Below are positions 1-64,000 of a stretch of 64,000 nucleotides of DNA, in pieces. The notes below the pieces were generated by a model. It saw only the letters and a program-made list of their open reading frames with translations, made no database searches and was not told where the DNA came from. Origin of the DNA: a bacterium (GTDB lineage Bacteria; SM23-81; DAOVCL01); contig JAOZPP010000005.1 in the NCBI GenBank assembly GCA_029932675.1, positions 12,423 through 76,422 of the forward strand, written 5' to 3'. The translations under genes were made by a program, and so were the position numbers. The stretch's first letter is position 1; each line of letters starts with the position of its first letter.

Positions 1-680
1 GGGCAACCTCAAAGAAGACGGAGAACATACTTCTCCCCTTTTTTCTCACCTCAGGCCTTTCCCATTGGTGACCCCCCTGGACCTCTGCCCCCTCCGGAAC
101 CTGGATCTCGGATGGGCTTTTGTAAATAAGTTTCCCTTTTATCACTACGGAAGGGGCAAGGGTTATCTCCTTTGCCTCCAGATAGACATCCCCCCCAATT
201 GTTCCCCCGATGAAGATGGCCTGAGCGGCGATGTGCACATCTCCCCCGATGGTTCCGTTTAGCCTGACCTCCTGACATCCAACCCTCACTTCCCCTCCAA
301 TGGTTCCCCCTTCGGGCAGGGAAAAGGTTTGACAGCCTACTAAGAGATCACCTCCTACTTGGCCATTGACCCTAATCCGGCGACCTGCACCTCTTAGGTC
401 GTCTCCTATCTGGCCCGAAAGATCGATCTCCTCTGCTATAGCCCAAAGGTCGTGCTCTATCTCCCCCTTGATGGTTAACCCCCTGGCTATGGAGAGGAGA
501 TCTCCCCCCACAGTTCCACTTATCCTCACCGTCTCCCCGCTCACTATCGCATTCCCTGTCCACCTTTCTCCCTCGGCCAGGGAGACAGTCGCCCCCCCTC
601 TTAACTGAGTGGCATAGGTGTTTACGGGTACCCAGAAGAGGGTTAAGGCTAAAAACAGAAGTTTGCAGACTCCCCTCATT
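1..680 (-). CDS. Partial (C-terminus beyond window start) secreted beta-helix repeat protein, bactofilin / polymer-forming cytoskeletal family-like
   Basis: Reverse-strand ORF starts at ATG ~678-680 (MRGVCKLLFLALTLFWVPVNTYA = signal peptide) and runs open to position 1. The ORF track does not list it because the window edge supplies no stop. Translation shows repeated ~20-aa units (G-x-V/I-G-G-D-L/V...I-x-G) typical of bactofilin/DUF583-type beta-helices. Confidence 0.5.
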
Positions 681-998
681 TTGCCTCCTTTCAAGAACTT
701 AGCTCGCTACGCTCGCCAAGCTCTCCACTGGGGTTATGCTCCTCTGATGCGCCGCAATCTTACGCTTATTCGGACAGCACTGGCTAAAGCAATTTGGCAT
801 CAGAGAGGAGCAAAGTCTGGGATTAACCTTGGATTACAATATAATAAAGCCCATTGAGAAAGCAACGATTTTTCGATAACTTGCACTATCCTTCCATTAA
901 AGGACAAAATAAGGGGGCAAAGCGGAGGGAGAAAATTTTAGGCACACCCACGAGACCGCGGATGTGCCCTTCACAGAGAGAAGCTGGGATAAGCCCGC

Positions 999-2417
999 TC
1001 ACTTAATCAACAACATCTTCCGCACTTCCTTTACCCTTTGCCCTCTGACTTTTAACCTGTAGATATAGACTCCACTGGCAACTGGGTTGCCCCCTGAGTC
1101 CTTACCGTCCCAGACGACAGAATATCCCCCAGGTCCTTTCTCCTCATCCACCAGGGTCCGCACCAACTGACCAGCAATGTTGTAGACTTTTAAACTAACG
1201 TAGCTCGTGCTCGTGGATCGTGCTCGTGAATCACCCTCCCCCGAACACGAGTAACTTTTGAGGGTGGCAGGGTAGAGACGATCTACGAACAACGAGTAAC
1301 GAACAACGGTTGTTGCATTAAACGGATTGGGGTAGTTCTGTTCCAAAGCAAATCGGCTGGGAAGGGGGACATCTTTGGCTTCGTCAACAAAATCCGCTCC
1401 GCCGTAGATGGCCATATCCTGAGCCCCATCGCCAAAGCCGTAGGTGGCCATCACCGAGTCATTTTGGGGAGAGAACTTCTGCACTGCGTCATCACCAAAA
1501 TTGCTCACCCAGATCACGTCCTCTCTATCATCGTAGAGAACCCTCATCGCCCCCTTGCCAATGCGGATTGGATTGTCCCGGCTATGGTAAACATCCCCAG
1601 TGTAGACATCATAGCTATAGAGGAAGCCACTTTTCTCATCGCCCCAGTCGGGGAGATAGCCTCTGCCCCCTTGGGTGATTGCTATGTCCCCTGGCCAACC
1701 GCCGAGCTCGACGGTATCCACCACCGCCGGTGTCGAATCCGGTCCTGCCCAGCGGTCTATAACACAGACCTTGCCGGCATTGGCCTCCCAGAGCCCTGAA
1801 CAGACCACATGGACCCTTCCATCTGGAGCCAGGGCCAGGTCCTGGGCGTTGCGGGGCATAGGAAGGGTTGTAGTCACCTCATCGGTAGCAAGATCAATAA
1901 CCGAGACCGAGGAAGGTGCAAAGTCTGGATGCCCTCCGCTGTTGGCCACAAAGGCCAGGTTATCCACCACCAAGATTCCCTCAGGCCCAACTCCAACGGG
2001 AATATCTTTCACCACTAAACCATTCTCTAAATCAACAACCGACACGGTATTTGCCAAGTAGTTGGTCACATAAGCCCTGTTAGAGCCAACAACTGCCATA
2101 AACCAGGGATTGCTCCCCTCGGCCAGGCCGATCCGCCTCTCCACCCCTTCATCTTGGGGATCGATCACCATAATCTCCGGCGGCGTGGAATTGACCACGT
2201 AGATCCTCTCTTCGAAGCCAACCACCTGATTGGGAATATCCCCCAGTTGGAGAAAATCATTGGTGATCTCAGAAGTCTCTAAGTTCATCTTGGAAAGGGT
2301 TCTCCCCAACCCATTTAGGACATATAAGGTGCGAGGGATATCCCCCCCGTAGAGAACGGAAGCCAAGCCAATCAGAGACAAAACCCTGATCATCAATAGG
2401 ATTTTTGTGCTTCTCAC
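999..2417 (-). CDS. Secreted YVTN-family beta-propeller repeat protein with T9SS C-terminal sorting domain
   Basis: ORF 999..2453 uses a TTG; an in-frame GTG at 2417 is preceded by AAGGAGGGGG and followed by a signal peptide (RSTKILLMIRVLSLIGLASVLYG). YVTN motifs are present (NRAYVTNYLANTVSVVD...). The C-terminus LEQNYPNPFNATT...VYNIAGQLVRTLVDE...GVYIYRLKV...MLLIK is a canonical Por/T9SS CTD. Confidence 0.8.
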   Translation of the reverse strand: MRSTKILLMIRVLSLIGLASVLYGGDIPRTLYVLNGLGRTLSKMNLETSEITNDFLQLGDIPNQVVGFEERIYVVNSTPPEIMVIDPQDEGVERRIGLAEGSNPWFMAVVGSNRAYVTNYLANTVSVVDLENGLVVKDIPVGVGPEGILVVDNLAFVANSGGHPDFAPSSVSVIDLATDEVTTTLPMPRNAQDLALAPDGRVHVVCSGLWEANAGKVCVIDRWAGPDSTPAVVDTVELGGWPGDIAITQGGRGYLPDWGDEKSGFLYSYDVYTGDVYHSRDNPIRIGKGAMRVLYDDREDVIWVSNFGDDAVQKFSPQNDSVMATYGFGDGAQDMAIYGGADFVDEAKDVPLPSRFALEQNYPNPFNATTVVRYSLFVDRLYPATLKSYSCSGEGDSRARSTSTSYVSLKVYNIAGQLVRTLVDEEKGPGGYSVVWDGKDSGGNPVASGVYIYRLKVRGQRVKEVRKMLLIK

Positions 2418-2598
2418 AGCCCCCTCCTTTTTGTATGCACTGAAGGAAAGCAAAAAGACCTAAAGATTTGCCCCTCCTCCGCCGGAATCGCGGATAAAAG
2501 CAGTCTTCATAGTGGGGCAAGGCCGTAACCCAATAATTCACCGCAGAGGACGCTTTAAAGGTTCTTACCACTCTGGTCACTAAATGGATTATGGGCCA

Positions 2599-2669
2599 TT
2601 GCGAGCCCCGTTAGATATCAATGATGGTTCGCTGAACTCCAAGATTGGCAGAAATTATCTAACGGGGCG
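2599..2669. repeat. Long imperfect inverted repeat (13-bp perfect core GCCCCGTTAGATA / TATCTAACGGGGC, ~36-nt spacer) in the intercistronic gap between TBDT and downstream beta-propeller gene
   Basis: Seen in sequence as ...cattgcgagccccgttagata...(spacer)...tatctaacggggcgagcg.... It would form a strong stem-loop in the polycistronic mRNA. Confidence 0.45.
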
Positions 2670-2804
2670 AGCGAATAAAGTGCGGTAGAAGTTGATACTT
2701 TGAGCAACCCAAAATTGGAGTACAAAGCCGGTGGGGATTTATGAATAATTCGGATCCATCAGGGCAGAGCCCTACCAGCACAGGGAGACTTTGGAGCATA
2801 CGAA

Positions 2805-5045
2805 TTATTCAGCCCGATAATCCCATTTTAAGGCCCTCTTCAGGGTCAGCCCGATCCTCCACTCCCGTGGGGGGAGGGGGGCTCTTTCCATAATCTGGTA
2901 TTTCACATTCCTTAGGTTGTATATCGAGCCCCTGATCTGAACATCCACCCCCTTGATCCTTGGCTTCACCCCAACGGTGAGATCATCCACCTCATAGCCA
3001 GGCATCTCTACGGTGTTGGCCTCGGTGACGAATCTCTCACCGATTAGCCTCCGCCGGTATTGGAGTTGGAAGATCCGGTAGTTCAAATCCACTCCGATCC
3101 TGACACTCCTGCGAAGACGGTAAGGAAGGTCCCTGTTGTGAGTGGTCCTCTCCCCGCTTTTGTTGATCGGCTTAAGATGAGTCCGACTCCAGCGCAAGCC
3201 AAAGATCTCGTCAGGACTCTGCCAGCTCAGCTCGTACTCCTCTCCAGATATCTCAGCATTGGTATTAAAGGGAGAGAAGGTGGCAAAGGAGCCCAGCCTC
3301 CAAATTATGAGGTCATCCACCTTGTTGTAAAAATGGGTGAGTTCTGCTTGAAGTTCACCCCAGATATGCCACTTGATGCTTACTCCGAGTTCGAAGGAGA
3401 AGGACTTTTCGGGTTTCAGGTCCGGCTTGCCCTTAACCCGATACTCCTGGTAGAATAGATCAGCGAAAGTCGGGGGACGAAATGAACGACCGAGATTAGC
3501 CTTAAGCCCAATTCTATTCAGCTTGCCTCGCCAAAGAAGTAGGCCTAGCTTGGGACTCCATTGCCTCTCATACTCACTTGCCTCTTTATTTTTAATGCGG
3601 ATCCGATCGTAGCGTAGCGCTGAGGTCAATAGCCCCTGTTTAAACCCTATAGGAAAAGGAAACTTTAATTCATCATAGAGCCAGATCCCATGGGTGTAAT
3701 CCCTGGTCTCCCCTATCGGTTCATTAGAGGGCTGAATTAGATCCTCATCGGTATAGTGGGTCCAGTTCCCTTCGTAGCCGAAGCGAAGGGTCCCCAACCC
3801 CTGCAGGAAAACCTGGGTGGTAAATCTTAGCTGGTAGTCGGTCAGCCAACTTTTAGAGTGATATCGAGGGACAGTGCGATACCGCAGAGGGACATCAGGA
3901 GGGTAGATGTGCCTGTATTCTGTGGTTGATCTGTGATAGCTCAGGTGAATATCTGCTTGCACCCGCCTCCAATGGGCGCCACAGTGACCTCCCAAGATGT
4001 TCCGATCTGTCTTCGCCCTGGCATAAGGGGTGAGGCCAAAGATCAATCCCGGCAATCCCCGCTCTGAGCGGAACCGATAACCGTGTAGTTCAAATTCGTA
4101 ACTTCCCCATTGGTAACTGAACTTACCAAACCCACAGTTGGAGAAGAAGTCAGCGTTAATCCGATCTTCCTTAATCGTGGTTCCATCCGGTCGCTCGTAG
4201 GAGTAGGGGTAATCCCCCTCGCTTTTCTGCTGTTCAAAGGAGACAAAATACCCCAGTCTCTTCAGACTACCAGAGAAAGTTGGGGCCCAGTTAGTTGTGC
4301 CATATGCCCCGACTTCCCCCTGTAGGGTTATCTGGGACTGGGATGGCTTCCTGGTTAGGATATTGATGACGCCACCGATGGCCCCAGCACCGAAACGGGC
4401 CGAGCTCCCTCCCTTGATGACCTCGATCCTCTCCACCATTCTCAAGGGGATATTGGTCAGATCCACCTCTCCGATTAGAGCATCGTTGAGTTTGATGCCA
4501 TCCAGCAGAACCAGCACCTGGTTTGGGCGACTGCCGCGGATGGAAACCGTCTTCTCCCCATCCTTCTCCTGAATCTCCACCCCTGGAACCTGCTGGAGGA
4601 TCTCCCCTAAGTTTTGAGCATTGCTTTGTTCGATATCCTTGGCCGTGATGATTACCACCGAGGTTGGCTGTTCCTCTGGAATGCGACTACCAATGACGGT
4701 AATACAGGGCAGGTTAATAACCTTGGGTTGAAGATCGAAATCAACCTCCACAGGACGATCCAGGCCCACCTTAACTCCAGACTTGGTCTGGCTCTCATAC
4801 CCTATATAGCTGGCGGTTATGGTGTATTCGCCCACGAAGAGGTTCTCGATCACCCATCGACCGCATTCATCTGAGGAGGTCCCCAGGCCGGTGCCCTCCA
4901 CCACGATATTGGCTCCATAGAGGGGCTTGTGGGTGGTTCGATCCCGAACCACCCCCGTTATCTTCACCACCGACTGGCACCAGCCTGAGGTAAAGGTCAG
5001 AAGGATCAGAAGAGCAATCCTTGATAGGTGGATAAGCTGTTTCAT
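2805..5045 (-). CDS. TonB-dependent outer-membrane receptor (CarboxypepD_reg-like N-domain + plug + barrel); putative BtuB-type B12 transporter by context
   Basis: Signal peptide MKQLIHLSRIALLILLTFTSGWC. N-terminal domain ITGVVRDRTTHKPLYGANIVV...YTITASYIGY is followed by a plug domain (SIRGSRPNQVLVLLDGIKLND...). The gene lies downstream of the cobalamin riboswitch in a same-strand cluster. Confidence 0.85.
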   Translation of the reverse strand: MKQLIHLSRIALLILLTFTSGWCQSVVKITGVVRDRTTHKPLYGANIVVEGTGLGTSSDECGRWVIENLFVGEYTITASYIGYESQTKSGVKVGLDRPVEVDFDLQPKVINLPCITVIGSRIPEEQPTSVVIITAKDIEQSNAQNLGEILQQVPGVEIQEKDGEKTVSIRGSRPNQVLVLLDGIKLNDALIGEVDLTNIPLRMVERIEVIKGGSSARFGAGAIGGVINILTRKPSQSQITLQGEVGAYGTTNWAPTFSGSLKRLGYFVSFEQQKSEGDYPYSYERPDGTTIKEDRINADFFSNCGFGKFSYQWGSYEFELHGYRFRSERGLPGLIFGLTPYARAKTDRNILGGHCGAHWRRVQADIHLSYHRSTTEYRHIYPPDVPLRYRTVPRYHSKSWLTDYQLRFTTQVFLQGLGTLRFGYEGNWTHYTDEDLIQPSNEPIGETRDYTHGIWLYDELKFPFPIGFKQGLLTSALRYDRIRIKNKEASEYERQWSPKLGLLLWRGKLNRIGLKANLGRSFRPPTFADLFYQEYRVKGKPDLKPEKSFSFELGVSIKWHIWGELQAELTHFYNKVDDLIIWRLGSFATFSPFNTNAEISGEEYELSWQSPDEIFGLRWSRTHLKPINKSGERTTHNRDLPYRLRRSVRIGVDLNYRIFQLQYRRRLIGERFVTEANTVEMPGYEVDDLTVGVKPRIKGVDVQIRGSIYNLRNVKYQIMERAPLPPREWRIGLTLKRALKWDYRAE

Positions 5046-5056
5046 CGGCGAGGCTT

Positions 5057-6382
5057 CTATCGCAGAAGAACCATCCTTCTTGCCTGGATGAAATCTCCAG
5101 CTTCGAGGTGGCAGAAGTAAACCCCGCTGGCAAAATCTGAGGCATACCAGGAGACGCTCTTCTGCCCTGCTTTCTGGTATTCATCCACCAAAGTGGCCAC
5201 CCGCTGGCCCAGCAGGTTATAGATTTCCAGTTTGACCCAACAGCCTTTTGGCAAGCCATAGGCGATCTGGGTGACTGGGTTGAAGGGATTGGGATAATTC
5301 TGCAGAAGCGCAAAACCTCGGGGAACTAAATCCTCCTCCTCTGCCACCCAGGTGGAATCGCTGGCAGGACGGATAGCTATGGACACCGGGCCATCGCCGA
5401 CCGAGAAGGTCCACACCACCACATCGTTGGTATCTATCTGGGAGACGGTATTGGCCATAAAGTTACAGGAGTAGGCGTAGTTATCCTTGTCACAGCCAAT
5501 TCCCAAAGCACCCTTTCCCACCAGAATGGGATTATCCGGGCCGCGCAGCACCTGGTTGGTTTCGGTATCAAAAGTGTAGACAAAACCGTGGTCGCTGGGG
5601 TACCAGCCTCCGGCCGCCAGATAAGCTATGCCCCGAGGGCTAATGGCTATGGCTGTTGGGGCTCCGCCGATAGCGATGCTGTCTACGACAGAGTCGCTTA
5701 CCGTATTGATCACATATATCCTTCCTGGGATCGACCAGTAGTCTCCGGTGCAGACGACATTCAGCTCACCGTCTTGGTCTAAGGCCAGGTCCTGTGGATT
5801 GGTGCCCACATCGATAACCTTTACCACCGAGTCTGTGGTTGACTCGATGACGGAGACAGTCCCCTGCCCGTAGGTTCCCGTTAAAGTATCCCACTCCGTG
5901 TTGGTTACATAGACCTTATCCCCTACCACAGCCACCCCCTCCGGACCAACTCCGACGGCTATTTGATCGATGACCTCTCGGGTGTTGACATTCACCACCG
6001 AAACCGAGTCGATGTTGAAGTCGGTCACATAGGCAATGCTATCGTTGAGAAAGGCCATATGCCAGGGGTTGCTGTAGGGCTGGGTCATCTCAATGTATCC
6101 CTCAGTGCTGTCTGCATCCAGGTTGATGATCTGGATGTTGTTCGATGTGCGATCTGAGTTGATCACATAACCTTTGTTCCCCCTTATCACAATCTGATTG
6201 GGGGTCTTCCCCACGTCCACCACATCGTTGAAGACCTCGTTTGTCTCCAAATTGATGCGAGATAGGCTCTCCGACGATGTCGCCCCATTCACCACCCAGG
6301 CTGTCTTTGGATTCCCTGCGATGGAGCTTGTTACGGCAACTCCAATGATCAGAATCCCTGCAAGAAATAGACTACCCTTCAT
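5057..6382 (-). CDS. Secreted YVTN-family beta-propeller repeat protein with T9SS C-terminal sorting domain (paralog of 999..2417)
   Basis: The ORF extends to a TTG at 6445. The first in-frame ATG (6382) is preceded by GGAAGGGAG and followed by a signal peptide (MKGSLFLAGILIIGVAVTSS). Motifs SIAYVTDF and VYVTNTEWD are present. C-terminus LLQNYPNPFNPVTQIAYGL...IYNLLGQRVATLVDE...RMVLLR. Confidence 0.8.
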   Translation of the reverse strand: MKGSLFLAGILIIGVAVTSSIAGNPKTAWVVNGATSSESLSRINLETNEVFNDVVDVGKTPNQIVIRGNKGYVINSDRTSNNIQIINLDADSTEGYIEMTQPYSNPWHMAFLNDSIAYVTDFNIDSVSVVNVNTREVIDQIAVGVGPEGVAVVGDKVYVTNTEWDTLTGTYGQGTVSVIESTTDSVVKVIDVGTNPQDLALDQDGELNVVCTGDYWSIPGRIYVINTVSDSVVDSIAIGGAPTAIAISPRGIAYLAAGGWYPSDHGFVYTFDTETNQVLRGPDNPILVGKGALGIGCDKDNYAYSCNFMANTVSQIDTNDVVVWTFSVGDGPVSIAIRPASDSTWVAEEEDLVPRGFALLQNYPNPFNPVTQIAYGLPKGCWVKLEIYNLLGQRVATLVDEYQKAGQKSVSWYASDFASGVYFCHLEAGDFIQARRMVLLR

Positions 6383-6627
6383 AGTCTTTCTCCCTTCCAG
6401 TTTGAGGTTAATGTTGGGCTCCGAAGCCAGAGCACTATCTTTCAAATATGCATTCTATCACCCCCTCGCTTTGAGACTGTCTGCCTATTACAAAACTGGT
6501 AAGACAAGGGATTGGAAACCTTATTATGGCGATGGAGCCCCATCTTGCGGCTTCGACAAATTGAACCCCTGGTATACACCGAACTTGGCTCCTCAAGGTT
6601 GTGTGGGGCGGCCTCTGTCTCATCTCT

Positions 6628-7611
6628 CTATCTGATCAGCACAAGTCTCCTCGTCCTTTCAGCTTTCGGCTTTCGGCTTTCAGCTTTCAGCCCTATCACT
6701 TCTAACCTACATAGATACACCCCGCTGGCCAACTCTCCCCCCAGGTTGTCTTTTCCATCCCAGATTACGGTATATTCTCCGGGCGACTGTTGTTCATCCA
6801 CCAGGGTCCTCACCTCCTGGCCTAAGATGTTGTAGACCCGGAGGGTGACGGCGGTCTGCGGACGGCCGACGGCCGACAGACGGTAGCGGATGAGGGTGGA
6901 GGAGTTAAACGGATTGGGGTAATTTTGGGCCAAGAGAAAGGAGCCTGGTAGGTTTTTCTCATCACCCCCCCTGCACCCACTCGATGAGTGGATGGCAACA
7001 ATGGCATCCAGATCGAAGGAGGGGCCTGAATCCTGAACCAGGCTGTCCGCATCGGTAACCCTGACAAAACGAGCAGAGGGCAAACCCACCTCGGCTAAGT
7101 CGAAGGAGTCTCCCCCAGAGACAGTCGGATCAGTGGGATCCGCGGCCCCATTGGTGGGAGTCACCCCGGCCAATCCGGCGAAGGTTTTGGGATCATAGGG
7201 AAACTCAATGAAGTCAATCCCATCCTGGCTAACTGCCACTATTCCCGTCTCGGCATAGGACTTGGTGGTATCTCCTCCTATATAGAAGGGGTTTTCGAAG
7301 ACGGTGAAATCGGGGCCTTCCTTGTCCACTATGATGTTGTCAATAAATTCCAAAATGATACTCCCACCTGTTCCCAGGGACAAAAGTTCCCGAGGGCTAC
7401 TACTGGGGCTGGTAGATGTGGCCATTGAATCCGGTGGCCCGAGCACATTGCCCGGAAAATATGGCTCTCCGAAACCGGCTCCCGGCCCGGGAGAAAAAGC
7501 AACCACGGAATCGGCCCAGGGGTCACCAAGATCCTGTGGCAAACCCTCCGAAAAGGGGTAAGATATTGCCAACAGGATAAGCATCCCGATTAAGGTTCTA
7601 CCTCTTCCCAT
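6628..7611 (-). CDS. Secreted protein with T9SS C-terminal sorting domain (first gene after riboswitch)
   Basis: ATG at 7609-7611 is preceded by GAGGAGG 6 nt upstream, with signal peptide MGRGRTLIGMLILLAISYPFSEG. C-terminus LLAQNYPNPFNSSTLIRYRL...VYNILGQEVRTLVDE...GVYLCRLEV. The extreme C-terminal tail is encoded by a heptanucleotide tandem repeat. Confidence 0.75.
   Translation of the reverse strand: MGRGRTLIGMLILLAISYPFSEGLPQDLGDPWADSVVAFSPGPGAGFGEPYFPGNVLGPPDSMATSTSPSSSPRELLSLGTGGSIILEFIDNIIVDKEGPDFTVFENPFYIGGDTTKSYAETGIVAVSQDGIDFIEFPYDPKTFAGLAGVTPTNGAADPTDPTVSGGDSFDLAEVGLPSARFVRVTDADSLVQDSGPSFDLDAIVAIHSSSGCRGGDEKNLPGSFLLAQNYPNPFNSSTLIRYRLSAVGRPQTAVTLRVYNILGQEVRTLVDEQQSPGEYTVIWDGKDNLGGELASGVYLCRLEVIGLKAESRKPKAERTRRLVLIR
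6656..6690. repeat. Heptanucleotide tandem repeat (CTTTCRG x5) inside coding sequence
   Basis: Read directly: ctttcag ctttcgg ctttcgg ctttcag ctttcag. It encodes KAESRKPKAERT within the last strand region of the CTD of gene 6628..7611. Confidence 0.8.
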
Positions 7612-7858
7612 TGTCTGCCTCCTCTGACAAACATTGTTTTAGATCCCAAGTTTTACAGAGTTTTTCATAGAAACCGCAGATTCACGCAAATGGACGCAGA
7701 TTCTACCGCACTTTAGTGCGGGTTCAGAAACTGAGAAGAGTGAGATTGCTCGTCGCAGAGCCTGTGCTGAGAGGGATCAAAGCGCTCCTCGCCAAGACCC
7801 ATCCCTTTGCCTGTCATTGCGAGTCCCGAGCGGGTGGGTGCCCTTAGCTGATGGTACT

Positions 7859-7884
7859 GGTGGCAGAATCGGGGTTCTTCCACC
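7859..7884. repeat. Copy A of a recurring intergenic hairpin element GGTGGCAGAATCGGGGTTCTkCCACC
   Basis: Near-identical to the copies at ~48846 and ~56531 (shared 9-bp arms GTGGCAGAA / TTCTGCCAC, G-rich loop, conserved CCACCTC 3' flank). Confidence 0.55.
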
Positions 7885-7981
7885 TCGGTAATAACTTTCT
7901 AATTTCCATTTTCGCCTCGATTTGCGGCTTTGCTGCGCTATGTCTATCTGGGTTCATCCGTGGTTGGCTATTATTTGAAAT

Positions 7982-8014
7982 AAAAAACCCGACCTTCTTA
8001 GGAAGAAAGTCGGG
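7982..8014 (-). terminator. Rho-independent terminator (expression platform of the cobalamin riboswitch)
   Basis: Minus-strand reading: CCCGACuuucuuccuaagaagGUCGGG followed by UUUUUUAUUUC. The stem has a nested inner hairpin. Confidence 0.7.
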
Positions 8015-8029
8015 TTTTACCCGGATACT

Positions 8030-8288
8030 CCGAACCTCACCCTCGAAGGTTTCTGGAATTCCAAACGAACCCGGCAGGTTTCCTGACTTAGGGCTTCAAA
8101 CCTACTCACCAGACCTTCCCATTCCGACTTCGGTCAGAACAGTGGTTCTCTTAAGTCATCAGGCCTAATCGCCTGAATGACTTGGCTGGCTTTCGTAGCC
8201 CATCACAGTAGCGGGGCTGTGACGGATTCTCACCGTCTTCCCTTTTACCCTGATAAGGCACCGGGAACACAAGATTTACCAAAGAACA
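8030..8288 (-). ncRNA. Cobalamin (AdoCbl/B12) riboswitch
   Basis: Minus-strand RNA contains UAAAAGGGAAGACGGUGAGAAUCCGUCACAGCCCCGCUACUGUGAUGG (GGUGnnAAUCC and CCCGCnACUGU cores), then ACCACUGUUCUGACCGAAGUCGGAAUGGGAAGGUC, then AAGUCAGGAAACCUGCCG. The last segment matches the B12-box consensus rAGYCMGgAgaCCkGCcd at 17 of 18 positions; it is the reverse complement of plus 8072-8089. A promoter lies upstream and an intrinsic terminator downstream. Confidence 0.85.
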
Positions 8289-8294
8289 AACTCA

Positions 8295-8322
8295 ATATAG
8301 CAGACTCTCAGCAGAAGTCAAG
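8295..8322 (-). promoter_or_regulatory. Sigma-70-type promoter driving the riboswitch leader
   Basis: Minus strand: TTGACT - 16 nt - TATATT (cccTTGACTtctgctgagagtctgcTATATTgagtttg). The inferred transcription start is a few nt before the riboswitch P1 region. Confidence 0.6.
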
Positions 8323-8564
8323 GGTTTTTTGGGGCCAAAAGTTCCCGCCAAGTGCTTAGCTCGAGTTATTTATACACCCCAGGCCTGAAAATTTAGTCTC
8401 TTTGGGAAGGAATTTTTTTCCCATTATCCATCCTTTTGGCGTGAAAGGAAAAAAGAGTGGTTTTTTAACTCCCAGAAATTCAAGGAGATAGAAAAAAACC
8501 AAGGGGAATATATCTTGGTATGGTTTTTGTATAGACCTCCATCGATGAAAACCAAGGAGAGGAG

Positions 8565-9080
8565 ATGCCCATAGAGGGATTATTTACCAGTATGGGGATA
8601 AGTGCCTCTGGCCTCCTTGCCCAGAGGGTGAGGATGAATGCCATTGCCTCAAACATTGCCAATGTAAACACAACTAAGACCCCGGAGGGGGGTCCATATA
8701 GGAGACAATGGGTTGCCCTTGTTGCCAGTGGGCAAGGGGGATTCCTCATCCCCGAAGGAGATTACCCTCCCCTTTCCCTATCACTTCCCCTGGTTTCCAC
8801 CAACCGGGCCCACCTTCCGCGAGAAGGGCTTCATCCTATAGCACGAAGGCCAATGGGGGTTAAGGTGAAGGGGGTGATTAGGGAAGAAGGGGACTTTAAA
8901 CGGATATATGATCCCCAGAATCCCGAGGCAGATGAAGACGGATGGGTGACTATGCCGAATATAGATCTGGCCACTGAAATGGTGGATATGATAACGGCAA
9001 CAAGGGCCTATGAGGCAAATGTCACCGCATTCAACGCAGCGAAGCACATGGCTTTGAAATCAATGGAGATTGTAAGGTAG
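8565..9080 (+). CDS. flgC: Flagellar basal-body rod protein FlgC (with ~30-aa internal insertion)
   Basis: N-terminus ...SASGLLAQRVRMNAIASNIANVNTTKTPEGGPYRRQ and C-terminus DEDGWVTMPNIDLATEMVDMITATRAYEANVTAF match the conserved FlgC ends. Confidence 0.9.
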   Translation: MPIEGLFTSMGISASGLLAQRVRMNAIASNIANVNTTKTPEGGPYRRQWVALVASGQGGFLIPEGDYPPLSLSLPLVSTNRAHLPREGLHPIARRPMGVKVKGVIREEGDFKRIYDPQNPEADEDGWVTMPNIDLATEMVDMITATRAYEANVTAFNAAKHMALKSMEIVR

Positions 9081-9084
9081 AGAA

Positions 9085-9375
9085 ATGGATGGTATATCGA
9101 AATTATCGTCCCTTTCCGGGCTCTTCAAATCGCCTCCAGGGCCAAAGCCCGATAAGGAGTCCTTCAAGAAGACGCTCTTAGGATATATAGACCAGATTAA
9201 CGAGCTCCAAAATCGAGCTGACAAATCCATTGAGAAGCTTATCTCCGGTGAGGCGAAGGATCTCCATCAAGTGATGATCGCCGCTGAAGAGGCCTCTATA
9301 AGCTTTCAATTGATGATGGAGCTACGGAACAAGATATTGGATGCTTACCACGAAGTGATGAGGATTCAAGTTTAA
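9085..9375 (+). CDS. fliE: Flagellar hook-basal body complex protein FliE
   Basis: 96 aa, immediately after flgC, with C-terminus LHQVMIAAEEASISFQLMMELRNKILDAYHEVMRI typical of FliE. Confidence 0.85.
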   Translation: MDGISKLSSLSGLFKSPPGPKPDKESFKKTLLGYIDQINELQNRADKSIEKLISGEAKDLHQVMIAAEEASISFQLMMELRNKILDAYHEVMRIQV

Positions 9376-9556
9376 CGAAGCCTCGCCTTCCCGCTCCAAG
9401 AGGGCAAATTAACGAGTGCAGCGATATGGGTTAGGCGAAGCTTAGGATGGAGGATCAAGAATGACAGAGATTCGTAACCGGGAAGAATCAGGGCCTCAGC
9501 CCAATTGCTTTTGCTTCCCGCTTTGCCTTATGAAGTGGTTCAATCGGGAGTAGGAA

Positions 9557-11035
9557 ATGGGATCCTGGCAACAGTTGACTAAGGCAGCACAAAGGCTCAG
9601 TATAGGGCAGAAGTTGGCTATGGGAGCCGTTTGCCTCCTCGTCCTCCTCAGCATCATATTTGCCCTCCATTGGGCGAAGAGGCCGGATTTTGCTCCCCTC
9701 TATACCAACCTCTCCCCTCAGGATGCTGCCCAGATGGTGGATAAACTGAGGTCAGCGAAGATACCCTATAGGTTAGCTGCCGGGGGGACGACGATTATGG
9801 TTCCCTCTAAGGATGTCTACCAGACGAGAATAAGCTTGGCCTCTGAAGGTCTTCCTCAGGCAAGCACGGTGGGATTTGAGATCTTTGATAAGACGAACCT
9901 GGGAACAACCGATTTTGTGCAGAAGATCAACTACCATCGAGCATTAGAAGGGGAACTCACCAGGACCATTGAGCAATTGGCCGCGGTTCAATCGGCCAGG
10001 GTGCACCTCGTCATCCCCAATCCCAGCCTTTTTGCCCAAGAGCAGAGGGAGGCTACAGCATCCGTTGTCTTGAATTTGGCGGGAGGGGGGAGGCTTAACC
10101 AAAATCAAGTTAAGGGGATAACTCATCTCGTGGCCAGTTCAGTGGAGGGTTTGAAGCCAGAGAATGTGACCATCTTGGATAGTTGGGGGAATATCCTTTC
10201 CGGTGGAGATGGGGAGGAAAATTCCCTTTTTACCCTGACCAGCAACCAATTGGACCTGCAGAAGAACGTGGAGAGTTACCTCTCCCATAAGGCCTTGGCT
10301 ATGTTGGAAAAGGCAGTAGGGGTGGGGAATGCCATAGTGAAGGTGAATGTGGAGCTCGATTTCAAGAACATAGAGAAGACTGTGGAGAGTTACGATCCGG
10401 AGAGCTCGGTGATCAGAAGTGAGGAGAGGAACGAACAGACCTCAGCTTCCCAAGGGGGAAAGAGCGAAAGTTCTATTACCAATTACGAGATCTCCAAGAC
10501 AGTGGAACATATAGTGGATAAGACCGGAAACATAGAGAAGCTCTGGGCTTCCGTTCTCATAAATGGAACCTACATCAGCAAAAAAGGGAAAAAGGGAAAG
10601 GAAATAAAGGTATATCAGCCGAGGTCGGAAGAGGAAATCGGTCGGCTGACTGAAATAGTGAAGAAGGCCATTGGCTTTGATCCCGCCCGCGGCGACCAAA
10701 TTGAGGTGGCCAATATCCAGTTTGGAACTTCCCCTCAGCCAGCTCAGGTCAATTTGAAACCCTCTCCCCTGGCGAGGATGGGGTCTGGGATGGGGAGGAA
10801 AGTTTTGATAGGGATTATTTTAGTTGTGGCCCTCTTCTTTTTAAAGCTTGCCCTTAAGCAATTGGGGGAGATAGCCTCCTCCCTTCAGCCCACCCCTTCA
10901 GCCCCCACTATGGGTGGAGGGGAGGAAGGGGAGAAGGAGGTTAGATATGATCCCAAGGCGGAGATAATCAAGATGGCCAACGAGAAACCGGACCAACTGG
11001 CCTCTTTAGTGAGGAGTTGGCTAACCAAAGAATAG
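9557..11035 (+). CDS. fliF: Flagellar M-ring protein FliF
   Basis: 492 aa. It has an N-terminal TM segment, FDPARGDQIEV, and a C-terminal TM segment plus FliG-binding tail. It sits in the position expected between fliE and fliG. Confidence 0.9.
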   Translation: MGSWQQLTKAAQRLSIGQKLAMGAVCLLVLLSIIFALHWAKRPDFAPLYTNLSPQDAAQMVDKLRSAKIPYRLAAGGTTIMVPSKDVYQTRISLASEGLPQASTVGFEIFDKTNLGTTDFVQKINYHRALEGELTRTIEQLAAVQSARVHLVIPNPSLFAQEQREATASVVLNLAGGGRLNQNQVKGITHLVASSVEGLKPENVTILDSWGNILSGGDGEENSLFTLTSNQLDLQKNVESYLSHKALAMLEKAVGVGNAIVKVNVELDFKNIEKTVESYDPESSVIRSEERNEQTSASQGGKSESSITNYEISKTVEHIVDKTGNIEKLWASVLINGTYISKKGKKGKEIKVYQPRSEEEIGRLTEIVKKAIGFDPARGDQIEVANIQFGTSPQPAQVNLKPSPLARMGSGMGRKVLIGIILVVALFFLKLALKQLGEIASSLQPTPSAPTMGGGEEGEKEVRYDPKAEIIKMANEKPDQLASLVRSWLTKE

Positions 11036-11039
11036 GGAG

Positions 11040-12062
11040 ATGGCTTTAGCGAAGGGGAAATTATCTGGAGCCCAGAAGGCTGCAGTGTTGCTGATAACTT
11101 TGGGGCCGGATGCTGCTTCGCAGGTCTTGAAGGAATTGAGCCAGACAGAGGCGCAAATGGTAGTGGGGGAGATAGCTAAACTCAAGGAGATACCTCCGGA
11201 GCTAAAGGATGAGGTGGTGGAGGAGTTCCTCGATGTCAGCCAGAGGAAAAATGAGGCAACCGAGGGGGGAACTGAATTTGCCAGTGAACTCCTCCGCAAG
11301 GCGATTGGGGGGAAGAAGGCCCAGGAGATGCTGCGCAAGGCCATGGAGGGGTATGAGATAAACCCCCTGGAGCTCATCAAAAGCAGTGAACCGGAGGAAC
11401 TCACCAAACATCTCCAGGAGGAACATCCCCAAATCATCGCCCTTATCCTTGCCTTTCTTCCCCGGGACTTGGCTTCGCAGGTCCTCTTAAACCTCCCTGA
11501 GGAGACCTCCCGGGATGTTATTAAAAGGATGGCGGTCACGGAGAGGATCTCCCCTCAGATAATAAAGGAGGTAACTGACCTCCTTGGCGAGAAGTTGGAC
11601 ACGGGCTCCGCTTTGGGGGTGGAGGCCTTTGATGGGGTGAAGACAGCGGCTGAACTCTTGAGCTTCTTGGGAGCTTCAACGGCAAAGGATATACTTGACG
11701 ATCTGGAGAAGGTGAATCCGGAGATGGCCCAGAAGATGCAGGAGTTCCTCTTTATGTTTGATGATATAGCCCATCTGGATGATCGTTCGGTGCAGAGGTT
11801 GCTTAAGGAGATCGATACCAAGCAGTTAACTTTTGCTTTGAAGGCAGCAAGCGAGGAGGTGAAAAAGCGCTTCCTGCAGAATATGTCGGAGAGGGCTCAA
11901 GAGGCTCTCAGGGAGGATATGGAGCTGTTGGGCCCGGTGAGGGTCTCGGAGGTGGAGGAGGCTCAGAGGGCTATAGCTGCAACGGTGCGGAATCTCTCCT
12001 ATGCTGGGGAGATAATCATCCCCCGAAAGGGGGGTGAGGGAGGAGGGGATGAGTATGTATAA
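11040..12062 (+). CDS. fliG: Flagellar motor switch protein FliG
   Basis: 340 aa with LTGAQKAAVLLITLG..., MFVFDD-like FLFMFDDIAHLDDRSVQRLLKEID and a C-terminal motor-contact domain. Confidence 0.9.
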   Translation: MALAKGKLSGAQKAAVLLITLGPDAASQVLKELSQTEAQMVVGEIAKLKEIPPELKDEVVEEFLDVSQRKNEATEGGTEFASELLRKAIGGKKAQEMLRKAMEGYEINPLELIKSSEPEELTKHLQEEHPQIIALILAFLPRDLASQVLLNLPEETSRDVIKRMAVTERISPQIIKEVTDLLGEKLDTGSALGVEAFDGVKTAAELLSFLGASTAKDILDDLEKVNPEMAQKMQEFLFMFDDIAHLDDRSVQRLLKEIDTKQLTFALKAASEEVKKRFLQNMSERAQEALREDMELLGPVRVSEVEEAQRAIAATVRNLSYAGEIIIPRKGGEGGGDEYV

Positions 12063-12657
12063 TAAGGTGATAAAAAGCAAGATACCACCCGTGGGGATCA
12101 GGGTGGTGGGAGGAAACTTGAGCCCTTCCCCTCCACCCCTTCCTTTGCCTCAGAAGCCACAGTCCTCTTCAGCATCAAATTACCAGAAGGGATTTGAGGA
12201 GGGGAAGAGGGAGGGCCTGAGGTTGGGCAGAGATGAGGTAGCTCAAGTAGTTTCTCAACTTAAGGCCATCTCAGGGGCCATCCTGGAAGCGAAAAAGGAG
12301 ATCATCAATCAAGCCCAAAGGGAAGTGGTGGAGCTGGCTCTGGCCATAGCGAAGAGGGTGGTGAGGGCCAATGTACAGGTTAATAAGGAAATAATCATCA
12401 ATATGGTTGAGGAGACCCTGCGGCGGACAGTGGATAGGGAGAGGATCGTCATCAGGGTTAATCCAAGCGATGTGGAGGTGATAAAGTCAAATCGCTCCCA
12501 GTATACCTCCTCAATTGAGGGGATAGAGAACTTGGAGATAGTCGCTGATCGGAGGGTTTCACCAGGTGGCTGTGTGGTGGAGACGAACACGGGGAGCGTA
12601 GTTGCTGACATCGATGCTCAATTGGAGGAGATAAAGGAGAAACTTATTGGAAGCTGA
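12034..12657 (+). CDS. fliH: Flagellar assembly protein FliH
   Basis: Charged coiled-coil N-half (EEGKREGLRLGRDE...) and FliH C-domain. It overlaps fliG, and the true start may be the ATG at ~12049. Confidence 0.75.
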   Translation: MREEGMSMYNKVIKSKIPPVGIRVVGGNLSPSPPPLPLPQKPQSSSASNYQKGFEEGKREGLRLGRDEVAQVVSQLKAISGAILEAKKEIINQAQREVVELALAIAKRVVRANVQVNKEIIINMVEETLRRTVDRERIVIRVNPSDVEVIKSNRSQYTSSIEGIENLEIVADRRVSPGGCVVETNTGSVVADIDAQLEEIKEKLIGS

Positions 12658-14020
12658 AATGGATTTAGAGAAATACCTAAAAGCCATCGAGAGGATAGAT
12701 CCCATAAAACAGAGGGGAAAGGTGACCCAAGTAGTGGGATTGTTGATAGAGTCGTTGGGCCCTTCGGTCTCAGTGGGGGAGATCTGTGATTTGGTTTACA
12801 GTAGAACGGCAAAACCGGTAAAATCTGAAGTGGTAGGTTTTAAGGAAAGGAAGGTTCTCCTGATGCCCCTTGGGCCAATGCTGGGGATTGGCCCGGGAAC
12901 AGAGGTAGTGGCTACCCACCAGGCCCTTTCTGTGGGGGTAGGAAGGGAGCTTTTGGGGAGGATCCTCAATGGTTTGGGGGAGCCGATGGATGGTAAAGGC
13001 CCCCTGGTGACCAGCCAGAGGAGGTCTGTATATGCGTCTCCGCCCCACCCCTTGGAGAGGAAAAGGATTAAGGAACCTTTGCCCACTGGAATTAGGGCCA
13101 TTGATGGTCTGCTTACCTGTGGAAAGGGACAGAGGGTAGGAATATTTGCTGGTAGCGGAGTGGGAAAGTCCGTCCTCTTAGGGATGATTGCCAAAAAGAG
13201 CGAGGCCGCCGTCAATGTCATTGGACTTATTGGGGAGAGGGGGAGGGAGGTAAGGGACTTTATAGAGAGGGATCTGGGGGAGGAAGGGTTGAAGAGGTCT
13301 GTTGTCGTAGTGGCCACCTCAGATCAGCCTCCCTTGATTAGGTTAAAGGGTGCTCTGGTGGCCACCACTATAGCGGAGTTCTTTCGGGATGAGGGGTTTG
13401 ATGTGATGTTGATGATGGATTCGGTGACCAGGATCGCCATGGCCCAAAGGGAGATTGGGCTAGCCATTGGTGAACCACCCACTTCAAAGGGGTATACCCC
13501 TTCTACCTTCGCCTTTTTGCCCCAGTTCTTAGAACGGGCGGGAAATTCCCATCGGGGAAGCATCACCGGCCTCTATACCATATTGGTAGAAGGGGATGAT
13601 ATGAACGAGCCCATCTCCGATGCCTGCCGGGCAATACTTGATGGGCATATAGCCCTCTCGCGTAAATTGGCTTCTCAGAACCACTATCCGGCCATCGATG
13701 TGTTGGAGAGCGTTTCCCGGGTAATGATAGATGTGGTTGGGCCTGAACATATGGAGGCAGCCAAGAAGCTACACGAGGCCTTGGCTACTTACCGGGATTC
13801 CGAGGATCTGATAAACATTGGGGCATATGTGCCTGGATCGAACAAAAGGATAGACTACTCCATCTCTATGATCGATCGGATCAACTCCTTTCTCAAACAG
13901 GATATTGAGGAGGACACTGGATATGAGGAGACGGTTGATCGGCTGATCGGGATGTTCAAGTTCAATCCGGCCCAGGAGATTACCCCTCCTGAGAAGGACC
14001 TGGCCCAGAGGGTAGGATGA
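12647..14020 (+). CDS. fliI: Flagellum-specific ATP synthase FliI
   Basis: Walker A GSGVGKS, Walker B, and an F1/T3SS ATPase fold. A TTG at 12647 and an ATG at 12659 are both possible starts. Confidence 0.9.
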   Translation: MEAEMDLEKYLKAIERIDPIKQRGKVTQVVGLLIESLGPSVSVGEICDLVYSRTAKPVKSEVVGFKERKVLLMPLGPMLGIGPGTEVVATHQALSVGVGRELLGRILNGLGEPMDGKGPLVTSQRRSVYASPPHPLERKRIKEPLPTGIRAIDGLLTCGKGQRVGIFAGSGVGKSVLLGMIAKKSEAAVNVIGLIGERGREVRDFIERDLGEEGLKRSVVVVATSDQPPLIRLKGALVATTIAEFFRDEGFDVMLMMDSVTRIAMAQREIGLAIGEPPTSKGYTPSTFAFLPQFLERAGNSHRGSITGLYTILVEGDDMNEPISDACRAILDGHIALSRKLASQNHYPAIDVLESVSRVMIDVVGPEHMEAAKKLHEALATYRDSEDLINIGAYVPGSNKRIDYSISMIDRINSFLKQDIEEDTGYEETVDRLIGMFKFNPAQEITPPEKDLAQRVG

Positions 14021-14469
14021 AACGTTTTAACTTCAGGTTAAAGAAGGTTCTCAAACACAGGGAGATCTTGGAGAACTTAGAGAAGGAGAGGTTGGGAAGG
14101 GTCAAATCAGAGCTGAAAAGGGAGACGGAGTTATTGAAGGAGATGGAAGACACGAGAAGGAGGGCAAGGGAAAAGTTGAGGGAGAGGAGGGAGGAAGAGA
14201 TTAACCTTCCCGAAGCCCTGATCTATGAGGCATTCCTGGAGAGGATGGACGAGGAGGTTAACCTCCAGGCGGCGAAGGCTGCCCAACTTACCCAGAAGGT
14301 GGAGGAAACCAGGGAGGACCTCCTGCGTGCCTCTAAGCGAAAGAAGATTGTGGAGAAATTGAAGGAGAGGAAAAAAGCTGAATATGCCTCCGAGGTGAGG
14401 AGGTTTGAGCAGGGGATAAGCGATGAAGCCTCGATCAACCGGTTCAATCGTAAAGCGGGGGAAAAATGA
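14017..14469 (+). CDS. fliJ: Flagellar export chaperone-like protein FliJ
   Basis: 150-aa charged coiled-coil (MKRFNFRLKKVLKHREILENLEKERL...), translationally coupled to fliI. Confidence 0.7.
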   Translation: MKRFNFRLKKVLKHREILENLEKERLGRVKSELKRETELLKEMEDTRRRAREKLRERREEEINLPEALIYEAFLERMDEEVNLQAAKAAQLTQKVEETREDLLRASKRKKIVEKLKERKKAEYASEVRRFEQGISDEASINRFNRKAGEK

Positions 14470-15044
14470 TGAAGAAGGTAATTTTGAACCTTATCCTCAC
14501 CCTGGTCATCTTTATCGGGATGATGATGGCCACTGGGGTAATGCAGAAGCAACTGTTGCCGGTGCTAAGATTGAAGAAGGAGTTGGCGAAAGGCTCCCCA
14601 GCCCAGCGAGGTGAGGCAGCAGGTGATACCCTCTTGGCAGAGCAGAGTTCACCTCCAGATTCGGCCACTCTGATGCGCAAAGAGATAGAGGCCCAGAGGA
14701 AGGAGATAGCCGCCAAGCTGGCTGCATTGCGGAAAAGGGAGAAGGAGGTCTCCCAACGGGAGCAGAAAATAGAAGAGGAACTTGCCCAACTTAAGAGCTT
14801 AAAAGAAGAGCTCAACGCAACGGCCAGCACTCAGGCCTCCAAGTTGGCCAAGGCATTTCAGGCGATGGATGCGGGTCAGGCAGCAAAGATAGCCGGAAAC
14901 CTTGATGATCGAACGCTAACCGACCTTTTGCTGCAGTTAAGGGAGAGGAATGCGGCCAAGATACTTGCTGCCTTGGACCCTTCCCGTGCAGCCCGCATCT
15001 ACAAAAGTTTGAGTAGCAAAGATCTACAGGCCTCAAGCCAATGA
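14466..15044 (+). CDS. FlbB / MotE-like flagellar protein (N-terminal TM + MgtE-N-like domain), ylxF-position gene
   Basis: One TM helix, then a coiled-coil, then MDAGQAAKIAGNLDDRTLTDLLLQLRERNAAKILAALDPSRAARIY (MgtE_N-like). Same position as B. subtilis ylxF. Confidence 0.6.
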   Translation: MMKKVILNLILTLVIFIGMMMATGVMQKQLLPVLRLKKELAKGSPAQRGEAAGDTLLAEQSSPPDSATLMRKEIEAQRKEIAAKLAALRKREKEVSQREQKIEEELAQLKSLKEELNATASTQASKLAKAFQAMDAGQAAKIAGNLDDRTLTDLLLQLRERNAAKILAALDPSRAARIYKSLSSKDLQASSQ

Positions 15045-15117
15045 AGCCATCTATAATGAGAGAAGCCCCCCTCCTCACCGGAGAGGGTGAAAATTAACCA
15101 AAGGTGAGTTTCGCAAG

Positions 15118-16872
15118 ATGAACCAGTCTGTGTTGAACATATCGCCACCTCCGTCTGAGGGGGAAGTCCATTCCCTCAGGAGGAAGAGGAGGGGTTCAAC
15201 CAAGTTCCAGGACCTTGTTCTGGGGCCAACTCAAGAGGGCTCAGTACTCGAGGGCAACAGGGTTGACCCGTTTTCAGGAGGGGAAGAGGACCCCACTAAC
15301 TGCATCCAGGAATCCGCTAAGGGGCAGTCCTTCTGGGGAGGAGATCTCTCCAAGGTTTTCCCTCAAGGGGGAAGGGTTAGGGGTGGTAAGGCCTTCCTCT
15401 CCCTTTTGAAGGGAACCCAGCCCAAAGGAGCAGATCTTCCTTCCATCCCTGAAAAGCAGAATTCAGAGGGGGGAGGAAAGCCCGCCATTGGGCCAGATGG
15501 CCCCCTCTCTCCTGGGGTAAAGCCGCGTTCATTGAGGCTTTCATCCCTCTGGCCAAAGGGGAATAGAGGCAAAGCAGTGGCTGCGTTTCCACCTATAAGT
15601 CATTTGCCTTCAACCTCAAACATTTCCCCTTCCCCCTCTCTGAATTTTAAAGCTGCCCTCTTAGGAGCAGGCCTTCCAGCCACCATTGCAACCCCCACTC
15701 CTCCAGGTTATCAATGTCTAAAGGTTCCCTCTCAGGGTGATCCGCAAGGCCTTACTTCCTCACCGCGGGTCCAGCAGGGTATTCCTCCGGCAGATCTAAA
15801 GGCCAGGTTGGGAGAAACCGCTTGGGCTATCAATGATGGTTCGGCTTCCTCCAGGGGATTGAGGGCTGGGAAGAGCGGAACCCCTCACTCTCAGGGGGCC
15901 TCTCCGCTCTCCCCAATAAAGGTTGAGGTGGTAGAGAGACCACCATCCCAACTTACCCTCATCCTCCGCTCCTCTCGAGCTGATGGCCCATTGAGGTTGG
16001 AGGTAAACCTTTCTCAGGTGGATTCCTTCTTGAATAGGGTAATGATGAAGTCCCTCGAGAAGGCAGTTGGCTGGGGAGGTAAAGGATGCGAGTTGACCAT
16101 TAGGTCGGAAAATGGCTTAAGCGATAAGCCCCAACTCAATTTTACCTTTAAGGAAGGGAAGATCATTGGAGAGGTAACCCTTTCCGATCAGAGGGTGAAG
16201 GGGATCATTAACCAGGCCCTGCCCCAACTGAAGAGGGCTTTGAGCCAGGTTGGGATAGAGGTGGACAGCCTCCAGGTATCTCTACCTACCCCTCAGCGGA
16301 GGAGATCGCCGCAGGCTTCATCAAAGCATTCATCTGCCCCCTCCCAGGCTGAGGAGGCAAAGGCTTTTAGGCTAAACTTCCCTTCGTCACCAGTGAGGTT
16401 ACCGGCTGCCCTCTCTCACCACCAGCAATCACCCATCTCCTCCCCTCAGGTCAAGGGCTTGAACCCCCTGATAGATCAGCTTATCGGAAAGCTTAAGGTA
16501 AACCTCCAGCAGGGGAGATCAGAGGCTACGGTGGCTTTAAAGCCCGATTATTTGGGAAACCTCCAGATAAAGTTAACCTTAGAGGGGAAGAATATCGTGG
16601 GGAAGATTCTGGTTGATAATCCCCTAACCAAGAGTTTGATTCAAAGCTCTTTGCCCCAACTCAGGGACTCCCTCACCCATTTGGGTATTCAGGTTCAGAA
16701 CTTTGATGTCGCCGTTGGAGGGAAATTTCCTTCCCCTCAGCGAAGGTCGACCTCACGGGGGAAGAGGGAGAAGCTTCCCCCCTATTCCAAACCGCTTCCC
16801 TCCCTTCATTCCCTTTCCCCTGTTTTGGGGGTGAATATGGCTGCCGGAGGGGGGGTGGATTACTTGGCTTGA
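15118..16872 (+). CDS. fliK: Flagellar hook-length control protein FliK with two tandem Flg_hook-type C-terminal domains
   Basis: Pro/Ser/Gly-rich N-half, then two segments matching the FliK C-domain pattern (...LTIRSENGLSDKPQLNFTFKEGKIIGEVTLSDQRVKGIINQALPQLKRALSQVGIEV... and ...ATVALKPDYLGNLQIKLTLEGKNIVGKILVDNPLTKSLIQSSLPQLRDSLTHLGIQV...). Confidence 0.75.
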   Translation: MNQSVLNISPPPSEGEVHSLRRKRRGSTKFQDLVLGPTQEGSVLEGNRVDPFSGGEEDPTNCIQESAKGQSFWGGDLSKVFPQGGRVRGGKAFLSLLKGTQPKGADLPSIPEKQNSEGGGKPAIGPDGPLSPGVKPRSLRLSSLWPKGNRGKAVAAFPPISHLPSTSNISPSPSLNFKAALLGAGLPATIATPTPPGYQCLKVPSQGDPQGLTSSPRVQQGIPPADLKARLGETAWAINDGSASSRGLRAGKSGTPHSQGASPLSPIKVEVVERPPSQLTLILRSSRADGPLRLEVNLSQVDSFLNRVMMKSLEKAVGWGGKGCELTIRSENGLSDKPQLNFTFKEGKIIGEVTLSDQRVKGIINQALPQLKRALSQVGIEVDSLQVSLPTPQRRRSPQASSKHSSAPSQAEEAKAFRLNFPSSPVRLPAALSHHQQSPISSPQVKGLNPLIDQLIGKLKVNLQQGRSEATVALKPDYLGNLQIKLTLEGKNIVGKILVDNPLTKSLIQSSLPQLRDSLTHLGIQVQNFDVAVGGKFPSPQRRSTSRGKREKLPPYSKPLPSLHSLSPVLGVNMAAGGGVDYLA

Positions 16873-16947
16873 TCCACCGAATGACCAGTTAACAACAAAC
16901 AATTGTTAATTAACAAACGAAAACAGTTGGAAAGGAGGTGAAAGGAT

Positions 16948-17610
16948 ATGAGCAATGAATCCATTGCTCCACTCAGCTTAGGAGCCGATCAGACCCTTTA
17001 CTCCATGGGGGGAACAACTCTGGGAAAGGAGGATTTCCTCAAGCTCCTCATCACCCAGCTCCAGTATCAAGATCCGCTAAGTCCCCTGAACAACCAGGAG
17101 TTTATGGCTGAACTGGCCCAATTTAGCTCCTTGGAGCAGCTTCAGAACGTCAACTCCAACCTCCAGACAAGTATGCTCCTCAGCCAGTCCCTCAACAACT
17201 CCTCAGCTACTAACTTGATCGGAAAGAGGGTCATAAGCTTGGGCAACCAGGTCTACTTGTCCGGTGAGGGAGGGGAGGAGATAACCTTTGACTTAGCTGA
17301 GGATGCAGGGGTCACCATAGAGATCTACGATGAGGAGGGAAATCTGATCAGGACCCTCAAAGGTGGCTCCCTCCCGGGAGGGAGAAACCAGATCCACTGG
17401 GATGGGGAGGATGGAGAGGGCAACCAGCTTCCTCCTGGCAACTACAGCTTTAAGGTTATAGCTGTTGACTCAGAGAGCAATGTGGTGGATGTAACCACCT
17501 ATAGCACAGGTTTGGTAGAGGGGGTAAGGTTCAAGGAGGGGAATGCTGTGCTCATATTGGGGGATGAGGAGATCAACCTCTCCGACATCGTAGAGGTCCT
17601 TAGGCCGTAG
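16948..17610 (+). CDS. flgD: Flagellar hook capping/assembly protein FlgD
   Basis: GKEDFLKLLITQLQYQDPLSPLNNQEFMAELAQFSSLEQLQNVN is the FlgD signature. Confidence 0.85.
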   Translation: MSNESIAPLSLGADQTLYSMGGTTLGKEDFLKLLITQLQYQDPLSPLNNQEFMAELAQFSSLEQLQNVNSNLQTSMLLSQSLNNSSATNLIGKRVISLGNQVYLSGEGGEEITFDLAEDAGVTIEIYDEEGNLIRTLKGGSLPGGRNQIHWDGEDGEGNQLPPGNYSFKVIAVDSESNVVDVTTYSTGLVEGVRFKEGNAVLILGDEEINLSDIVEVLRP

Positions 17611-17618
17611 GAAAGGAG

Positions 17619-18014
17619 GTGATGAGAGTGGTAGACCTAATCCACGGCACCCCTGCTGAGCCCTTAAATTACCCCTTCCTGCAGCAGGGAAAATGCGGAA
17701 GTTCTAATAGTACCTCCTACTTTCAGCAGATCCTTAGCCAGAAGCTGGAGGAAGGGAACCAGGACCTAAAGTTCTCCTCTCATGCAATTCAGAGGTTGGC
17801 TTCCCGGGAGATCAACCTCACCTCCTATGATCTGAGCAGGATCAACGGAGCTGTGGAAAGGGCAAAGGCGAAGGGGGCCAAGGATTCATTGGTTCTCTTA
17901 GGCAACTTGGCCTTTGTAGTCAGTGTGGAAAACAAGACAGTTATCACCGCCTTAGTCGATTCTTCCCTCCGGGAGAGGGTCTTTACCCAAATCGACAGTG
18001 CGGTGATAGCTTAA
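17619..18014 (+). CDS. Conserved flagellar-operon protein (TIGR02530-like, between flgD and flgE)
   Basis: 131 aa. Its position and size resemble the flgD-flgE intervening gene of Firmicutes and spirochaetes. The assignment rests on context only. Confidence 0.45.
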   Translation: MMRVVDLIHGTPAEPLNYPFLQQGKCGSSNSTSYFQQILSQKLEEGNQDLKFSSHAIQRLASREINLTSYDLSRINGAVERAKAKGAKDSLVLLGNLAFVVSVENKTVITALVDSSLRERVFTQIDSAVIA

Positions 18015-18091
18015 AACCGGGCTGGACCCCTTTGGGGAGGCCCAGGGCTGCTGAACGAATGAAGCAGCCCAGAAGAAGGGGGTAGATTAAA

Positions 18092-20134
18092 ATGATGCAG
18101 TCTCTTTATGCCGGTGTATCCGGGTTGAGGAACCATCTCACCAGGATGGATGTTATCGGCAACAACATAGCCAATGTGAATACCATAGGCTTTAAGGCGG
18201 GGAGGGTAACCTTCAAAGAGACTATGGCCGCCCTCCTGCGGGGAGCGACCAGGCCTACCTCTGACAAAGGAGGGGTTAACCCTATGCAGATAGGGTTGGG
18301 AATGGCCATTGGTTCAATCGATAACCTCTTTACTCAAGGGAGCTTGGAGACGACTGGGATCATTACCGATCTGGCCCTGCAGGGCGATGGCTTCTTTGTC
18401 CTCCGGGATGGGGAGAAGAGGTACTATACCAGAGCGGGCGCCTTTCGGGTGGATTCCCTGGGAAGGTTGGTCAACCCAGATGGTCTCATAGTCCAGGGGA
18501 GGATGGCTGATGCCTTGGGAACTATAGGATCGGGAACGGTGGTGGGGGATATAACCCTCCCCTTTGGGCAGAAGACAGCAGCCAAGGCTACATCGAGGAT
18601 AGGTTTTACCTGCAACCTGGATTCCAGGGAGAGCCCCTTGGGAGCGATCTTCGACTCCAAATCCCTCTTCGCCGTTGAGGATGGAAGCAGCGATATGAAT
18701 GGCCTCTATGCCAATGGTAATGCGGACAGTAGTTTATCCCTCACCCCAGGGGATACGGTTACAGTGCAGATAGGGACCGCAACGGCTACCTACACCTATG
18801 TGGATACGGACGCGGGAACCACCTCCGATGATTTCCATACCATCAATGACCTCATAGCCGAATTGAACAACGACTTCTCCAGCACCGTTACCGCGAGCAT
18901 AGATTCGGACGGGGCCATCAATATCCTCAATGGTTCAGGTGGGGATATTGTCTTGACCATCACCAGCTCCAATACCACCTTGCAGAGCGCACTGGGAGCA
19001 GGGAGTGGGGTAACCATTGCCGACGGCGAGTCCCATCTCACAGACCAGTTCTCCCATACGGCCACGGGGAGCGATCTTTTGGTCAACCTGAGGGATTCAG
19101 AGGGGAACAGCCTGGGACTGGGAGCAGGGGATGCAATTAGCATCAGCGGTTCCATTGCAGGAACGGGGATTGGGGCGAATAGCTTTACTGTGGGCACCCA
19201 TACCTTATCCGATCTGGCCACAGAGATCGAGGCTGACTTCGATAACTCCATCCCTGCAGGTGGCAATGATATAGCTGAGGTGGTCATCGACAGCGACGGC
19301 TCCATCAAGGTAGGGACTGTGGCTGGAGCCCCCTCCCAGATAACATCGGTTACCGTGAACTGCAGTGGGAAGGCCACCTTCAACACGGCGATGACCTTTA
19401 TGCAGACGCAGCAACCAACGACTGTCTCCCATTCCACCTCGATCACCGTCTATGACAGCCAAGGGGGGACGCATGTGATCACCTTTACCTTCACCAAAGA
19501 TGCCACCGCGGAAAACACCTGGAATTGGACAGCTTCTGTAGAGGAGCCAGCGACGGTGATCAGCGGCTACTCAGGGAAGATTGAGTTCAACTCCGATGGT
19601 TCCTTGAAGAGCTTCAGCTACGACACGGGCAGCAGTTTCAAGTTTGATCCAGGGACTGGTGCTGATAGCCCGGTGGAGATTAGCTTGGATCCCGGTGAAA
19701 TTGGTGGTTTCAATGGTATCACTCAGTTTGCTTCTTCCTCCACCACCATCGCCTCCAGCCAGGACGGATACGGAATGGGAACCTTGGACTCTATCTCCAT
19801 CGGTGAGGATGGAACGATCACTGGCTCCTTTACCAACGGGGTGTTGCGCACCTTGGCTCAGATATCACTTGCTTCCTTCAACAACCCGGAAGGACTGAAG
19901 AAAGCCGGGGATAACCTCTTTGAGGAGACCACCAACTCTGGGCTTCCCCTTATCGGTGCGGCTGGGACCACCGTCCACGCCACCATATCCTCCGGGGCAC
20001 TGGAGATGTCCAATGTAGACCTGGCTCAGGAATTCGTCAATATGATCGTCGCTCAAAGGGGATTTCAGGCCAACGCCCGTATTATTACTACCAGCGATGA
20101 TATGCTGCGGGAACTAGTCAACTTGAAGAGGTAA
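18092..20134 (+). CDS. flgE: Flagellar hook protein FlgE (long form, 680 aa)
   Basis: N-terminus MMQSLYAGVSGLRNHLTRMDVIGNNIANVNTIGFKA and C-terminus GALEMSNVDLAQEFVNMIVAQRGFQANARIITTSDDMLRELVNL. The central part is Ser/Thr/Gly-rich variable domains. Confidence 0.9.
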   Translation: MMQSLYAGVSGLRNHLTRMDVIGNNIANVNTIGFKAGRVTFKETMAALLRGATRPTSDKGGVNPMQIGLGMAIGSIDNLFTQGSLETTGIITDLALQGDGFFVLRDGEKRYYTRAGAFRVDSLGRLVNPDGLIVQGRMADALGTIGSGTVVGDITLPFGQKTAAKATSRIGFTCNLDSRESPLGAIFDSKSLFAVEDGSSDMNGLYANGNADSSLSLTPGDTVTVQIGTATATYTYVDTDAGTTSDDFHTINDLIAELNNDFSSTVTASIDSDGAINILNGSGGDIVLTITSSNTTLQSALGAGSGVTIADGESHLTDQFSHTATGSDLLVNLRDSEGNSLGLGAGDAISISGSIAGTGIGANSFTVGTHTLSDLATEIEADFDNSIPAGGNDIAEVVIDSDGSIKVGTVAGAPSQITSVTVNCSGKATFNTAMTFMQTQQPTTVSHSTSITVYDSQGGTHVITFTFTKDATAENTWNWTASVEEPATVISGYSGKIEFNSDGSLKSFSYDTGSSFKFDPGTGADSPVEISLDPGEIGGFNGITQFASSSTTIASSQDGYGMGTLDSISIGEDGTITGSFTNGVLRTLAQISLASFNNPEGLKKAGDNLFEETTNSGLPLIGAAGTTVHATISSGALEMSNVDLAQEFVNMIVAQRGFQANARIITTSDDMLRELVNLKR

Positions 20135-20212
20135 TTCCTTGGTATTAATGGGAGCCTAACCTTGATAGCCGCCTCCCCTCTCTGGGGGGCAACAAGCTAA
20201 ACTAAAGAAGAG

Positions 20213-21736
20213 ATGAAGATTCTCTATATCTGGGTTCTCCTATCCATTCCCCTTTTGTGCTCATCCTGTGCTAAAAAGCCGACTAAAGAGGAGAATCATC
20301 CACCGGTGATAAGCAAGCTTAAAGCAAGCCAATCGGCGGTTGACCTGCGCACCGATGTGATCATTACCGCGCAGGTTACTGATCAGGATGAGGATGTACT
20401 CAGTTCGGTTTGGGGGGCCAACTGGGGGGAGTTTAAGGCCACCTCCCTTGATTCGGCTATCTGGACTTCACCTTCCTCTCCAGTTATTGCCACCATTAGG
20501 TTAAGGGTCTCCGACGGAAATGGGGGGAGTGCCAGGGATAGCTTACAGATAATGGTGAGGAATAACCCACCCCAAATAATGGCCCTTACTGCCCCCATCT
20601 CCAATCTGACCTTGGGGGGAGAGACGGTGATCGGGTGCCAAGCTACGGACCCTGATGGGGATACCCTCAGCTATCAGTGGGAGAAGGATGGAGGGGAGTT
20701 CTCCCAGTTCTGGGGGGATTCCTGCAGATGGGTAGCCCCGGCTGCGGAGGGGGTCTATCAGATCAAGGTGAAGGTCTCTGACGGCAAGGGAGGGCAGGCC
20801 AGGGATAGCCTCCAATTGAATGTGTATAGCGAATCCGGATGCTGTTGGATATCCGATACGTTTAACGATCGCCTAGTGAAGGTCTCCCCTGGGGGCATAA
20901 TCCTCCTGCGGTTAAGTGGTTTCTCCCGACCAATGGGGTTGGCCGTCAACCCCGCAGAGGAGGTCTGCTGGGTAGCGGATACCTACAACGATCAGGTCCT
21001 TAAATTGAACTCTCAGGGGAAGAGTGAGGTTAAGGTGACTGGGTTCCAAGCCCCCAAGGCCCTCTCCTGTTTCTGGGTGGAAGGGTCCTGCTGGATAGCC
21101 GATTCTGGGGGAGATCGGGTAGTGAAAGTGGCTTATGATGGAGAGGAACTCCTTAGGGTGGGAGGGTTCAATTCTCCCCAATCTTTAGCCGTTGATGAGA
21201 GGGATGGAAGCTGTTGGGTAGCAGATACAGATGGGGACCGGGTGATTAGACTCTCTCCCTCCGTACCTGATGGGGCAAGGGTGGATAGCCTCTCCTCAGA
21301 CTATGCTATGATAGTAGGGGGATTGGGAGGCCCCATAGCTGTTTCCGTAGGAAGATTGGATGGCTCTTGTTGGGTTGCGGAGAGGGACTCCAACCAAGTG
21401 GCCAAGATCTCCCCCCAGGGGGAAGTTCAGCTACGGGTAAATGGTTTTCAGGCCCCTCAAGCAGTAAGCGTAAACTCTAAGGATGGAACTTGTTGGGTAG
21501 CAGATACTGGGGGAGATCGAGTGGTCAAGCTCTCCCCCTCGGGGGAGCTCCTTCTAAGGGTGGAGGGTGAGTTTCATCAACCCTATTCAGTAGCGGTCAA
21601 CCCCACCGATGGTTCCTGTTGGGTAGCAGACACCTATGGTTATCGGGTGGTGAAGCTTTCCCGGCAAGGAGAGGTTCTCTGCACCATAACTGGCCTCAAA
21701 GCCCCCCGGGTTATCTCCGTTAATCCAGGGCAATGA
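20213..21736 (+). CDS. Signal-peptide (lipoprotein-like) protein with two Ig/PKD-like domains and a 6-bladed NHL-type beta-propeller, embedded in the flagellar operon
   Basis: MKILYIWVLLSIPLLCSSC. Two repeats of ...PPVIS/PPQIM...VTDQDED/ATDPDGD...WG..GEF...SDG(N/K)GG(S/Q)ARDSLQ..., then six repeats of SCWVADT..DRVVKLSP.GE.LLR..GF..P. Confidence 0.7.
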   Translation: MKILYIWVLLSIPLLCSSCAKKPTKEENHPPVISKLKASQSAVDLRTDVIITAQVTDQDEDVLSSVWGANWGEFKATSLDSAIWTSPSSPVIATIRLRVSDGNGGSARDSLQIMVRNNPPQIMALTAPISNLTLGGETVIGCQATDPDGDTLSYQWEKDGGEFSQFWGDSCRWVAPAAEGVYQIKVKVSDGKGGQARDSLQLNVYSESGCCWISDTFNDRLVKVSPGGIILLRLSGFSRPMGLAVNPAEEVCWVADTYNDQVLKLNSQGKSEVKVTGFQAPKALSCFWVEGSCWIADSGGDRVVKVAYDGEELLRVGGFNSPQSLAVDERDGSCWVADTDGDRVIRLSPSVPDGARVDSLSSDYAMIVGGLGGPIAVSVGRLDGSCWVAERDSNQVAKISPQGEVQLRVNGFQAPQAVSVNSKDGTCWVADTGGDRVVKLSPSGELLLRVEGEFHQPYSVAVNPTDGSCWVADTYGYRVVKLSRQGEVLCTITGLKAPRVISVNPGQ

Positions 21737-21933
21737 TCCACCTGACCAGACTGAACGGCAAGCCGGTGGTGGTTAATGCGGAGCTTATAGAGACGATGGA
21801 AGCTACCCCGGACACCATCCTCACCCTCACTACGGGAAGGAGGATAATGGTAAAGGAGGATATGGAGGAGGTAGTGGAAAAGGTGAAGGAGTATTTAAGG
21901 GAGACTAGGGTATGGACATTACCACCTTCATAG
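21733..21933 (+). CDS. flbD: Flagellar protein FlbD
   Basis: MIHLTRLNGKPVVVNAELIETMEATPDTILTLTTGRRIMVKEDMEEVVEKV matches the FlbD family motif MI.LTRLNG...NA.LIE..E.TPDT. Confidence 0.8.
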   Translation: MIHLTRLNGKPVVVNAELIETMEATPDTILTLTTGRRIMVKEDMEEVVEKVKEYLRETRVWTLPPS

Positions 21934-22706
21934 GGATTATCAGCGGGGTCTTTGTCCTCATAGTAGCCATCTTTATGGGTGGTGGGTTGGCCATCTTCAT
22001 CAACGTCCCCTCGATGATGGTGGTAGTGGGTGGGACCTTTGCCGCCACCCTGATCAACTATCCACTGCCGGAGATGCTTAGGCTGATCAAGGTGGTGAAG
22101 AATGCCTTCCTCCATAAGGTGATCTCTCCGGTAGAGACCATCAACAAGTTGGTTTCTTTTGCCGAGATAGCCCGCAAGAACGGGATGCTTGCCTTGGATA
22201 AAGAGCTTAAGAGCATCGATGATAACTTCCTGCGGGAGGGGATGCAATTGGCCGTAGATGGGATGGACCCAGAGCTGATCAGAAATGTCTTGGAGGTGGA
22301 GAAAGCATTCTTAGAGGAGAGACACACGGTGGGTCAAGGGATCTGTAAGGCTATGGGGAAGTATGCCCCTGCCTTTGGTATGCTGGGGACCCTTATTGGA
22401 CTTATCCAGATGCTCAGATCCCTTGATGATCCAACCCAGATAGGGCCGGGGATGGCTGTTGCCTTGATTACCACCTTCTATGGGGCCTTGATGGCCAACC
22501 TTCTCTTCCTCCCCTTGGCCGGGAAGTTAGAGACCCTCTCTCAACAGGAGTTGCTCCTCAAGGAGCTGGCCGTAGAGGGGATACTGGCCATCCAGGCCGG
22601 GGATAGCCCCCGCATAGTGGAGCAGAAGCTGCGCGCCTTTTTGGCCCCCCATCTTCGGGCAGGGATAAAGAGGAAGAGGGCAGGGGAGGGCGAAGGTGGC
22701 GGTTAA
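21912..22706 (+). CDS. motA: Flagellar motor stator protein MotA
   Basis: Four TM segments with GPGMAVALITTFYGALMANLLFLPLAGKLE (the MotA/TolQ/ExbB motif). Confidence 0.9.
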   Translation: MDITTFIGIISGVFVLIVAIFMGGGLAIFINVPSMMVVVGGTFAATLINYPLPEMLRLIKVVKNAFLHKVISPVETINKLVSFAEIARKNGMLALDKELKSIDDNFLREGMQLAVDGMDPELIRNVLEVEKAFLEERHTVGQGICKAMGKYAPAFGMLGTLIGLIQMLRSLDDPTQIGPGMAVALITTFYGALMANLLFLPLAGKLETLSQQELLLKELAVEGILAIQAGDSPRIVEQKLRAFLAPHLRAGIKRKRAGEGEGGG

Positions 22707-23448
22707 GAAGAGGAAGAAACCGGCGGAGGAAGGGGCACCTGAATGGATGGTCACCTATGGAGATCTGATGACCTTACTGATGACCTTCTTTGTCCTGCTC
22801 TTCTCCTTCTCCTCCATTCAGGAGGCCAAGTTCAGGAATGCTATCGGTTCCTTGAAGGGGGCCTTGGGGGTGCTCTCCAAGAACCCTAAGGCGATGAGCC
22901 AGGTTAAGTCTGATGAGCGATTTATCCCCCAGAGGGATAGGAAGTTGATGAGGGCCTTGAAACAGGTGAGGAAGCTCTCCCAGGAGGGGAGGTTCAAGGG
23001 ACAGATAAAACTGGTAAAGACGGAGAAAGGGTGGTTGGTGAGCATCTCCAATCCAGTGATGTTTGAGATCGGCAAGGCAGAGATCAAACCACCTCTCTAC
23101 CCTGTTTTAGACAAGATAGCGGAGATAATTAGGGTCAAGCCAATGGAAGTGCGAGTAGTGGGCCATACCTGCGATCTTCCTATCCACACCAGCCAGTTCC
23201 CCTCCAACTGGGAACTCTCGGCGACAAGGGCAGTGAATGTGGTCAAATACTTTGAGTCCAAGGGGATTCCAGGGGCTAAATTTGCCGCGGTGGGGAGGTC
23301 CAAATACTCCCCCATCGTTCCCAACGATTCGGAAAAACATAGAAGGTTAAATCGGAGGGTGGAGATATACTTGGATTACATTAACCCTCCCCTAAAGCCA
23401 GTAGAACCGCTTACCCCTATCTCCCCATCAGGAAAGGAGGAGAGCTAA
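22696..23448 (+). CDS. motB: Flagellar motor stator protein MotB (OmpA-like C-domain)
   Basis: EWMVTYGDLMTLLMTFFVLLF (plug/TM with conserved Asp), then C-terminal VVGHTCDLPIHTSQFPSNWELSATRA...NRRVEIYL. Confidence 0.9.
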   Translation: MAVKKRKKPAEEGAPEWMVTYGDLMTLLMTFFVLLFSFSSIQEAKFRNAIGSLKGALGVLSKNPKAMSQVKSDERFIPQRDRKLMRALKQVRKLSQEGRFKGQIKLVKTEKGWLVSISNPVMFEIGKAEIKPPLYPVLDKIAEIIRVKPMEVRVVGHTCDLPIHTSQFPSNWELSATRAVNVVKYFESKGIPGAKFAAVGRSKYSPIVPNDSEKHRRLNRRVEIYLDYINPPLKPVEPLTPISPSGKEES

Positions 23449-24026
23449 TGGCAGCAAAGAAGAAAGAACCAGTAAAGGAGGGGAAGGAATCCCCTCCTCT
23501 CCAGGAGCCTGTTGAGCCCAAGGACCAGCCCAAAAAGGGGTTTATGTCGGGCAAGTTAAAAAAAGTGGCCTTCCCTCTGATCGTAGTCATCCTTTCCTAT
23601 GTTGTGGTAACTAAAGTAATTTCCCCAAAGCTATTGGCGGAGAAGAAGGAATTGGAGAAGAAGAAGAAATTGGAGCTAAAAGGAGAAGAGGAGAAACCCA
23701 AGGATAAGTCTCCAGATAAGATGATCGGGCAGGTTTATACCATCTCTGACATAATAGTCAACCCAGCAGGCTCCAATGGGGAGAGGTTCGTCAAAACCTC
23801 TATAGCCCTGGAGATAGAGGGGGCTAAACTTACCGAGGAACTGACCAAGAGGGATGTCCAACTCAGGGATATATTGATTGGTATCTTCACCAGCAAAACG
23901 ATTGGGGAACTTACCAATCCGGCGAGGAGAGAGGATCTGAGGAGAGAGGTTAAGGAGAAGATAAACTCACTTCTGGTATCCGGAAAGATAAAGAATGTTT
24001 ACTTCACTGATCTGGTGATCCAATAA
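23448..24026 (+). CDS. fliL: Flagellar basal body-associated protein FliL
   Basis: Single TM, then YTISDIIVNPAGSNGERFVKTSIALEI...LRDILIGIFTSKTIGEL (FliL domain). Confidence 0.8.
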   Translation: MAAKKKEPVKEGKESPPLQEPVEPKDQPKKGFMSGKLKKVAFPLIVVILSYVVVTKVISPKLLAEKKELEKKKKLELKGEEEKPKDKSPDKMIGQVYTISDIIVNPAGSNGERFVKTSIALEIEGAKLTEELTKRDVQLRDILIGIFTSKTIGELTNPARREDLRREVKEKINSLLVSGKIKNVYFTDLVIQ

Positions 24027-24148
24027 CTTGCAGCAACCATGGAGTCCTATACAATTAGCAATTAACAAGTTAGCTGAACCGGAGGCCATTTTCCATTGCT
24101 AATTGATCGTTTCCCTATCAATCCGTGGTTATCATTAAGGAAGGAGCG

Positions 24149-25204
24149 ATGCCTGGTATCCTATCCCAAGAAGAGATAGATCAGTTAGTCTCCTCGGTGG
24201 CTAAGGGAAAGACTGAAGAGAAGAGGCCGTTTGGTGCGAGGAAAAAAGCGATTCCCTATGATTTTCGTCAACAGAACATCATCCCTAAGGCCTCGCTGCA
24301 TGCTATAAAGAGCCTCCACACCGATTTTGCCAAGTCGCTGAGTATTTTTCTCCTGCGGACGGTGAAGAATGAACTGGGGGTGAAGTTGGCCACGGTCAAT
24401 TCCCTTCCCTTGGGGGAGTTTATCAAGTCTCGTGCCAACCCTACCTATCTCAGCTTAGTGAGGCTTAAACCCTATAATGGTGAGTTAATCATAGATATCT
24501 CCCCTAATCTGGTTTTCCTTTTAGTCGATCTCCTCTTCGGAGGGACAGGCAGTCCCCCACCGGCAAATGGGGTAATTACCCATATGGAGAAGAAGTTTAT
24601 GAGAAAATTGGTGGAGGGGATGCTCAGTGAGTTCAAAGCGATCTGGGAAAAGGTAACCCCCTTTCATCCGAGGATAGAAACCGAAGGAACAGACCCCGCC
24701 ATTGCCGGTTCACCCTCCGACTTGGAGAATGCGATGATGGTGACCTATGAGTTGACCCTGGGGGAGGGTTCAGAGGGTCATCTCCCCTTAAGCTTCTGCT
24801 ACACTGCTAAGCTTCTTAAATCGCTGGTAGCTGTCTTGGGACAGAAAAAGGTAGGGGAGGGGGAACTGCCCCCAAGAGAGGAGGCTCAGACCGAGGAGTT
24901 GCTGAAGAGTTTGAGTCAAGTGGAAATGCCTGTGTCCGTAGAGCTTGGCAGGACCCTTCTGACCATCAGGGATTTGATTGGCCTTCAGATAGGGGATGTC
25001 ATTCGGTTAGACAATTACATAGATGATGAGTTGAAAGTCGAGGTTGAGGACAGAGCGAAGTTCCTGGCCCGGCCAGGGGCTTATCGAGGGAGGAAGGCGG
25101 TGATAATATCTTCAATCTTTAAGGAAGGAGAGGTGAGAAATGGCCAGCAAAAAGGGAAAGGTGAACCCCCAGCCGACGGAGGAAGAGGCCCCAAAGGCGG
25201 GTAA
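24149..25204 (+). CDS. fliM: Flagellar motor switch protein FliM
   Basis: ATG at 24149 follows AAGGAAGGAG. The ORF-track start at 24125 is a GTG. IPYDFRQQNIIPKASLHAIKSLHTDFAKSLSIFL matches the CheY-P binding/FliM N-region, and a SpoA-like C-domain is present. Confidence 0.9.
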   Translation: MPGILSQEEIDQLVSSVAKGKTEEKRPFGARKKAIPYDFRQQNIIPKASLHAIKSLHTDFAKSLSIFLLRTVKNELGVKLATVNSLPLGEFIKSRANPTYLSLVRLKPYNGELIIDISPNLVFLLVDLLFGGTGSPPPANGVITHMEKKFMRKLVEGMLSEFKAIWEKVTPFHPRIETEGTDPAIAGSPSDLENAMMVTYELTLGEGSEGHLPLSFCYTAKLLKSLVAVLGQKKVGEGELPPREEAQTEELLKSLSQVEMPVSVELGRTLLTIRDLIGLQIGDVIRLDNYIDDELKVEVEDRAKFLARPGAYRGRKAVIISSIFKEGEVRNGQQKGKGEPPADGGRGPKGG

Positions 25205-25676
25205 GGGTCCAGAGGAGGAGGAAATCACCGAGGAGGCATCAACTGATAGGGCGGCGGTGGAGGATCAAGCCACTATAGATCAACCAGACCCGGATGCCAA
25301 TCTAAAGTGGCCAGAGGAGGAGAACCCTTCTGGAGAGGGGAAACCCACTGAGGAAGAAGTGGTAATCCAAGATGCCCAATTTGATCAGATTAAGCCCCCC
25401 CAGTCTACTGGTAAGGGTAACAACATAGATCTCCTTCTCGATGTCAATCTCCCCATCTCGGTGCAATTAGGAAAGACATCGATGACCATCCAGGAGCTTT
25501 TAGAGATTAGCCCTGGTTCGGTGATTGAGCTGGACAAGATGGTAGGTAGCCCGGTGGAGATTTTGGCCAATGACAAAACTATAGCCCAAGGTGAGGTAGT
25601 GGTGGTTGATGAGAATTTCGGGGTAAGGATAACCTCTCTCCTTAGCCCGGCGGAAAGGATAAAGAGCCTCAGATGA
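25140..25676 (+). CDS. fliN: Flagellar motor switch protein FliN (FliY-like, acidic N-extension)
   Basis: C-terminal SpoA domain LLLDVNLPISVQLGKTSMTIQELLEISPGSVIELDKMVGSPVEILANDKTIAQGEVVVVDENFGVRITSL. Confidence 0.85.
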   Translation: MASKKGKVNPQPTEEEAPKAGKGPEEEEITEEASTDRAAVEDQATIDQPDPDANLKWPEEENPSGEGKPTEEEVVIQDAQFDQIKPPQSTGKGNNIDLLLDVNLPISVQLGKTSMTIQELLEISPGSVIELDKMVGSPVEILANDKTIAQGEVVVVDENFGVRITSLLSPAERIKSLR

Positions 25677-26218
25677 AGGTTTTCCTCCTTATAAGCTCAA
25701 TTCTGAACCAGCAAGGTCCAGCCCTCCCCTTCTCCTATCAGGAGCCAACCCCCCTCTCCCCGGGGAGCTTCTGGAACCTGGCCGGGAAGACCATTGGCTC
25801 GCTCTTCCTTGTCTTGGGATTAATCGTTTTGTTCATATTCTTTTTGAAGAGGCTTAATCTCCGCGGCCCGTTAACTGGTTCCCACTCGAATATAGTGAAG
25901 GTCATCTCTCATCAGACCCTTCTTCCCAAGAGATCCCTCTACCTGGTCAAGGTGGCCGAGAAGTTCCTCGTGTTGGGGGTGAGCCCCTCCGGAATAAACC
26001 TGATAACCGAACTGGAGGATGGGTTGGAAGCAGAATTGCAGGGTCAGAATAATCTCAGCGGATTTTCCCAGCAGTTGGATAGGTTCCTCTCTAAATTCAA
26101 GGGTAGAACATCCTTAAAGATGATGACCTCTCTGCAATCTGAATTTCAGGGGAACCTGAGGAAGATACGAGAGAGGATTGGTAATTTGGAGAAGCTTGTC
26201 AACTCCAGTTTGCAGTAG
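25673..26218 (+). CDS. fliO: Flagellar biosynthesis protein FliO/FliZ-like
   Basis: A single TM helix (LFLVLGLIVLFIFFL) is followed by a conserved segment (YLVKVAEKFLVLGVSPSGINLITEL). It is translationally coupled to fliN and sits upstream of fliP. Confidence 0.6.
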   Translation: MKVFLLISSILNQQGPALPFSYQEPTPLSPGSFWNLAGKTIGSLFLVLGLIVLFIFFLKRLNLRGPLTGSHSNIVKVISHQTLLPKRSLYLVKVAEKFLVLGVSPSGINLITELEDGLEAELQGQNNLSGFSQQLDRFLSKFKGRTSLKMMTSLQSEFQGNLRKIRERIGNLEKLVNSSLQ

Positions 26219-26348
26219 GGGGGAAGGTGTTGTCATTAATATGGACTATCGCTCCCCTGGTGCTCCGCAAGGTCTTATTAACCAATTGGAGACTCCCTGA
26301 AGAGTAGATGGTGAGGGAAGGTAAAAATGATTTAAGGAGGTTTAAATC

Positions 26349-27107
26349 TTGAGAAATAAAAATTTACGACTTAAATCAATCCTCTTGCCGGGGCTTCTTC
26401 CGGTGATCCCCCTGTTGCTTCTCCTCTCCCCTCGGGCAGATGCGTTTCCTCTTCCCTCCCTTGGAGGAGGGAACCCCCAGAACCTCTCCACCGCCATCCA
26501 GATACTCCTTCTGCTCACCGTTATCTCCTTGGCCCCGGCCATTCTGGTTACCTTAACCTCCTTTACTCGGATTATCATCGTCTTCTCCCTGCTGAGGCGA
26601 TCTATGGGAACAATGCAGATGCCTCCCAACCAGGTTATGATTGGTTTGGCCCTCTTTCTCACCTTCTTCATAATGGCCCCAGTCTTTACTCAGATAAACG
26701 ACCAAGCATTGAAGCCATTTATGGCAAAGGAGATAAGCACCCAAGAAGCCTATGAAAGGGGGGTTCAACCACTGAGGGATTTTATGCTCAGACAGACAAG
26801 GGAGAAGGACCTAGCCCTCTTTGTCCATTTTGCTAAATTGGAAAGGCCAAAGGGGCCGTCCGATCTTCCCACTTATGTGATCATCCCTGCCTTTGTGATC
26901 AGTGAACTGAAGACTGCTTTCCAGATGGGGTTCCTCATGTATCTACCCTTCCTGATCATTGATATGGTGGTGGCCTCTGTGTTAATGTCAATGGGGATGC
27001 TGATGCTTCCTCCGATAATGATCTCCCTTCCCTTCAAGATCTTGCTCTTTGTAATGGTGGATGGATGGAACTTAGTAGTTAGATCTTTGGTGATGAGCTT
27101 TCGCTAA
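26349..27107 (+). CDS. fliP: Flagellar type III export apparatus protein FliP
   Basis: TTG start after AGGAGG. LSTAIQILLLLTVISLAPAILVTLTSFTRIIIVFSLLRRSMGTMQMPPNQVMIGLALFLTFFIMAPV is the FliP signature. Confidence 0.9.
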   Translation: MRNKNLRLKSILLPGLLPVIPLLLLLSPRADAFPLPSLGGGNPQNLSTAIQILLLLTVISLAPAILVTLTSFTRIIIVFSLLRRSMGTMQMPPNQVMIGLALFLTFFIMAPVFTQINDQALKPFMAKEISTQEAYERGVQPLRDFMLRQTREKDLALFVHFAKLERPKGPSDLPTYVIIPAFVISELKTAFQMGFLMYLPFLIIDMVVASVLMSMGMLMLPPIMISLPFKILLFVMVDGWNLVVRSLVMSFR

Positions 27108-27121
27108 GGAGGGATAAGCAG

Positions 27122-27391
27122 ATGAGTCCAGAGACGTTCCTCTCCCTCTTCCGGGAGACCTTGATTACCACCCTTCTGGTGGCCGGTCCAATGCTTTTGT
27201 CCGGTCTGGTAGCCGGCCTGTTAGTCAGTATATTTCAGGCGGTAACATCGATTCATGAAATGACCCTTACCTTCATTCCCAAGATATTGGCTGTAGCCTT
27301 GGCCCTGATTATCTTTCTCCCCTGGATGATAGCTAAACTACTGGACTTCACCTCCAATCTCCTCATTAACCTCCTCTCCTATATAGGTTGA
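27122..27391 (+). CDS. fliQ: Flagellar export apparatus protein FliQ
   Basis: 89 aa, two TM helices, TLLVAGPMLLSGLVAGLLVSIFQAVTSIHEMTLTFIPK. Confidence 0.9.
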   Translation: MSPETFLSLFRETLITTLLVAGPMLLSGLVAGLLVSIFQAVTSIHEMTLTFIPKILAVALALIIFLPWMIAKLLDFTSNLLINLLSYIG

Positions 27392-28173
27392 GTATGGAGA
27401 TCTCCCAATTGGATCATCGGTCTCTCGTGGGGTTCAGTCTGCTGTTTCTGAGGGTCGTAGGGTTGATATTTGCCGCCCCCTTCTTTGGCAATATTGCCAT
27501 CCCCAAGAGGACTAAGGTGGCATTCTCCCTGATCTTAACTGGACTCCTCTTCCCCTTTATCCCCTCATTGGCTGGTGTGCCCACCAGCCCTCTGCCCATA
27601 GCCTTCGCTGTGGCCAAGGAACTCTTGATTGGTATTTGCTTAGGGTTTGCCCTTTATCTACTCTTTGAAGCTGTGGTCTTTTTCGGTCAAATAGTTAGCT
27701 ATCAGATGGGGTTTGCCATCGTCTCCTCCATCGATCCAGAATCCCAACAAAGGGTGCCGATCATCGGTCAGTTCGAGTACCTCCTGGTCCTCCTGGTCTT
27801 CTTAGCCTTAAACGGACACCATCTCCTCCTCTCCGGGCTCTATTCCAGCCTAAGGACAATCCCCTTGGGCAGGGCATCCCTGAGCTCATTGCTCCTCCCC
27901 CAGTTGATAGATTCGATGAAAAACGTCTTCGTCATTGCTCTCAAATTGGGTGCCCCAGTTATAGCTGCATTGCTCTTTGGCGATCTGATAATGGGATTGA
28001 TGGCTCGGGCAATTCCTCAGATGAACGTCTTTATCATTGGTTATCCCATAAGGATCGGAATTGGTTTTCTGGCCTTAGCACTTTGTATCCCCCTTTTAGT
28101 GAGCAACTTACACCAACTCCTCAAGGGGTTAGAAGGGGAGATCATCATCCTGCTCCGGATTTTGGCTCCTTGA
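27388..28173 (+). CDS. fliR: Flagellar export apparatus protein FliR
   Basis: 261 aa polytopic membrane protein, translationally coupled to fliQ, with FliR-like spacing of helices. Confidence 0.85.
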   Translation: MSMEISQLDHRSLVGFSLLFLRVVGLIFAAPFFGNIAIPKRTKVAFSLILTGLLFPFIPSLAGVPTSPLPIAFAVAKELLIGICLGFALYLLFEAVVFFGQIVSYQMGFAIVSSIDPESQQRVPIIGQFEYLLVLLVFLALNGHHLLLSGLYSSLRTIPLGRASLSSLLLPQLIDSMKNVFVIALKLGAPVIAALLFGDLIMGLMARAIPQMNVFIIGYPIRIGIGFLALALCIPLLVSNLHQLLKGLEGEIIILLRILAP

Positions 28174-28296
28174 GTAGGGGTTCAATACAACGATCAATTA
28201 TCAATGGAAAATGACACTTCAGTCTCCATCACATCTTAACTTGCTAATTGTAAATTGATCATTTCTCAGTGATGGAGTGGAGCGGAATGGAGAGAT

Positions 28297-29367
28297 ATGC
28301 CTGAAGATTCCTTCCAAGAGAAGACAGAGAAGGCGACCCCCCGTCGGAGGCAGAAGGCAAGGGAGAAGGGGAATGTAGCTAAAAGCAGTGAGCTGAATTC
28401 GGCCCTTGTTCTTTTGGCTGGTTTGGCTGGTTTGGGATTTTTGGCCGCTGGGATGAGCAGGAGGTTGATGGGCCTGTTCCGCTTCTTCCTCTCGCAGGGT
28501 TTTGCCATCCAGCTCAACCAAGTAAACGTATACGCCTATCTCGTCTTCGTCCTCAAGCAGATCTTCTCCCTTTTGGCCCCTTTTCTCCTGGCTGTGGTTA
28601 TCGCCGGAGTAGCCTCTAACCTAGCCCAGATTGGGTTCCTCTTCACCACTGAACCGCTTAAGCCTAAGTTAGGGACCCTCAATCCGATAACTGGCTTTAA
28701 GAAGCTCTTCTCCCTCAAGGGACTCTTCGAGCTTCCTAAGGCGGTTATTAAACTGGTGATTATTGGGGTAATTAGCTATCTCACTATTAGGGGGAAGCTG
28801 CCCCAGTTCTTCCTCCTCTCCCAGATGGGGCTGGATGCCATCGTGGGGGTCATCGGGAAGATCGCTTTACTCCTCGGATTTCGGGTGTCAGTAGTATTCC
28901 TTATCTTGGCTGTAATTGACTATGCCTTCCAAAAATGGGATTACGAGAAGAGGCTAAGGATGACCAAGGAGGAAGTGAAGGAGGAAAGAAGGCAGCATGA
29001 AGGTGATCCCCTGGTCAAAGCGAGGATAAGGAGTGTGCAGAGGGAACTGGCCAGAAGGAGGATGATGAAGGAGATCCCCAAGGCCGATGTGGTTATCACT
29101 AACCCCACAAGCTTGGCCGTGGCCCTGCGGTATGATCCGGAGAAGATGTCTGCCCCCCAGGTGGTGGCCAAAGGAGCAAGGTTGTTGGCTAAGAAGATTG
29201 TGGAATTGGCCAAGCAACACTCGGTCCCCATTGTGGAGGATAAGAGGCTGGCCAGACTTCTCTATAGAAAGGTGAAGATAGGGGAAGAGATACCCGTGGT
29301 TCTCTATCAAGCAGTAGCAGAGGTGCTCTCCTACATCTATAGGTTGAAGAACAAGCTAATAGACTAA
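28297..29367 (+). CDS. flhB: Flagellar export apparatus switch protein FlhB
   Basis: FQEKTEKATPRRRQKAREKGNVAKS at the N-terminus, four TM segments, and the autocleavage region ADVVITNPTSLAVALRYD (a variant of NPTH). Confidence 0.9.
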   Translation: MPEDSFQEKTEKATPRRRQKAREKGNVAKSSELNSALVLLAGLAGLGFLAAGMSRRLMGLFRFFLSQGFAIQLNQVNVYAYLVFVLKQIFSLLAPFLLAVVIAGVASNLAQIGFLFTTEPLKPKLGTLNPITGFKKLFSLKGLFELPKAVIKLVIIGVISYLTIRGKLPQFFLLSQMGLDAIVGVIGKIALLLGFRVSVVFLILAVIDYAFQKWDYEKRLRMTKEEVKEERRQHEGDPLVKARIRSVQRELARRRMMKEIPKADVVITNPTSLAVALRYDPEKMSAPQVVAKGARLLAKKIVELAKQHSVPIVEDKRLARLLYRKVKIGEEIPVVLYQAVAEVLSYIYRLKNKLID

Positions 29368-29482
29368 TGGTTTACTGGGATTGGGGATCAGCAGTCGAAC
29401 GTTTTCAGCCGTTGCCCTCCTGGCCTCTGCGGTCAGGATGGGGCTCTTACCGTCTAACCTTTAAGGTAGTACCATAAGGCCG

Positions 29483-31564
29483 ATGAAGAGGGAAATTTCA
29501 GAGAACAGTTTCATCTCCGCTCTAGCCAAGAGGGGTGATACCATCGCTGCAATTGGGGTGATTGCGGTCATTACCCTTATCGTCATCCCTATGCCCCCTC
29601 GCCTGATGGATATTCTCCTCACCTTCAACATAACATTCTCCATGATCATCGTCCTGGTCTCAATGTATACCCTCCGGCCCCTCGACTTCTCCGTCTTTCC
29701 CTCCCTCCTTTTGGTGGCCACCCTCTTCAGGCTGGGCCTCAATGTCTCCACCACCAGGCTAATCCTGCTGAAAGCCTATGCAGGGGAAGTAATATTTGCC
29801 TTTGGCAACTTTGTGGTCGGGGGGAATTATGTGGTAGGCGTAGTGATCTTTTTGGTAATTGTGGTCATTCAGTTTGTGGTAATTACCAAAGGGGCTACCA
29901 GAATAGCGGAGGTAGCGGCCAGATTTACCTTGGATGCTATGCCTGGAAAACAGATGGCCATTGATGCAGACCTGAATGCTGGTTTGATCGATGACGAGGA
30001 GGCCAGGCGGCGGAGGGCGGAGATAGCTAAGGAAGCCGATTTCTATGGAGCAATGGATGGAGCCTCCAAGTTCGTGAGAGGAGATGCAATTGCTGGCCTC
30101 ATCATTACCACGATCAACATATTGGGTGGTTTAGTTATCGGGGTGTTCCAGAGGGGGATGAACCTCCCCACGGCCCTCCATACCTATACCCTCCTTACAG
30201 TTGGCGATGGATTGGTAGCTCAGATCCCTGCCTTAATCGTCTCCACTGCAGCAGGGATAATTGTCACCCGGGCGGCGGCAGAGGCCGATATGGGTGCGGA
30301 TATAATTAAACAGTTATTGGTGCAGCCTAGGGCAATTGCCCTCGTTGCTGTAACCTTGCTTTTCTGTGGTTTAGTTCCTGGTTTGCCTACTGTGCCCTTC
30401 TTCGCCCTTTCCGCTGCCGCAGGGGGTGTGGCTTATCTCACTAGACAGGCCCAAAGGAGGGCCGAGGAAGAGCCACCTTTAGAGGCCAAGGAGCAACCGA
30501 AGAGGGAGGGAATGGAGGATATCAAGCAACTGCTCCATATAGATCCAATGGAATTGGAGATCGGCTATGGACTTATCCCCTTGGTAGATAGGGAGCAAGG
30601 TGGGGATCTTCTGGATCGGATATCAATGCTTCGCCGTCGCTCCGCTCTGGAGCTGGGGATTATCGTTCCTCCTATTAGAATTAGGGATAACGTCTCCCTT
30701 GAACCTGACGCATATCTGATCAAGATAAAGGGAACTGAGGTAACTAAGGGGAAGCTAAAGGGGAACTGTTACCTGGCGATGAACCCAGGTCTGGCAAAGG
30801 AGGGGATCGAGGGAACCCCCACCTCCGAGCCGGTCTTTGGCCTCCCCGCCTATTGGATAGACCCCTCCCAGAAGGGGAAGGCGGAGAGGGCCGGTTACAC
30901 AGTAGTAGAACCCCCAGCGGTGGTGGCTACCCATCTCTCCGAGGTGATTAGGTCTCATGCCGATGAACTTCTTGGCCGCCAGGATGTGCAAAATCTGATA
31001 GATGGAATAAAGGAGAGCCATCCGGCCGTGGTGGAGGAGCTGATTCCCAAGGTAATGGGGATAGGAGGGGTGCAAAAGGTCCTTCAAAGGTTACTCAAGG
31101 AGAGGATAAGCATCAGGGATCTCGTGACTATACTGGAGACCTTGGCCGACTATGGGCCAATGGTCAGGGATATAGACCAACTGACCGAATATGTGAGGCA
31201 AGCCCTCTCCCGCTCCATCTGTAAACAGTTCTCCAATGAGAAAGGGGAGATAAACTGTCTTACCCTTGATCCCAAGTTAGAGCAAATACTTTCTGACTCT
31301 ATTAAACGGTCGGAGACTGGGGCAACCCTAGCCTTGGAACCTGGGCTCGTGCGGCGGCTCTTTGACAGCATCTCTGCTAAACTGGAGAAGTTTGCCCCGC
31401 TCAATCAACAGCCCGTGATCCTCTGTCCAGCCAGTATTAGGGTACACCTCCGCAGGTTGGTGGAAGGGGTTCTCCCTAACCTCGTCGTCCTCTCCTATAA
31501 GGAGATTGCCCCACCCACAAAGATTAACTCTATTGGGATGATCGGATTGGAAGATGAGAGTTAA
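29483..31564 (+). CDS. flhA: Flagellar export apparatus protein FlhA
   Basis: 693 aa. Eight TM N-domain with the FHIPEP region (GDGLVAQIPALIVSTAAGIIVTR) and a cytoplasmic C-domain. Confidence 0.9.
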   Translation: MKREISENSFISALAKRGDTIAAIGVIAVITLIVIPMPPRLMDILLTFNITFSMIIVLVSMYTLRPLDFSVFPSLLLVATLFRLGLNVSTTRLILLKAYAGEVIFAFGNFVVGGNYVVGVVIFLVIVVIQFVVITKGATRIAEVAARFTLDAMPGKQMAIDADLNAGLIDDEEARRRRAEIAKEADFYGAMDGASKFVRGDAIAGLIITTINILGGLVIGVFQRGMNLPTALHTYTLLTVGDGLVAQIPALIVSTAAGIIVTRAAAEADMGADIIKQLLVQPRAIALVAVTLLFCGLVPGLPTVPFFALSAAAGGVAYLTRQAQRRAEEEPPLEAKEQPKREGMEDIKQLLHIDPMELEIGYGLIPLVDREQGGDLLDRISMLRRRSALELGIIVPPIRIRDNVSLEPDAYLIKIKGTEVTKGKLKGNCYLAMNPGLAKEGIEGTPTSEPVFGLPAYWIDPSQKGKAERAGYTVVEPPAVVATHLSEVIRSHADELLGRQDVQNLIDGIKESHPAVVEELIPKVMGIGGVQKVLQRLLKERISIRDLVTILETLADYGPMVRDIDQLTEYVRQALSRSICKQFSNEKGEINCLTLDPKLEQILSDSIKRSETGATLALEPGLVRRLFDSISAKLEKFAPLNQQPVILCPASIRVHLRRLVEGVLPNLVVLSYKEIAPPTKINSIGMIGLEDES

Positions 31565-32597
31565 GGTGTTTTCTGCCCCTTCAATGAAGGAGGCCTTAGA
31601 GAGGATTAAGAGGGAGCTTGGTCCTCAAGCTATTATTCTGAAGACCGAAGAGTTCAGGAACAAGGTGGAGATAACAGCAGCCACCGATGTAGACTACCCT
31701 CCTCTGGAGAGGAGCCAAAGCAACGCTAAGGGGATATGGGATACCTTAGACCAGATAAGGGAAAAGGTGGACTCCATCTCCCAACTATTGAGCACATCAC
31801 CTCTCCTCAGTGACTCTCCTCTCTCCAAGCTATTCCTTGAGCTTTTGGGTCGCAGAATAGGGGAAGAGGTCTCTCTGAAGGTGGTCAACGATCTCAGAAG
31901 GGATGATCCTCCGTCACAGGGGGGTTGGGAGGAGTTAAAGGGTAAGGCGCTCTCCCATCTGAGCCTCCTCCTCCCTTCAGAGGGGATCAGGGAGAGCCCC
32001 AAAGGTCCAACCGTCGTAGCCTTAATCGGCCCAACCGGGGTAGGAAAGACTACCACAGCCTCTAAGCTGGCTGCTCAATTCTCCCTTTTGAAAAAGAAAA
32101 AGGTGGCCTTGTTGAGTATAGACAACTTCCGTCCCGCAGCAGGGGAAGAGTTGGAGGAAGTTGCTCAAACCTTAGATATTCCCTTCCAGGTTACCAAGAC
32201 ACCGGAGGGGATGAGGAAAACCATGAGGGATTTCCGGGATCGGGATTTTGTTTTCGTTGATACTGCTGGCCATAGCTATAGGGATGGAGAGCAGATCTTT
32301 GAGCTAAGGAATTTTTTTAAGCATTATCCACCTACTGAAACCCATCTCGTCCTCTCCACAACCACGAAGCCGGAGGATAACCTGGAGGCGTGGAGGAGAT
32401 TTCGTTCCATCCCTATACAGAAGCTTCTCTTCACCAAGCTCGACGAAACCCTCTCCCCAGGAGGAATGGTAGAAATCATCGTCAAGACAAAAAGACCTGT
32501 TTCCTACCTCACTAATGGGCAGAGGATACCAGAGGATATATGGGAAGTGGAGAGCAGAGCTTTGGCCGAGATAGTCATGGGAGAGAGGACCTTATGA
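31554..32597 (+). CDS. flhF: Flagellar biosynthesis GTPase FlhF (SRP-type)
   Basis: G1 motif ALIGPTGVGKTTTASKLAA, DTAG, and SRP54-like NG domain organisation. Confidence 0.85.
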   Translation: MRVKVFSAPSMKEALERIKRELGPQAIILKTEEFRNKVEITAATDVDYPPLERSQSNAKGIWDTLDQIREKVDSISQLLSTSPLLSDSPLSKLFLELLGRRIGEEVSLKVVNDLRRDDPPSQGGWEELKGKALSHLSLLLPSEGIRESPKGPTVVALIGPTGVGKTTTASKLAAQFSLLKKKKVALLSIDNFRPAAGEELEEVAQTLDIPFQVTKTPEGMRKTMRDFRDRDFVFVDTAGHSYRDGEQIFELRNFFKHYPPTETHLVLSTTTKPEDNLEAWRRFRSIPIQKLLFTKLDETLSPGGMVEIIVKTKRPVSYLTNGQRIPEDIWEVESRALAEIVMGERTL

Positions 32598-33379
32598 AAA
32601 AGAACCCTTATATGATAAGCTTTCCCAGTGGAAAGGGAGGAGTGGGGAAGACCAACATTGTAGCTAGTTTAGCAGTTGCCCTTTCTCAAAGGGGAAAGAA
32701 GGTAGTGGTCTTGGATGGGGATCTAAGCTTGGCCAATGTAGATCTCCTTTTCGGGGTGAACCCTTCCTTTACCCTGCAACATGTTCTTTTGGGGGAGAAG
32801 GAGTTGTCCGAGATCTTGGTAGAAGGTCCCCCAGGGGTGAGGATCATTCCGGCTAGTTCCGGGGTGGACGAACTCTCCCAGTTAAGGGAGGGGGAGAGGA
32901 GGAGGTTAATCAGAGAGTTCAAGCTTGTGGGGCGAGACGCTGATTTTCTCCTTATAGATACCCCCCCAGGTCTTACCCCCAATGTAATGGACTTTGTTTT
33001 AACCTCGGATCTGGCCGTCGTGGTCACCACACCGGAGGTTACCTCTATAACAGATGCCTACGCCACAATTAAGGCTATCTCGTTGCGGAGACCAACTAAG
33101 CAACTGCCCGTAGTGGTGAATATGGCCGGTGGGGAGGGGGAGGCATTTGAGATTATAGAGAGGATAGGGTTGGTGGCGGCCAGGTTTCTTCAGGTTGAAG
33201 TGAGGGGTTTAGGTTTTATCCCCTCTGACCAATCTGTTCCCCAAGCTGTTGCTGAGCAAAAGCCCTTTTATTTGGCCTTTCCCCACTCACCAGCTTCCCA
33301 GGGGGTAGCCTCCCTTGCCCAAAAATTGATGCAAGCTGACCGATCTGTAAATGGACCAGGTAATCAACAGATTAGCTAA
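32594..33379 (+). CDS. flhG: Flagellar number/placement regulator FlhG (MinD-like ATPase, FleN/YlxH)
   Basis: The ATG at 32594 overlaps the flhF stop (ATGA). Deviant Walker A SGKGGVGKT. The ORF-track upstream extension is unlikely. Confidence 0.85.
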   Translation: MKKNPYMISFPSGKGGVGKTNIVASLAVALSQRGKKVVVLDGDLSLANVDLLFGVNPSFTLQHVLLGEKELSEILVEGPPGVRIIPASSGVDELSQLREGERRRLIREFKLVGRDADFLLIDTPPGLTPNVMDFVLTSDLAVVVTTPEVTSITDAYATIKAISLRRPTKQLPVVVNMAGGEGEAFEIIERIGLVAARFLQVEVRGLGFIPSDQSVPQAVAEQKPFYLAFPHSPASQGVASLAQKLMQADRSVNGPGNQQIS

Positions 33380-33584
33380 AGCCCTTGCTTTTACCTTAGC
33401 TGGAGTCACTGCCTTGAGCGGTCTTCTGTTTGGTGTGGGAGCGGGAAGGATATTAATCCGCACCCTCGCTGTTTATCTCTTTTTCCTCTATGAGATCAGA
33501 TTTTTGGGAAAGATAATAGGAAAGATTTTGGTCTCTGCGTTGGCCGAGGAGGAGGCCCCCCCAGAGGAGGAAGTTCGGGGTTAA
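33351..33584 (+). CDS. Hypothetical small membrane protein (77 aa) between flhG and fliA
   Basis: Two predicted hydrophobic helices and an acidic tail. It overlaps the flhG end by 29 nt. Only ORF and hydropathy evidence support it. Confidence 0.3.
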   Translation: MDQVINRLAKALAFTLAGVTALSGLLFGVGAGRILIRTLAVYLFFLYEIRFLGKIIGKILVSALAEEEAPPEEEVRG

Positions 33585-33590
33585 AAAAAG

Positions 33591-34334
33591 ATGGATAACT
33601 CTGAAAAGGAAAAGTTGCTCTTAGAATATGCCTCATTGGTTAAGTATGTCGTTAACCGGATGTTGATCAGTATCCCTCCCTGTCTGGAGAAGGAAGATCT
33701 GATCAGTGTGGGGACGATTGGGTTGTTGGAGGCAATCGAGAAGTATGATTCCCAAAAGGGGATAAACTTTGAGACCTATGCCATTCACCGGATAAAGGGA
33801 GCGATATTGGATGAGTTGAGGTCGGTCAACTGGGCTCCCAGAACCGCCTTGGAAAGGGCCAGGGAGTTGGAAAGGGTCTACCGCAGACTCGAGCAGAAGC
33901 TGGGGAGAACGGCTACAGATGAGGAGGTAGCTGGGGAGATGGGGATTACTATGGAGGAATTCTACCAGAGATTAGATGAGGCAAGAGGGATCTCTCCACT
34001 CTCCTTGGAGCAGTTTCAATACTCCCCCAATGGAGGAGGAGAGGTAACCCTCTTAGATAGCTTAAGCAGTAATTTACCTTCACCCTTAACGGATACCGAG
34101 AGGGTGGAACTCAGGGAGACTATTGCTAAAGCCCTCAACTCCTTACCTGAGAAGGAAAGGATGGTAATGACCTTATACTATTATGAGGGCTTGACCCTCA
34201 AGGAGATTGGGAAGGTCCTTCATCTGTCTGAACCCAGGGTCTGCCAAATCCATACCAAGGTGATCATTAACCTCCGGGTAAAGTTAAGAAAACTCATAGA
34301 ACCTGAGGTTTCTTTAAGGAGAGATATTATCTGA
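33591..34334 (+). CDS. fliA: Flagellar sigma factor FliA (sigma-28 / SigD / WhiG family)
   Basis: Region 2 is YAIHRIKGAILDELR, and region 4 (helix-turn-helix) is LTLKEIGKVLHLSEPRVCQIHTKVIINLR. Confidence 0.9.
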   Translation: MDNSEKEKLLLEYASLVKYVVNRMLISIPPCLEKEDLISVGTIGLLEAIEKYDSQKGINFETYAIHRIKGAILDELRSVNWAPRTALERARELERVYRRLEQKLGRTATDEEVAGEMGITMEEFYQRLDEARGISPLSLEQFQYSPNGGGEVTLLDSLSSNLPSPLTDTERVELRETIAKALNSLPEKERMVMTLYYYEGLTLKEIGKVLHLSEPRVCQIHTKVIINLRVKLRKLIEPEVSLRRDII

Positions 34335-34405
34335 AAGGGATAATTTATCACCCCCTTTCAGATAATATCTTAACGGAAGGTAGTTGAAGTAACTTTACGC
34401 TCTGT

Positions 34406-34702
34406 TTGTTATTCAGGCGTTTAGCTCAGAGTGAGATGCCAGAATCGATAAATTTCCCCCGCGGTCTTCCTGAACCAGGAAACATTGACCGAGTGCATGG
34501 TGTAGGACATCAATCCAGTGAGTCGGAGAAGAGGAAGTTCGCCCGGCTCTTGGAAAAGGAGGAAGGTAAAGGGGAGGAGGAGAAGAAGGAGGAACAGGGG
34601 GAAAGGGAGATGCCTTCCCCAGCTTCTGGGAAGGAGAGCTCCTCCCCCAAGGAGAAGCCTTCCCCAAATGGACGAGGTAGGTTCATAGATGTGACCATTT
34701 GA
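34406..34702 (+). CDS. Hypothetical charged/disordered small protein downstream of fliA (start uncertain; TTG 34406 or ATG 34436)
   Basis: Its stop overlaps the start of the next gene (TGATG), suggesting translational coupling. The sequence is Lys/Glu/Ser-rich with no recognisable domain. Confidence 0.3.
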   Translation: MLFRRLAQSEMPESINFPRGLPEPGNIDRVHGVGHQSSESEKRKFARLLEKEEGKGEEEKKEEQGEREMPSPASGKESSSPKEKPSPNGRGRFIDVTI

Positions 34703-35838
34703 TGAAGAAGAGTGAGAGGGTAAAAGATAAGCCTTTATTCTATATAACTTCTCCGTCTGCAGGATCTTTCCTTTCTGGTCTAAAGCCGGGCAGGGTGGTC
34801 AGGGGAAGGGTAGTGCAGCTTCTTCCCCCTGATAAGGCCATAGTGAGGATAAGGGGATTCCACCTTTTAGCCGAGAATCGCGGGGGACTGAAGGAGAAAG
34901 AGCGCTTTGAAGCATCTGTAGATAGGGTTGGGCCTCCGTTGACCTTAACCCTTTTGGTAGAGGAGGAGTCTATCTCTAAAAAACTGAAGGAGATAGGTAT
35001 CAAGCCTACTCGGTTCAATAGAACCTTAGCTCAAGCCCTCCTCTCCCACCACCTTCCTTTGAACAGGAAGGGGTTTGAAGACCTTCTCTCCCTCTGGGAG
35101 GGAATCTCCTCACTCTTTGGCGGAAGGGAGCCCCCGGAGAGGCTTTGGATTGCTCTTCTTTTAAAGAAGATGCGAATCCCTCCTACCTCCAAGCTGTTTA
35201 CTCTTCTTCAGGAGGAGGACTTCCTTATTGGGGAGAAATTGAGGAAGATAATCCATCACTTTCCTCGGCTTGACAAGGCTATAAGCCAACTTGTCCCCCG
35301 TCTCGACGACCCCGAGCTTCCCATCAGGCTAAAGCAATTCCCTCAGGAGATGGAGATGTTCTTGATGGAAGTTTCCTCCTTTATGAGGCGGATTCCCCCC
35401 CAGGATTGCCGTTGGCTAAGAGAGAGTAACGAGGAAATTGAGTATATCAGGAAGTTGGAACTCCTCCTTGCCCACTCCCAGGAGATAACCTATAGGCAGA
35501 TACCAATCGAGGAGGAAGATAAGTTCCGGACCTTACAGGTAAAGTTCGAACGAAGGAGTAATTCAGATTGGCTGCGGATCTCAGGGGAATTCAGAGCTAT
35601 GGGAAGGGTTGAACTGGAGGTCCTTCTTTTAGATGGAGAGAAAGTTCTCCTAAGGGTCTGGGTTGAGCGGGAGGAAGTGGGTTCTCTCTTTGAGAAGGGG
35701 CTACCCCATCTGGAGGAGAGGTTAGGGGCCTTAGGGTTACAACTGACTACCCCCCTTATTTGGCAGAAGAAGATTACCCTCTCTCCTCTTTTCTTCCTCG
35801 GTTCCCCCTGGGAGGGGGAGATAGACATCAGGGGATGA
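34702..35838 (+). CDS. Hypothetical protein with FliK-like (Flg_hook-type) C-terminal segment; second hook-length-control-like protein
   Basis: C-terminus GRVELEVLLLDGEKVLLRVWVEREEVGSLFEKGLPHLEERLGALGL follows the FliK C-domain pattern. N-terminus GRVVRGRVVQLLPPDKAIVRIRGFHLLAE is also FliK N-like. Confidence 0.45.
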   Translation: MKKSERVKDKPLFYITSPSAGSFLSGLKPGRVVRGRVVQLLPPDKAIVRIRGFHLLAENRGGLKEKERFEASVDRVGPPLTLTLLVEEESISKKLKEIGIKPTRFNRTLAQALLSHHLPLNRKGFEDLLSLWEGISSLFGGREPPERLWIALLLKKMRIPPTSKLFTLLQEEDFLIGEKLRKIIHHFPRLDKAISQLVPRLDDPELPIRLKQFPQEMEMFLMEVSSFMRRIPPQDCRWLRESNEEIEYIRKLELLLAHSQEITYRQIPIEEEDKFRTLQVKFERRSNSDWLRISGEFRAMGRVELEVLLLDGEKVLLRVWVEREEVGSLFEKGLPHLEERLGALGLQLTTPLIWQKKITLSPLFFLGSPWEGEIDIRG

Positions 35839-35935
35839 AAGATAATCGATATGGAAGAAGAAACTATTCTCTATAGGCTTGCTGCTGAACTCATTAGCTA
35901 TCTTTACTCTTTAGGCTCTTCTCAGAGGAAGGAAG

Positions 35936-36796
35936 ATGAAAGGGACTGACCTAAAGGTCATCTCAGGTGATGTTAACCAGATGAGTGGAGAACTAATCTG
36001 TGAGGGTTCCCTTAAGGTGGAGGGGGGGGTGTGCAGTGGGCAACGATTGAGGGTTGCCGGGAACCTTTTGGTGGAAGGGGATATTGAGGATGCTGAGGTA
36101 GAGGTTAAGGGCAAGCTCATCGTCCAGGGGGCGATTACCGGTGATGGTAAGGGCCTGATCACCGCCTATGGGGATATAGAGGCTAAGTATATTAACCGTC
36201 AGACGGTGATGAGTCACTCCTCAGTGAAGGCCAAAGAAGAGATTAGGTATGCTACCGTAAAGGCTGACCAAAGAGTAGTAGTCACCCAAGGGAGGGGTTG
36301 GATAGTGGGGGGGACGGTGACCGCGGGAAAGGAGGTGAGGGCAAGGAATATCGGCAGCCGATATGCCACTCCTACCATTATTAAGGTTGGCCTCGCCCCA
36401 GAGGTATGGGATAAATTGGATGGCTTGAGGAAGAGGATCTATATGAAAGAGAAGATAAGATCTCAGATGGGAAGGGAATTGGCATATCTGCAAGGACTTA
36501 GGGAAAGAGAGGGAGGACTTCCCCCCAAGAAGGAGGAGATCTTCCAGGAGATTGATTTTCTCCATGGGATCTATGGGGATCAACTGAAGAAGATGAGGGA
36601 GGAGTGGGAATTTCTGGAAGAGCACTTGAAGGAGTTAAAAGTGGGGGTAGTCATAGTGGAAGATGTGATTTTCCCTGGTGTAGTCATCAATATTTTGAAC
36701 TCCTGTCGCAAGATAGCGGAGGTGAAAACAGGCGTGGTGTTCAAGAAGGATAAAGATGAGGTAATCGACCTTCCCTTCTCCTCCAAGAAGAGATAG
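35936..36796 (+). CDS. FapA / DUF342-like beta-helix protein (flagellar assembly protein A family) with C-terminal coiled coil
   Basis: Repeating VxGxLxVxGDI...VxGKLIVQGAITGDG... beta-helix units, then a helical region. DUF342 genes are commonly linked to flagellar loci. Confidence 0.45.
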   Translation: MKGTDLKVISGDVNQMSGELICEGSLKVEGGVCSGQRLRVAGNLLVEGDIEDAEVEVKGKLIVQGAITGDGKGLITAYGDIEAKYINRQTVMSHSSVKAKEEIRYATVKADQRVVVTQGRGWIVGGTVTAGKEVRARNIGSRYATPTIIKVGLAPEVWDKLDGLRKRIYMKEKIRSQMGRELAYLQGLREREGGLPPKKEEIFQEIDFLHGIYGDQLKKMREEWEFLEEHLKELKVGVVIVEDVIFPGVVINILNSCRKIAEVKTGVVFKKDKDEVIDLPFSSKKR

Positions 36797-37548
36797 GAGG
36801 TATAAGTGGGTGAAAAACCTCTTATTCCACAGGTGGGTTTCCTTGACTAATGGGTTAAGCTGCTTATCTCCTCGGTCAGTTTGTTGCCAGTATGTCCCTC
36901 TCCTATCATAGGGGTAGCCCTGTTTTTAAAGGAAAGGTAAGGATAGACTGTATTATCTCTCGGAATCTGCCAAAAGGTTCCGAGTTTTTTTATTGTTGGG
37001 AATTTAAATCGACTAATATTTAAGTTAATGCCAAAGCCAATGGAGTAGACTTTCTTTATTTTATATCCTTGATTCTAAATGGGGAGTTTTTAATTTTGGG
37101 GACTGTTAAGTTAGCTGGTGCTGTTTTTTCCTTTGTGAGAATTTTAGCCAATCAATTCTTGATGTTTCAATCCCTGATAGAGAAAGGGGGCAGTGACCAT
37201 TGCAGGGTGAATAGTTGCACCTGTGAAAGATATAAATCGATAAGCATAGAACCAGAGTTTCAGGAAAATATAGGTATTTTGAGGGTTTTTAAACCCCCTG
37301 CATTTGAGCAAGTTTTCTATCCAGTGCTTTGATGACATTTTCTACTCTATTGGTATCTCTCAGCAAGTCTGGGAGAAAGAAAGAGGTTGTCAATAGCTTG
37401 AAGTTCCTCCGCAGCGATCTGATAGTCTCTTCTAATGAATCGACAAGTCAATATTTTTCTCTAAGTATAAGAGATTAAAAAGGAAATCACAAGAAGTAGT
37501 AACAGTTAACTTAACAGTCCCTAATTTTGAAAAAAAATTAAAAAAAAT

Positions 37549-37583
37549 CCTTGACAGTCCTAAAGAGAGGTATTAATATAGCT
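37549..37583 (+). promoter_or_regulatory. Near-consensus sigma-70 promoter for the TBDT/T9SS-cargo block
   Basis: TTGACA - 17 nt - TAATAT (ccTTGACAgtcctaaagagaggtatTAATATagc), about 55 nt upstream of the ATG at 37639 with the AAGGAGGGAG ribosome-binding site. Confidence 0.6.
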
Positions 37584-37638
37584 TGTCCAATTAAGGATTC
37601 TCTATGGATGAGAGGACTAAAGAAAGGAGGGAGAAGAG

Positions 37639-40578
37639 ATGATTAGAATAAAAAGCATAGTTATCTTTGTAGGTGTTTTTATTCCCTTAGTTCTTGCCGT
37701 TTCCCTTTGGGCGGGAACCACGGGCAAGATAGTGGGAACGGTGAGGGATAAAGACACCGGTGCCTCTCTGCCTGGGGTGAATATCGTAATCAGGGGGACG
37801 ACGATGGGTGCGGCCACTAATTTAAAGGGAGAGTACTTTATCATCAATGTGCGGGCTGGCACCTATACTTTGGAAGCTACAATGGTTGGTTATAAAAAGA
37901 TGGTTGTCTCGAATGTGAAGGTATCAGCCGATCTAACTACTACTGTGAACTTTGAGCTTGAACCTACAGTGCTGGAGTTGGGGGAAGTTGTGGAGGTGAC
38001 TGCGGAGAGGAAAATCGTTAGAAAGGATGTGACCTCTTCACAGAGGATAGTTGGCGGGCGGGAGATTCAGGAGATGCCAGTAAGCGATTTTGATGATGTG
38101 GTTGTTCAGCAAGTTGGTGTAGTAGAGACGAACTTAGGGTTATCTGGTGGGGTGCATATCCGTGGCGGTAGAGAAAATGAAACGGCCTATATTGTTGATG
38201 GAGTATATACTAATGATCCATTTACTTCTCAGAGAGGGATATGGCTTGATAACAATGCAATTTCTGAGATGTCAGTTACTACAGGGGGGTTTGATGCTGA
38301 ATATGGGCAGGCTATGTCAGGGGTGGTTAATGTGGTAACTCCAGAGGCGGGAAGGGATTATGGTGGAATGCTGGAGTATACTACAGATAGGCCTCTGAAC
38401 GGTACTGATTATGACAATGACTATGACAATACCTATTTTAGCTTTGGTGGCCCCATACCTTGGTCCCATAGTAAGGCTGGGTTTTTCCTCTCTGGAGCTT
38501 ATTTGGATGTGGGGAACCGGAATCCAATGATCCTGCCCACACCCCGAAATGATGAAATTCACCCCAGTGGGACAGCTAAGATTACTATTAGACCGACTAA
38601 GGCGATTAAGTTAACCCTTAACGGTAACTGGTCCAGACGGAAGTATCATGCTTACTCCACTCAGCAACACCACCGTTCACGTGGGAAATGGTTATATGAG
38701 TGTCCTCTTTACAGGAGGGGAAACAGTCAGGTTAATTTGAAGTTCAACCATACTTTAAGTAAGAATACCTTCTATACAATTAATATGGGGAGATTTAACA
38801 CTTACACCAAATATAGTGCACAAAACGGAAGACATTACCACGATTTTCGGGCGATTGGCCCTGGCCTTAAATGGATGAGTGACCCGATAAAGTATGGCTG
38901 GTATGATCAGGAGTGGGGTACTTGGTTGGAAGGTCTAAACCCAGATTCGGTTTGGTTGGACTATTATAAAAAAGAGATGTATTATTACCAAGATTCGAGT
39001 GGCACCTGGAGGTGGGTCAGTCCTGAACTCCACGCGGAGGCCTTAAATGATCGCTGGTTTGATACGGGTCATTGGATTGTGGACTATTCTGCTCCGGAGT
39101 CGGTGAGGTATGTGCCATTTGATCTGGATGCCTATTTGGAAGATGTGGCCAATTCACCAAATCACCAAAGCGACCTATATCAGGGTGATATAGACAGGTG
39201 GGCTTATCCTTATCCCCGTGATGAGTACCAACAGTTTATATATAACTTCTTCCCAAGATGGCATGATAGAAGGAGTACACATCATTTTTTGGACTTTAAA
39301 TTGGAGAGTCAAGTAGATAAGTACAATTACTTGAAATTTGGGGTTAATGTGAGGAAATATGATTTGGAATTCACTGACATCCAATTTTCCAATTCACGTC
39401 CTTACTCCGATCACTACCACAAAAAACCTTTAGAATTTGCTATTTACTTGCAAGATAAAGTGGAATTCGAGGATCTGGTTTTCAAACCAGGCCTTAGGCT
39501 GGATTACTTCGACCCTGCTTCTCAGCGATACAAAGATTACACCAATGTGGAGCTGGGCAAAGAGGAGGCCAAATCCAGGGTTCAGATAAGTCCCAGAGTA
39601 GGAATTTCCTTCGCTGTAGGCGACAAAACGGTCTTGTATTGTAGCTATGGACACTTCTTTCAGATACCAGATCTAAGTGAGATATATATGGATCTTAACG
39701 CTGATCTAGCCACAGGTTATCCTCTGATTGGAGACCCAGGTTTGCCCCCTAAAAAGACGATTTCCTATGAGATTGGTTTGAAACACGCCTTTACTCCAGA
39801 TGTAAGGGGTGATATCACTGCCTATTATAAGGACGTTCCAGTGCTTTTATCCAGCGAACAGGTGGATACGTATCTGGAAAGGGTTGGTATGCCCGTGCAA
39901 TACACCCGAATGACAACGAATGATTTTGCCACTATTAAGGGGATAGATGTGAGTTTAAGTAAGAGGAGAGGTATATTTACAGGGAAGTTAACTTATTCCT
40001 ACTTGAGTGCTAAGGGGAGCGGTTCTAATGGAAGGGAGTTCTACTACTATTATATGGTGGAAGGCGAACCACGTCCCAAAAGAGAATATCCGTTGGAGTT
40101 TGATATCAATCATACGATTAAGGCGAGCCTGAATATGTATCTAAAAAAGGGATATGGTCCTGCTCTTTGGGGGTTTAAACCTCTCTCTGATTTGAATGCC
40201 AATCTTCAGTTTACCTTCATGTCAGGGGCACCTTATACACCCGTGAATGAGAAGGGCAAGCCAATGGAGATGGGTTCCAAGAAGATGCCCTCATTTCAGA
40301 AAACCGATTTGAAAGTGGAGAAGGGATTTGGATTGGGCGGCAAATATGAATGTAGCTTTTTTATAGATGTGAGGAATCTCTTTGATGTGGAAAACGTTGT
40401 GAACATTTATCGCTCCACAGGTAAACCAGATGATGATTCATATAAGCCTACAAGGGAAAGTTTCTCTTCGGAGGAGGAGTGGAAGAAGGCCGTAGAAGAT
40501 TGGTATAAGTATGTCAAGAATCCCAACAATTATGGGGAGCCTCGAATTATCAAATTGGGATTGAGGTTATCCTTTTAA
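37639..40578 (+). CDS. Large TonB-dependent receptor-like outer-membrane protein (CarboxypepD_reg-like N-domain + plug + barrel, 979 aa)
   Basis: Signal peptide, then GKIVGTVRDKDTGASLPGVNIVIRGT...YTLEATMVGY, then a plug (HIRGGRENETAYIVDGVYTNDPF). It ends in the aromatic residue ...LGLRLSF. Confidence 0.85.
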   Translation: MIRIKSIVIFVGVFIPLVLAVSLWAGTTGKIVGTVRDKDTGASLPGVNIVIRGTTMGAATNLKGEYFIINVRAGTYTLEATMVGYKKMVVSNVKVSADLTTTVNFELEPTVLELGEVVEVTAERKIVRKDVTSSQRIVGGREIQEMPVSDFDDVVVQQVGVVETNLGLSGGVHIRGGRENETAYIVDGVYTNDPFTSQRGIWLDNNAISEMSVTTGGFDAEYGQAMSGVVNVVTPEAGRDYGGMLEYTTDRPLNGTDYDNDYDNTYFSFGGPIPWSHSKAGFFLSGAYLDVGNRNPMILPTPRNDEIHPSGTAKITIRPTKAIKLTLNGNWSRRKYHAYSTQQHHRSRGKWLYECPLYRRGNSQVNLKFNHTLSKNTFYTINMGRFNTYTKYSAQNGRHYHDFRAIGPGLKWMSDPIKYGWYDQEWGTWLEGLNPDSVWLDYYKKEMYYYQDSSGTWRWVSPELHAEALNDRWFDTGHWIVDYSAPESVRYVPFDLDAYLEDVANSPNHQSDLYQGDIDRWAYPYPRDEYQQFIYNFFPRWHDRRSTHHFLDFKLESQVDKYNYLKFGVNVRKYDLEFTDIQFSNSRPYSDHYHKKPLEFAIYLQDKVEFEDLVFKPGLRLDYFDPASQRYKDYTNVELGKEEAKSRVQISPRVGISFAVGDKTVLYCSYGHFFQIPDLSEIYMDLNADLATGYPLIGDPGLPPKKTISYEIGLKHAFTPDVRGDITAYYKDVPVLLSSEQVDTYLERVGMPVQYTRMTTNDFATIKGIDVSLSKRRGIFTGKLTYSYLSAKGSGSNGREFYYYYMVEGEPRPKREYPLEFDINHTIKASLNMYLKKGYGPALWGFKPLSDLNANLQFTFMSGAPYTPVNEKGKPMEMGSKKMPSFQKTDLKVEKGFGLGGKYECSFFIDVRNLFDVENVVNIYRSTGKPDDDSYKPTRESFSSEEEWKKAVEDWYKYVKNPNNYGEPRIIKLGLRLSF

Positions 40579-40714
40579 AGAGCCGTTATCCTTCCTTCCC
40601 CAATAGGGGTATGGATCTGTTTTAACGGGCCCTCAACTCTGAAATTTCTTAGAGATGATTCCCAAATGGCCATTTATGTTCGGTTAAACTGTAAAATGCC
40701 ATAAGGAGGAGAAG

Positions 40715-43700
40715 ATGCATAATAGTATAATCAAAGTTAGTTTATTTACGCTTTTAGGGACTGTTACCCTGTTAGTGGGGAATCCTCATCCAGGGTGGGC
40801 ACGTTGGCAGGATGATTATTATCAAAAATATAAGGAGTTTTTGAGAACAAAGGGGGAAAACTCCGAGAGTAGTGGGTATTATAAGGTAGGTTTCACTACT
40901 GGTGAGATGCCGGACACCTCGATTGGTCCTACCTCACCGATGATTTCTTGGTTGGGGGTAGGTAAACTCTGTGCTATTACGGTAAGTAATACCGCCCAGG
41001 GGGGACTTTTTTCACCTCCAATTGGTTGGAGTGGATACAATGGGAGGTGGCCTACAGGTTACTTTTATGGGGAAGGATTTAATGGGGACTATCCTTGTGG
41101 GCAAAATCAATATTATAATTGGGGATGTGGGGTTTGGATTGGGGGGTTATATCCGAGGATCAATCCAGTCACACAGGAGACCACCTGGGTGCCTAGAGTT
41201 GTTACTGGGGGCTATTACTCTGATCTGTCGGCGATGAGCAAGCTATATGCAACCAATGAGGTGATACCAGCCGGTCAGGAAGGAGCGGGGGATAGGTTGT
41301 TTGCAGACCCCGGGACCACGCCAGCTAGCTATCAGTATCGTTGGGTTTTTGCCGATACTGAGGCTATAAATCCCCGCCGCCGAAAGAATTTTCCTGATCT
41401 GTATGACAGGTTTAGATTAGACCCGGCCAATGGGGATATGGTGGCTATAGAGGAGACTTGGTCTGTGGCGGGGGATTGGGTCTCCGAGGACGAGGCAAGA
41501 ACCCTTTTTACCTTTGGATATGATGGAGATCCACTTGGGGTCAAATTGATCCAGAGGACTTATGATTGGAACTATGGTTATAACGATGATTATATTTACA
41601 TCAACTACCGGATTGTGAATATGAACGAAGTTCCCATAGAGAGCGTTTATGTCGGTTATTTTATGGACAATGACATTGGTGCTTTGGGGATAGAGGCTGC
41701 AGAAGGTAGTAACGACGATTTGGTGGGTTTTGATAAAGAGCTTAACCTGGGTTATACCTATGATTCGAACTTAGGTGAGCCCGGTTGGAAGACACCAGCA
41801 GGCTATATTGGATGTGTCTTCGTGGAAACGCCACGCAGGCCAGATGGGGAACAGATTGGTTTGACTGGTTTTCAGACCTGGACCAGAGAAGGTCCTGAGG
41901 GAAGAACTGTCGATGATCTGGAGGCGGATTGGGCAAAATATGCCGAATTGGATGGCCGTTATTCTAAGACTAAGGAGTGTTATGATCCCGATACTGCCCG
42001 CTTTGAGGTTTTCCAGAAACCTCAGGATGTGCGTCATCTTTCTGCTTCAGGGCCTTATTATCGATTAGAACCTGGGGAGGAGATTTCCTTTACTATTGCC
42101 ATTGTGATGGGGATGAGTTTATCGGAATTGAAGGAAAATACTCTCCAGGCGGTAAAACAGTTTGAGATGGGGTATATTGGTACAGCTCCTCCTCCTCCTC
42201 CTCATTTGACGGTCACTCCTGGTGATCAGAAGGTCTTTCTATCCTGGGATAATTACCCAGAAGATAAGGAGGATATAATTACTGGGGAGAAGGACTTTGA
42301 GGGATACAGAGTTTATAAAAGCACAACTGGTGTTGAAGGTGATTGGACGCTTTTGGCCGACTATGATATTAACTCCGATAGCTTAGGAACCCCAGGTACT
42401 GCAGACAGCACCGGAAATGTAGTTATAGTGAAGTATAAGAGAGGAACTTCTAAACTCAGATTTGGAGCAGGTGGTTTTTACCCACCCATGCTGCCATATT
42501 TTTCGGGCAATGAATATGCTATTGAGTTCCTGACCGATGATTATTTTCAGGTTGAGAATGTGTCCAAGCAGATAACCTATAAATGCAGAAAGCAGTATAA
42601 AGGAGGAGATTATTTTGCAGTTTTGCACGCTGACACAGTGGTAGAGGGGAGCGGTGACACTTTGATTTTTCCGGATACCACCAATTTTTACGATCCGGAT
42701 TTCTCTAATTATCCTCACTCCCTTTTTCATGCTCAATATCATCCGGGGGCTTTTATCTATATGGATGGGTTCTATGTCTATATAGCCAATGGTAAACCCA
42801 GCCCAGATGATCCACCATTGACTAAATATGAACCTCAAAAAGGGGACCTTTTTCGCATCGTTACCAAGGTCAGCACTGATATCGGCCCCCAAAATGGGCT
42901 TCAATATCATTATGTTGATGATGAGGGATTAATCAATGGGATGCCTTATTACTATGCGGTCACCTCATACGATAAAGGTTACCCAGGGATGGAGTTGGAA
43001 CCTTTAGAGAGTGCTAAGATTAAACATTTGGTTATTCCCAGGGCTACTCCTGCTGATGAATATGGTCCATCGGCCAGCTCAATTTCCCATGTCTGGGGTG
43101 TTTGCGAGGGGGAAGTAAGGGTTGAGATTACTAATCCGGAGAAGTTGCAATCTGGAAATTATGAGGTGACTTTCTACCCTGACACTGGCGTCTATGTGCC
43201 AGCTAGTGGGTGGAATCTAACAAATATTACCGATCCTTCTAATCCGGTTCCAGTTTTACAAAACAAGGGGTTGTATGTTAACCCCTTTACCCATCAGAAG
43301 TACGCCAGCTGTGATACCCTAGGGTTCCATATTTCGATAGTTGGACCCGACCGGAATATGGTGATTCCAGACACCTTAATCGATCTGGTTGAGGGAGATA
43401 CTACTATCTATGCAGGGGAATGGAACAATGAATGTTCTTTCAACTTTATTCTCCAAGGGGATCAAGGGGTTGGGCCTTATACTTACGAAATTACCTTTCC
43501 TGATAGCGGATGTATAGATGTGGCTGCTGATTCAATAGTTCCCTGGTGTGTAAGAAATAAAACCTTGGATGAACCGTGCCCTACCTATTATACGGGAAGG
43601 AATGATAATACGATACGTATATTGAAAAGGGATTACAGCGATTTTGGTGATGTCGCTATAGAGATGATTCCAGATTTTCTGCATTTCAAAGACCCAGTTT

Positions 43701-44155
43701 TGGATACCATATTTGGGGTTTATCCGGACAGCAGCGATCCTCCAACTCCTAATGATATCTATACCATTAGAACCCGTAAGACCTTTGCTGGGGGTAGCAA
43801 GGGAGATGTGTTCAGGTTTAGCATTAGGTCTCTAAAGGAGAAAAAACCTGCTTACAATTTGGAGAGGATAAGGGTAGTTCCTAATCCCTACTATATGAAG
43901 GCTGCCTGGGATACGGACAAATACCATCGGAAAATTATGTTTACTCACCTTCCTGCGAAATGCACTATTCGAATTTTCACCGTATCTGGGCTTCTGATCC
44001 GCACCATTAAACACGAAAGCGAAAGTGGTAATGGAGATGAGTTTTGGAATATGACTACAGATGAAAATTTGGATATTATGAGTGGTTTATACATCTACCA
44101 AGTCAAAGCAGAGGATGGGAAAACCAAAGTGGGTAAATTTGCCATTATTCGCTAA
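40715..44155 (+). CDS. Very large secreted protein (1146 aa) with T9SS-type C-terminal sorting domain; function unknown
   Basis: Signal peptide MHNSIIKVSLFTLLGTVTLLVGNPHPGWA. C-terminus RVVPNPYYMKAAWD...CTIRIFTVSGLLIRTI...SGLYIYQVKAEDGKTKVGKFAIIR resembles a Por CTD variant. No catalytic motif was recognised. Confidence 0.7.
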   Translation: MHNSIIKVSLFTLLGTVTLLVGNPHPGWARWQDDYYQKYKEFLRTKGENSESSGYYKVGFTTGEMPDTSIGPTSPMISWLGVGKLCAITVSNTAQGGLFSPPIGWSGYNGRWPTGYFYGEGFNGDYPCGQNQYYNWGCGVWIGGLYPRINPVTQETTWVPRVVTGGYYSDLSAMSKLYATNEVIPAGQEGAGDRLFADPGTTPASYQYRWVFADTEAINPRRRKNFPDLYDRFRLDPANGDMVAIEETWSVAGDWVSEDEARTLFTFGYDGDPLGVKLIQRTYDWNYGYNDDYIYINYRIVNMNEVPIESVYVGYFMDNDIGALGIEAAEGSNDDLVGFDKELNLGYTYDSNLGEPGWKTPAGYIGCVFVETPRRPDGEQIGLTGFQTWTREGPEGRTVDDLEADWAKYAELDGRYSKTKECYDPDTARFEVFQKPQDVRHLSASGPYYRLEPGEEISFTIAIVMGMSLSELKENTLQAVKQFEMGYIGTAPPPPPHLTVTPGDQKVFLSWDNYPEDKEDIITGEKDFEGYRVYKSTTGVEGDWTLLADYDINSDSLGTPGTADSTGNVVIVKYKRGTSKLRFGAGGFYPPMLPYFSGNEYAIEFLTDDYFQVENVSKQITYKCRKQYKGGDYFAVLHADTVVEGSGDTLIFPDTTNFYDPDFSNYPHSLFHAQYHPGAFIYMDGFYVYIANGKPSPDDPPLTKYEPQKGDLFRIVTKVSTDIGPQNGLQYHYVDDEGLINGMPYYYAVTSYDKGYPGMELEPLESAKIKHLVIPRATPADEYGPSASSISHVWGVCEGEVRVEITNPEKLQSGNYEVTFYPDTGVYVPASGWNLTNITDPSNPVPVLQNKGLYVNPFTHQKYASCDTLGFHISIVGPDRNMVIPDTLIDLVEGDTTIYAGEWNNECSFNFILQGDQGVGPYTYEITFPDSGCIDVAADSIVPWCVRNKTLDEPCPTYYTGRNDNTIRILKRDYSDFGDVAIEMIPDFLHFKDPVLDTIFGVYPDSSDPPTPNDIYTIRTRKTFAGGSKGDVFRFSIRSLKEKKPAYNLERIRVVPNPYYMKAAWDTDKYHRKIMFTHLPAKCTIRIFTVSGLLIRTIKHESESGNGDEFWNMTTDENLDIMSGLYIYQVKAEDGKTKVGKFAIIR

Positions 44156-44187
44156 TCTTTGATCTTAACAAAATAGGAGGTGGGGTC

Positions 44188-45159
44188 ATGAAAAGAATGT
44201 TGGCTTTTATACTCTTTTTGCTTTTTGTTCAAGTCTTCATCCCCCAGGTCTCAAAGGCCAGATTAGGGGGGGCAGGTGTGGGGTTCCTCAATTTGGGGGG
44301 GGGGAGTAGGGGTATAGCTTTAGGGGGAGCGTACAGTGCTCCAGCAGAAGGGTTAGAGGCTATCTATTGGAATCCTGCGGGATTGGCCTATATGGAGAGG
44401 ACGAGTGTCTCTTTCACCCATGGTCAACTTTACGCCGATCTCAAAAATGAGAATGTCGCTTTTGCTATGCCCTTGGGAGGAGGTGTATTGGGATTTAGTG
44501 GATATGCCCTTCTATCTGGAAAGATAGAGAAGACCACCATAGAAGATCAGGACGGCACAGGGGAATTTTATACCGCTAATGATTTCGCCGGTGGCATATC
44601 TTACGCCCGTATGATGACCGACAAATTCGCTTTTGGTTTAACAGTCAAACTAATTGACGCAAATATAGACAAATGTTCAGCTATTGCTTGGGCCTTTGAT
44701 ATAGGGGGGACCTATAACACCGGTTTTAGGAATTTGCGGTTGGGATTCGTTATACGCAATTTTGGGCCAGATACCCATTATGAGGGGGAGAATTTGCAAT
44801 ATCTCGAAAACGAGTATTTGAAGGCTACTTACCGTTCCGATCCCTTCCCCTTGCCAATGAGCTTTCAAATGGGCTTTGCCTATGATGTTATTAACTCTAA
44901 GGATAACAAAATAACTGCGCTTGTCGATTTAGTTCATCCGATTGATCAGGACGAAACGATTGCTGGGGGGATCGAATATTGGTTGAGGGACACATATGCC
45001 TTAAGGGTAGGTTATTCTGAAGAAAACAATAGAGGATTGCGTGGGGGGGTGGGAGTGAAACTCTCTTTGGGGACGATCAAAACAAATATCGATTACAGCT
45101 ATGAGTTTCATCAATATCTTGATGGGATTCAACGTTTTACAATTGAGTTTACATATTGA
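44188..45159 (+). CDS. Outer-membrane beta-barrel protein, PorV / UPF0164 (FadL-like) family-like
   Basis: Signal peptide, then GIALGGAYSAPAEGLEAIYWNPAGLA (the hallmark N-terminal motif of the UPF0164/PorV-type barrels). It ends ...FTIEFTY, aromatic, and lies between two T9SS cargo genes. Confidence 0.5.
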   Translation: MKRMLAFILFLLFVQVFIPQVSKARLGGAGVGFLNLGGGSRGIALGGAYSAPAEGLEAIYWNPAGLAYMERTSVSFTHGQLYADLKNENVAFAMPLGGGVLGFSGYALLSGKIEKTTIEDQDGTGEFYTANDFAGGISYARMMTDKFAFGLTVKLIDANIDKCSAIAWAFDIGGTYNTGFRNLRLGFVIRNFGPDTHYEGENLQYLENEYLKATYRSDPFPLPMSFQMGFAYDVINSKDNKITALVDLVHPIDQDETIAGGIEYWLRDTYALRVGYSEENNRGLRGGVGVKLSLGTIKTNIDYSYEFHQYLDGIQRFTIEFTY

Positions 45160-45271
45160 AAGGATTTGATGGCACACTAACTAACAATTGAGGTTTAAGG
45201 TGAAATGGGGAAGGAGGTGATGTTTATTGGAAAGAAAGTATAGATAGTATATGGTGCTTATAACCTTTTGA

Positions 45272-47596
45272 ATGAAATATAAGGAGGGTAAGGAAATGAA
45301 GAAAGGCATGTTGTTTTTTAGTGTGGGAGTGGTGATTTTTATATTGGGTAATTACGTCTTTGCTGGAAATAACTTCCCGGGAAAGGGTGTGGCCCCTGTT
45401 CAGGGTTTACCATTCTTAGAAAAGCCAGGCCCCTTGGCTACAAAGCCCACTGTGTCATTATCCAAAGAGGGGGTGAAGAGCCTCTCCTTTGTGGATAGTC
45501 ATGGACAGCAGCATTGTATGGTCTTTGATCCATCGGGTAAGAGGAAAAGTGTGATCGATACTTTGAAGTGGTATGTGGGGGAACCTTATGATTGTAACGA
45601 CTATACAGGAGCCCTGGATACTAGTTTTATCTGGTTCTATCCAGCAGCTCGCTGTTCCCTTTTGGAAGTGTGGGGTAACTTTCACGACCGGGCTGTAGAG
45701 GGTAGCCAGAAGATTTCCATCGCTGGCCTATGCTTTGAGGAACGGGGGGATGCTTGCACTGATACTTGTTGTCCCATGTGGATTCATGTATCCGAGGATG
45801 AGAGTGATACTTTTGCCATCTCCCTCACGGATAACCTATTACCGTGGGAGCTTCTCTGGTCTGTAAACGGTGGTGATACTTGGTCCAAGAAGGACTTTAC
45901 TGAATACCCTCCTGGGTTTGTTCTCGAATTGCCTCCAGATACTGCCTTCTTTGTGATATTGAGGGCCAGCTCTGGCGGTGGGCAACCTCACATCAATTGG
46001 GATGACTGTAATGGTTTCACCAGGCAGTGTGAGCCCCGATGTGCCCACTGGTATTTTACCTATCAGCACGCAACCCATGGAAGTCGTTATTGTCCAGGGG
46101 TCTCTTGTCAATCCCACTACTATGTCTATTATGCAACTGAACCATGGAGTTATCCAGAGCTTCTGGTTAAGGCTGTAGTTAGCTACCAATCAGTTCCCCC
46201 TTTCATCGATTCCTTGACTCAGCTAATGGATAACTACTATCCGGAGGAGAGTTTTGAGGTTAAAGCGGGAATGAGGGATTTGGATGGAGAGGTTACCGAA
46301 GCTATCCTTCACTTTACAGTGAGAAACTCTGGTGATACCACCAACTTGTCTATGGACATTGTGCCTGATCCTCACTGTCCCACTGGATTTATAGGCACTG
46401 CTGACATCAGCGGTTCCTTCTCATTTTTGGATACTGTTGATTATTGGGTCACTTGTAAGGATAACGATGAGAAGGCGGGGATATGGCGTGGCCAGGGTGA
46501 CGGTGTTCAGTCCTTCGTCTTCCAAAAGCCAAACCTCAAAGCGGATATTTTCTTAGCCAATGATATGGGTGGGGACAGGGGTATCTATTATCGTGCACTT
46601 CTGGATAGCCTTGGTTATGAGTATGAATACTGGGATCTCACTAAGAGTCATGGGTTGGATGAAACTATATTAGGCTATGGGAGATGGAATACGGTGATAC
46701 TATTCGGTTGGGGTTGTAGCACATTGCCAGGAAAGGATCCCACCGGAAGTATGTGGGCCAATTTCTTGGACCAAGGTACCCTAGACACCACAAGGAACAT
46801 CCTCTATGTAGATCAGGACTACTTCTGTGTGCACGATGATAGTTTGGACTACCCTGATGGATGTGGCTTTGAGGGGAATTTAAGCGCGGGTGAGTTCTTA
46901 TACGACTATTTTGGGGTGGGTTGGGCCAAGAGCGATCCAGAGGAGCAGGACACCCTCTTTATTGGTTTAGATGCACAATTAGTGGGGTCTTATGTGGGGG
47001 AGATTTTCGCGCTGAATACGGACCACGTAGGGATAACTCCTTGGCCAGATTACACCAGGGCCAATAGTCAAGCCACTGATATCTTTCAAGCTGTTTATGG
47101 GGAAGAGCCATGTGGCACCAGATATAATGGTGGGAACTTCAAGACCGTTTTTCTTCCTTTCCCCTTTGAGGCCTTATGTGATTATGATACTCTAAACCAG
47201 GAACCTGTTCTTACCGATAAGGCCTTGACCGTGATGGATAGTATTCTGTCGTGGTTTGGGACTCGGGATTCAATCCCTGAAGGTATTCAGCAGCTCCCTG
47301 ATGGGGGAGAGTTGCCGAGGGTCTTTACCCTCTCCCAGAACTACCCCAATCCATTCAACCCAGTGACCAGCATAGAGTATACAGTTCCCAAATCTGCTGA
47401 GGTGAGCCTGAAGGTCTATAACGTTCTGGGCCAGGAGGTGAAGACCTTGGTGGACCTGCGGCAGAATGCAGGTAGGTATCGGGCCACTTGGAATGGGGAG
47501 GATAGTCACGGCCAGAAGGTCTCCAGCGGTATCTACTTCTATCAGTTGAAGGCGGGAGACGTCTCGTTAGTGCGCAGGATGATCCTCTTGAAGTAG
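45272..47596 (+). CDS. Cys-rich secreted protein (774 aa) with canonical T9SS C-terminal sorting domain
   Basis: Signal peptide (MKKGMLFFSVGVVIFILGNYVFA). Many Cys, including CC and CxxC pairs. C-terminus VFTLSQNYPNPFNPVTSIEYTV...VYNVLGQEVKTLVD...GIYFYQLKAGDVSLVRRMILLK. Confidence 0.8.
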   Translation: MKYKEGKEMKKGMLFFSVGVVIFILGNYVFAGNNFPGKGVAPVQGLPFLEKPGPLATKPTVSLSKEGVKSLSFVDSHGQQHCMVFDPSGKRKSVIDTLKWYVGEPYDCNDYTGALDTSFIWFYPAARCSLLEVWGNFHDRAVEGSQKISIAGLCFEERGDACTDTCCPMWIHVSEDESDTFAISLTDNLLPWELLWSVNGGDTWSKKDFTEYPPGFVLELPPDTAFFVILRASSGGGQPHINWDDCNGFTRQCEPRCAHWYFTYQHATHGSRYCPGVSCQSHYYVYYATEPWSYPELLVKAVVSYQSVPPFIDSLTQLMDNYYPEESFEVKAGMRDLDGEVTEAILHFTVRNSGDTTNLSMDIVPDPHCPTGFIGTADISGSFSFLDTVDYWVTCKDNDEKAGIWRGQGDGVQSFVFQKPNLKADIFLANDMGGDRGIYYRALLDSLGYEYEYWDLTKSHGLDETILGYGRWNTVILFGWGCSTLPGKDPTGSMWANFLDQGTLDTTRNILYVDQDYFCVHDDSLDYPDGCGFEGNLSAGEFLYDYFGVGWAKSDPEEQDTLFIGLDAQLVGSYVGEIFALNTDHVGITPWPDYTRANSQATDIFQAVYGEEPCGTRYNGGNFKTVFLPFPFEALCDYDTLNQEPVLTDKALTVMDSILSWFGTRDSIPEGIQQLPDGGELPRVFTLSQNYPNPFNPVTSIEYTVPKSAEVSLKVYNVLGQEVKTLVDLRQNAGRYRATWNGEDSHGQKVSSGIYFYQLKAGDVSLVRRMILLK

Positions 47597-47616
47597 GTCT
47601 TGTAATTTGGTAATGG

Positions 47617-47660
47617 AAAAAAGGCTGTCTGGGCAGAATGCCCAGACAGCCTTTTATTTT
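47617..47660. terminator. Bidirectional rho-independent terminator between convergent genes
   Basis: aaaaaaGGCTGTCTGGGCAgaaTGCCCAGACAGCCttttatttt: a 13-bp perfect stem flanked by A-run and T-run. Confidence 0.85.
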
Positions 47661-47687
47661 AGGCTGATCCTATGGGAACAAAATAGG

Positions 47688-48800
47688 CTAAACCTTAATC
47701 AATTCATATCCTCTCTTCCCCAATCCCAAGCCTTCCCCATAACTAAGCTGAATGGTGTAGTCGATCTCTGGATAGATATCCTTGATCTTATCATCTCCGG
47801 GGTTGAAACTCCTCTGGAGGGCAGAGTTTTTTAGCCCCGGGCTTTGGTTGAGGAGGTCAACCGAGGCCTGGTCGATAGCTATGGGGTCTGGAGAGGCCAG
47901 GATACCGATATCGGGGACTAAAGGGGCGTCTGAACGGTCAAAGCAATCACAATCAGGGGTTATGTTCAAAAGAAAGTTGATATAGCCTACTCTCCCACCC
48001 TTTCCCCTGGTCACCGCCCAAAGGTATTCCACCATCCTCTCCTGGAGCTCCCTACTCGCTGCATCCCACTTCACCCTGATCGCCCCTGTGGGGCAGCTTG
48101 GGATACACTCACCACACCCAGTACATTTCTCTCCCACAATGTAAGCCTTTCCCTCCCTGAGCTCTATGGCCTGGGGGAGGCAGTAGGGGCGACATCTTTC
48201 ACAGCCCGTGCATCTCTCCTCCTTTATGAAAGGACGAAAGTTGGAGTGCTGAGCTAACTTACCAGCTATACTGGCACAGCCCATACCAATGTTTTTAATC
48301 GCCCCTCCAAATCCCGTCGCTAAGTGGAGCTTGAAGTGGGCAACCCCAATTAAGGAATCAGCATAAGCGATATCGGAGCCAATGTAGGCCTTTTTTATAT
48401 GTTTCCCCTCTATCTCCACCTCTTGGAAGGATTGTCCCCGCAGCCCATCGCCGATAAGCAAAGGCGCCCCCGTGACTACTTGATTAAATCCATGTTCTGC
48501 GGCCAGGAGGAGGTGGTCGTAGGAATTTGAGCGAGAGCCAGGATAGAGGGTGTTGGTGTCTACCAAGAACGGTTTCCCTCCCGCCTCCTTTACCTTCTCC
48601 ACAATGGGCCTGAGGAAGATCGGCCGGATGAAACCTGAGCCTCCTCTCTCCCCGAAGTGGAGTTTCACCGCGGTCAGCCCATCTTTCTCCACTATCCTCC
48701 CTAAGCCCGCTCGATCGAAGAGACGGCTGAGCTTCTGGAATAGGTTTGTGCCTGACCTTGTCCGCAGGTCGGTAAAGTAGACCTTGCTCTTGGTTTCCAT
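47688..48800 (-). CDS. DUF362 domain protein with 2x[4Fe-4S] ferredoxin motif
   Basis: CTGCERCRPYC...CTGCGECIPSCP ferredoxin motifs within a DUF362-like scaffold. Confidence 0.75.
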   Translation of the reverse strand: METKSKVYFTDLRTRSGTNLFQKLSRLFDRAGLGRIVEKDGLTAVKLHFGERGGSGFIRPIFLRPIVEKVKEAGGKPFLVDTNTLYPGSRSNSYDHLLLAAEHGFNQVVTGAPLLIGDGLRGQSFQEVEIEGKHIKKAYIGSDIAYADSLIGVAHFKLHLATGFGGAIKNIGMGCASIAGKLAQHSNFRPFIKEERCTGCERCRPYCLPQAIELREGKAYIVGEKCTGCGECIPSCPTGAIRVKWDAASRELQERMVEYLWAVTRGKGGRVGYINFLLNITPDCDCFDRSDAPLVPDIGILASPDPIAIDQASVDLLNQSPGLKNSALQRSFNPGDDKIKDIYPEIDYTIQLSYGEGLGLGKRGYELIKV

Positions 48801-48816
48801 TTATTTATAACCTGAG

Positions 48817-48869
48817 CCGTCAGATGCCCTCATCTGACGGGGGTAGTGGCAGAATCGGGGTTCTGCCAC
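48817..48869. repeat. Two adjacent perfect hairpins; the second (48846-48869) is copy B of the recurring GTGGCAGAATCGGGGTTCTGCCAC element
   Basis: CCGTCAGATGccctCATCTGACGG, then GTGGCAGAAtcggggTTCTGCCAC, in the 115-nt gap between two minus-strand genes. Confidence 0.55.
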
Positions 48870-48915
48870 CTCATCTTGGGTTTCCTTCATTCTTAATTTT
48901 ACATTTGGTTTTTTG

Positions 48916-49566
48916 CTAAGAGAATATCCTGAACTTGGCCAATACCCGGGCCAGTGAACCCAATATCTGCGCCTCCTGATCAGAACGTCCTTGCTGATCC
49001 GTAATCTGGCGAATTGCTGACCAGAGATAGACTACCATCGAGAGGGGGGTGAGGGTCCCTACGCCCCAGTATCCAATCCTGAGCACAGTTGGTGGAGAGG
49101 AGAAGAGGAACATAAAGAGGAGGATGAGTTGTGCCCAGGTGGTGGCCTTACCTAAGAGGTTTGGGGTAGTGAGGGTATTCCTCATCCTCAAGAAGGAGGG
49201 GAGGGGTTCACCAGAAGCGCGCAGGGCGAAAAACCAGAGCCCCCCCAGGAGGATGAACCGCCCTAAGACCATCCCAGTTATCAACCAGGTGGGGCGGCCA
49301 AGGAGGAGGCTAAAACCTAAGTAGCCAATGCCAATACAGACCTTGTCGGCCAAGGGGTCCAGGAAACGGCCTAAGGGGTTCTCCTCCTTTGATGCTCTGG
49401 CCAGGCTTCCATCCAAGAGATCAGAAATAGCTACCCAGGAGATGATCAACTTAGCGGCGAGGGGAGCCCAATTCCATTTTCCCCAGTTGCCAAGACAGAG
49501 CAGAAAGGGGGGAATCATAAATAGGCGGCTTAAGGTTAACCAATTGGCGGTTTTTCTTAGATCCAT
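48916..49566 (-). CDS. CDP-alcohol phosphatidyltransferase family protein
   Basis: D-G-x2-A-R-x8-G-x3-D-x3-D motif: DLLDGSLARASKEENPLGRFLDPLADKV, with multiple TM helices. Confidence 0.8.
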   Translation of the reverse strand: MDLRKTANWLTLSRLFMIPPFLLCLGNWGKWNWAPLAAKLIISWVAISDLLDGSLARASKEENPLGRFLDPLADKVCIGIGYLGFSLLLGRPTWLITGMVLGRFILLGGLWFFALRASGEPLPSFLRMRNTLTTPNLLGKATTWAQLILLFMFLFSSPPTVLRIGYWGVGTLTPLSMVVYLWSAIRQITDQQGRSDQEAQILGSLARVLAKFRIFS

Positions 49567-51269
49567 TATGCTTTTCCCCCTTCCTTGATAAGTTCCTCGG
49601 CCTGCTCCAAGGCGGTGAGGCTTATCCTCTTCCCCGCCAACATCCTTGCTATCTCCTTTACCCTCTCTCCCGGGGTGAGCTTACGGATCTTTGTCTGGGT
49701 CTTCCCCTGGTCAGTGGTCTTCTCCACCTTATAATGATGTTGCGCCAGAGAGGCGATCTGTTGGAGATGGGTGATACAGATTATCTGATGGGAATCAGCC
49801 AACTTCCTTAGCTTTTCCCCTACCTGATGGGCAACCTTTCCCCCTATCCCCACATCTATTTCATCGAAGATCAAAATCGGAATTTGATCTACCTTGGCCA
49901 AGATGGCCTTTAGGGCAAGCATTATCCGAGAGGCCTCCCCTAAGGAGGCTATTTTGGTCAGAGGTTTGACTTCCTCCCCGGGGTTGGGGGATATATAGAA
50001 CTCCCCCTTCTCCATCCCCTTCTCCGTGGGTTCATACCTTTCTCCTGCAACTTCAATTAGGCCATCCGCTGTCTTTAATGGGGTAAGTTTCACCTTAAAC
50101 TTAGCCTTTCCCATACCTAAGGAGGAGAGCTCTTCCTGCACCCTTCCCTCCAATCTATCTGCTGCCTGGTTCCTCTTCTGGGAGAGGAGGTGGCAAAGGG
50201 AGGTGAGATCAGCCCGAAGTTGGATGATCCTTCCTTCAATTGTTGCTAAGGCTGAATCAAAATCCTCGATTGAAGCCAATAACTCCTTGAGCTTTGCTTG
50301 GTGTTGGAGGACAGCCTCTATACTTCCCCCATACCGTTTCTTTAGTCCCCTAAGGGAGAGGAGCCTCTCGGTTACCGCCTCCAACCTGCGAGGATCGGAT
50401 TCAATCCTCCCCAGATGGGAGGTGAGGAGGTGATAGATCTCTTCCACTCGCAGGGAAATCTCCCTCAGATCCTCAACTGGTTTTTCCAACCGGTGATCAA
50501 TCTTAGCTGCCCTCTCCACCTCCGTTTCTGCCCGCTGGATATTTTCTAAGGCCGAACCGCTTGCTTGGTAGAGAAGGTCAACTGCTGTGGCCAGGCTCTG
50601 ACTGAGGGTCTCCGTATTCTCTAAGACCTTCTTCTCCTCTTCTAATTTCTCCTCCTCCCCGGGTTGAGGGTCGATCCTCTCAATTTCCCTCAACTGGAAG
50701 GAGTAAAGCTCCCTCTTCTCCTCGGCCTTCTCCTTGGCCTTGATCAATTCCTCTCGCCGGTTTATCTCCTCTTTTAAAGCCTTATAGGCAGCTCCTACCT
50801 TCCTCCTTAAAGGCCAGAGGCCGCCGAAGCCATCTAAGAGGTCCAGATGGGAGCCCCGGTGCAGGAGGGATTGATGCTGATGGGGGCCATGGAGGTCTAC
50901 CAGGAGGTCCCCTATCCCCCGCAGGGCAGCCAAGGTGATCAGCCTTCCGTTGGCATAACAATGTGATGGACCCTGAGGGAATATCTCCCTCTCCAGGATT
51001 AGTTCCCCCTCCTCGGCCTTAACTCCCCACTGGGAAAGCAACCTTTGGATAGTCTCATCCAGTGTAAAGAGACCCTCCACCTTAGCTGATTCAGCTCCTG
51101 ATCTGACCTGAGTCCTCTCCGCTCTCTCCCCTAAGAGGAGCCCTATCGCCCCGACTATTATGGATTTTCCTGCCCCGGTAGAGCCAGTGAGCACATTGAG
51201 CCCGGCACCAAACCTAATGGAGAGCTTATCGATGAGGGCGTAATCCTTAATTCGCAACTCCCTGAGCAT
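49566..51269 (-). CDS. recN: DNA repair protein RecN
   Basis: MLRELRIKDYALIDKLSIRFGAGLNVLTGSTGAGKSII (SMC-type Walker A), a long coiled coil, and a C-terminal signature region. Confidence 0.9.
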   Translation of the reverse strand: MLRELRIKDYALIDKLSIRFGAGLNVLTGSTGAGKSIIVGAIGLLLGERAERTQVRSGAESAKVEGLFTLDETIQRLLSQWGVKAEEGELILEREIFPQGPSHCYANGRLITLAALRGIGDLLVDLHGPHQHQSLLHRGSHLDLLDGFGGLWPLRRKVGAAYKALKEEINRREELIKAKEKAEEKRELYSFQLREIERIDPQPGEEEKLEEEKKVLENTETLSQSLATAVDLLYQASGSALENIQRAETEVERAAKIDHRLEKPVEDLREISLRVEEIYHLLTSHLGRIESDPRRLEAVTERLLSLRGLKKRYGGSIEAVLQHQAKLKELLASIEDFDSALATIEGRIIQLRADLTSLCHLLSQKRNQAADRLEGRVQEELSSLGMGKAKFKVKLTPLKTADGLIEVAGERYEPTEKGMEKGEFYISPNPGEEVKPLTKIASLGEASRIMLALKAILAKVDQIPILIFDEIDVGIGGKVAHQVGEKLRKLADSHQIICITHLQQIASLAQHHYKVEKTTDQGKTQTKIRKLTPGERVKEIARMLAGKRISLTALEQAEELIKEGGKA

Positions 51270-51271
51270 CT

Positions 51272-52159
51272 CTACCCCTCAGATCCCGGTTCCAACCCCC
51301 ATTTGAGCTTTTCTCTGAGGACCTGGTAGAAAGACTGTGCGGTAGAGTGGACTAACGTTATCTTGTAATCCCCCTTGGTTATCCTTACCCTATCCCCGGA
51401 AGACAGTTCATATCCCACCTGACCGTCTATGGTGAGCATTGCTAAGTTGTGATCAGAATAGACCGCAACTTCAAAGACCTCCTCTTGAGAGATGACCATG
51501 GGCCTTACTGAGAGGCTGTGCGGACAGATGGGGGTGATGATGATCGCCTCCATACGGGGGTTGATGATCGGCCCCCCGGCAGAGAGGGAGTAGGCGGTGG
51601 ACCCAGTGGGAGTGGAAAGGATGAGACCATCAGCGGAAAATGTGGAGAGGGACTCGCCGTTGATGAAGGTCTCCAATTGGATTACGCGGGAGAAACTTCC
51701 CTTGTCTATTACCAGGTCATTGAGGGCATAGAAAGTGGGTTTCCCTGGTTTGGAGAGGAGCACGGCCTTGATGATCATCCTCTTCTCCAGGGTATAGTGT
51801 TCTTTCCAGATCCTCTCCAGGGTGGAAAAGATCTCCTCTGGTTTCAGTTCGGTGAGAAAGCCCAGCCTGCCTAAGTTTACCCCTAAGATGGGGGTTCCTC
51901 TTCTCCCTACCGCCCGCGCTGCAGCGAGGAGTGTGCCATCACCCCCTAAGGCAATGATCATATCGGAGTGGCTAGCCACTTCCTCCCGGGGATAGGCCGA
52001 TTCTCTTTTACCTACCAAGGGAAGGAGCTCTTCTTCTAAGGCAAATTCAGCCCCTTTGGTCTCCAACCACTCTACCAAGGAGATTAAGACCTCCTTAGTC
52101 TTTGGCTTCTCAATGTTGGCGATAATCCCAATTCTTTTCAACATAATTTGCATCCTCAA
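51272..52159 (-). CDS. nadK: NAD(+) kinase
   Basis: GGDGTLL motif plus NE/D short motif, 295 aa. Confidence 0.9.
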   Translation of the reverse strand: MRMQIMLKRIGIIANIEKPKTKEVLISLVEWLETKGAEFALEEELLPLVGKRESAYPREEVASHSDMIIALGGDGTLLAAARAVGRRGTPILGVNLGRLGFLTELKPEEIFSTLERIWKEHYTLEKRMIIKAVLLSKPGKPTFYALNDLVIDKGSFSRVIQLETFINGESLSTFSADGLILSTPTGSTAYSLSAGGPIINPRMEAIIITPICPHSLSVRPMVISQEEVFEVAVYSDHNLAMLTIDGQVGYELSSGDRVRITKGDYKITLVHSTAQSFYQVLREKLKWGLEPGSEG

Positions 52160-52176
52160 AGTAGAGGAAAACTTCT

Positions 52177-53142
52177 TCAGGGCATAGCTTGAGCCTCTAT
52201 GCCCAGGGTTTTTCTGATCTGGCTGGCCAGGGCGGGGGCGTCTCCCACCCGATAGTTGTCGGTGATTACCAGTTCTGGCCCACTCCTTTGCACATACTCC
52301 ATCAATTCCTCAAAGTCAGAATGGTCGCTTAAGGCCACCAGATAATCCCTCTTCGCTGTCTGCCTCCAGGGGTGACTAAACTCCCATCCGGAGAGGGTTA
52401 TCCTGTATCCCCTTGTTTCGATGTATCTTTTAGCTCCTGTATGATAGAGGACGATATGGGGCCCCGCCTTTGCTTTTTTCCCCTCTTCGCTGGTCGAGGG
52501 GAGGTAGGGAGGAAACTTCATTCCATACTTTTCCCCCAGTTGGGCCAAACGGAAGGTGCGTTGGGGGAGGAGTATGGGGACCCTTAGGCCAAACCCCTTG
52601 ATCATAGCCAGAACCTCTAATAGTTTGCCATGATAGCCAAAGATATGAACTGGTCCTGATTTCAGCAACCTCTCCAGGAGTTCCTTCATCCTTTGGCTCA
52701 GTTCTTCCTTAAATTTCCTCACCTGTTCAGGATGGCCATAGGTAGCCTCTATTACCAAGGTGTCTGCCTGGATAACTTTCGTCCGGTGAAGGCAAAAATC
52801 ACCGGTGTAAAGGAGCCTTCGCCCATTTTCCCTTTCCAGCAGAACCTGAGCTGAACCTAATATATGGCCTGCTTCAAACAGGGTTATTCTCTCCCCGTTA
52901 AACTCCATAGGTTGCCCAAAGGGGAGGGGAGTAAGCCCCCCAGTGCCTCTCAATATCTTCACCAATTCCACGGTGGCCGGGGAGGAGATCACCTGATCAC
53001 ATCTTTGCAAGCTCTCCTCAAGGCCCCAGAGGTGGTCGGAATGGGCGTGGGTTACAACCCGTAACCTCCGGTTCCAATGACCATCACAGGTCACTGTATT
53101 CCCTAAGAGGACCGCCCCGTTGGGAGCTATTGAGGCATCCAT
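52177..53142 (-). CDS. Metallo-beta-lactamase fold hydrolase (beta-CASP-like RNA-processing nuclease-like)
   Basis: HAHSDHLWGL (the HxHxDH motif), with downstream His/Asp ligands. Confidence 0.7.
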   Translation of the reverse strand: MDASIAPNGAVLLGNTVTCDGHWNRRLRVVTHAHSDHLWGLEESLQRCDQVISSPATVELVKILRGTGGLTPLPFGQPMEFNGERITLFEAGHILGSAQVLLERENGRRLLYTGDFCLHRTKVIQADTLVIEATYGHPEQVRKFKEELSQRMKELLERLLKSGPVHIFGYHGKLLEVLAMIKGFGLRVPILLPQRTFRLAQLGEKYGMKFPPYLPSTSEEGKKAKAGPHIVLYHTGAKRYIETRGYRITLSGWEFSHPWRQTAKRDYLVALSDHSDFEELMEYVQRSGPELVITDNYRVGDAPALASQIRKTLGIEAQAMP

Positions 53143-53300
53143 CTAAAGAATTTAGCACAAGTTTACCCCTGAGGCAAGGAGTTTTTCGCCCTCAGAGGCA
53201 AGGCCACCGGGAGGGGAGGAATTAAACGAGTAGATATTGTTGTTTTGGTGTTACATCCTTTGGGGTGGCTGTGGAAGGGCGATGGGGCAGCTTAGAAGTG

Positions 53301-54524
53301 CTACTCGTACCTTAAGGCCGCGATGGGATTGAGTTTGGCGGCCTTGGAGGCGGGGTATATACCGAAGAATATCCCTACTGCTGCCGAGAAGGTAAACCCT
53401 AAGATGATTGACCAGATAGGGATGGTAGCCGGGAGGGGTGAAATTGCCCCCACAAGTTCACCTATTCCAACTCCAAGGCCAATGCCCAATATTCCCCCAA
53501 GCCCGCTGAGGGTTACTGCTTCGATGAGGAACTGGTAGAGGATATCGCTTCTTTTCGCTCCAATGGCCTTTCTGATCCCTATCTCCCTGGTGCGCTCGGT
53601 GACCGAAACGAGCATTATGTTCATAATGCCGATTCCGCCAACTAAGAGGGAGATCCCGGCTATTCCCACCATTGCTCCAAATACCGATCCGGTTAACTTC
53701 TTGTATACATCCATTAGCATATCCAAGGTCATAATCTCAAAGTCGTTTGGCTGATCATAGGGGACCCCTCTTCTCCTCCTCAAAACCTGAGTGGCTTGGT
53801 CTATAGCTAATTGGGTGGCCTCTACGCTCACCGGCTCGACGACGATGGTAACTGACCTTCTCCTCTTTCCATAGAATTTCATCAGGGTAGTGATGGGGGT
53901 GATGACGAAATCGTCCATTGATTCCCCCAAGAAGTTGCCCTTTGGTTCCAGGGTGCCTACTACCGTGAACCTATGTCCCTTAATGAGGACCTGTTGGCCG
54001 ATGGGATCCAGATGGGGAAATAGATCCTCGGTGATGTCCGCCCCCAGGACCACCACTGCCCTCCTGTGCTGGACATCAAGGGGGGTAAGGGATCTCCCCC
54101 TCTCCAAGGAATATTGGTGGAGCTCGAGGAATTCCGGTGTTCCCCCAATCAGCGAGATATAGGGTGTCTTTTCGCCTTTGTATTTGGCTCTTACCGGAAA
54201 CTCTTGGGCATAGGCGGAGGCCTTCTTCACCGCTGGACAGAGCCTGGCTATCGCTTGGGCATCCTCTATGGTGAGATCCTTGCGCTTTCTGTACTTCTCC
54301 CCCAACCTCCCCATCCTGATGGCGGGAAATTTCTGGATATAGAAGGTGTTTGATCCCAGCGATCTTATCTGGCCTTGCACAGATCTATTCATTCCTTGGA
54401 TCAGGGAGAGCATAGTGATTACTGTGGTTACGCCGATGACTATCCCTAAGGTGGTGAGGAATGACCTCAGTTTGTGGGCCTTGAGGGCCTGCAGGGCCTG
54501 GAAGATGTTCTCCCTTATCTCCAT
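53301..54524 (-). CDS. ABC transporter permease, FtsX/MacB-type (periplasmic MacB_PCD + FtsX 4-TM)
   Basis: N-terminal TM, a large periplasmic domain, and a C-terminal FtsX domain ([14 protein letters not shown]...). Tandem paralog of the next gene. Confidence 0.85.
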   Translation of the reverse strand: MEIRENIFQALQALKAHKLRSFLTTLGIVIGVTTVITMLSLIQGMNRSVQGQIRSLGSNTFYIQKFPAIRMGRLGEKYRKRKDLTIEDAQAIARLCPAVKKASAYAQEFPVRAKYKGEKTPYISLIGGTPEFLELHQYSLERGRSLTPLDVQHRRAVVVLGADITEDLFPHLDPIGQQVLIKGHRFTVVGTLEPKGNFLGESMDDFVITPITTLMKFYGKRRRSVTIVVEPVSVEATQLAIDQATQVLRRRRGVPYDQPNDFEIMTLDMLMDVYKKLTGSVFGAMVGIAGISLLVGGIGIMNIMLVSVTERTREIGIRKAIGAKRSDILYQFLIEAVTLSGLGGILGIGLGVGIGELVGAISPLPATIPIWSIILGFTFSAAVGIFFGIYPASKAAKLNPIAALRYE

Positions 54525-54527
54525 AGG

Positions 54528-55748
54528 CTACTCGTATCTGAGGGCAGTAATGGGGTTAAGCCTTGCCGCCTTTGCTGCCGGCCAGATGCCAAAACAAAGG
54601 CCAACCGCGGAAGAAAATCCCAGGGCAAGGATGATCGACCATAGGGGGGTGGTTGCCTTCAAGGGGGTCACCGCGGAGATCAGCTTCCCTACCCCTCCTC
54701 CTAAGCCTAAACCTATTATCCCCCCTATTCCGCTGAGGATGAGTGCCTCGATGAGAAATTGGAGGAGGATGTCCTTCCTCTCCGCCCCAATGGCCTTTCT
54801 AATCCCTATCTCCCTGGTGCGTTCGGTGACCGAGACGAGCATTATGTTCATAATGCCGATCCCCCCAACCAGAAGGGAGATGGAGCTGATTCCCACCATC
54901 ACCAAAAAGAGGATGCGAGTGAGGTTCTTGTAAACATTCATTATTGTATCTTGGGTGTTGATGGCAAAATCGTTGGGTTTTTTGGGGGGGACCTGCCTGC
55001 GGCGGCGCATAAGGGAGGTGACCTCGTCCTTGGCCTGTTCAAAGAGTCCTGACTTGGCCTCAACGAGGATGGTCACTGAACGGTGCGTGCCAAAGAGCTT
55101 CCTGAAGGTGGTAATGGGGATGATGACCGCTGCGTCCATATCGTTGCCAAACATACTTCCCTTCTTCTCCTGAACCCCCACTACCCGGAACTTCCGTCCG
55201 CCTATGCGGATATAACTTCCAAGGGGTTCCTCATCCTTGAATAACCCCTGGACAATTGTCCGGCCGATGATACAGACTTGGCGGCGATGGTTTAGCTCGG
55301 TCTGGGTGAAGAACCTGCCTCTCTCTACGGTTGTATTCCTCACTTCCTGGTAGGAGGGGGTGGTGGCCCAGATGCCTACCCTCTCCGTTGATCTATCCTT
55401 ATACTTGATCACCTTACCGGAGTAAAGCACGGGGGCTATATTCTTTACAGATGGGCAGAGTTGGGCTATGGCCTGGGCATCTTCCAGGGTGAGGTTTTTT
55501 CTGTTTCTGTACTCAAACCAATCCCGTCCAGCAAACCAGGGGTATTTCTGCAGATAGAAGACATTGGCCCCTAACCCGGCCACCTGCTGGGAGACGGCTC
55601 TATTCAATCCCTGGATGAGGGAGATGATCGTGATTACCGTCATCACCCCGATGATTACCCCTAAGATGGTAAGGAGGGCACGCACCTTGTGCATCCATAG
55701 GGAACCTATGGCCATCCGTACCCCCTCCCATAGTTCCCTAAAGTTCAT
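54528..55748 (-). CDS. ABC transporter permease, FtsX/MacB-type (second tandem paralog)
   Basis: Same architecture, [24 protein letters not shown]. Confidence 0.85.
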
Positions 55749-56434
55749 CTGCTCTCCTCCAGGTGGATATCATCCTGAACCCTGCCGTCAAGGAGCTTTA
55801 GCCTCCGCTGAGAGTATTGGGCAATATACTCCTCATGGGTTACCAAGACGATCGTATTCCCTTCTTGGTGAAGCTTCTTAAATAACTCCATAATCTCCGC
55901 CCCTGTCTTGCTGTCCAGATTACCCGTTGGCTCGTCAGCCAAGATAATGGAGGGGCGATTGACTAAGGCCCGGGCTAAGGCCACCCTTTGTCTCTGTCCT
56001 CCGGAGAGCTCATTGGGCCTGTGGTTGAGCCTGTCCCCTAACCCCACACTTTCTAAGGCCTCTGCAGCCCTCCTCACCCGTTCGGAGGCGGGGACTCCAC
56101 TATAGATCAAGGGGAGTTCCACATTGTGCAGGGCAGTGGCGCGGGGAAGGAGGTTGAAGGTTTGAAAGACAAACCCGATCTTCCGGTTTCTTATCTGGGC
56201 CAATTCATCATCGGTGAGGTTAGCTACCTCGCGGCCAGCGAAGATGTAGGAGCCCTTAGTAGGGGTATCCAAACAGCCTAATATGTTCATTAGGGTGGAT
56301 TTGCCGGAGCCAGAGGGGCCCATTATGGCCAAGTACTCATTGGCCTCGATCTTTAGGTCGATTCCCCGCAGGGCGGGAACCTCTACTGCTCCCACTTTAT
56401 AGACCTTCTCTACCTTCTTAAGCTCGATTAACAT
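55745..56434 (-). CDS. ABC transporter ATP-binding protein (LolD/MacB-ATPase type)
   Basis: Walker [10 protein letters not shown], signature [15 protein letters not shown], Walker [12 protein letters not shown]. Confidence 0.9.
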
Positions 56435-56530
56435 AATAGCGTTTTAGTTGCCATACCCCCTTCTTAATCCTCCCCTATCGAGGGGAAGGTAAGCCCAGTG
56501 GTGTGAGCAAAGTCATTCCTCTCTGACTTT

Positions 56531-56553
56531 GGCAGAGGAGGGGTTCTGCCACC
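56531..56553. repeat. Copy C of the recurring hairpin element (GGCAGAGGAGGGGTTCTGCCACC)
   Basis: Intergenic between the HlyD-like and ATPase genes. Same arms and CCACCTCG 3' flank as copies A and B. Confidence 0.5.
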
Positions 56554-56632
56554 TCGCTGGTTCTCATTCATGCGCTGCGAAAATCTGTGGTCATCAGCGT
56601 TTATGAATGACTGCCGAATCACCTAAGGTTAT

Positions 56633-57823
56633 CTACTTCTCCTCCTTCCCCAAAAGGGCCTTCTTCACTGGCTTTACCTTATCCCCGTCCTTGAGGTTGC
56701 GTAACTCCCGATAACCTCCGGTAACTACTTTCTCCCCCTCCTTCAGGCCATCCAATATCTCCATATCCGTTTCACTGCTGATCCCGGTCTTTACTTCCCT
56801 TTGATGGGCTGTCCCATCTTTGACAACGAAGACGACCTCCACCGGTTTAGACTTCTTCCCCTTTGTTGATAGGGTATCGCCTTCCTCTTTCAAAGGAGGC
56901 CGCATCACCACTGATTGGATGGGAACGGATAAGGCCTCAGGGTGATGAGCGGTAATTATATCCACAGTGGCTGACATCCCTGGGCGGAGTGAGGGGAGTG
57001 GGTCAAGGACAGAGACCTTAACCTTGAAGTTAGTGACCTCTTCTTGGGTTCCATATCCGGTGGTGGTAGCTGTATTGGATATCTCCTTGACCAAACCATG
57101 GAGAACCGTATCCGGAAGGGCATCGACTTCAATCCTTGCTTTCTGTCCTGGTTTTACATCCACAACATCGGTTTCGTCGACATCTACTTGGGCTTCAATC
57201 TTGCTCAGATCGGCAACAACCATTATCACGTCCTCCTGAAATTGGGCTCCCAAGACCATCTCCCCCTCCTCCTTGTTTAGTTTGGTGATCAGTCCGGAGA
57301 TGGGGGAAGTGATGGTGCACTTGGAGAGGTCGTCTTCAGCCTCCTTTAGGGATGCCCGCCCCTGTTCTACTCCGCTTTTCGCCGCCTCGTATTGGGCCTG
57401 GAGGAGCTCCATCTCCGATTCTGAGGTTAACCCCTTTTCGTAGAGCTCCTTTGCCCTTCTGTAGTCCCCTTCCACCTTTTTTAGGTTAGAGATTGCTGAT
57501 TTGAGGCTCGACCTTGCCCTCTCCACATTGGCTACATACCTGGTCTTGTCCAGGAGGACGAGGAGTTGCCCCTTTTCCACCTTTTGCCCCTCCTTCACCG
57601 GAAGGCTAATAATCCTCGCTGGGATATTGGCACTTATCTTCACCATCGTTTCTGGCTGGATCTTTCCTGAAGCGGTGATCTTAGATTTTAGATCCTTCCT
57701 TTTCACCTCTTCTACCTGCACCTTTACGACCGGTTGGGTTGACCTGGTCAAGTTCAGGATGATGATGAGCACCACTACACAGAGGCCAATGCCAATAAGG
57801 ATCGTCTTTTTCCCCTTAGTCAT
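56633..57823 (-). CDS. Efflux periplasmic adaptor (HlyD/MacA family membrane fusion protein)
   Basis: N-terminal TM, coiled-coil hairpin, and beta-barrel/lipoyl segments typical of membrane fusion proteins. Confidence 0.85.
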   Translation of the reverse strand: MTKGKKTILIGIGLCVVVLIIILNLTRSTQPVVKVQVEEVKRKDLKSKITASGKIQPETMVKISANIPARIISLPVKEGQKVEKGQLLVLLDKTRYVANVERARSSLKSAISNLKKVEGDYRRAKELYEKGLTSESEMELLQAQYEAAKSGVEQGRASLKEAEDDLSKCTITSPISGLITKLNKEEGEMVLGAQFQEDVIMVVADLSKIEAQVDVDETDVVDVKPGQKARIEVDALPDTVLHGLVKEISNTATTTGYGTQEEVTNFKVKVSVLDPLPSLRPGMSATVDIITAHHPEALSVPIQSVVMRPPLKEEGDTLSTKGKKSKPVEVVFVVKDGTAHQREVKTGISSETDMEILDGLKEGEKVVTGGYRELRNLKDGDKVKPVKKALLGKEEK

Positions 57824-57968
57824 AGGATAACTCCATTTCTTTGGTTCAATTATTCATTAGCTTGGAAGGCCCCCTAAAATTTGGGTTAGTTCGTAAAATA
57901 GCAGAGATGAACTTGAAGATCTATCAGGATCTCTAAGAAATTCCGAAAGGCGAAGCGCTTTAGCGGCC

Positions 57969-59243
57969 TCAGTAAGAGGATAATCCTAAGGCCTTCTCCA
58001 CTTCTGCTTGGGCTAATCTGTATGCATAGAGGGCCTCAATCCAACCTGCCTGGATGGAGGAGTAGCTTGCTTGAGCATCTAATACCTCAAGCATTGTCAC
58101 AGAGCCTAATTTATACTTCTCCTGAGCCAACCTGAGGTCTTCACGGGCCGCAGAAAGGCTCTCCTTAGTTACCTCCAGGCTTTCCTGGGCTTTATTGAGG
58201 TTCTGGAGGGCTTCCTGGATATCGAGCTGCACCTTCCTCTTGGTTTGCTTCAATCTCAACCGCGCGTTTACCAAGCCCTCTTTTGCCTGATTGATATTGG
58301 CTTTGGTGGAGAGGCCATCAAAGAGGGGCAAGGTAACCGTTCCCCCTATCCGCCAGGTATAGTCCCGGTCAAAGAGGTTCTTGGCTTCAGATGCCTTTTC
58401 ATTCTCCCAGGAGTAGCTGCCGGAGAGGGTCAACCTGGGGAGCCTTCCCCCCTTGGCCATAGAGAGGGTTCCTTCCGCTTTATTCATTTCCGCTTCAGCC
58501 TTTAGAATTTCCGGATGGGTTTCCAATGCCTGTTTGATCAATTTTCCGTAGTCGGCCTCTTCCCCGATCTTCTCCAAGTCGTCCACGATCTCTGTGGGGG
58601 AGTTCAAGGGAAGCCCTAAGGTATGGTTTAACTCTGAACGGGATTGCTTTAGCTGATTTTTTGCATCTATTAAGGCCAGCCTATCCTTTCCCAACTGCAC
58701 CTTCGCCTTGAGCACATCGGAGATGGTTACCGAGCCAAGCCTATAGAGGTTCTCGGCCTTCTTTACCTGTTCTTCGCTCCTCTTCACCGCATCCCCTCTC
58801 ACCTGGAGGAGCCTCTTAGCCCTGAGCAGACCATAATATTTCTGCTTGATCTCCCAAACCAATAAGGATTTGGTGAGCTTAAGCTGTTCCTCATACCATC
58901 TCCGATTTGCCCTCTGGTATTTGATGTTGGCTAAGTTGGATCCGCCATTGTAGATGGATTGTTCCAGGGAGAAGCCTATGGCATAGGACCTTGTCTCCGG
59001 GAAGGACCAATTCTTAGATCTACTATAGCTTGCCTGTGAGTTGAGATGGGGGAGGAAGGCTGACCAGGCCCCCAGCACATTGGCCTTGGCCGCCCGCAGG
59101 TTTGCCTGGGCGTTGAGCATATCCTCATTTTTCTCCAAGGCCAGCTCAATACACTCCTTCAGGGTGAGGGGATGGGAGAGGGGAGAAGAAGAAAGTATTA
59201 GAGGGAGGAGCAAAGTTAAGAGAAAGAAAGTGATCCTTTTCAA
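57969..59243 (-). CDS. TolC-family outer-membrane efflux protein
   Basis: Signal peptide and two repeats of coiled-coil/beta structure. 424 aa. Confidence 0.8.
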   Translation of the reverse strand: MKRITFFLLTLLLPLILSSSPLSHPLTLKECIELALEKNEDMLNAQANLRAAKANVLGAWSAFLPHLNSQASYSRSKNWSFPETRSYAIGFSLEQSIYNGGSNLANIKYQRANRRWYEEQLKLTKSLLVWEIKQKYYGLLRAKRLLQVRGDAVKRSEEQVKKAENLYRLGSVTISDVLKAKVQLGKDRLALIDAKNQLKQSRSELNHTLGLPLNSPTEIVDDLEKIGEEADYGKLIKQALETHPEILKAEAEMNKAEGTLSMAKGGRLPRLTLSGSYSWENEKASEAKNLFDRDYTWRIGGTVTLPLFDGLSTKANINQAKEGLVNARLRLKQTKRKVQLDIQEALQNLNKAQESLEVTKESLSAAREDLRLAQEKYKLGSVTMLEVLDAQASYSSIQAGWIEALYAYRLAQAEVEKALGLSSY

Positions 59244-59251
59244 TTTTCCTC

Positions 59252-59965
59252 CTAAAAAACCTTAAAGAGGTTTTTAAGAACCAGACTGATGATTATCCAA
59301 AGGAGCCACCAACTAAAGACCATTCCGGCTGATTTCTTAAGGTTGAAACCAAAAATTGCCGTGATGCCTATTGAGGCCAAGATTAAAGTCCAGATCTGGA
59401 AGAAGTCTAAGTGGTTCAAGAACTGGTAAAGAATGGTTTTCGATTTCTCGGTAGGCAAGAGGAGGGCAAGGCCTGTCTGGATGTGTAAGGTATTCTTGGC
59501 CAGGATGAGTGGTGTCTTAATTGCTAAAGCTGGAATGGCTATGAAATTGGCATAGCTACAGATAGAGAATACCTGCCGGAAGGAACCCTCTCCCCCTAAG
59601 ATAAGGCTGGCACCGAAGTAAAAGACGCCAGCCTGCACACCGAGGACGAGGAGGAGGCCCAAAGGGGTAAAGATGATTATCTTCCAGTCCCTTCCTCCTT
59701 TTTCCTCCATCCGTTGGATTATCTCCTCTTTCTTCTCTTGGGGGATCCTCTCGCTCCGCAGGATTATCTTTTTCCTCTCCTCCAAGCCGAGAGGGGCCAT
59801 CCGCCAGGCGAAGAGGGTGGTAGCTATGGCCACAATTAGAAAAGGGAGAAACCAGGTAGGGTTCTCTTTCAGATAGGAAAAGAGACGAGTGGGGCTAACG
59901 ATTACCCCCCAAAGCCTAGTTAGGGGCCCCAGTCTACCCTCTTCTATTCCAATTTGTTCTTCCAT
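59252..59965 (-). CDS. Yip1-domain membrane protein (DUF1282-like)
   Basis: Five TM helices with Yip1-type topology. First gene of the efflux cluster. Confidence 0.65.
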   Translation of the reverse strand: MEEQIGIEEGRLGPLTRLWGVIVSPTRLFSYLKENPTWFLPFLIVAIATTLFAWRMAPLGLEERKKIILRSERIPQEKKEEIIQRMEEKGGRDWKIIIFTPLGLLLVLGVQAGVFYFGASLILGGEGSFRQVFSICSYANFIAIPALAIKTPLILAKNTLHIQTGLALLLPTEKSKTILYQFLNHLDFFQIWTLILASIGITAIFGFNLKKSAGMVFSWWLLWIIISLVLKNLFKVF

Positions 59966-60203
59966 TTCTGCTCCTTTTTGGGACTAACTGCCAATTTACC
60001 ATCGGATCATCCGTAAATCGCCTATAAGGTTAAATGAGAGATCTACTATAGAACTTTATAATGCGGCAAGCCAGGGAATTTCTCCTCCGCCCCGGTGGAG
60101 GTTTACCAGTTTGAATTCCGTGAAGGGTAAAGAACATAGGGGGTTTCCCCTGTGGGGGCTCCAATTTAGATTAACGAGCTGAAGGGCCGGATGTTTCAAA
60201 AAA

Positions 60204-60236
60204 GGGGGACAGGCAAAGTGTCCCCCTCTCTTTTGC
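60204..60236 (-). terminator. Rho-independent terminator after tonB
   Basis: Minus strand: GGGGGACActttgccTGTCCCCC followed by TTTTTTG. Confidence 0.65.
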
Positions 60237-60256
60237 TAACCCCTTAAAGCCCCTTT

Positions 60257-60889
60257 TCATTGGGATTTGGCTTCTTTAAGGATAAATCTAACCGGATAGC
60301 TAATCCATACCTTTACTGGCTTATCCCTTTGCATAGCTGGTTTGAACTTGCACTGCATTGCTGCAGCGATGGCCGCCTCATCACACCCTGCTCCTAAGCT
60401 CTTGAGCACTTTAGCATTGACCACATTTCCCTTCTCATCGACCTGGATCTTGAGGATGACCATCCCCTCAACGCCGGCCTTCCGCGCGATCTCTGGATAA
60501 ACAGGCTTGACCAGCTTGATTAACTGAGGTGCTTCATCATAAGGCACAAACTCGGTCTGTTCTGGGGCTGGAGGTGGGGGGGGTGGAGGAGGTTGGGTAA
60601 GGTCGAGGTCGGTTTCCCCAATGGTGACATCCTCCGGAACCTCCTCTGACTCCGTCTCCACGGGGATCGAGGGCCTTGGAGGGGGAGGAGCAACTTTCTG
60701 CTGATGGGTCTCAGGGACATTCTCCACTTGGATGATCTCTTGTTTCTTTATCCCCTCGTATGGTTTCACCTTCATTGAGGGATAAGCCAAGAATAGAAAG
60801 AGGAAAAGGGCTAAGGCAACAGTAATCGCCTTCTCCATCGCCTTTGGATATTGGGCCCTGAGGTTGGCCTGTGGGTTTCTATACTTCAT
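60257..60889 (-). CDS. tonB: Energy transducer TonB (TM anchor, Pro-rich linker, TonB_C domain)
   Basis: PPPPPPPPAPE linker, C-terminal KPVYPEIARKAGVEGMVILKIQVDEKGNVVNAKVLKS. Confidence 0.8.
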   Translation of the reverse strand: MKYRNPQANLRAQYPKAMEKAITVALALFLFLFLAYPSMKVKPYEGIKKQEIIQVENVPETHQQKVAPPPPRPSIPVETESEEVPEDVTIGETDLDLTQPPPPPPPPAPEQTEFVPYDEAPQLIKLVKPVYPEIARKAGVEGMVILKIQVDEKGNVVNAKVLKSLGAGCDEAAIAAAMQCKFKPAMQRDKPVKVWISYPVRFILKEAKSQ

Positions 60890-61308
60890 TGGATACCACC
60901 TCTTTTCTCCTTCTTCGTGCCAAAGCTTACCCTTAAAGCATCGGCCTTTCTTAATTCCTCCATCAGATCAGAGACAATTCCATATCTGGCCCTCTTGTCT
61001 GCGCGCAAGGAGATGATGGTCTTCGGATCATTCTGTAACTTCCTCTTCATCACCTTCTCTACCATTGGGAGCTTTACATCCATATCATCTATCCTTATCT
61101 GGCCTGCTGGATCTATCCAGATGTGGGTTATGTGCCTTCTGGTCTCTATCTTTTGGGTCTTCTCCGCTTTGGGGAGGAGAACCTTTAAGCCAGCATATTG
61201 CTTAAAGACGGTAGATACCATAAAGAAGATGAGCAAAAGGAAGGCTATATCGGCCATCGAGGCTGTGGGTATCAGGCTCTCTACCTTAGATTTTCTGCCA
61301 AAGGTCAT
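60886..61308 (-). CDS. exbD: Biopolymer transport protein ExbD/TolR
   Basis: N-terminus SMADIAFLLLIFFMVSTVF and 140 aa. Confidence 0.85.
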   Translation of the reverse strand: MTFGRKSKVESLIPTASMADIAFLLLIFFMVSTVFKQYAGLKVLLPKAEKTQKIETRRHITHIWIDPAGQIRIDDMDVKLPMVEKVMKRKLQNDPKTIISLRADKRARYGIVSDLMEELRKADALRVSFGTKKEKRGGIQ

Positions 61309-61323
61309 CTAAAAAGCCTCCTT

Positions 61324-61725
61324 TTAGTCTGGAGCGGCCAGGGATATCCGTTTAGCCCCAGCCAACTTGATCTCATCCAATACATCAATCATCGCATTAT
61401 AAGAGGCCATTTTATCAGTTTTTAGGGAGACGATAAGCTTTTCATTTTGCTGCAGTTTCTCCTCTAAGATAGGCCTTATCTGCTCCAGACTCACCGATTT
61501 GCCATCTAAAGCAATCTTATCCTGGGCATTTATCCAGATATTGCAGATATTCTTCTTTCGCACCTTAACGGTGCTTTGGCCATAAGCGGGAAGGGTAAGG
61601 CCTAAGCCCTGATCCCTCTTCATTGTAGTGCTCACCAAGAAGAAGATGATCATCAGAAAAGCGATATCGGCCATAGAAGCGGTGGGAATAGAAGCAGGAG
61701 CCCTTAATTTCTTCTTGATTTCCAT
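61324..61725 (-). CDS. exbD: Biopolymer transport protein ExbD/TolR (second copy)
   Basis: N-terminus SMADIAFLMIIFFLVSTTM and 133 aa. Confidence 0.85.
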   Translation of the reverse strand: MEIKKKLRAPASIPTASMADIAFLMIIFFLVSTTMKRDQGLGLTLPAYGQSTVKVRKKNICNIWINAQDKIALDGKSVSLEQIRPILEEKLQQNEKLIVSLKTDKMASYNAMIDVLDEIKLAGAKRISLAAPD

Positions 61726-61735
61726 AGTTTCTCCT

Positions 61736-62386
61736 TTAAGCTACCTTCTCCCCAAGCTTGGAGGATTTCCCCTCTTTTGAGATCCCCATTTCGGTGAGGG
61801 TTTCTACCATGTCGGTTGAGCTCTCTTCCATATCGATGATCAGCCGATCGATTTTGGAGATGAAGTAGTTATAAAAGGCCTGCATAGGAATAGCAATAGC
61901 CAACCCAGTAGCGGTGGTGATCAAGGCCTCGGAGATCCCTGAGGCCACTAAGGTAGGTTCTACTTCACCTACTTTGGCAATGGCCTCAAAAGCATGGATC
62001 ATTCCGCTTACCGTGCCTAAAAAGCCAAGCATTGGAGCTACATTGACTACAGTGGCTAACCAGACCATCCCCCTTTCCAGGAAGGACATCTCCAAGGATG
62101 CGGCATCTTCGATGGATTTCTCCACATATTCGATTCCTCTCCTTGCCCTCAGGAGGCCAGCATGGAGGATGGCAGCCACTGGTCCTCTGGTGGACTCACA
62201 TAGTTTCACTGCACCATCTAAGCTCCCTGTGGTGAGGGATTCCTTTAATTTTTTCATAAACTTCTTGGTGTTAATGGAGGCGCGAAACAGGGTCCAAAAT
62301 TTAACGATGATGATGACCACTCCCGCAATCAAGGCGAAAAGAAGAGGCCACATGAATATTCCGCCCTTGATGAAAAACTGAACCAT
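61736..62386 (-). CDS. exbB: MotA/TolQ/ExbB proton-channel protein
   Basis: MWPLLFALIAG..., three TM segments, and PMLGFLGTVSGMIHAFEAIA (ExbB/TolQ motif). Confidence 0.85.
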   Translation of the reverse strand: MVQFFIKGGIFMWPLLFALIAGVVIIIVKFWTLFRASINTKKFMKKLKESLTTGSLDGAVKLCESTRGPVAAILHAGLLRARRGIEYVEKSIEDAASLEMSFLERGMVWLATVVNVAPMLGFLGTVSGMIHAFEAIAKVGEVEPTLVASGISEALITTATGLAIAIPMQAFYNYFISKIDRLIIDMEESSTDMVETLTEMGISKEGKSSKLGEKVA

Positions 62387-62431
62387 TTGGTATTCCTCCT
62401 TCGATTAAAGGTTTGAGAGTTACGCCTACAG

Positions 62432-62466
62432 ACTTAAATATAATTTTATTCTCCCGACCTGTCAAC
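62432..62466 (-). promoter_or_regulatory. Near-consensus sigma-70 promoter for exbB-exbD-exbD-tonB
   Basis: Minus strand: TTGACA - 17 nt - TATATT (ctgTTGACAggtcgggagaataaaatTATATTtaag), about 45 nt upstream of the exbB ribosome-binding site. Confidence 0.55.
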
Positions 62467-62628
62467 AGTTTTTTGGGTCATTCTTAGAAAAAGGAAATGA
62501 GGTTAAGTTAATGATTTTCCCTTCCCAACGCTCGCAAAGTTCTCCATAGGGGCTTATCCCCTTCAAACTACCCCCAACATTTCGGGATTTCTAAAAAATT
62601 CCGAAAATGTTTCGTTATGGGGTAAATT

Positions 62629-64000
62629 TTACATCATATCTTGCGGGTCAACATCAACAGATATTTTAACCCCGCGCTGAGGGTAATGGACCGCTGGGAG
62701 GACAACTTCTCGCAGATATTTTTTCGCCTCCCTTTCATCTTTGCTCTTCAGGAGCAACCTCCACCTAAACTCGTTCCTTAACTTATAGAGAGGGGCAGGA
62801 GCAGGTCCCAGGATAGTATATGCTACTCCCCTCTCCTCTTCCCTTAATATAGCGGCCAATTCCTCTGCCTTTCTTTGCACTAAGGTTTCATCCTTTCCCC
62901 TGATCAGGAAGGAGATCAGGTGGGTGAAGGGGGGATAGGAGAGCTCTTTCCTCAGTTGGAACTCCTTTTGGTAGAAGCCGGTGTAGTCATATTGGGCGGC
63001 TAACCTAATGGGAGGGCTCTCCGGGGAGGATGTCTGCACTACCACCAGGCCGGGAGAAGGACCCCTTCCCGCACGGCCAGCTACCTGAGTGAGGAGCTGG
63101 AAGGTGCGCTCATTGGCCCGGAAGTCTGGCAGATGAAGGGAGGTATCGGCAGAGATCACCCCCACCAGGGTTACCTGGGGGAAGTGAAGCCCCTTGGCCA
63201 CCATCTGAGTTCCCAAGAGTATTTGGGCCTCTCCTCTGCGGAAGGATTCATAGATCTGGCGATGGGTCCCCTTCCGCGAGGTGGTATCTGTGTCCATCCT
63301 CAGGGTGGTATAATTGGGAAAAAGCCTTTTTACCTCTGCTTCCACCTTCTGCGTCCCCAAACCCCGGTAGATGATCCTGTGTCCCCCGCACTGCGGACAG
63401 TGGGCTGGTGCTTCCTCCCCATATCCACAGTAATGGCAGAGAAGGCTATGGCTCTGGAGGTGGAAGGTTAGGGTTAGGCTACATCGAGGACATTTAGCCA
63501 CAAAGCCGCACTCTTCACATTTTATACAGGTGGAAAAGCCCCTTCTATTCAAGAATAGGATCACCTGATGGCCCTCCCTCAGCCTCTTGGCCATCTCCTC
63601 CTGCAGGGTCAGGGAGAATACCCCCCAGTTTCCCCTCTCCCTTTCCGTCCGCATATCCACGATGGTCACAGGGGGAAGGGGTGTCTTCCCCACCCTTTGA
63701 GGGAGCCTGAGGAGCTTGTATTTACCGATCTGGCAGTTGTGCAGGCTTTCTATGGAGGGGGTAGCGGAACCGAGGATGACTACTGCTCGATTAAGTTTGG
63801 CCCTGACCACTGCCAGATCCCGGGCATTATACCGCGGGGCAGGATCTTTCTGCTTATAAGAAGGGGAATGCTCCTCATCGACGATGATCAGACCCAACTT
63901 CCTCAAGGGGGCAAATATGGCCGACCTAGCCCCGATGACGACAGCGTGTTTTCCTTCCCTAATCTTCCTCCAACTATCATACCTCTCCCCGGAGGAGAGA
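62629..64000 (-). CDS. priA: Primosomal protein N' (PriA helicase), C-terminal ~455 aa; N-terminus beyond window
   Basis: Zinc-binding CxxC clusters (CIKCEECGFVAKCPRCSLTLTFH...CHYCGY...CPQCG) and helicase C-domain motifs. The reading frame remains open to the window end. Confidence 0.9.
   Translation of the reverse strand, partial: LSSGERYDSWRKIREGKHAVVIGARSAIFAPLRKLGLIIVDEEHSPSYKQKDPAPRYNARDLAVVRAKLNRAVVILGSATPSIESLHNCQIGKYKLLRLPQRVGKTPLPPVTIVDMRTERERGNWGVFSLTLQEEMAKRLREGHQVILFLNRRGFSTCIKCEECGFVAKCPRCSLTLTFHLQSHSLLCHYCGYGEEAPAHCPQCGGHRIIYRGLGTQKVEAEVKRLFPNYTTLRMDTDTTSRKGTHRQIYESFRRGEAQILLGTQMVAKGLHFPQVTLVGVISADTSLHLPDFRANERTFQLLTQVAGRAGRGPSPGLVVVQTSSPESPPIRLAAQYDYTGFYQKEFQLRKELSYPPFTHLISFLIRGKDETLVQRKAEELAAILREEERGVAYTILGPAPAPLYKLRNEFRWRLLLKSKDEREAKKYLREVVLPAVHYPQRGVKISVDVDPQDMM

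What the first reader, a model, noticed from the sequence alone, without database searches (positions are those of the whole stretch)
36797..47660. Low-GC (~35-42% vs ~52%) 10.8-kb block: AT-rich 840-nt leader, giant TBDT-like barrel, 1146-aa T9SS cargo, PorV/UPF0164-like barrel, Cys-rich T9SS cargo, perfect terminator
The composition shifts abruptly at ~36.8 kb and returns after the bidirectional terminator at 47.6 kb. This is consistent with a horizontally acquired island. The gene content resembles a PUL-like surface nutrient-acquisition or adhesion module. Here both partners of the outer-membrane barrel are T9SS cargo, and a PorV-like shuttle barrel is encoded in cis. Neither large protein has a recognisable catalytic motif by eye, so their function is open.
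Basis: partly seen in the sequence, partly recalled or inferred. Interest (0 to 1): 0.65.

Follow-up and report, generated by a model that had tools for sequence, protein, structure and literature searches.

The report
Conserved transporter operon with private PorV-like anchor
The low-GC block is one operon encoding a TonB-dependent outer-membrane transporter, a large unknown surface protein with an unusual type IX secretion tail, a private PorV-like barrel that probably holds that protein, and a second secreted protein; the arrangement recurs unannotated across many bacterial phyla and is an old resident of this genome, not a recent import.

Summary
The four ORFs, the composition shift and the terminator are real, but the numbers were overstated. 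The block is 44.2% GC against 51.3% elsewhere; only the spacer is about 37%. GC3 is 0.42-0.52 against 0.61±0.04, and the tetranucleotide signature is also atypical.

The "840-nt leader" is an upstream terminator, a MITE-like repeat and a conserved sigma-70 promoter with a short UTR.

The block is not a recent island. Two relatives carry it at the same site beside the same flanking genes. Synonymous divergence of cluster and flanks is equal (dS about 1.2-1.5). The GC3 offset persists in all three lineages, and one relative has swapped the whole cassette in place.

The order TBDT, ~1100-aa protein, PorV/PorQ-family barrel is conserved in at least 537 loci from about ten FCB-group phyla. Barrel linkage is 62/62 for proteins with the family's divergent CTD and 0/7 for paralogs with a canonical CTD. 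Adjacent genes vary between loci: starch-binding modules, GH9, GH3, M6 and S8 peptidases.

Best reading: a PUL-like import machine whose surface partner is exported by the T9SS and docked on a private barrel. I found no description of it in the literature. Physical docking, import direction and substrate are inferred.

The parts
36959..36994 (+). Intrinsic terminator ending the upstream flagellar operon (after the FapA gene 35936-36796)
   Evidence: 10-bp stem, 6-nt loop, followed by TTTTTTTATT.
37087..37533 (.). MITE-like element bounded by 43-nt imperfect inverted repeats; it accounts for much of the AT-rich 'leader'
   Evidence: Arms 37087-37129 and 37491-37533 are 77% complementary, with a perfect 15-nt core GGGACTGTTAAGTTA found only at these two places (0.07 expected). 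The stretch 37430-37533 recurs at 84-86% identity, with paired arms about 340 nt apart, in otherwise unrelated metagenome contigs L092 and L093. There is no Rfam match.
37533..37579 (+). Promoter of the operon: A-tract, -35 TTGACA (37551-37556), 17-nt spacer, -10 TAATAT (37574-37579)
   Evidence: Best sigma-70 match in the region, 10 of 12. It is the only part of the spacer conserved with the relative L018 (window 37530-37590 against L018 4669-4729, 78% over 63 nt), although the downstream proteins are only about 50% identical.
37625..37633 (+). Shine-Dalgarno sequence AGGAGGGAG, about 6-8 nt before the ATG at 37639
   Evidence: Read directly from the sequence.
37639..40578 (+). TonB-dependent transporter, 979 aa: signal peptide, CarboxypepD_reg N-terminal extension (residues 31-118), TonB-box-like EVVEVTAER (residues 116-124, nt 37984-38010), plug, 22-strand-type barrel
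   Evidence: PF13715 72.9 bits, PF07715 37.6, PF00593 79.7. Fails SusC/RagA TIGR04056 (52 against 368). The xVVxVTAERP motif is conserved in the TBDTs of 20 related loci. GC3 is 0.452.
40715..44155 (+). 1146-aa secreted all-beta protein of an unannotated family: N-terminal head (residues about 77-490), PPPPP linker, FN3-like and further beta-sandwich domains, divergent T9SS-type CTD (residues about 1050-1146, nt 43862-44152)
   Evidence: No Pfam family matches in 24 members and no PDB relative is found by profile. AlphaFold2 gives pLDDT 82.4 and pTM 0.69, with a 7-strand C-terminal sandwich. The top Foldseek PDB hit is PorZ, and the head resembles GH94/GH116-type sandwich domains. The CTD is homologous to a type A CTD (hhalign 97%, E 9e-11) but its first ~28 residues are not alignable. 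The family has 6,339 cluster representatives at E<=1e-10. It has a Sec signal peptide and no lipobox.
44188..45159 (+). PorV/PorQ-family outer-membrane barrel, 323 aa; proposed private shuttle or anchor for the 1146-aa protein
   Evidence: NF033709 197.4 bits (cutoff 90). Below the equivalog cutoffs for PorQ (89 against 220), PorV (77 against 250) and PorV2 (66 against 325). Its only PDB relative is F. johnsoniae PorV 6h3i_F, E 1e-8. It lies downstream of every family member that carries the family CTD, 62 of 62, and of none of 7 paralogs with a canonical CTD.
45272..47596 (+). 774-aa canonical type A T9SS cargo of unknown fold (database start at 45296 gives 766 aa); CTD at residues 691-771 (nt 47342-47584); frequent fourth member of the module
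   Evidence: TIGR04183 40.2 bits (cutoff 23) and PF18962 30.2 (cutoff 27). A full-length homolog follows the barrel in 12 of 30 loci. All 24 family members have PF18962 and nothing else. The AlphaFold2 model failed, with pLDDT 31 outside the CTD.
47619..47655 (.). Bidirectional intrinsic terminator shared with the convergent DUF362 gene (47688-48800, minus strand)
   Evidence: 17-bp perfect stem, 3-nt loop, A-run upstream and T-run downstream; dG -34.8 kcal/mol, z -7.07, 0 of 200 shuffles as stable.

Best explanation
WHAT IT IS. The block is a single operon, running from the promoter at 37551-37579 to the terminator at 47619-47655. It encodes a four-protein outer-membrane module: (1) a TonB-dependent transporter; (2) an ~1100-aa all-beta protein whose C-terminal domain is a divergent derivative of the type IX secretion (T9SS) sorting domain; (3) a private PorV/PorQ-family barrel; and (4) a second protein with a canonical T9SS tail.

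PROPOSED MECHANISM. All four proteins cross the inner membrane by the Sec pathway. The T9SS exports proteins 2 and 4. Protein 2 is not released. It stays docked by its retained C-terminal domain on the private barrel, as PorZ does on PorQ, which places its variable N-terminal head at the cell surface next to or over the transporter. The head, helped by protein 4 and in other lineages by adjacent T9SS-secreted hydrolases, captures a polymer or its fragments. The transporter imports these using the Ton system encoded 13 kb away. Functionally this is a PUL-like or BtuBG-like capped transporter in which T9SS docking replaces a lipid anchor.

COMPOSITION. The low GC is a long-standing property of this locus and not a mark of recent arrival. 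The cluster co-diverged with its flanks since the split from relatives (dS about 1.3). It keeps a roughly constant GC3 offset of -0.13 to -0.20 in three lineages. The locus is a site of whole-cassette exchange in a sister lineage.

SHOWN: operon signals, domain identities, deep synteny, the CTD-barrel association statistics, vertical co-divergence, and the cassette swap.
INFERRED: T9SS export of protein 2, CTD retention on the barrel, contact with the transporter, import direction, substrate, and the cause of the GC3 offset.
For: OPERON. One conserved promoter and one strong terminator bracket four co-directional genes with gaps of 136, 32 and 112 nt.

MODULE CONSERVATION. At least 537 loci in GTDB species representatives encode a relative. 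They come from Gemmatimonadota, Zixibacteria, Eisenbacteria, Fermentibacteria, Calditrichota, WOR-3, Marinimicrobia, Stahlbacteria, KSB1, Latescibacterota, Ignavibacteria/Melioribacter and Bacteroidota. A TBDT lies directly upstream in 37/38 and 20/21 loci; both filter misses show a TBDT in the raw table. The barrel lies directly downstream in 38/38 and 24/24. Flanking contexts are unrelated between lineages.

BARREL TRACKS THE CTD. Seven paralogs with the same N-terminal head but a canonical PF18962 CTD have no barrel (0/7) and a TBDT in only 1/7. The superfamily's conserved core is the C-terminal ~400 positions plus the CTD. The CTD is homologous to type A but divergent.

PRECEDENT. PorZ keeps its CTD and is held by PorQ, and cognate PorV-like barrels are hypothesised to protect CTDs (PMC10202324). 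Type B CTD cargo need genetically linked PorP/SprF barrels (PMC12618676). The top structural hit of the model is PorZ.

IMPORT AND PUL LOGIC. The TonB-box-like motif is conserved. ExbB, ExbD (two copies) and TonB are in the window. Neighbours of the triad include 21/94 T9SS-CTD proteins, CBM20/CBM48 starch binders (M. roseus L073, L081), GH9 (L083), GH3 (L060), M6 (L015) and S8 (L030) peptidases, TonB_C and Opp ABC components. Several genomes hold multiple or tandem triads.

INDEPENDENT IN-WINDOW PARALLEL. A cobalamin-riboswitch operon pairs a BtuB-like TBDT with BtuG-like beta-propellers (E 6e-10 to BtuG1, 8BLW chain B) that lack a lipobox and end in T9SS CTDs.

LOCUS HISTORY.. Internal control for composition.
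Against: 1. No experiment or complex prediction shows that the 1146-aa protein binds the barrel or the transporter. AlphaFold-Multimer was not available.
2. The CTD could simply use a dedicated shuttle and then be cleaved.
3. No ligand-binding or catalytic motif was identified in either large protein. The head's resemblance to GH94/GH116 sandwich domains is weak (TM 0.15-0.19 on the whole model).
4. The fold of the 774-aa protein is unknown.
5. A TBDT with the same N-terminal architecture (Oar) is needed for protein export, not import (PMC6434023).
6. SusCD tandems exist in Gemmatimonadetes and Ignavibacteriae (PMC5753385), so there is no obvious need for an alternative system.
7. T9SS core genes were not seen in the 64-kb window. 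Their presence in the host is inferred from the many CTD proteins and from the literature.
8. The cause of the persistent GC3 offset is unexplained.
Confidence: 0.55

Rival explanations
1. Recently acquired genomic island: the block was inserted into this genome by horizontal transfer from a lower-GC donor and has not yet ameliorated.
For: GC3 is 4-5 SD below the rest of the window and the tetranucleotide signature is atypical. In 37 other lineages the homologous cluster shows no such dip (+0.021±0.035). Three other T9SS-CTD genes in the same window have normal GC3, so the dip is locus-specific. The left flank is not shared with the relative L018.
Against: The block sits at the same chromosomal site, next to the same six or more flanking genes, in two relatives. 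Cluster dS equals flank dS between the window and L088/L004. The closest cluster homologs are those of the host's own relatives (75-83%), not a foreign phylum. There is no integrase, tRNA or direct repeat at the borders.
Confidence: 0.05
2. Ancient transfer with incomplete amelioration, or repeated cassette exchange from a lower-GC gene pool, explains the composition. This concerns the locus history only and is compatible with any function.
For: Whole-cassette replacement at this site is documented in L085. Flank dS is 0.66-1.04 against cluster dS above 1.9, and dN is 0.29-0.58 against 0.07-0.10. The L085 cassette has a different protein length (970 aa) and an extra 153-aa gene. The replaced cassette is also low in GC3. 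Other T9SS cargo genes of that MAG are low in GC3. Very AT-rich versions of the cluster exist, for example in Marinimicrobia with GC3 about 0.2.
Against: The offset is nearly the same (-0.17, -0.20, -0.13) in three lineages whose host GC3 differs (0.61, 0.71, 0.64). After dS of about 1.3 this looks stationary, not decaying. No donor lineage can be named.
Confidence: 0.3
3. Oar-like TonB-dependent export: the transporter moves a protein outward (the 1146-aa or the 774-aa protein, or another), and the PorV-like barrel receives it. The triad would then be a secretion and anchoring device and not an importer.
For: The TBDT has the Oar-subclass architecture: CarboxypepD_reg extension, plug, TonB box. 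[quoted passage not shown] A SurA-like periplasmic chaperone gene lies next to the triad in 12 of 94 neighbours surveyed.
Against: The same N-terminal extension occurs in SusC-type importers and in the window's own BtuB-like TBDT. The cargo carry T9SS-type CTDs, for which a dedicated translocon is known. A folded 120-kDa multi-domain protein is an unlikely passenger for a 22-strand barrel. Neighbouring hydrolases and binding modules fit nutrient capture.
Confidence: 0.07
4. Housekeeping T9SS attachment machinery: the 1146-aa protein and its barrel are the PorZ-PorQ (or PorU-PorV) equivalents of these phyla and serve general cargo processing.
For: The top PDB structural hit is PorZ (E 5.6e-9). 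The CTD's best NCBIfam matches are the C-termini of PorZ and PorU. The barrel belongs to the PorV/PorQ family.
Against: No sequence relation to PorZ exists outside the CTD. The family has no invariant Cys/His dyad as in PorU. The barrel fails the PorQ and PorV equivalog cutoffs. Triads occur in several copies per genome and in tandem, are hypervariable and swapped as cassettes, and are always tied to a TBDT, which the attachment complex is not.
Confidence: 0.06
5. Surface coat or adhesin locus: the large proteins are structural or adhesive surface antigens under diversifying selection (for example from phage or grazers), and the transporter is incidental or acts as a receptor platform.
For: The large protein is all-beta and multi-domain, with FN3-like modules. 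The cluster diverges fast and is exchanged as a cassette at a conserved site. Low GC at a conserved, exchangeable surface locus recalls O-antigen and capsule loci (my general knowledge, not tested here).
Against: The strict, phylum-spanning linkage to a TBDT with a conserved TonB box and to hydrolases and binding modules is not expected for a pure coat or adhesin.
Confidence: 0.1

Closest known systems
Lipoprotein-capped TonB-dependent transporters of Bacteroidota (SusC/SusD PULs, RagAB, BtuB-BtuG)
   Same: A TBDT with an N-terminal CarboxypepD_reg-type extension is co-encoded with surface-exposed partner proteins. Variable substrate-specific enzymes or binding proteins lie next to a conserved transport core. 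Several loci occur per genome.
   Different: There is no SusD-like or lipoprotein partner. All four proteins have plain Sec signal peptides without a lipobox. The partner carries a T9SS-type CTD and has its own barrel. The TBDT fails the SusC/RagA model (52 against 368 bits). PMC10404256 states that lipoprotein-capped TBDTs seem exclusive to Bacteroidetes.
PorZ-PorQ and PorU-PorV pairs of the T9SS attachment complex (Porphyromonas gingivalis)
   Same: A CTD protein is kept at the surface because its CTD is retained and bound by a PorV-family barrel (PMC10202324). The barrel here is a full-length NF033709 PorV/PorQ-family member. PorZ is the top structural hit.
   Different: The barrel is neither a PorQ nor a PorV equivalog. 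The large protein is unrelated in sequence to PorZ or PorU outside the CTD. The genes are adjacent, multi-copy, hypervariable, and always follow a TBDT. Retention of the CTD is not shown here.
Type B CTD cargo with cognate PorP/SprF-like shuttle barrels (Flavobacterium johnsoniae, for example SprB-SprF)
   Same: A non-standard CTD is genetically linked to a dedicated barrel that handles only that cargo (PMC12618676; PMC9143113, title listed).
   Different: The CTD here derives from type A (hhalign 97% to a type A CTD family), and the barrel is PorV/PorQ family, not PorP/SprF. Linkage to a TBDT is not part of the type B paradigm.
Oar-subclass TonB-dependent transporters (Myxococcus xanthus Oar)
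   Same: Signal peptide, CarboxypepD_reg N-terminal extension, plug with TonB box, and a large barrel.
   Different: Oar acts in protein export without T9SS-type partners. No direct sequence comparison with Oar was made here, and the context here points to import.
Hypervariable surface-polysaccharide loci (O-antigen and capsule clusters) as a compositional analogue
   Same: Low GC relative to the genome, a fixed chromosomal position between conserved flanking genes, and replacement of the whole cassette between related lineages. The comparison itself rests on my general knowledge.
   Different: These loci encode sugar-synthesis enzymes, not outer-membrane proteins. The analogy concerns population genetics only.

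Membership tests
TonB-dependent transporter | Plug domain (PF07715) and 22-strand barrel domain (PF00593) above the curated cutoffs | tested here: met
   Plug 37.6 bits (cutoff 23.9); barrel 79.7 bits (cutoff 27).
TonB-dependent transporter | TonB box between the N-terminal extension and the plug | tested here: met
   EVVEVTAER at residues 116-124. The consensus V.AERP is conserved in 20 related loci. Its identity as a TonB box rests on resemblance to the DTLVVTA type (general knowledge).
SusC/RagA-type TBDT (TIGR04056) | Whole-protein score above 368 bits | tested here: not met
   52.2 bits, N-terminal region only.
Polysaccharide utilization locus in the PULDB sense | Adjacent susC and susD homologs | tested here: not met
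   There is no SusD-like protein. The gene after the TBDT has no Pfam or NCBIfam family. PULDB defines PULs by the susCD tandem (PMC5753385).
PorV/PorQ family (NF033709) | Score above 90 bits over the full model | tested here: met
   197.4 bits, model positions 3-325 of 326. The only PDB relative is PorV 6h3i_F, E 1e-8.
PorV equivalog (NF033710) / PorQ equivalog (NF033711) / PorV2 (NF052325) | Scores above 250 / 220 / 325 bits | tested here: not met
   77.1, 89.4 and 66.5 bits. The barrel is a separate subfamily.
T9SS type A CTD cargo (TIGR04183 / PF18962): the 774-aa protein | C-terminal sorting domain above the curated cutoffs, plus an N-terminal signal peptide | tested here: met
   40.2 bits (cutoff 23) and 30.2 bits (cutoff 27). 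All 24 family members match PF18962. The signal peptide is visible.
T9SS type A CTD cargo: the 1146-aa protein | C-terminal sorting domain above the curated cutoffs | tested here: not met
   TIGR04183 scores 18.1 bits against 23, and there is no PF18962 hit in the window protein or in P0001-P0101. The domain is nevertheless homologous to type A (hhalign 97%, E 9e-11 over beta3-beta6) and is predicted as a 7-strand sandwich. It is a divergent subtype.
T9SS cargo (any type) | Export depends on the T9SS translocon of the host | not testable with these tools
   No T9SS core gene lies in the window. Presence of the system is inferred from five CTD proteins in the window and from the literature on FCB phyla (PMC11285876).
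PorZ-PorQ-like retained-CTD anchor pair | The CTD is not cleaved and binds the barrel | not testable with these tools
   The evidence is indirect only: 62/62 against 0/7 linkage of the barrel with the CTD subtype.
Genomic island (recent horizontal acquisition) | Atypical composition | tested here: met
   GC3 is 0.17 below the flanks; tetranucleotide z = +4.3 and -8.
Genomic island (recent horizontal acquisition) | Absent from the same site in related genomes | tested here: not met
   The cluster is present at the same site in L085/L018 and L088. Cluster dS equals flank dS.
Genomic island (recent horizontal acquisition) | Mobility genes, tRNA target or flanking direct repeats | tested here: not met
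   There is no other ORF of 80 aa or more apart from antisense ones, no tRNA in the window, and no boundary repeat pair. The MITE-like element lies inside the spacer and does not bracket the block.

The most novel reading that the evidence does not exclude
The transporter and the private PorV-like barrel together form a self-contained, TonB-energised route that exports and docks the divergent-CTD protein independently of the SprA/Sov translocon. This would be an Oar-like secretion device that has recruited a T9SS-type signal and shuttle, and therefore a new outer-membrane protein export pathway spread across the FCB superphylum.
Probability: 0.07. Interest if true: 0.9.

Novelty: new variant of a known kind. 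Interest (0 to 1): 0.68.

Why it matters
**Two systems joined.** Capped TonB-dependent transporters are the core of nutrient capture in Bacteroidota, and they are thought to depend on surface lipoproteins. This locus suggests that a much wider set of FCB-group phyla equips transporters with surface partners by a different route: T9SS export followed by docking of a specialised sorting domain on a private PorV-like barrel. Most of these phyla are uncultured and are abundant in sediments, oceans and bioreactors. If the model is right, it links two systems that have been studied separately.

**What it would explain.**
- It gives a function to a subfamily of PorV/PorQ paralogs.
- It gives a function to a protein superfamily of thousands of members that currently has no annotation.
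- It extends the known PorZ-PorQ principle of a retained CTD on a barrel into nutrient uptake.

**Testability.** The model can be tested directly in cultured carriers (Melioribacter roseus, Rosettibacter primus, Caldithrix).

**Methodological lesson.** A strong, locus-specific compositional anomaly can persist at a vertically inherited site, so low GC alone does not date an acquisition.

Tried and rejected
With the permitted six close sequences it failed (pLDDT 31), so no fold search was run on it.
3. Exact look-ups of the window's 1146-aa protein found no record. The source assembly could not be named beyond an NCBI MAG contig of 77,234 nt and Logan run SRR21545388.
4. The spacer as a riboswitch or leader RNA: no Rfam hit better than E = 0.14.
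5. The spacer as a decayed gene: no tblastx match to any fetched locus and no match to the rest of the window.
6. Boundary direct repeats or att-like sites: none found.
7. [quoted passage not shown]: rejected, because GC2 is equal and the window's other TBDT has GC3 of 0.61.
8. "Low GC3 is intrinsic to the module": rejected, because 37 other lineages average +0.02.
9. "Low GC3 is a class property of T9SS cargo": I first favoured this. I then rejected it for this genome, because three other CTD genes in the window have GC3 of 0.59-0.64.
10. Membership in SusC/RagA, and identity as a PorV, PorQ or PorV2 equivalog: rejected on curated cutoffs.
11. Profile searches of both large families against PDB sequences and Pfam: nothing outside the CTD.
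12. Seven literature searches for a description of the triad found none. The library lacks most subscription journals, so this is not proof of absence.

Full report
**1. Observation**

The window is about 51% GC. The block 36797-47660 is 44.2% against 51.3% for the rest, and the non-coding spacer 36797-37638 is 37%. The four ORFs are exactly as described.

The shift is a synonymous-site effect. GC3 is 0.45, 0.42, 0.44 and 0.52 for the four genes, against 0.612±0.039 for 44 other ORFs, and GC2 is unchanged. The GC-normalised tetranucleotide signature is also deviant: delta* is 0.222 against 0.126±0.022, and r is 0.83 against 0.96±0.016. The terminator at 47619-47655 is a perfect 17-bp hairpin between convergent genes (dG -34.8 kcal/mol, z -7).

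**2. The "leader"**

The 842-nt spacer is not a leader. It contains four things.
- An intrinsic terminator for the upstream flagellar operon (36959-36984 plus a T-run). The upstream genes are FliF, FliK, FlgE, FliM, FlhB, FlhA, FlhF, FlhG, a FliA-like sigma factor and FapA.
- A 447-nt element bounded by 43-nt inverted repeats (37087-37533). Its right ~104 nt recur at 84-86% identity, with their own paired arms, in unrelated metagenome contigs. This marks it as a MITE-like repeat family.
- A promoter consisting of an A-tract and TTGACA-17-TAATAT (37551-37579). It is the only spacer segment conserved in the relative L018 (78% over 63 nt), although the downstream proteins are only about 50% identical.
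- A strong Shine-Dalgarno sequence.

There is no Rfam match. The four genes therefore form one transcription unit with a 5' UTR of about 55 nt.

**3. The proteins**

*Gene 1* is a TonB-dependent transporter. It has a CarboxypepD_reg N-terminal extension, a plug and a barrel, and a conserved TonB-box-like EVVEVTAER motif. It is not a SusC/RagA member.

*Gene 2* (1146 aa) has no Pfam or NCBIfam family and no PDB relative by profile. AlphaFold2 with 73 homologs gives a confident model (pLDDT 82, pTM 0.69). The model is all-beta and multi-domain: a head at about residues 77-490, a poly-proline linker, an FN3-like domain and further sandwiches, and a 7-strand C-terminal sandwich. Foldseek against the PDB puts PorZ first. 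After that come the sandwich domains of GH94/GH116-type enzymes matching the head, with low global TM scores as expected for a multi-domain query. The C-terminal domain scores below the type A CTD cutoffs (18.1 against 23 bits). It is nevertheless homologous to a type A CTD by profile-profile comparison (97%, E 9e-11), except for its first ~28 residues.

*Gene 3* is a full-length PorV/PorQ-family barrel (197 bits against a cutoff of 90). It is neither a PorV, a PorQ nor a PorV2 equivalog. Its only PDB relative is F. johnsoniae PorV.

*Gene 4* (774 aa) has a canonical type A CTD. The remaining ~640 residues match nothing, and its structure prediction failed.

All four proteins have Sec signal peptides and none has a lipobox.

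**4. Comparative genomics of the module**

The 1146-aa protein belongs to a large family in which every member is called "hypothetical". An exhaustive profile search finds 6,339 cluster representatives at E<=1e-10. Most of them share only the C-terminal ~400 profile positions plus the CTD, under different N-terminal heads.

A scan of GTDB species representatives found at least 537 loci. They come from Gemmatimonadota, Zixibacteria, Eisenbacteria, Fermentibacteria, Calditrichota, WOR-3, Marinimicrobia, Stahlbacteria, KSB1, Latescibacterota, Ignavibacteria/Melioribacter (including cultured M. roseus and Rosettibacter primus) and Bacteroidota.

Synteny was scored in the 80 loci fetched.

| Protein class | TBDT directly upstream | PorV-like barrel directly downstream |
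|---|---|---|
| Full-length members | 37/38 | 38/38 |
| Members sharing only the C-terminal part | 20/21 | 24/24 |
| Paralogs with the same head but a canonical PF18962 CTD | 1/7 | 0/7 |

Both TBDT misses are filter artefacts, because one search shows a TBDT upstream in those loci. A full-length homolog of gene 4 follows the barrel in 12/30 loci. The wider contexts differ completely between lineages. The key point is in the last row: barrel linkage follows the C-terminal module and CTD subtype, not the head.

**5. Function**

The neighbours of the triad across lineages look like a PUL entourage. Of 94 flanking proteins, 21 have T9SS CTDs. Others are CBM20/CBM48 starch-binding proteins, M6 peptidases, TonB and Opp ABC components.

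Directly after the triad:
- M. roseus encodes a CBM48/CBM20/pullulanase-X25 protein with a CTD.
- Rosettibacter encodes a CBM20 protein with a CTD.
- Two Calditrichia encode a GH9 cellulase with a CTD and a GH3 glycosidase.
- Caldithrix encodes an M6 peptidase with a CTD.
- Another MAG (L030) encodes an S8 subtilase with a CTD.

Several genomes have two or tandem triads. The window itself encodes ExbB, two ExbD-like proteins and TonB.

The same window holds an independent parallel. A cobalamin riboswitch precedes an operon with a BtuB-like TBDT and beta-propellers. One propeller matches BtuG1 (8BLW chain B, E 6e-10), BtuG2 and BtuG3. These propellers lack a lipobox and end in canonical T9SS CTDs. 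In Bacteroides, BtuG is a lipoprotein lid on BtuB, and such capped transporters were thought to be exclusive to Bacteroidetes (PMC10404256). In this lineage, then, transporter partners appear to be delivered by the T9SS.

For gene 2 the closest mechanistic precedents are PorZ, whose retained CTD binds PorQ, and type B cargo with their cognate PorP/SprF barrels (PMC10202324; PMC12618676).

I therefore propose the following. The T9SS exports genes 2 and 4. Gene 2 stays docked by its divergent CTD on the private barrel beside the transporter and presents a variable capture head. The transporter imports the captured substrate. Docking, contact with the transporter, import direction and substrate are all inferred. 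The substrate of the window's own copy is unknown. The head's sandwich fold hints at a glycan, but only weakly.

**6. History and composition**

Homologous clusters in 37 other lineages show no GC3 dip relative to their flanks (+0.021±0.035; examples), so the dip is not intrinsic to the module.

The block is nevertheless not a recent insertion. The Gemmatimonadota MAG GCA_964626665.1 (L085, the same contig as L018) and JGI contig L088 carry the cluster at the same site, next to DUF362, a CDP-alcohol phosphatidyltransferase, a RecN-like protein, NAD kinase, Lactamase_B and FtsX/MacB genes.

| Comparison | Flank identity | Cluster identity | Flank dS | Cluster dS |
|---|---|---|---|---|
| L085 vs L088 | 82-87% | 44-64% | 0.66-1.04 | >1.9 |
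| Window vs L085 | 74-81% | 43-58% | 0.85-1.64 | 2.25 to saturated |
| Window vs L088/L004 | 70-78% | 75-83% | 0.9-1.6 | 1.2-1.5 |

Identities are and dS values. The flanks give the tree ((L085, L088), window), while the cluster proteins give ((window, L088/L004), L085). Between the window and L088/L004, cluster and flank dS are equal, so cluster and flanks co-diverged vertically. Between L085 and L088, cluster dN is 0.29-0.58 against flank dN of 0.07-0.10. The L085 cassette also has a shorter second protein (970 aa) and an extra 153-aa gene. This is a whole-cassette replacement in situ in the L085 lineage.

The GC3 offset is about the same in all three lineages (-0.17, -0.20, -0.13), while the absolute values follow the host.

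I first thought low GC3 might be a class property of T9SS cargo, because other cargo genes of the L085 genome are low. The window's three other CTD genes have normal GC3, however, so in this genome the effect is locus-specific. The cause remains open. It could be an ancient transfer, a circulating lower-GC cassette pool, or a local selective or mutational bias.

There are no mobility genes, no tRNA and no boundary repeats. The left flank is not shared with L018, so a rearrangement breakpoint lies at the left border.

**7. Comparison with known systems and novelty**

The module works like a capped TBDT (SusCD, RagAB, BtuBG), but it fails the defining susCD test and the SusC model. Its anchor logic resembles PorZ-PorQ and the type B/PorP pairs, but the barrel and CTD are of a different subtype and are tied to a transporter. 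The TBDT shares its architecture with Oar, which exports a protein (PMC6434023), and this remains a minor rival.

SusCD tandems also occur in Gemmatimonadetes and Ignavibacteriae (PMC5753385), and M. roseus has SusCDE (PMC3534657). The triad is therefore an additional system and not a replacement.

Seven full-text searches found no description of the triad. The library is incomplete, so this is not proof of absence. I rate the finding a new variant of a known kind.

**8. Verdict**

- Observation: partly confirmed.
- Island interpretation: partly supported. Composition is atypical and the locus is exchangeable, but it is anciently resident here.
- PUL-like interpretation: supported by context.

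The main value lies in the FCB-wide, unannotated triad of transporter, divergent-CTD protein and private barrel, and in the hint that T9SS docking substitutes for lipid anchoring of transporter partners outside the classical Bacteroidota. That hint is reinforced by the BtuG-CTD operon in the same window.

Noticed in passing
window 999-8280 (minus strand): A cobalamin riboswitch (8056-8280) lies upstream of an operon: a 327-aa CTD protein (6628-7611), a 462-aa YncE/BtuG-like beta-propeller with a T9SS CTD (5057-6445; E 6e-10 to BtuG1, 8BLW chain B), a BtuB-like TBDT (2805-5045), and a 484-aa DUF5074/YncE-like propeller with a CTD (999-2453). The propellers have no lipobox. This looks like a B12 uptake system whose BtuG-type lids are delivered by the T9SS and not as lipoproteins. 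Capped TBDTs of this kind were thought to be exclusive to Bacteroidetes.
   Followed up: partly
window 37087-37533: A 447-nt MITE-like element with 43-nt imperfect terminal inverted repeats sits just upstream of the operon's promoter. Related copies with paired arms about 340 nt apart occur in metagenome contigs L092 and L093, and single arms occur in L090 and L091. These contigs come from the same JGI sample series (Ga03155xx) as the relative L086.
   Followed up: partly
L085 11143-20935 / L018 4780-14572: In the Gemmatimonadota MAG GCA_964626665.1 the whole four-gene cassette at the orthologous site is a divergent allele (43-64% identity against 82-87% for the flanks). Its large protein is shorter (970 aa) and there is an extra 153-aa gene with a lipoprotein-like N-terminus. 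This is an in-situ cassette replacement.
   Followed up: yes
L040 1596-12953 and L046 3286-13611: The same MAG has arrays of T9SS cargo genes: three tandem paralogs of the 774-aa protein, plus ~900-aa paralogs that carry the head domain of the 1146-aa family with a canonical CTD. No TBDT or barrel is nearby. Most have depressed GC3 (0.42-0.57).
   Followed up: partly
window 60257-62386 (minus strand): A complete Ton energising system: ExbB (61736-62386), two ExbD-like proteins (61324-61725 and 60886-61308, recognised by eye from the ASMADIAFL motif) and TonB (60257-60889). It lies under a second mild GC dip (0.46), but its genes have near-normal GC3 (0.57-0.58).
   Followed up: partly
window 20213-21736 (+): A 507-aa NHL-repeat, Big_9 and PKD-like beta-propeller protein is embedded in the flagellar gene cluster between FlgE and downstream flagellar genes. 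This is an unusual passenger for such a cluster.
   Followed up: no
loci L065, L068, L069, L071-L073, L075-L078, L081, L084 (gene directly upstream of the TBDT): In the Ignavibacteria/Melioribacter-type loci a ~560-aa SurA-like PPIase (PF13616/PF00639) lies immediately upstream of the triad (12 of 94 neighbours surveyed). This could be phylogenetic inertia, or a dedicated periplasmic chaperone for the module.
   Followed up: no
window 15118-16872 and 34699-35838 (+): The flagellar region contains two FliK-like hook-length-control proteins: a 584-aa protein with a strong Flg_hook match and a 379-aa protein with a weak, below-cutoff match.
   Followed up: no
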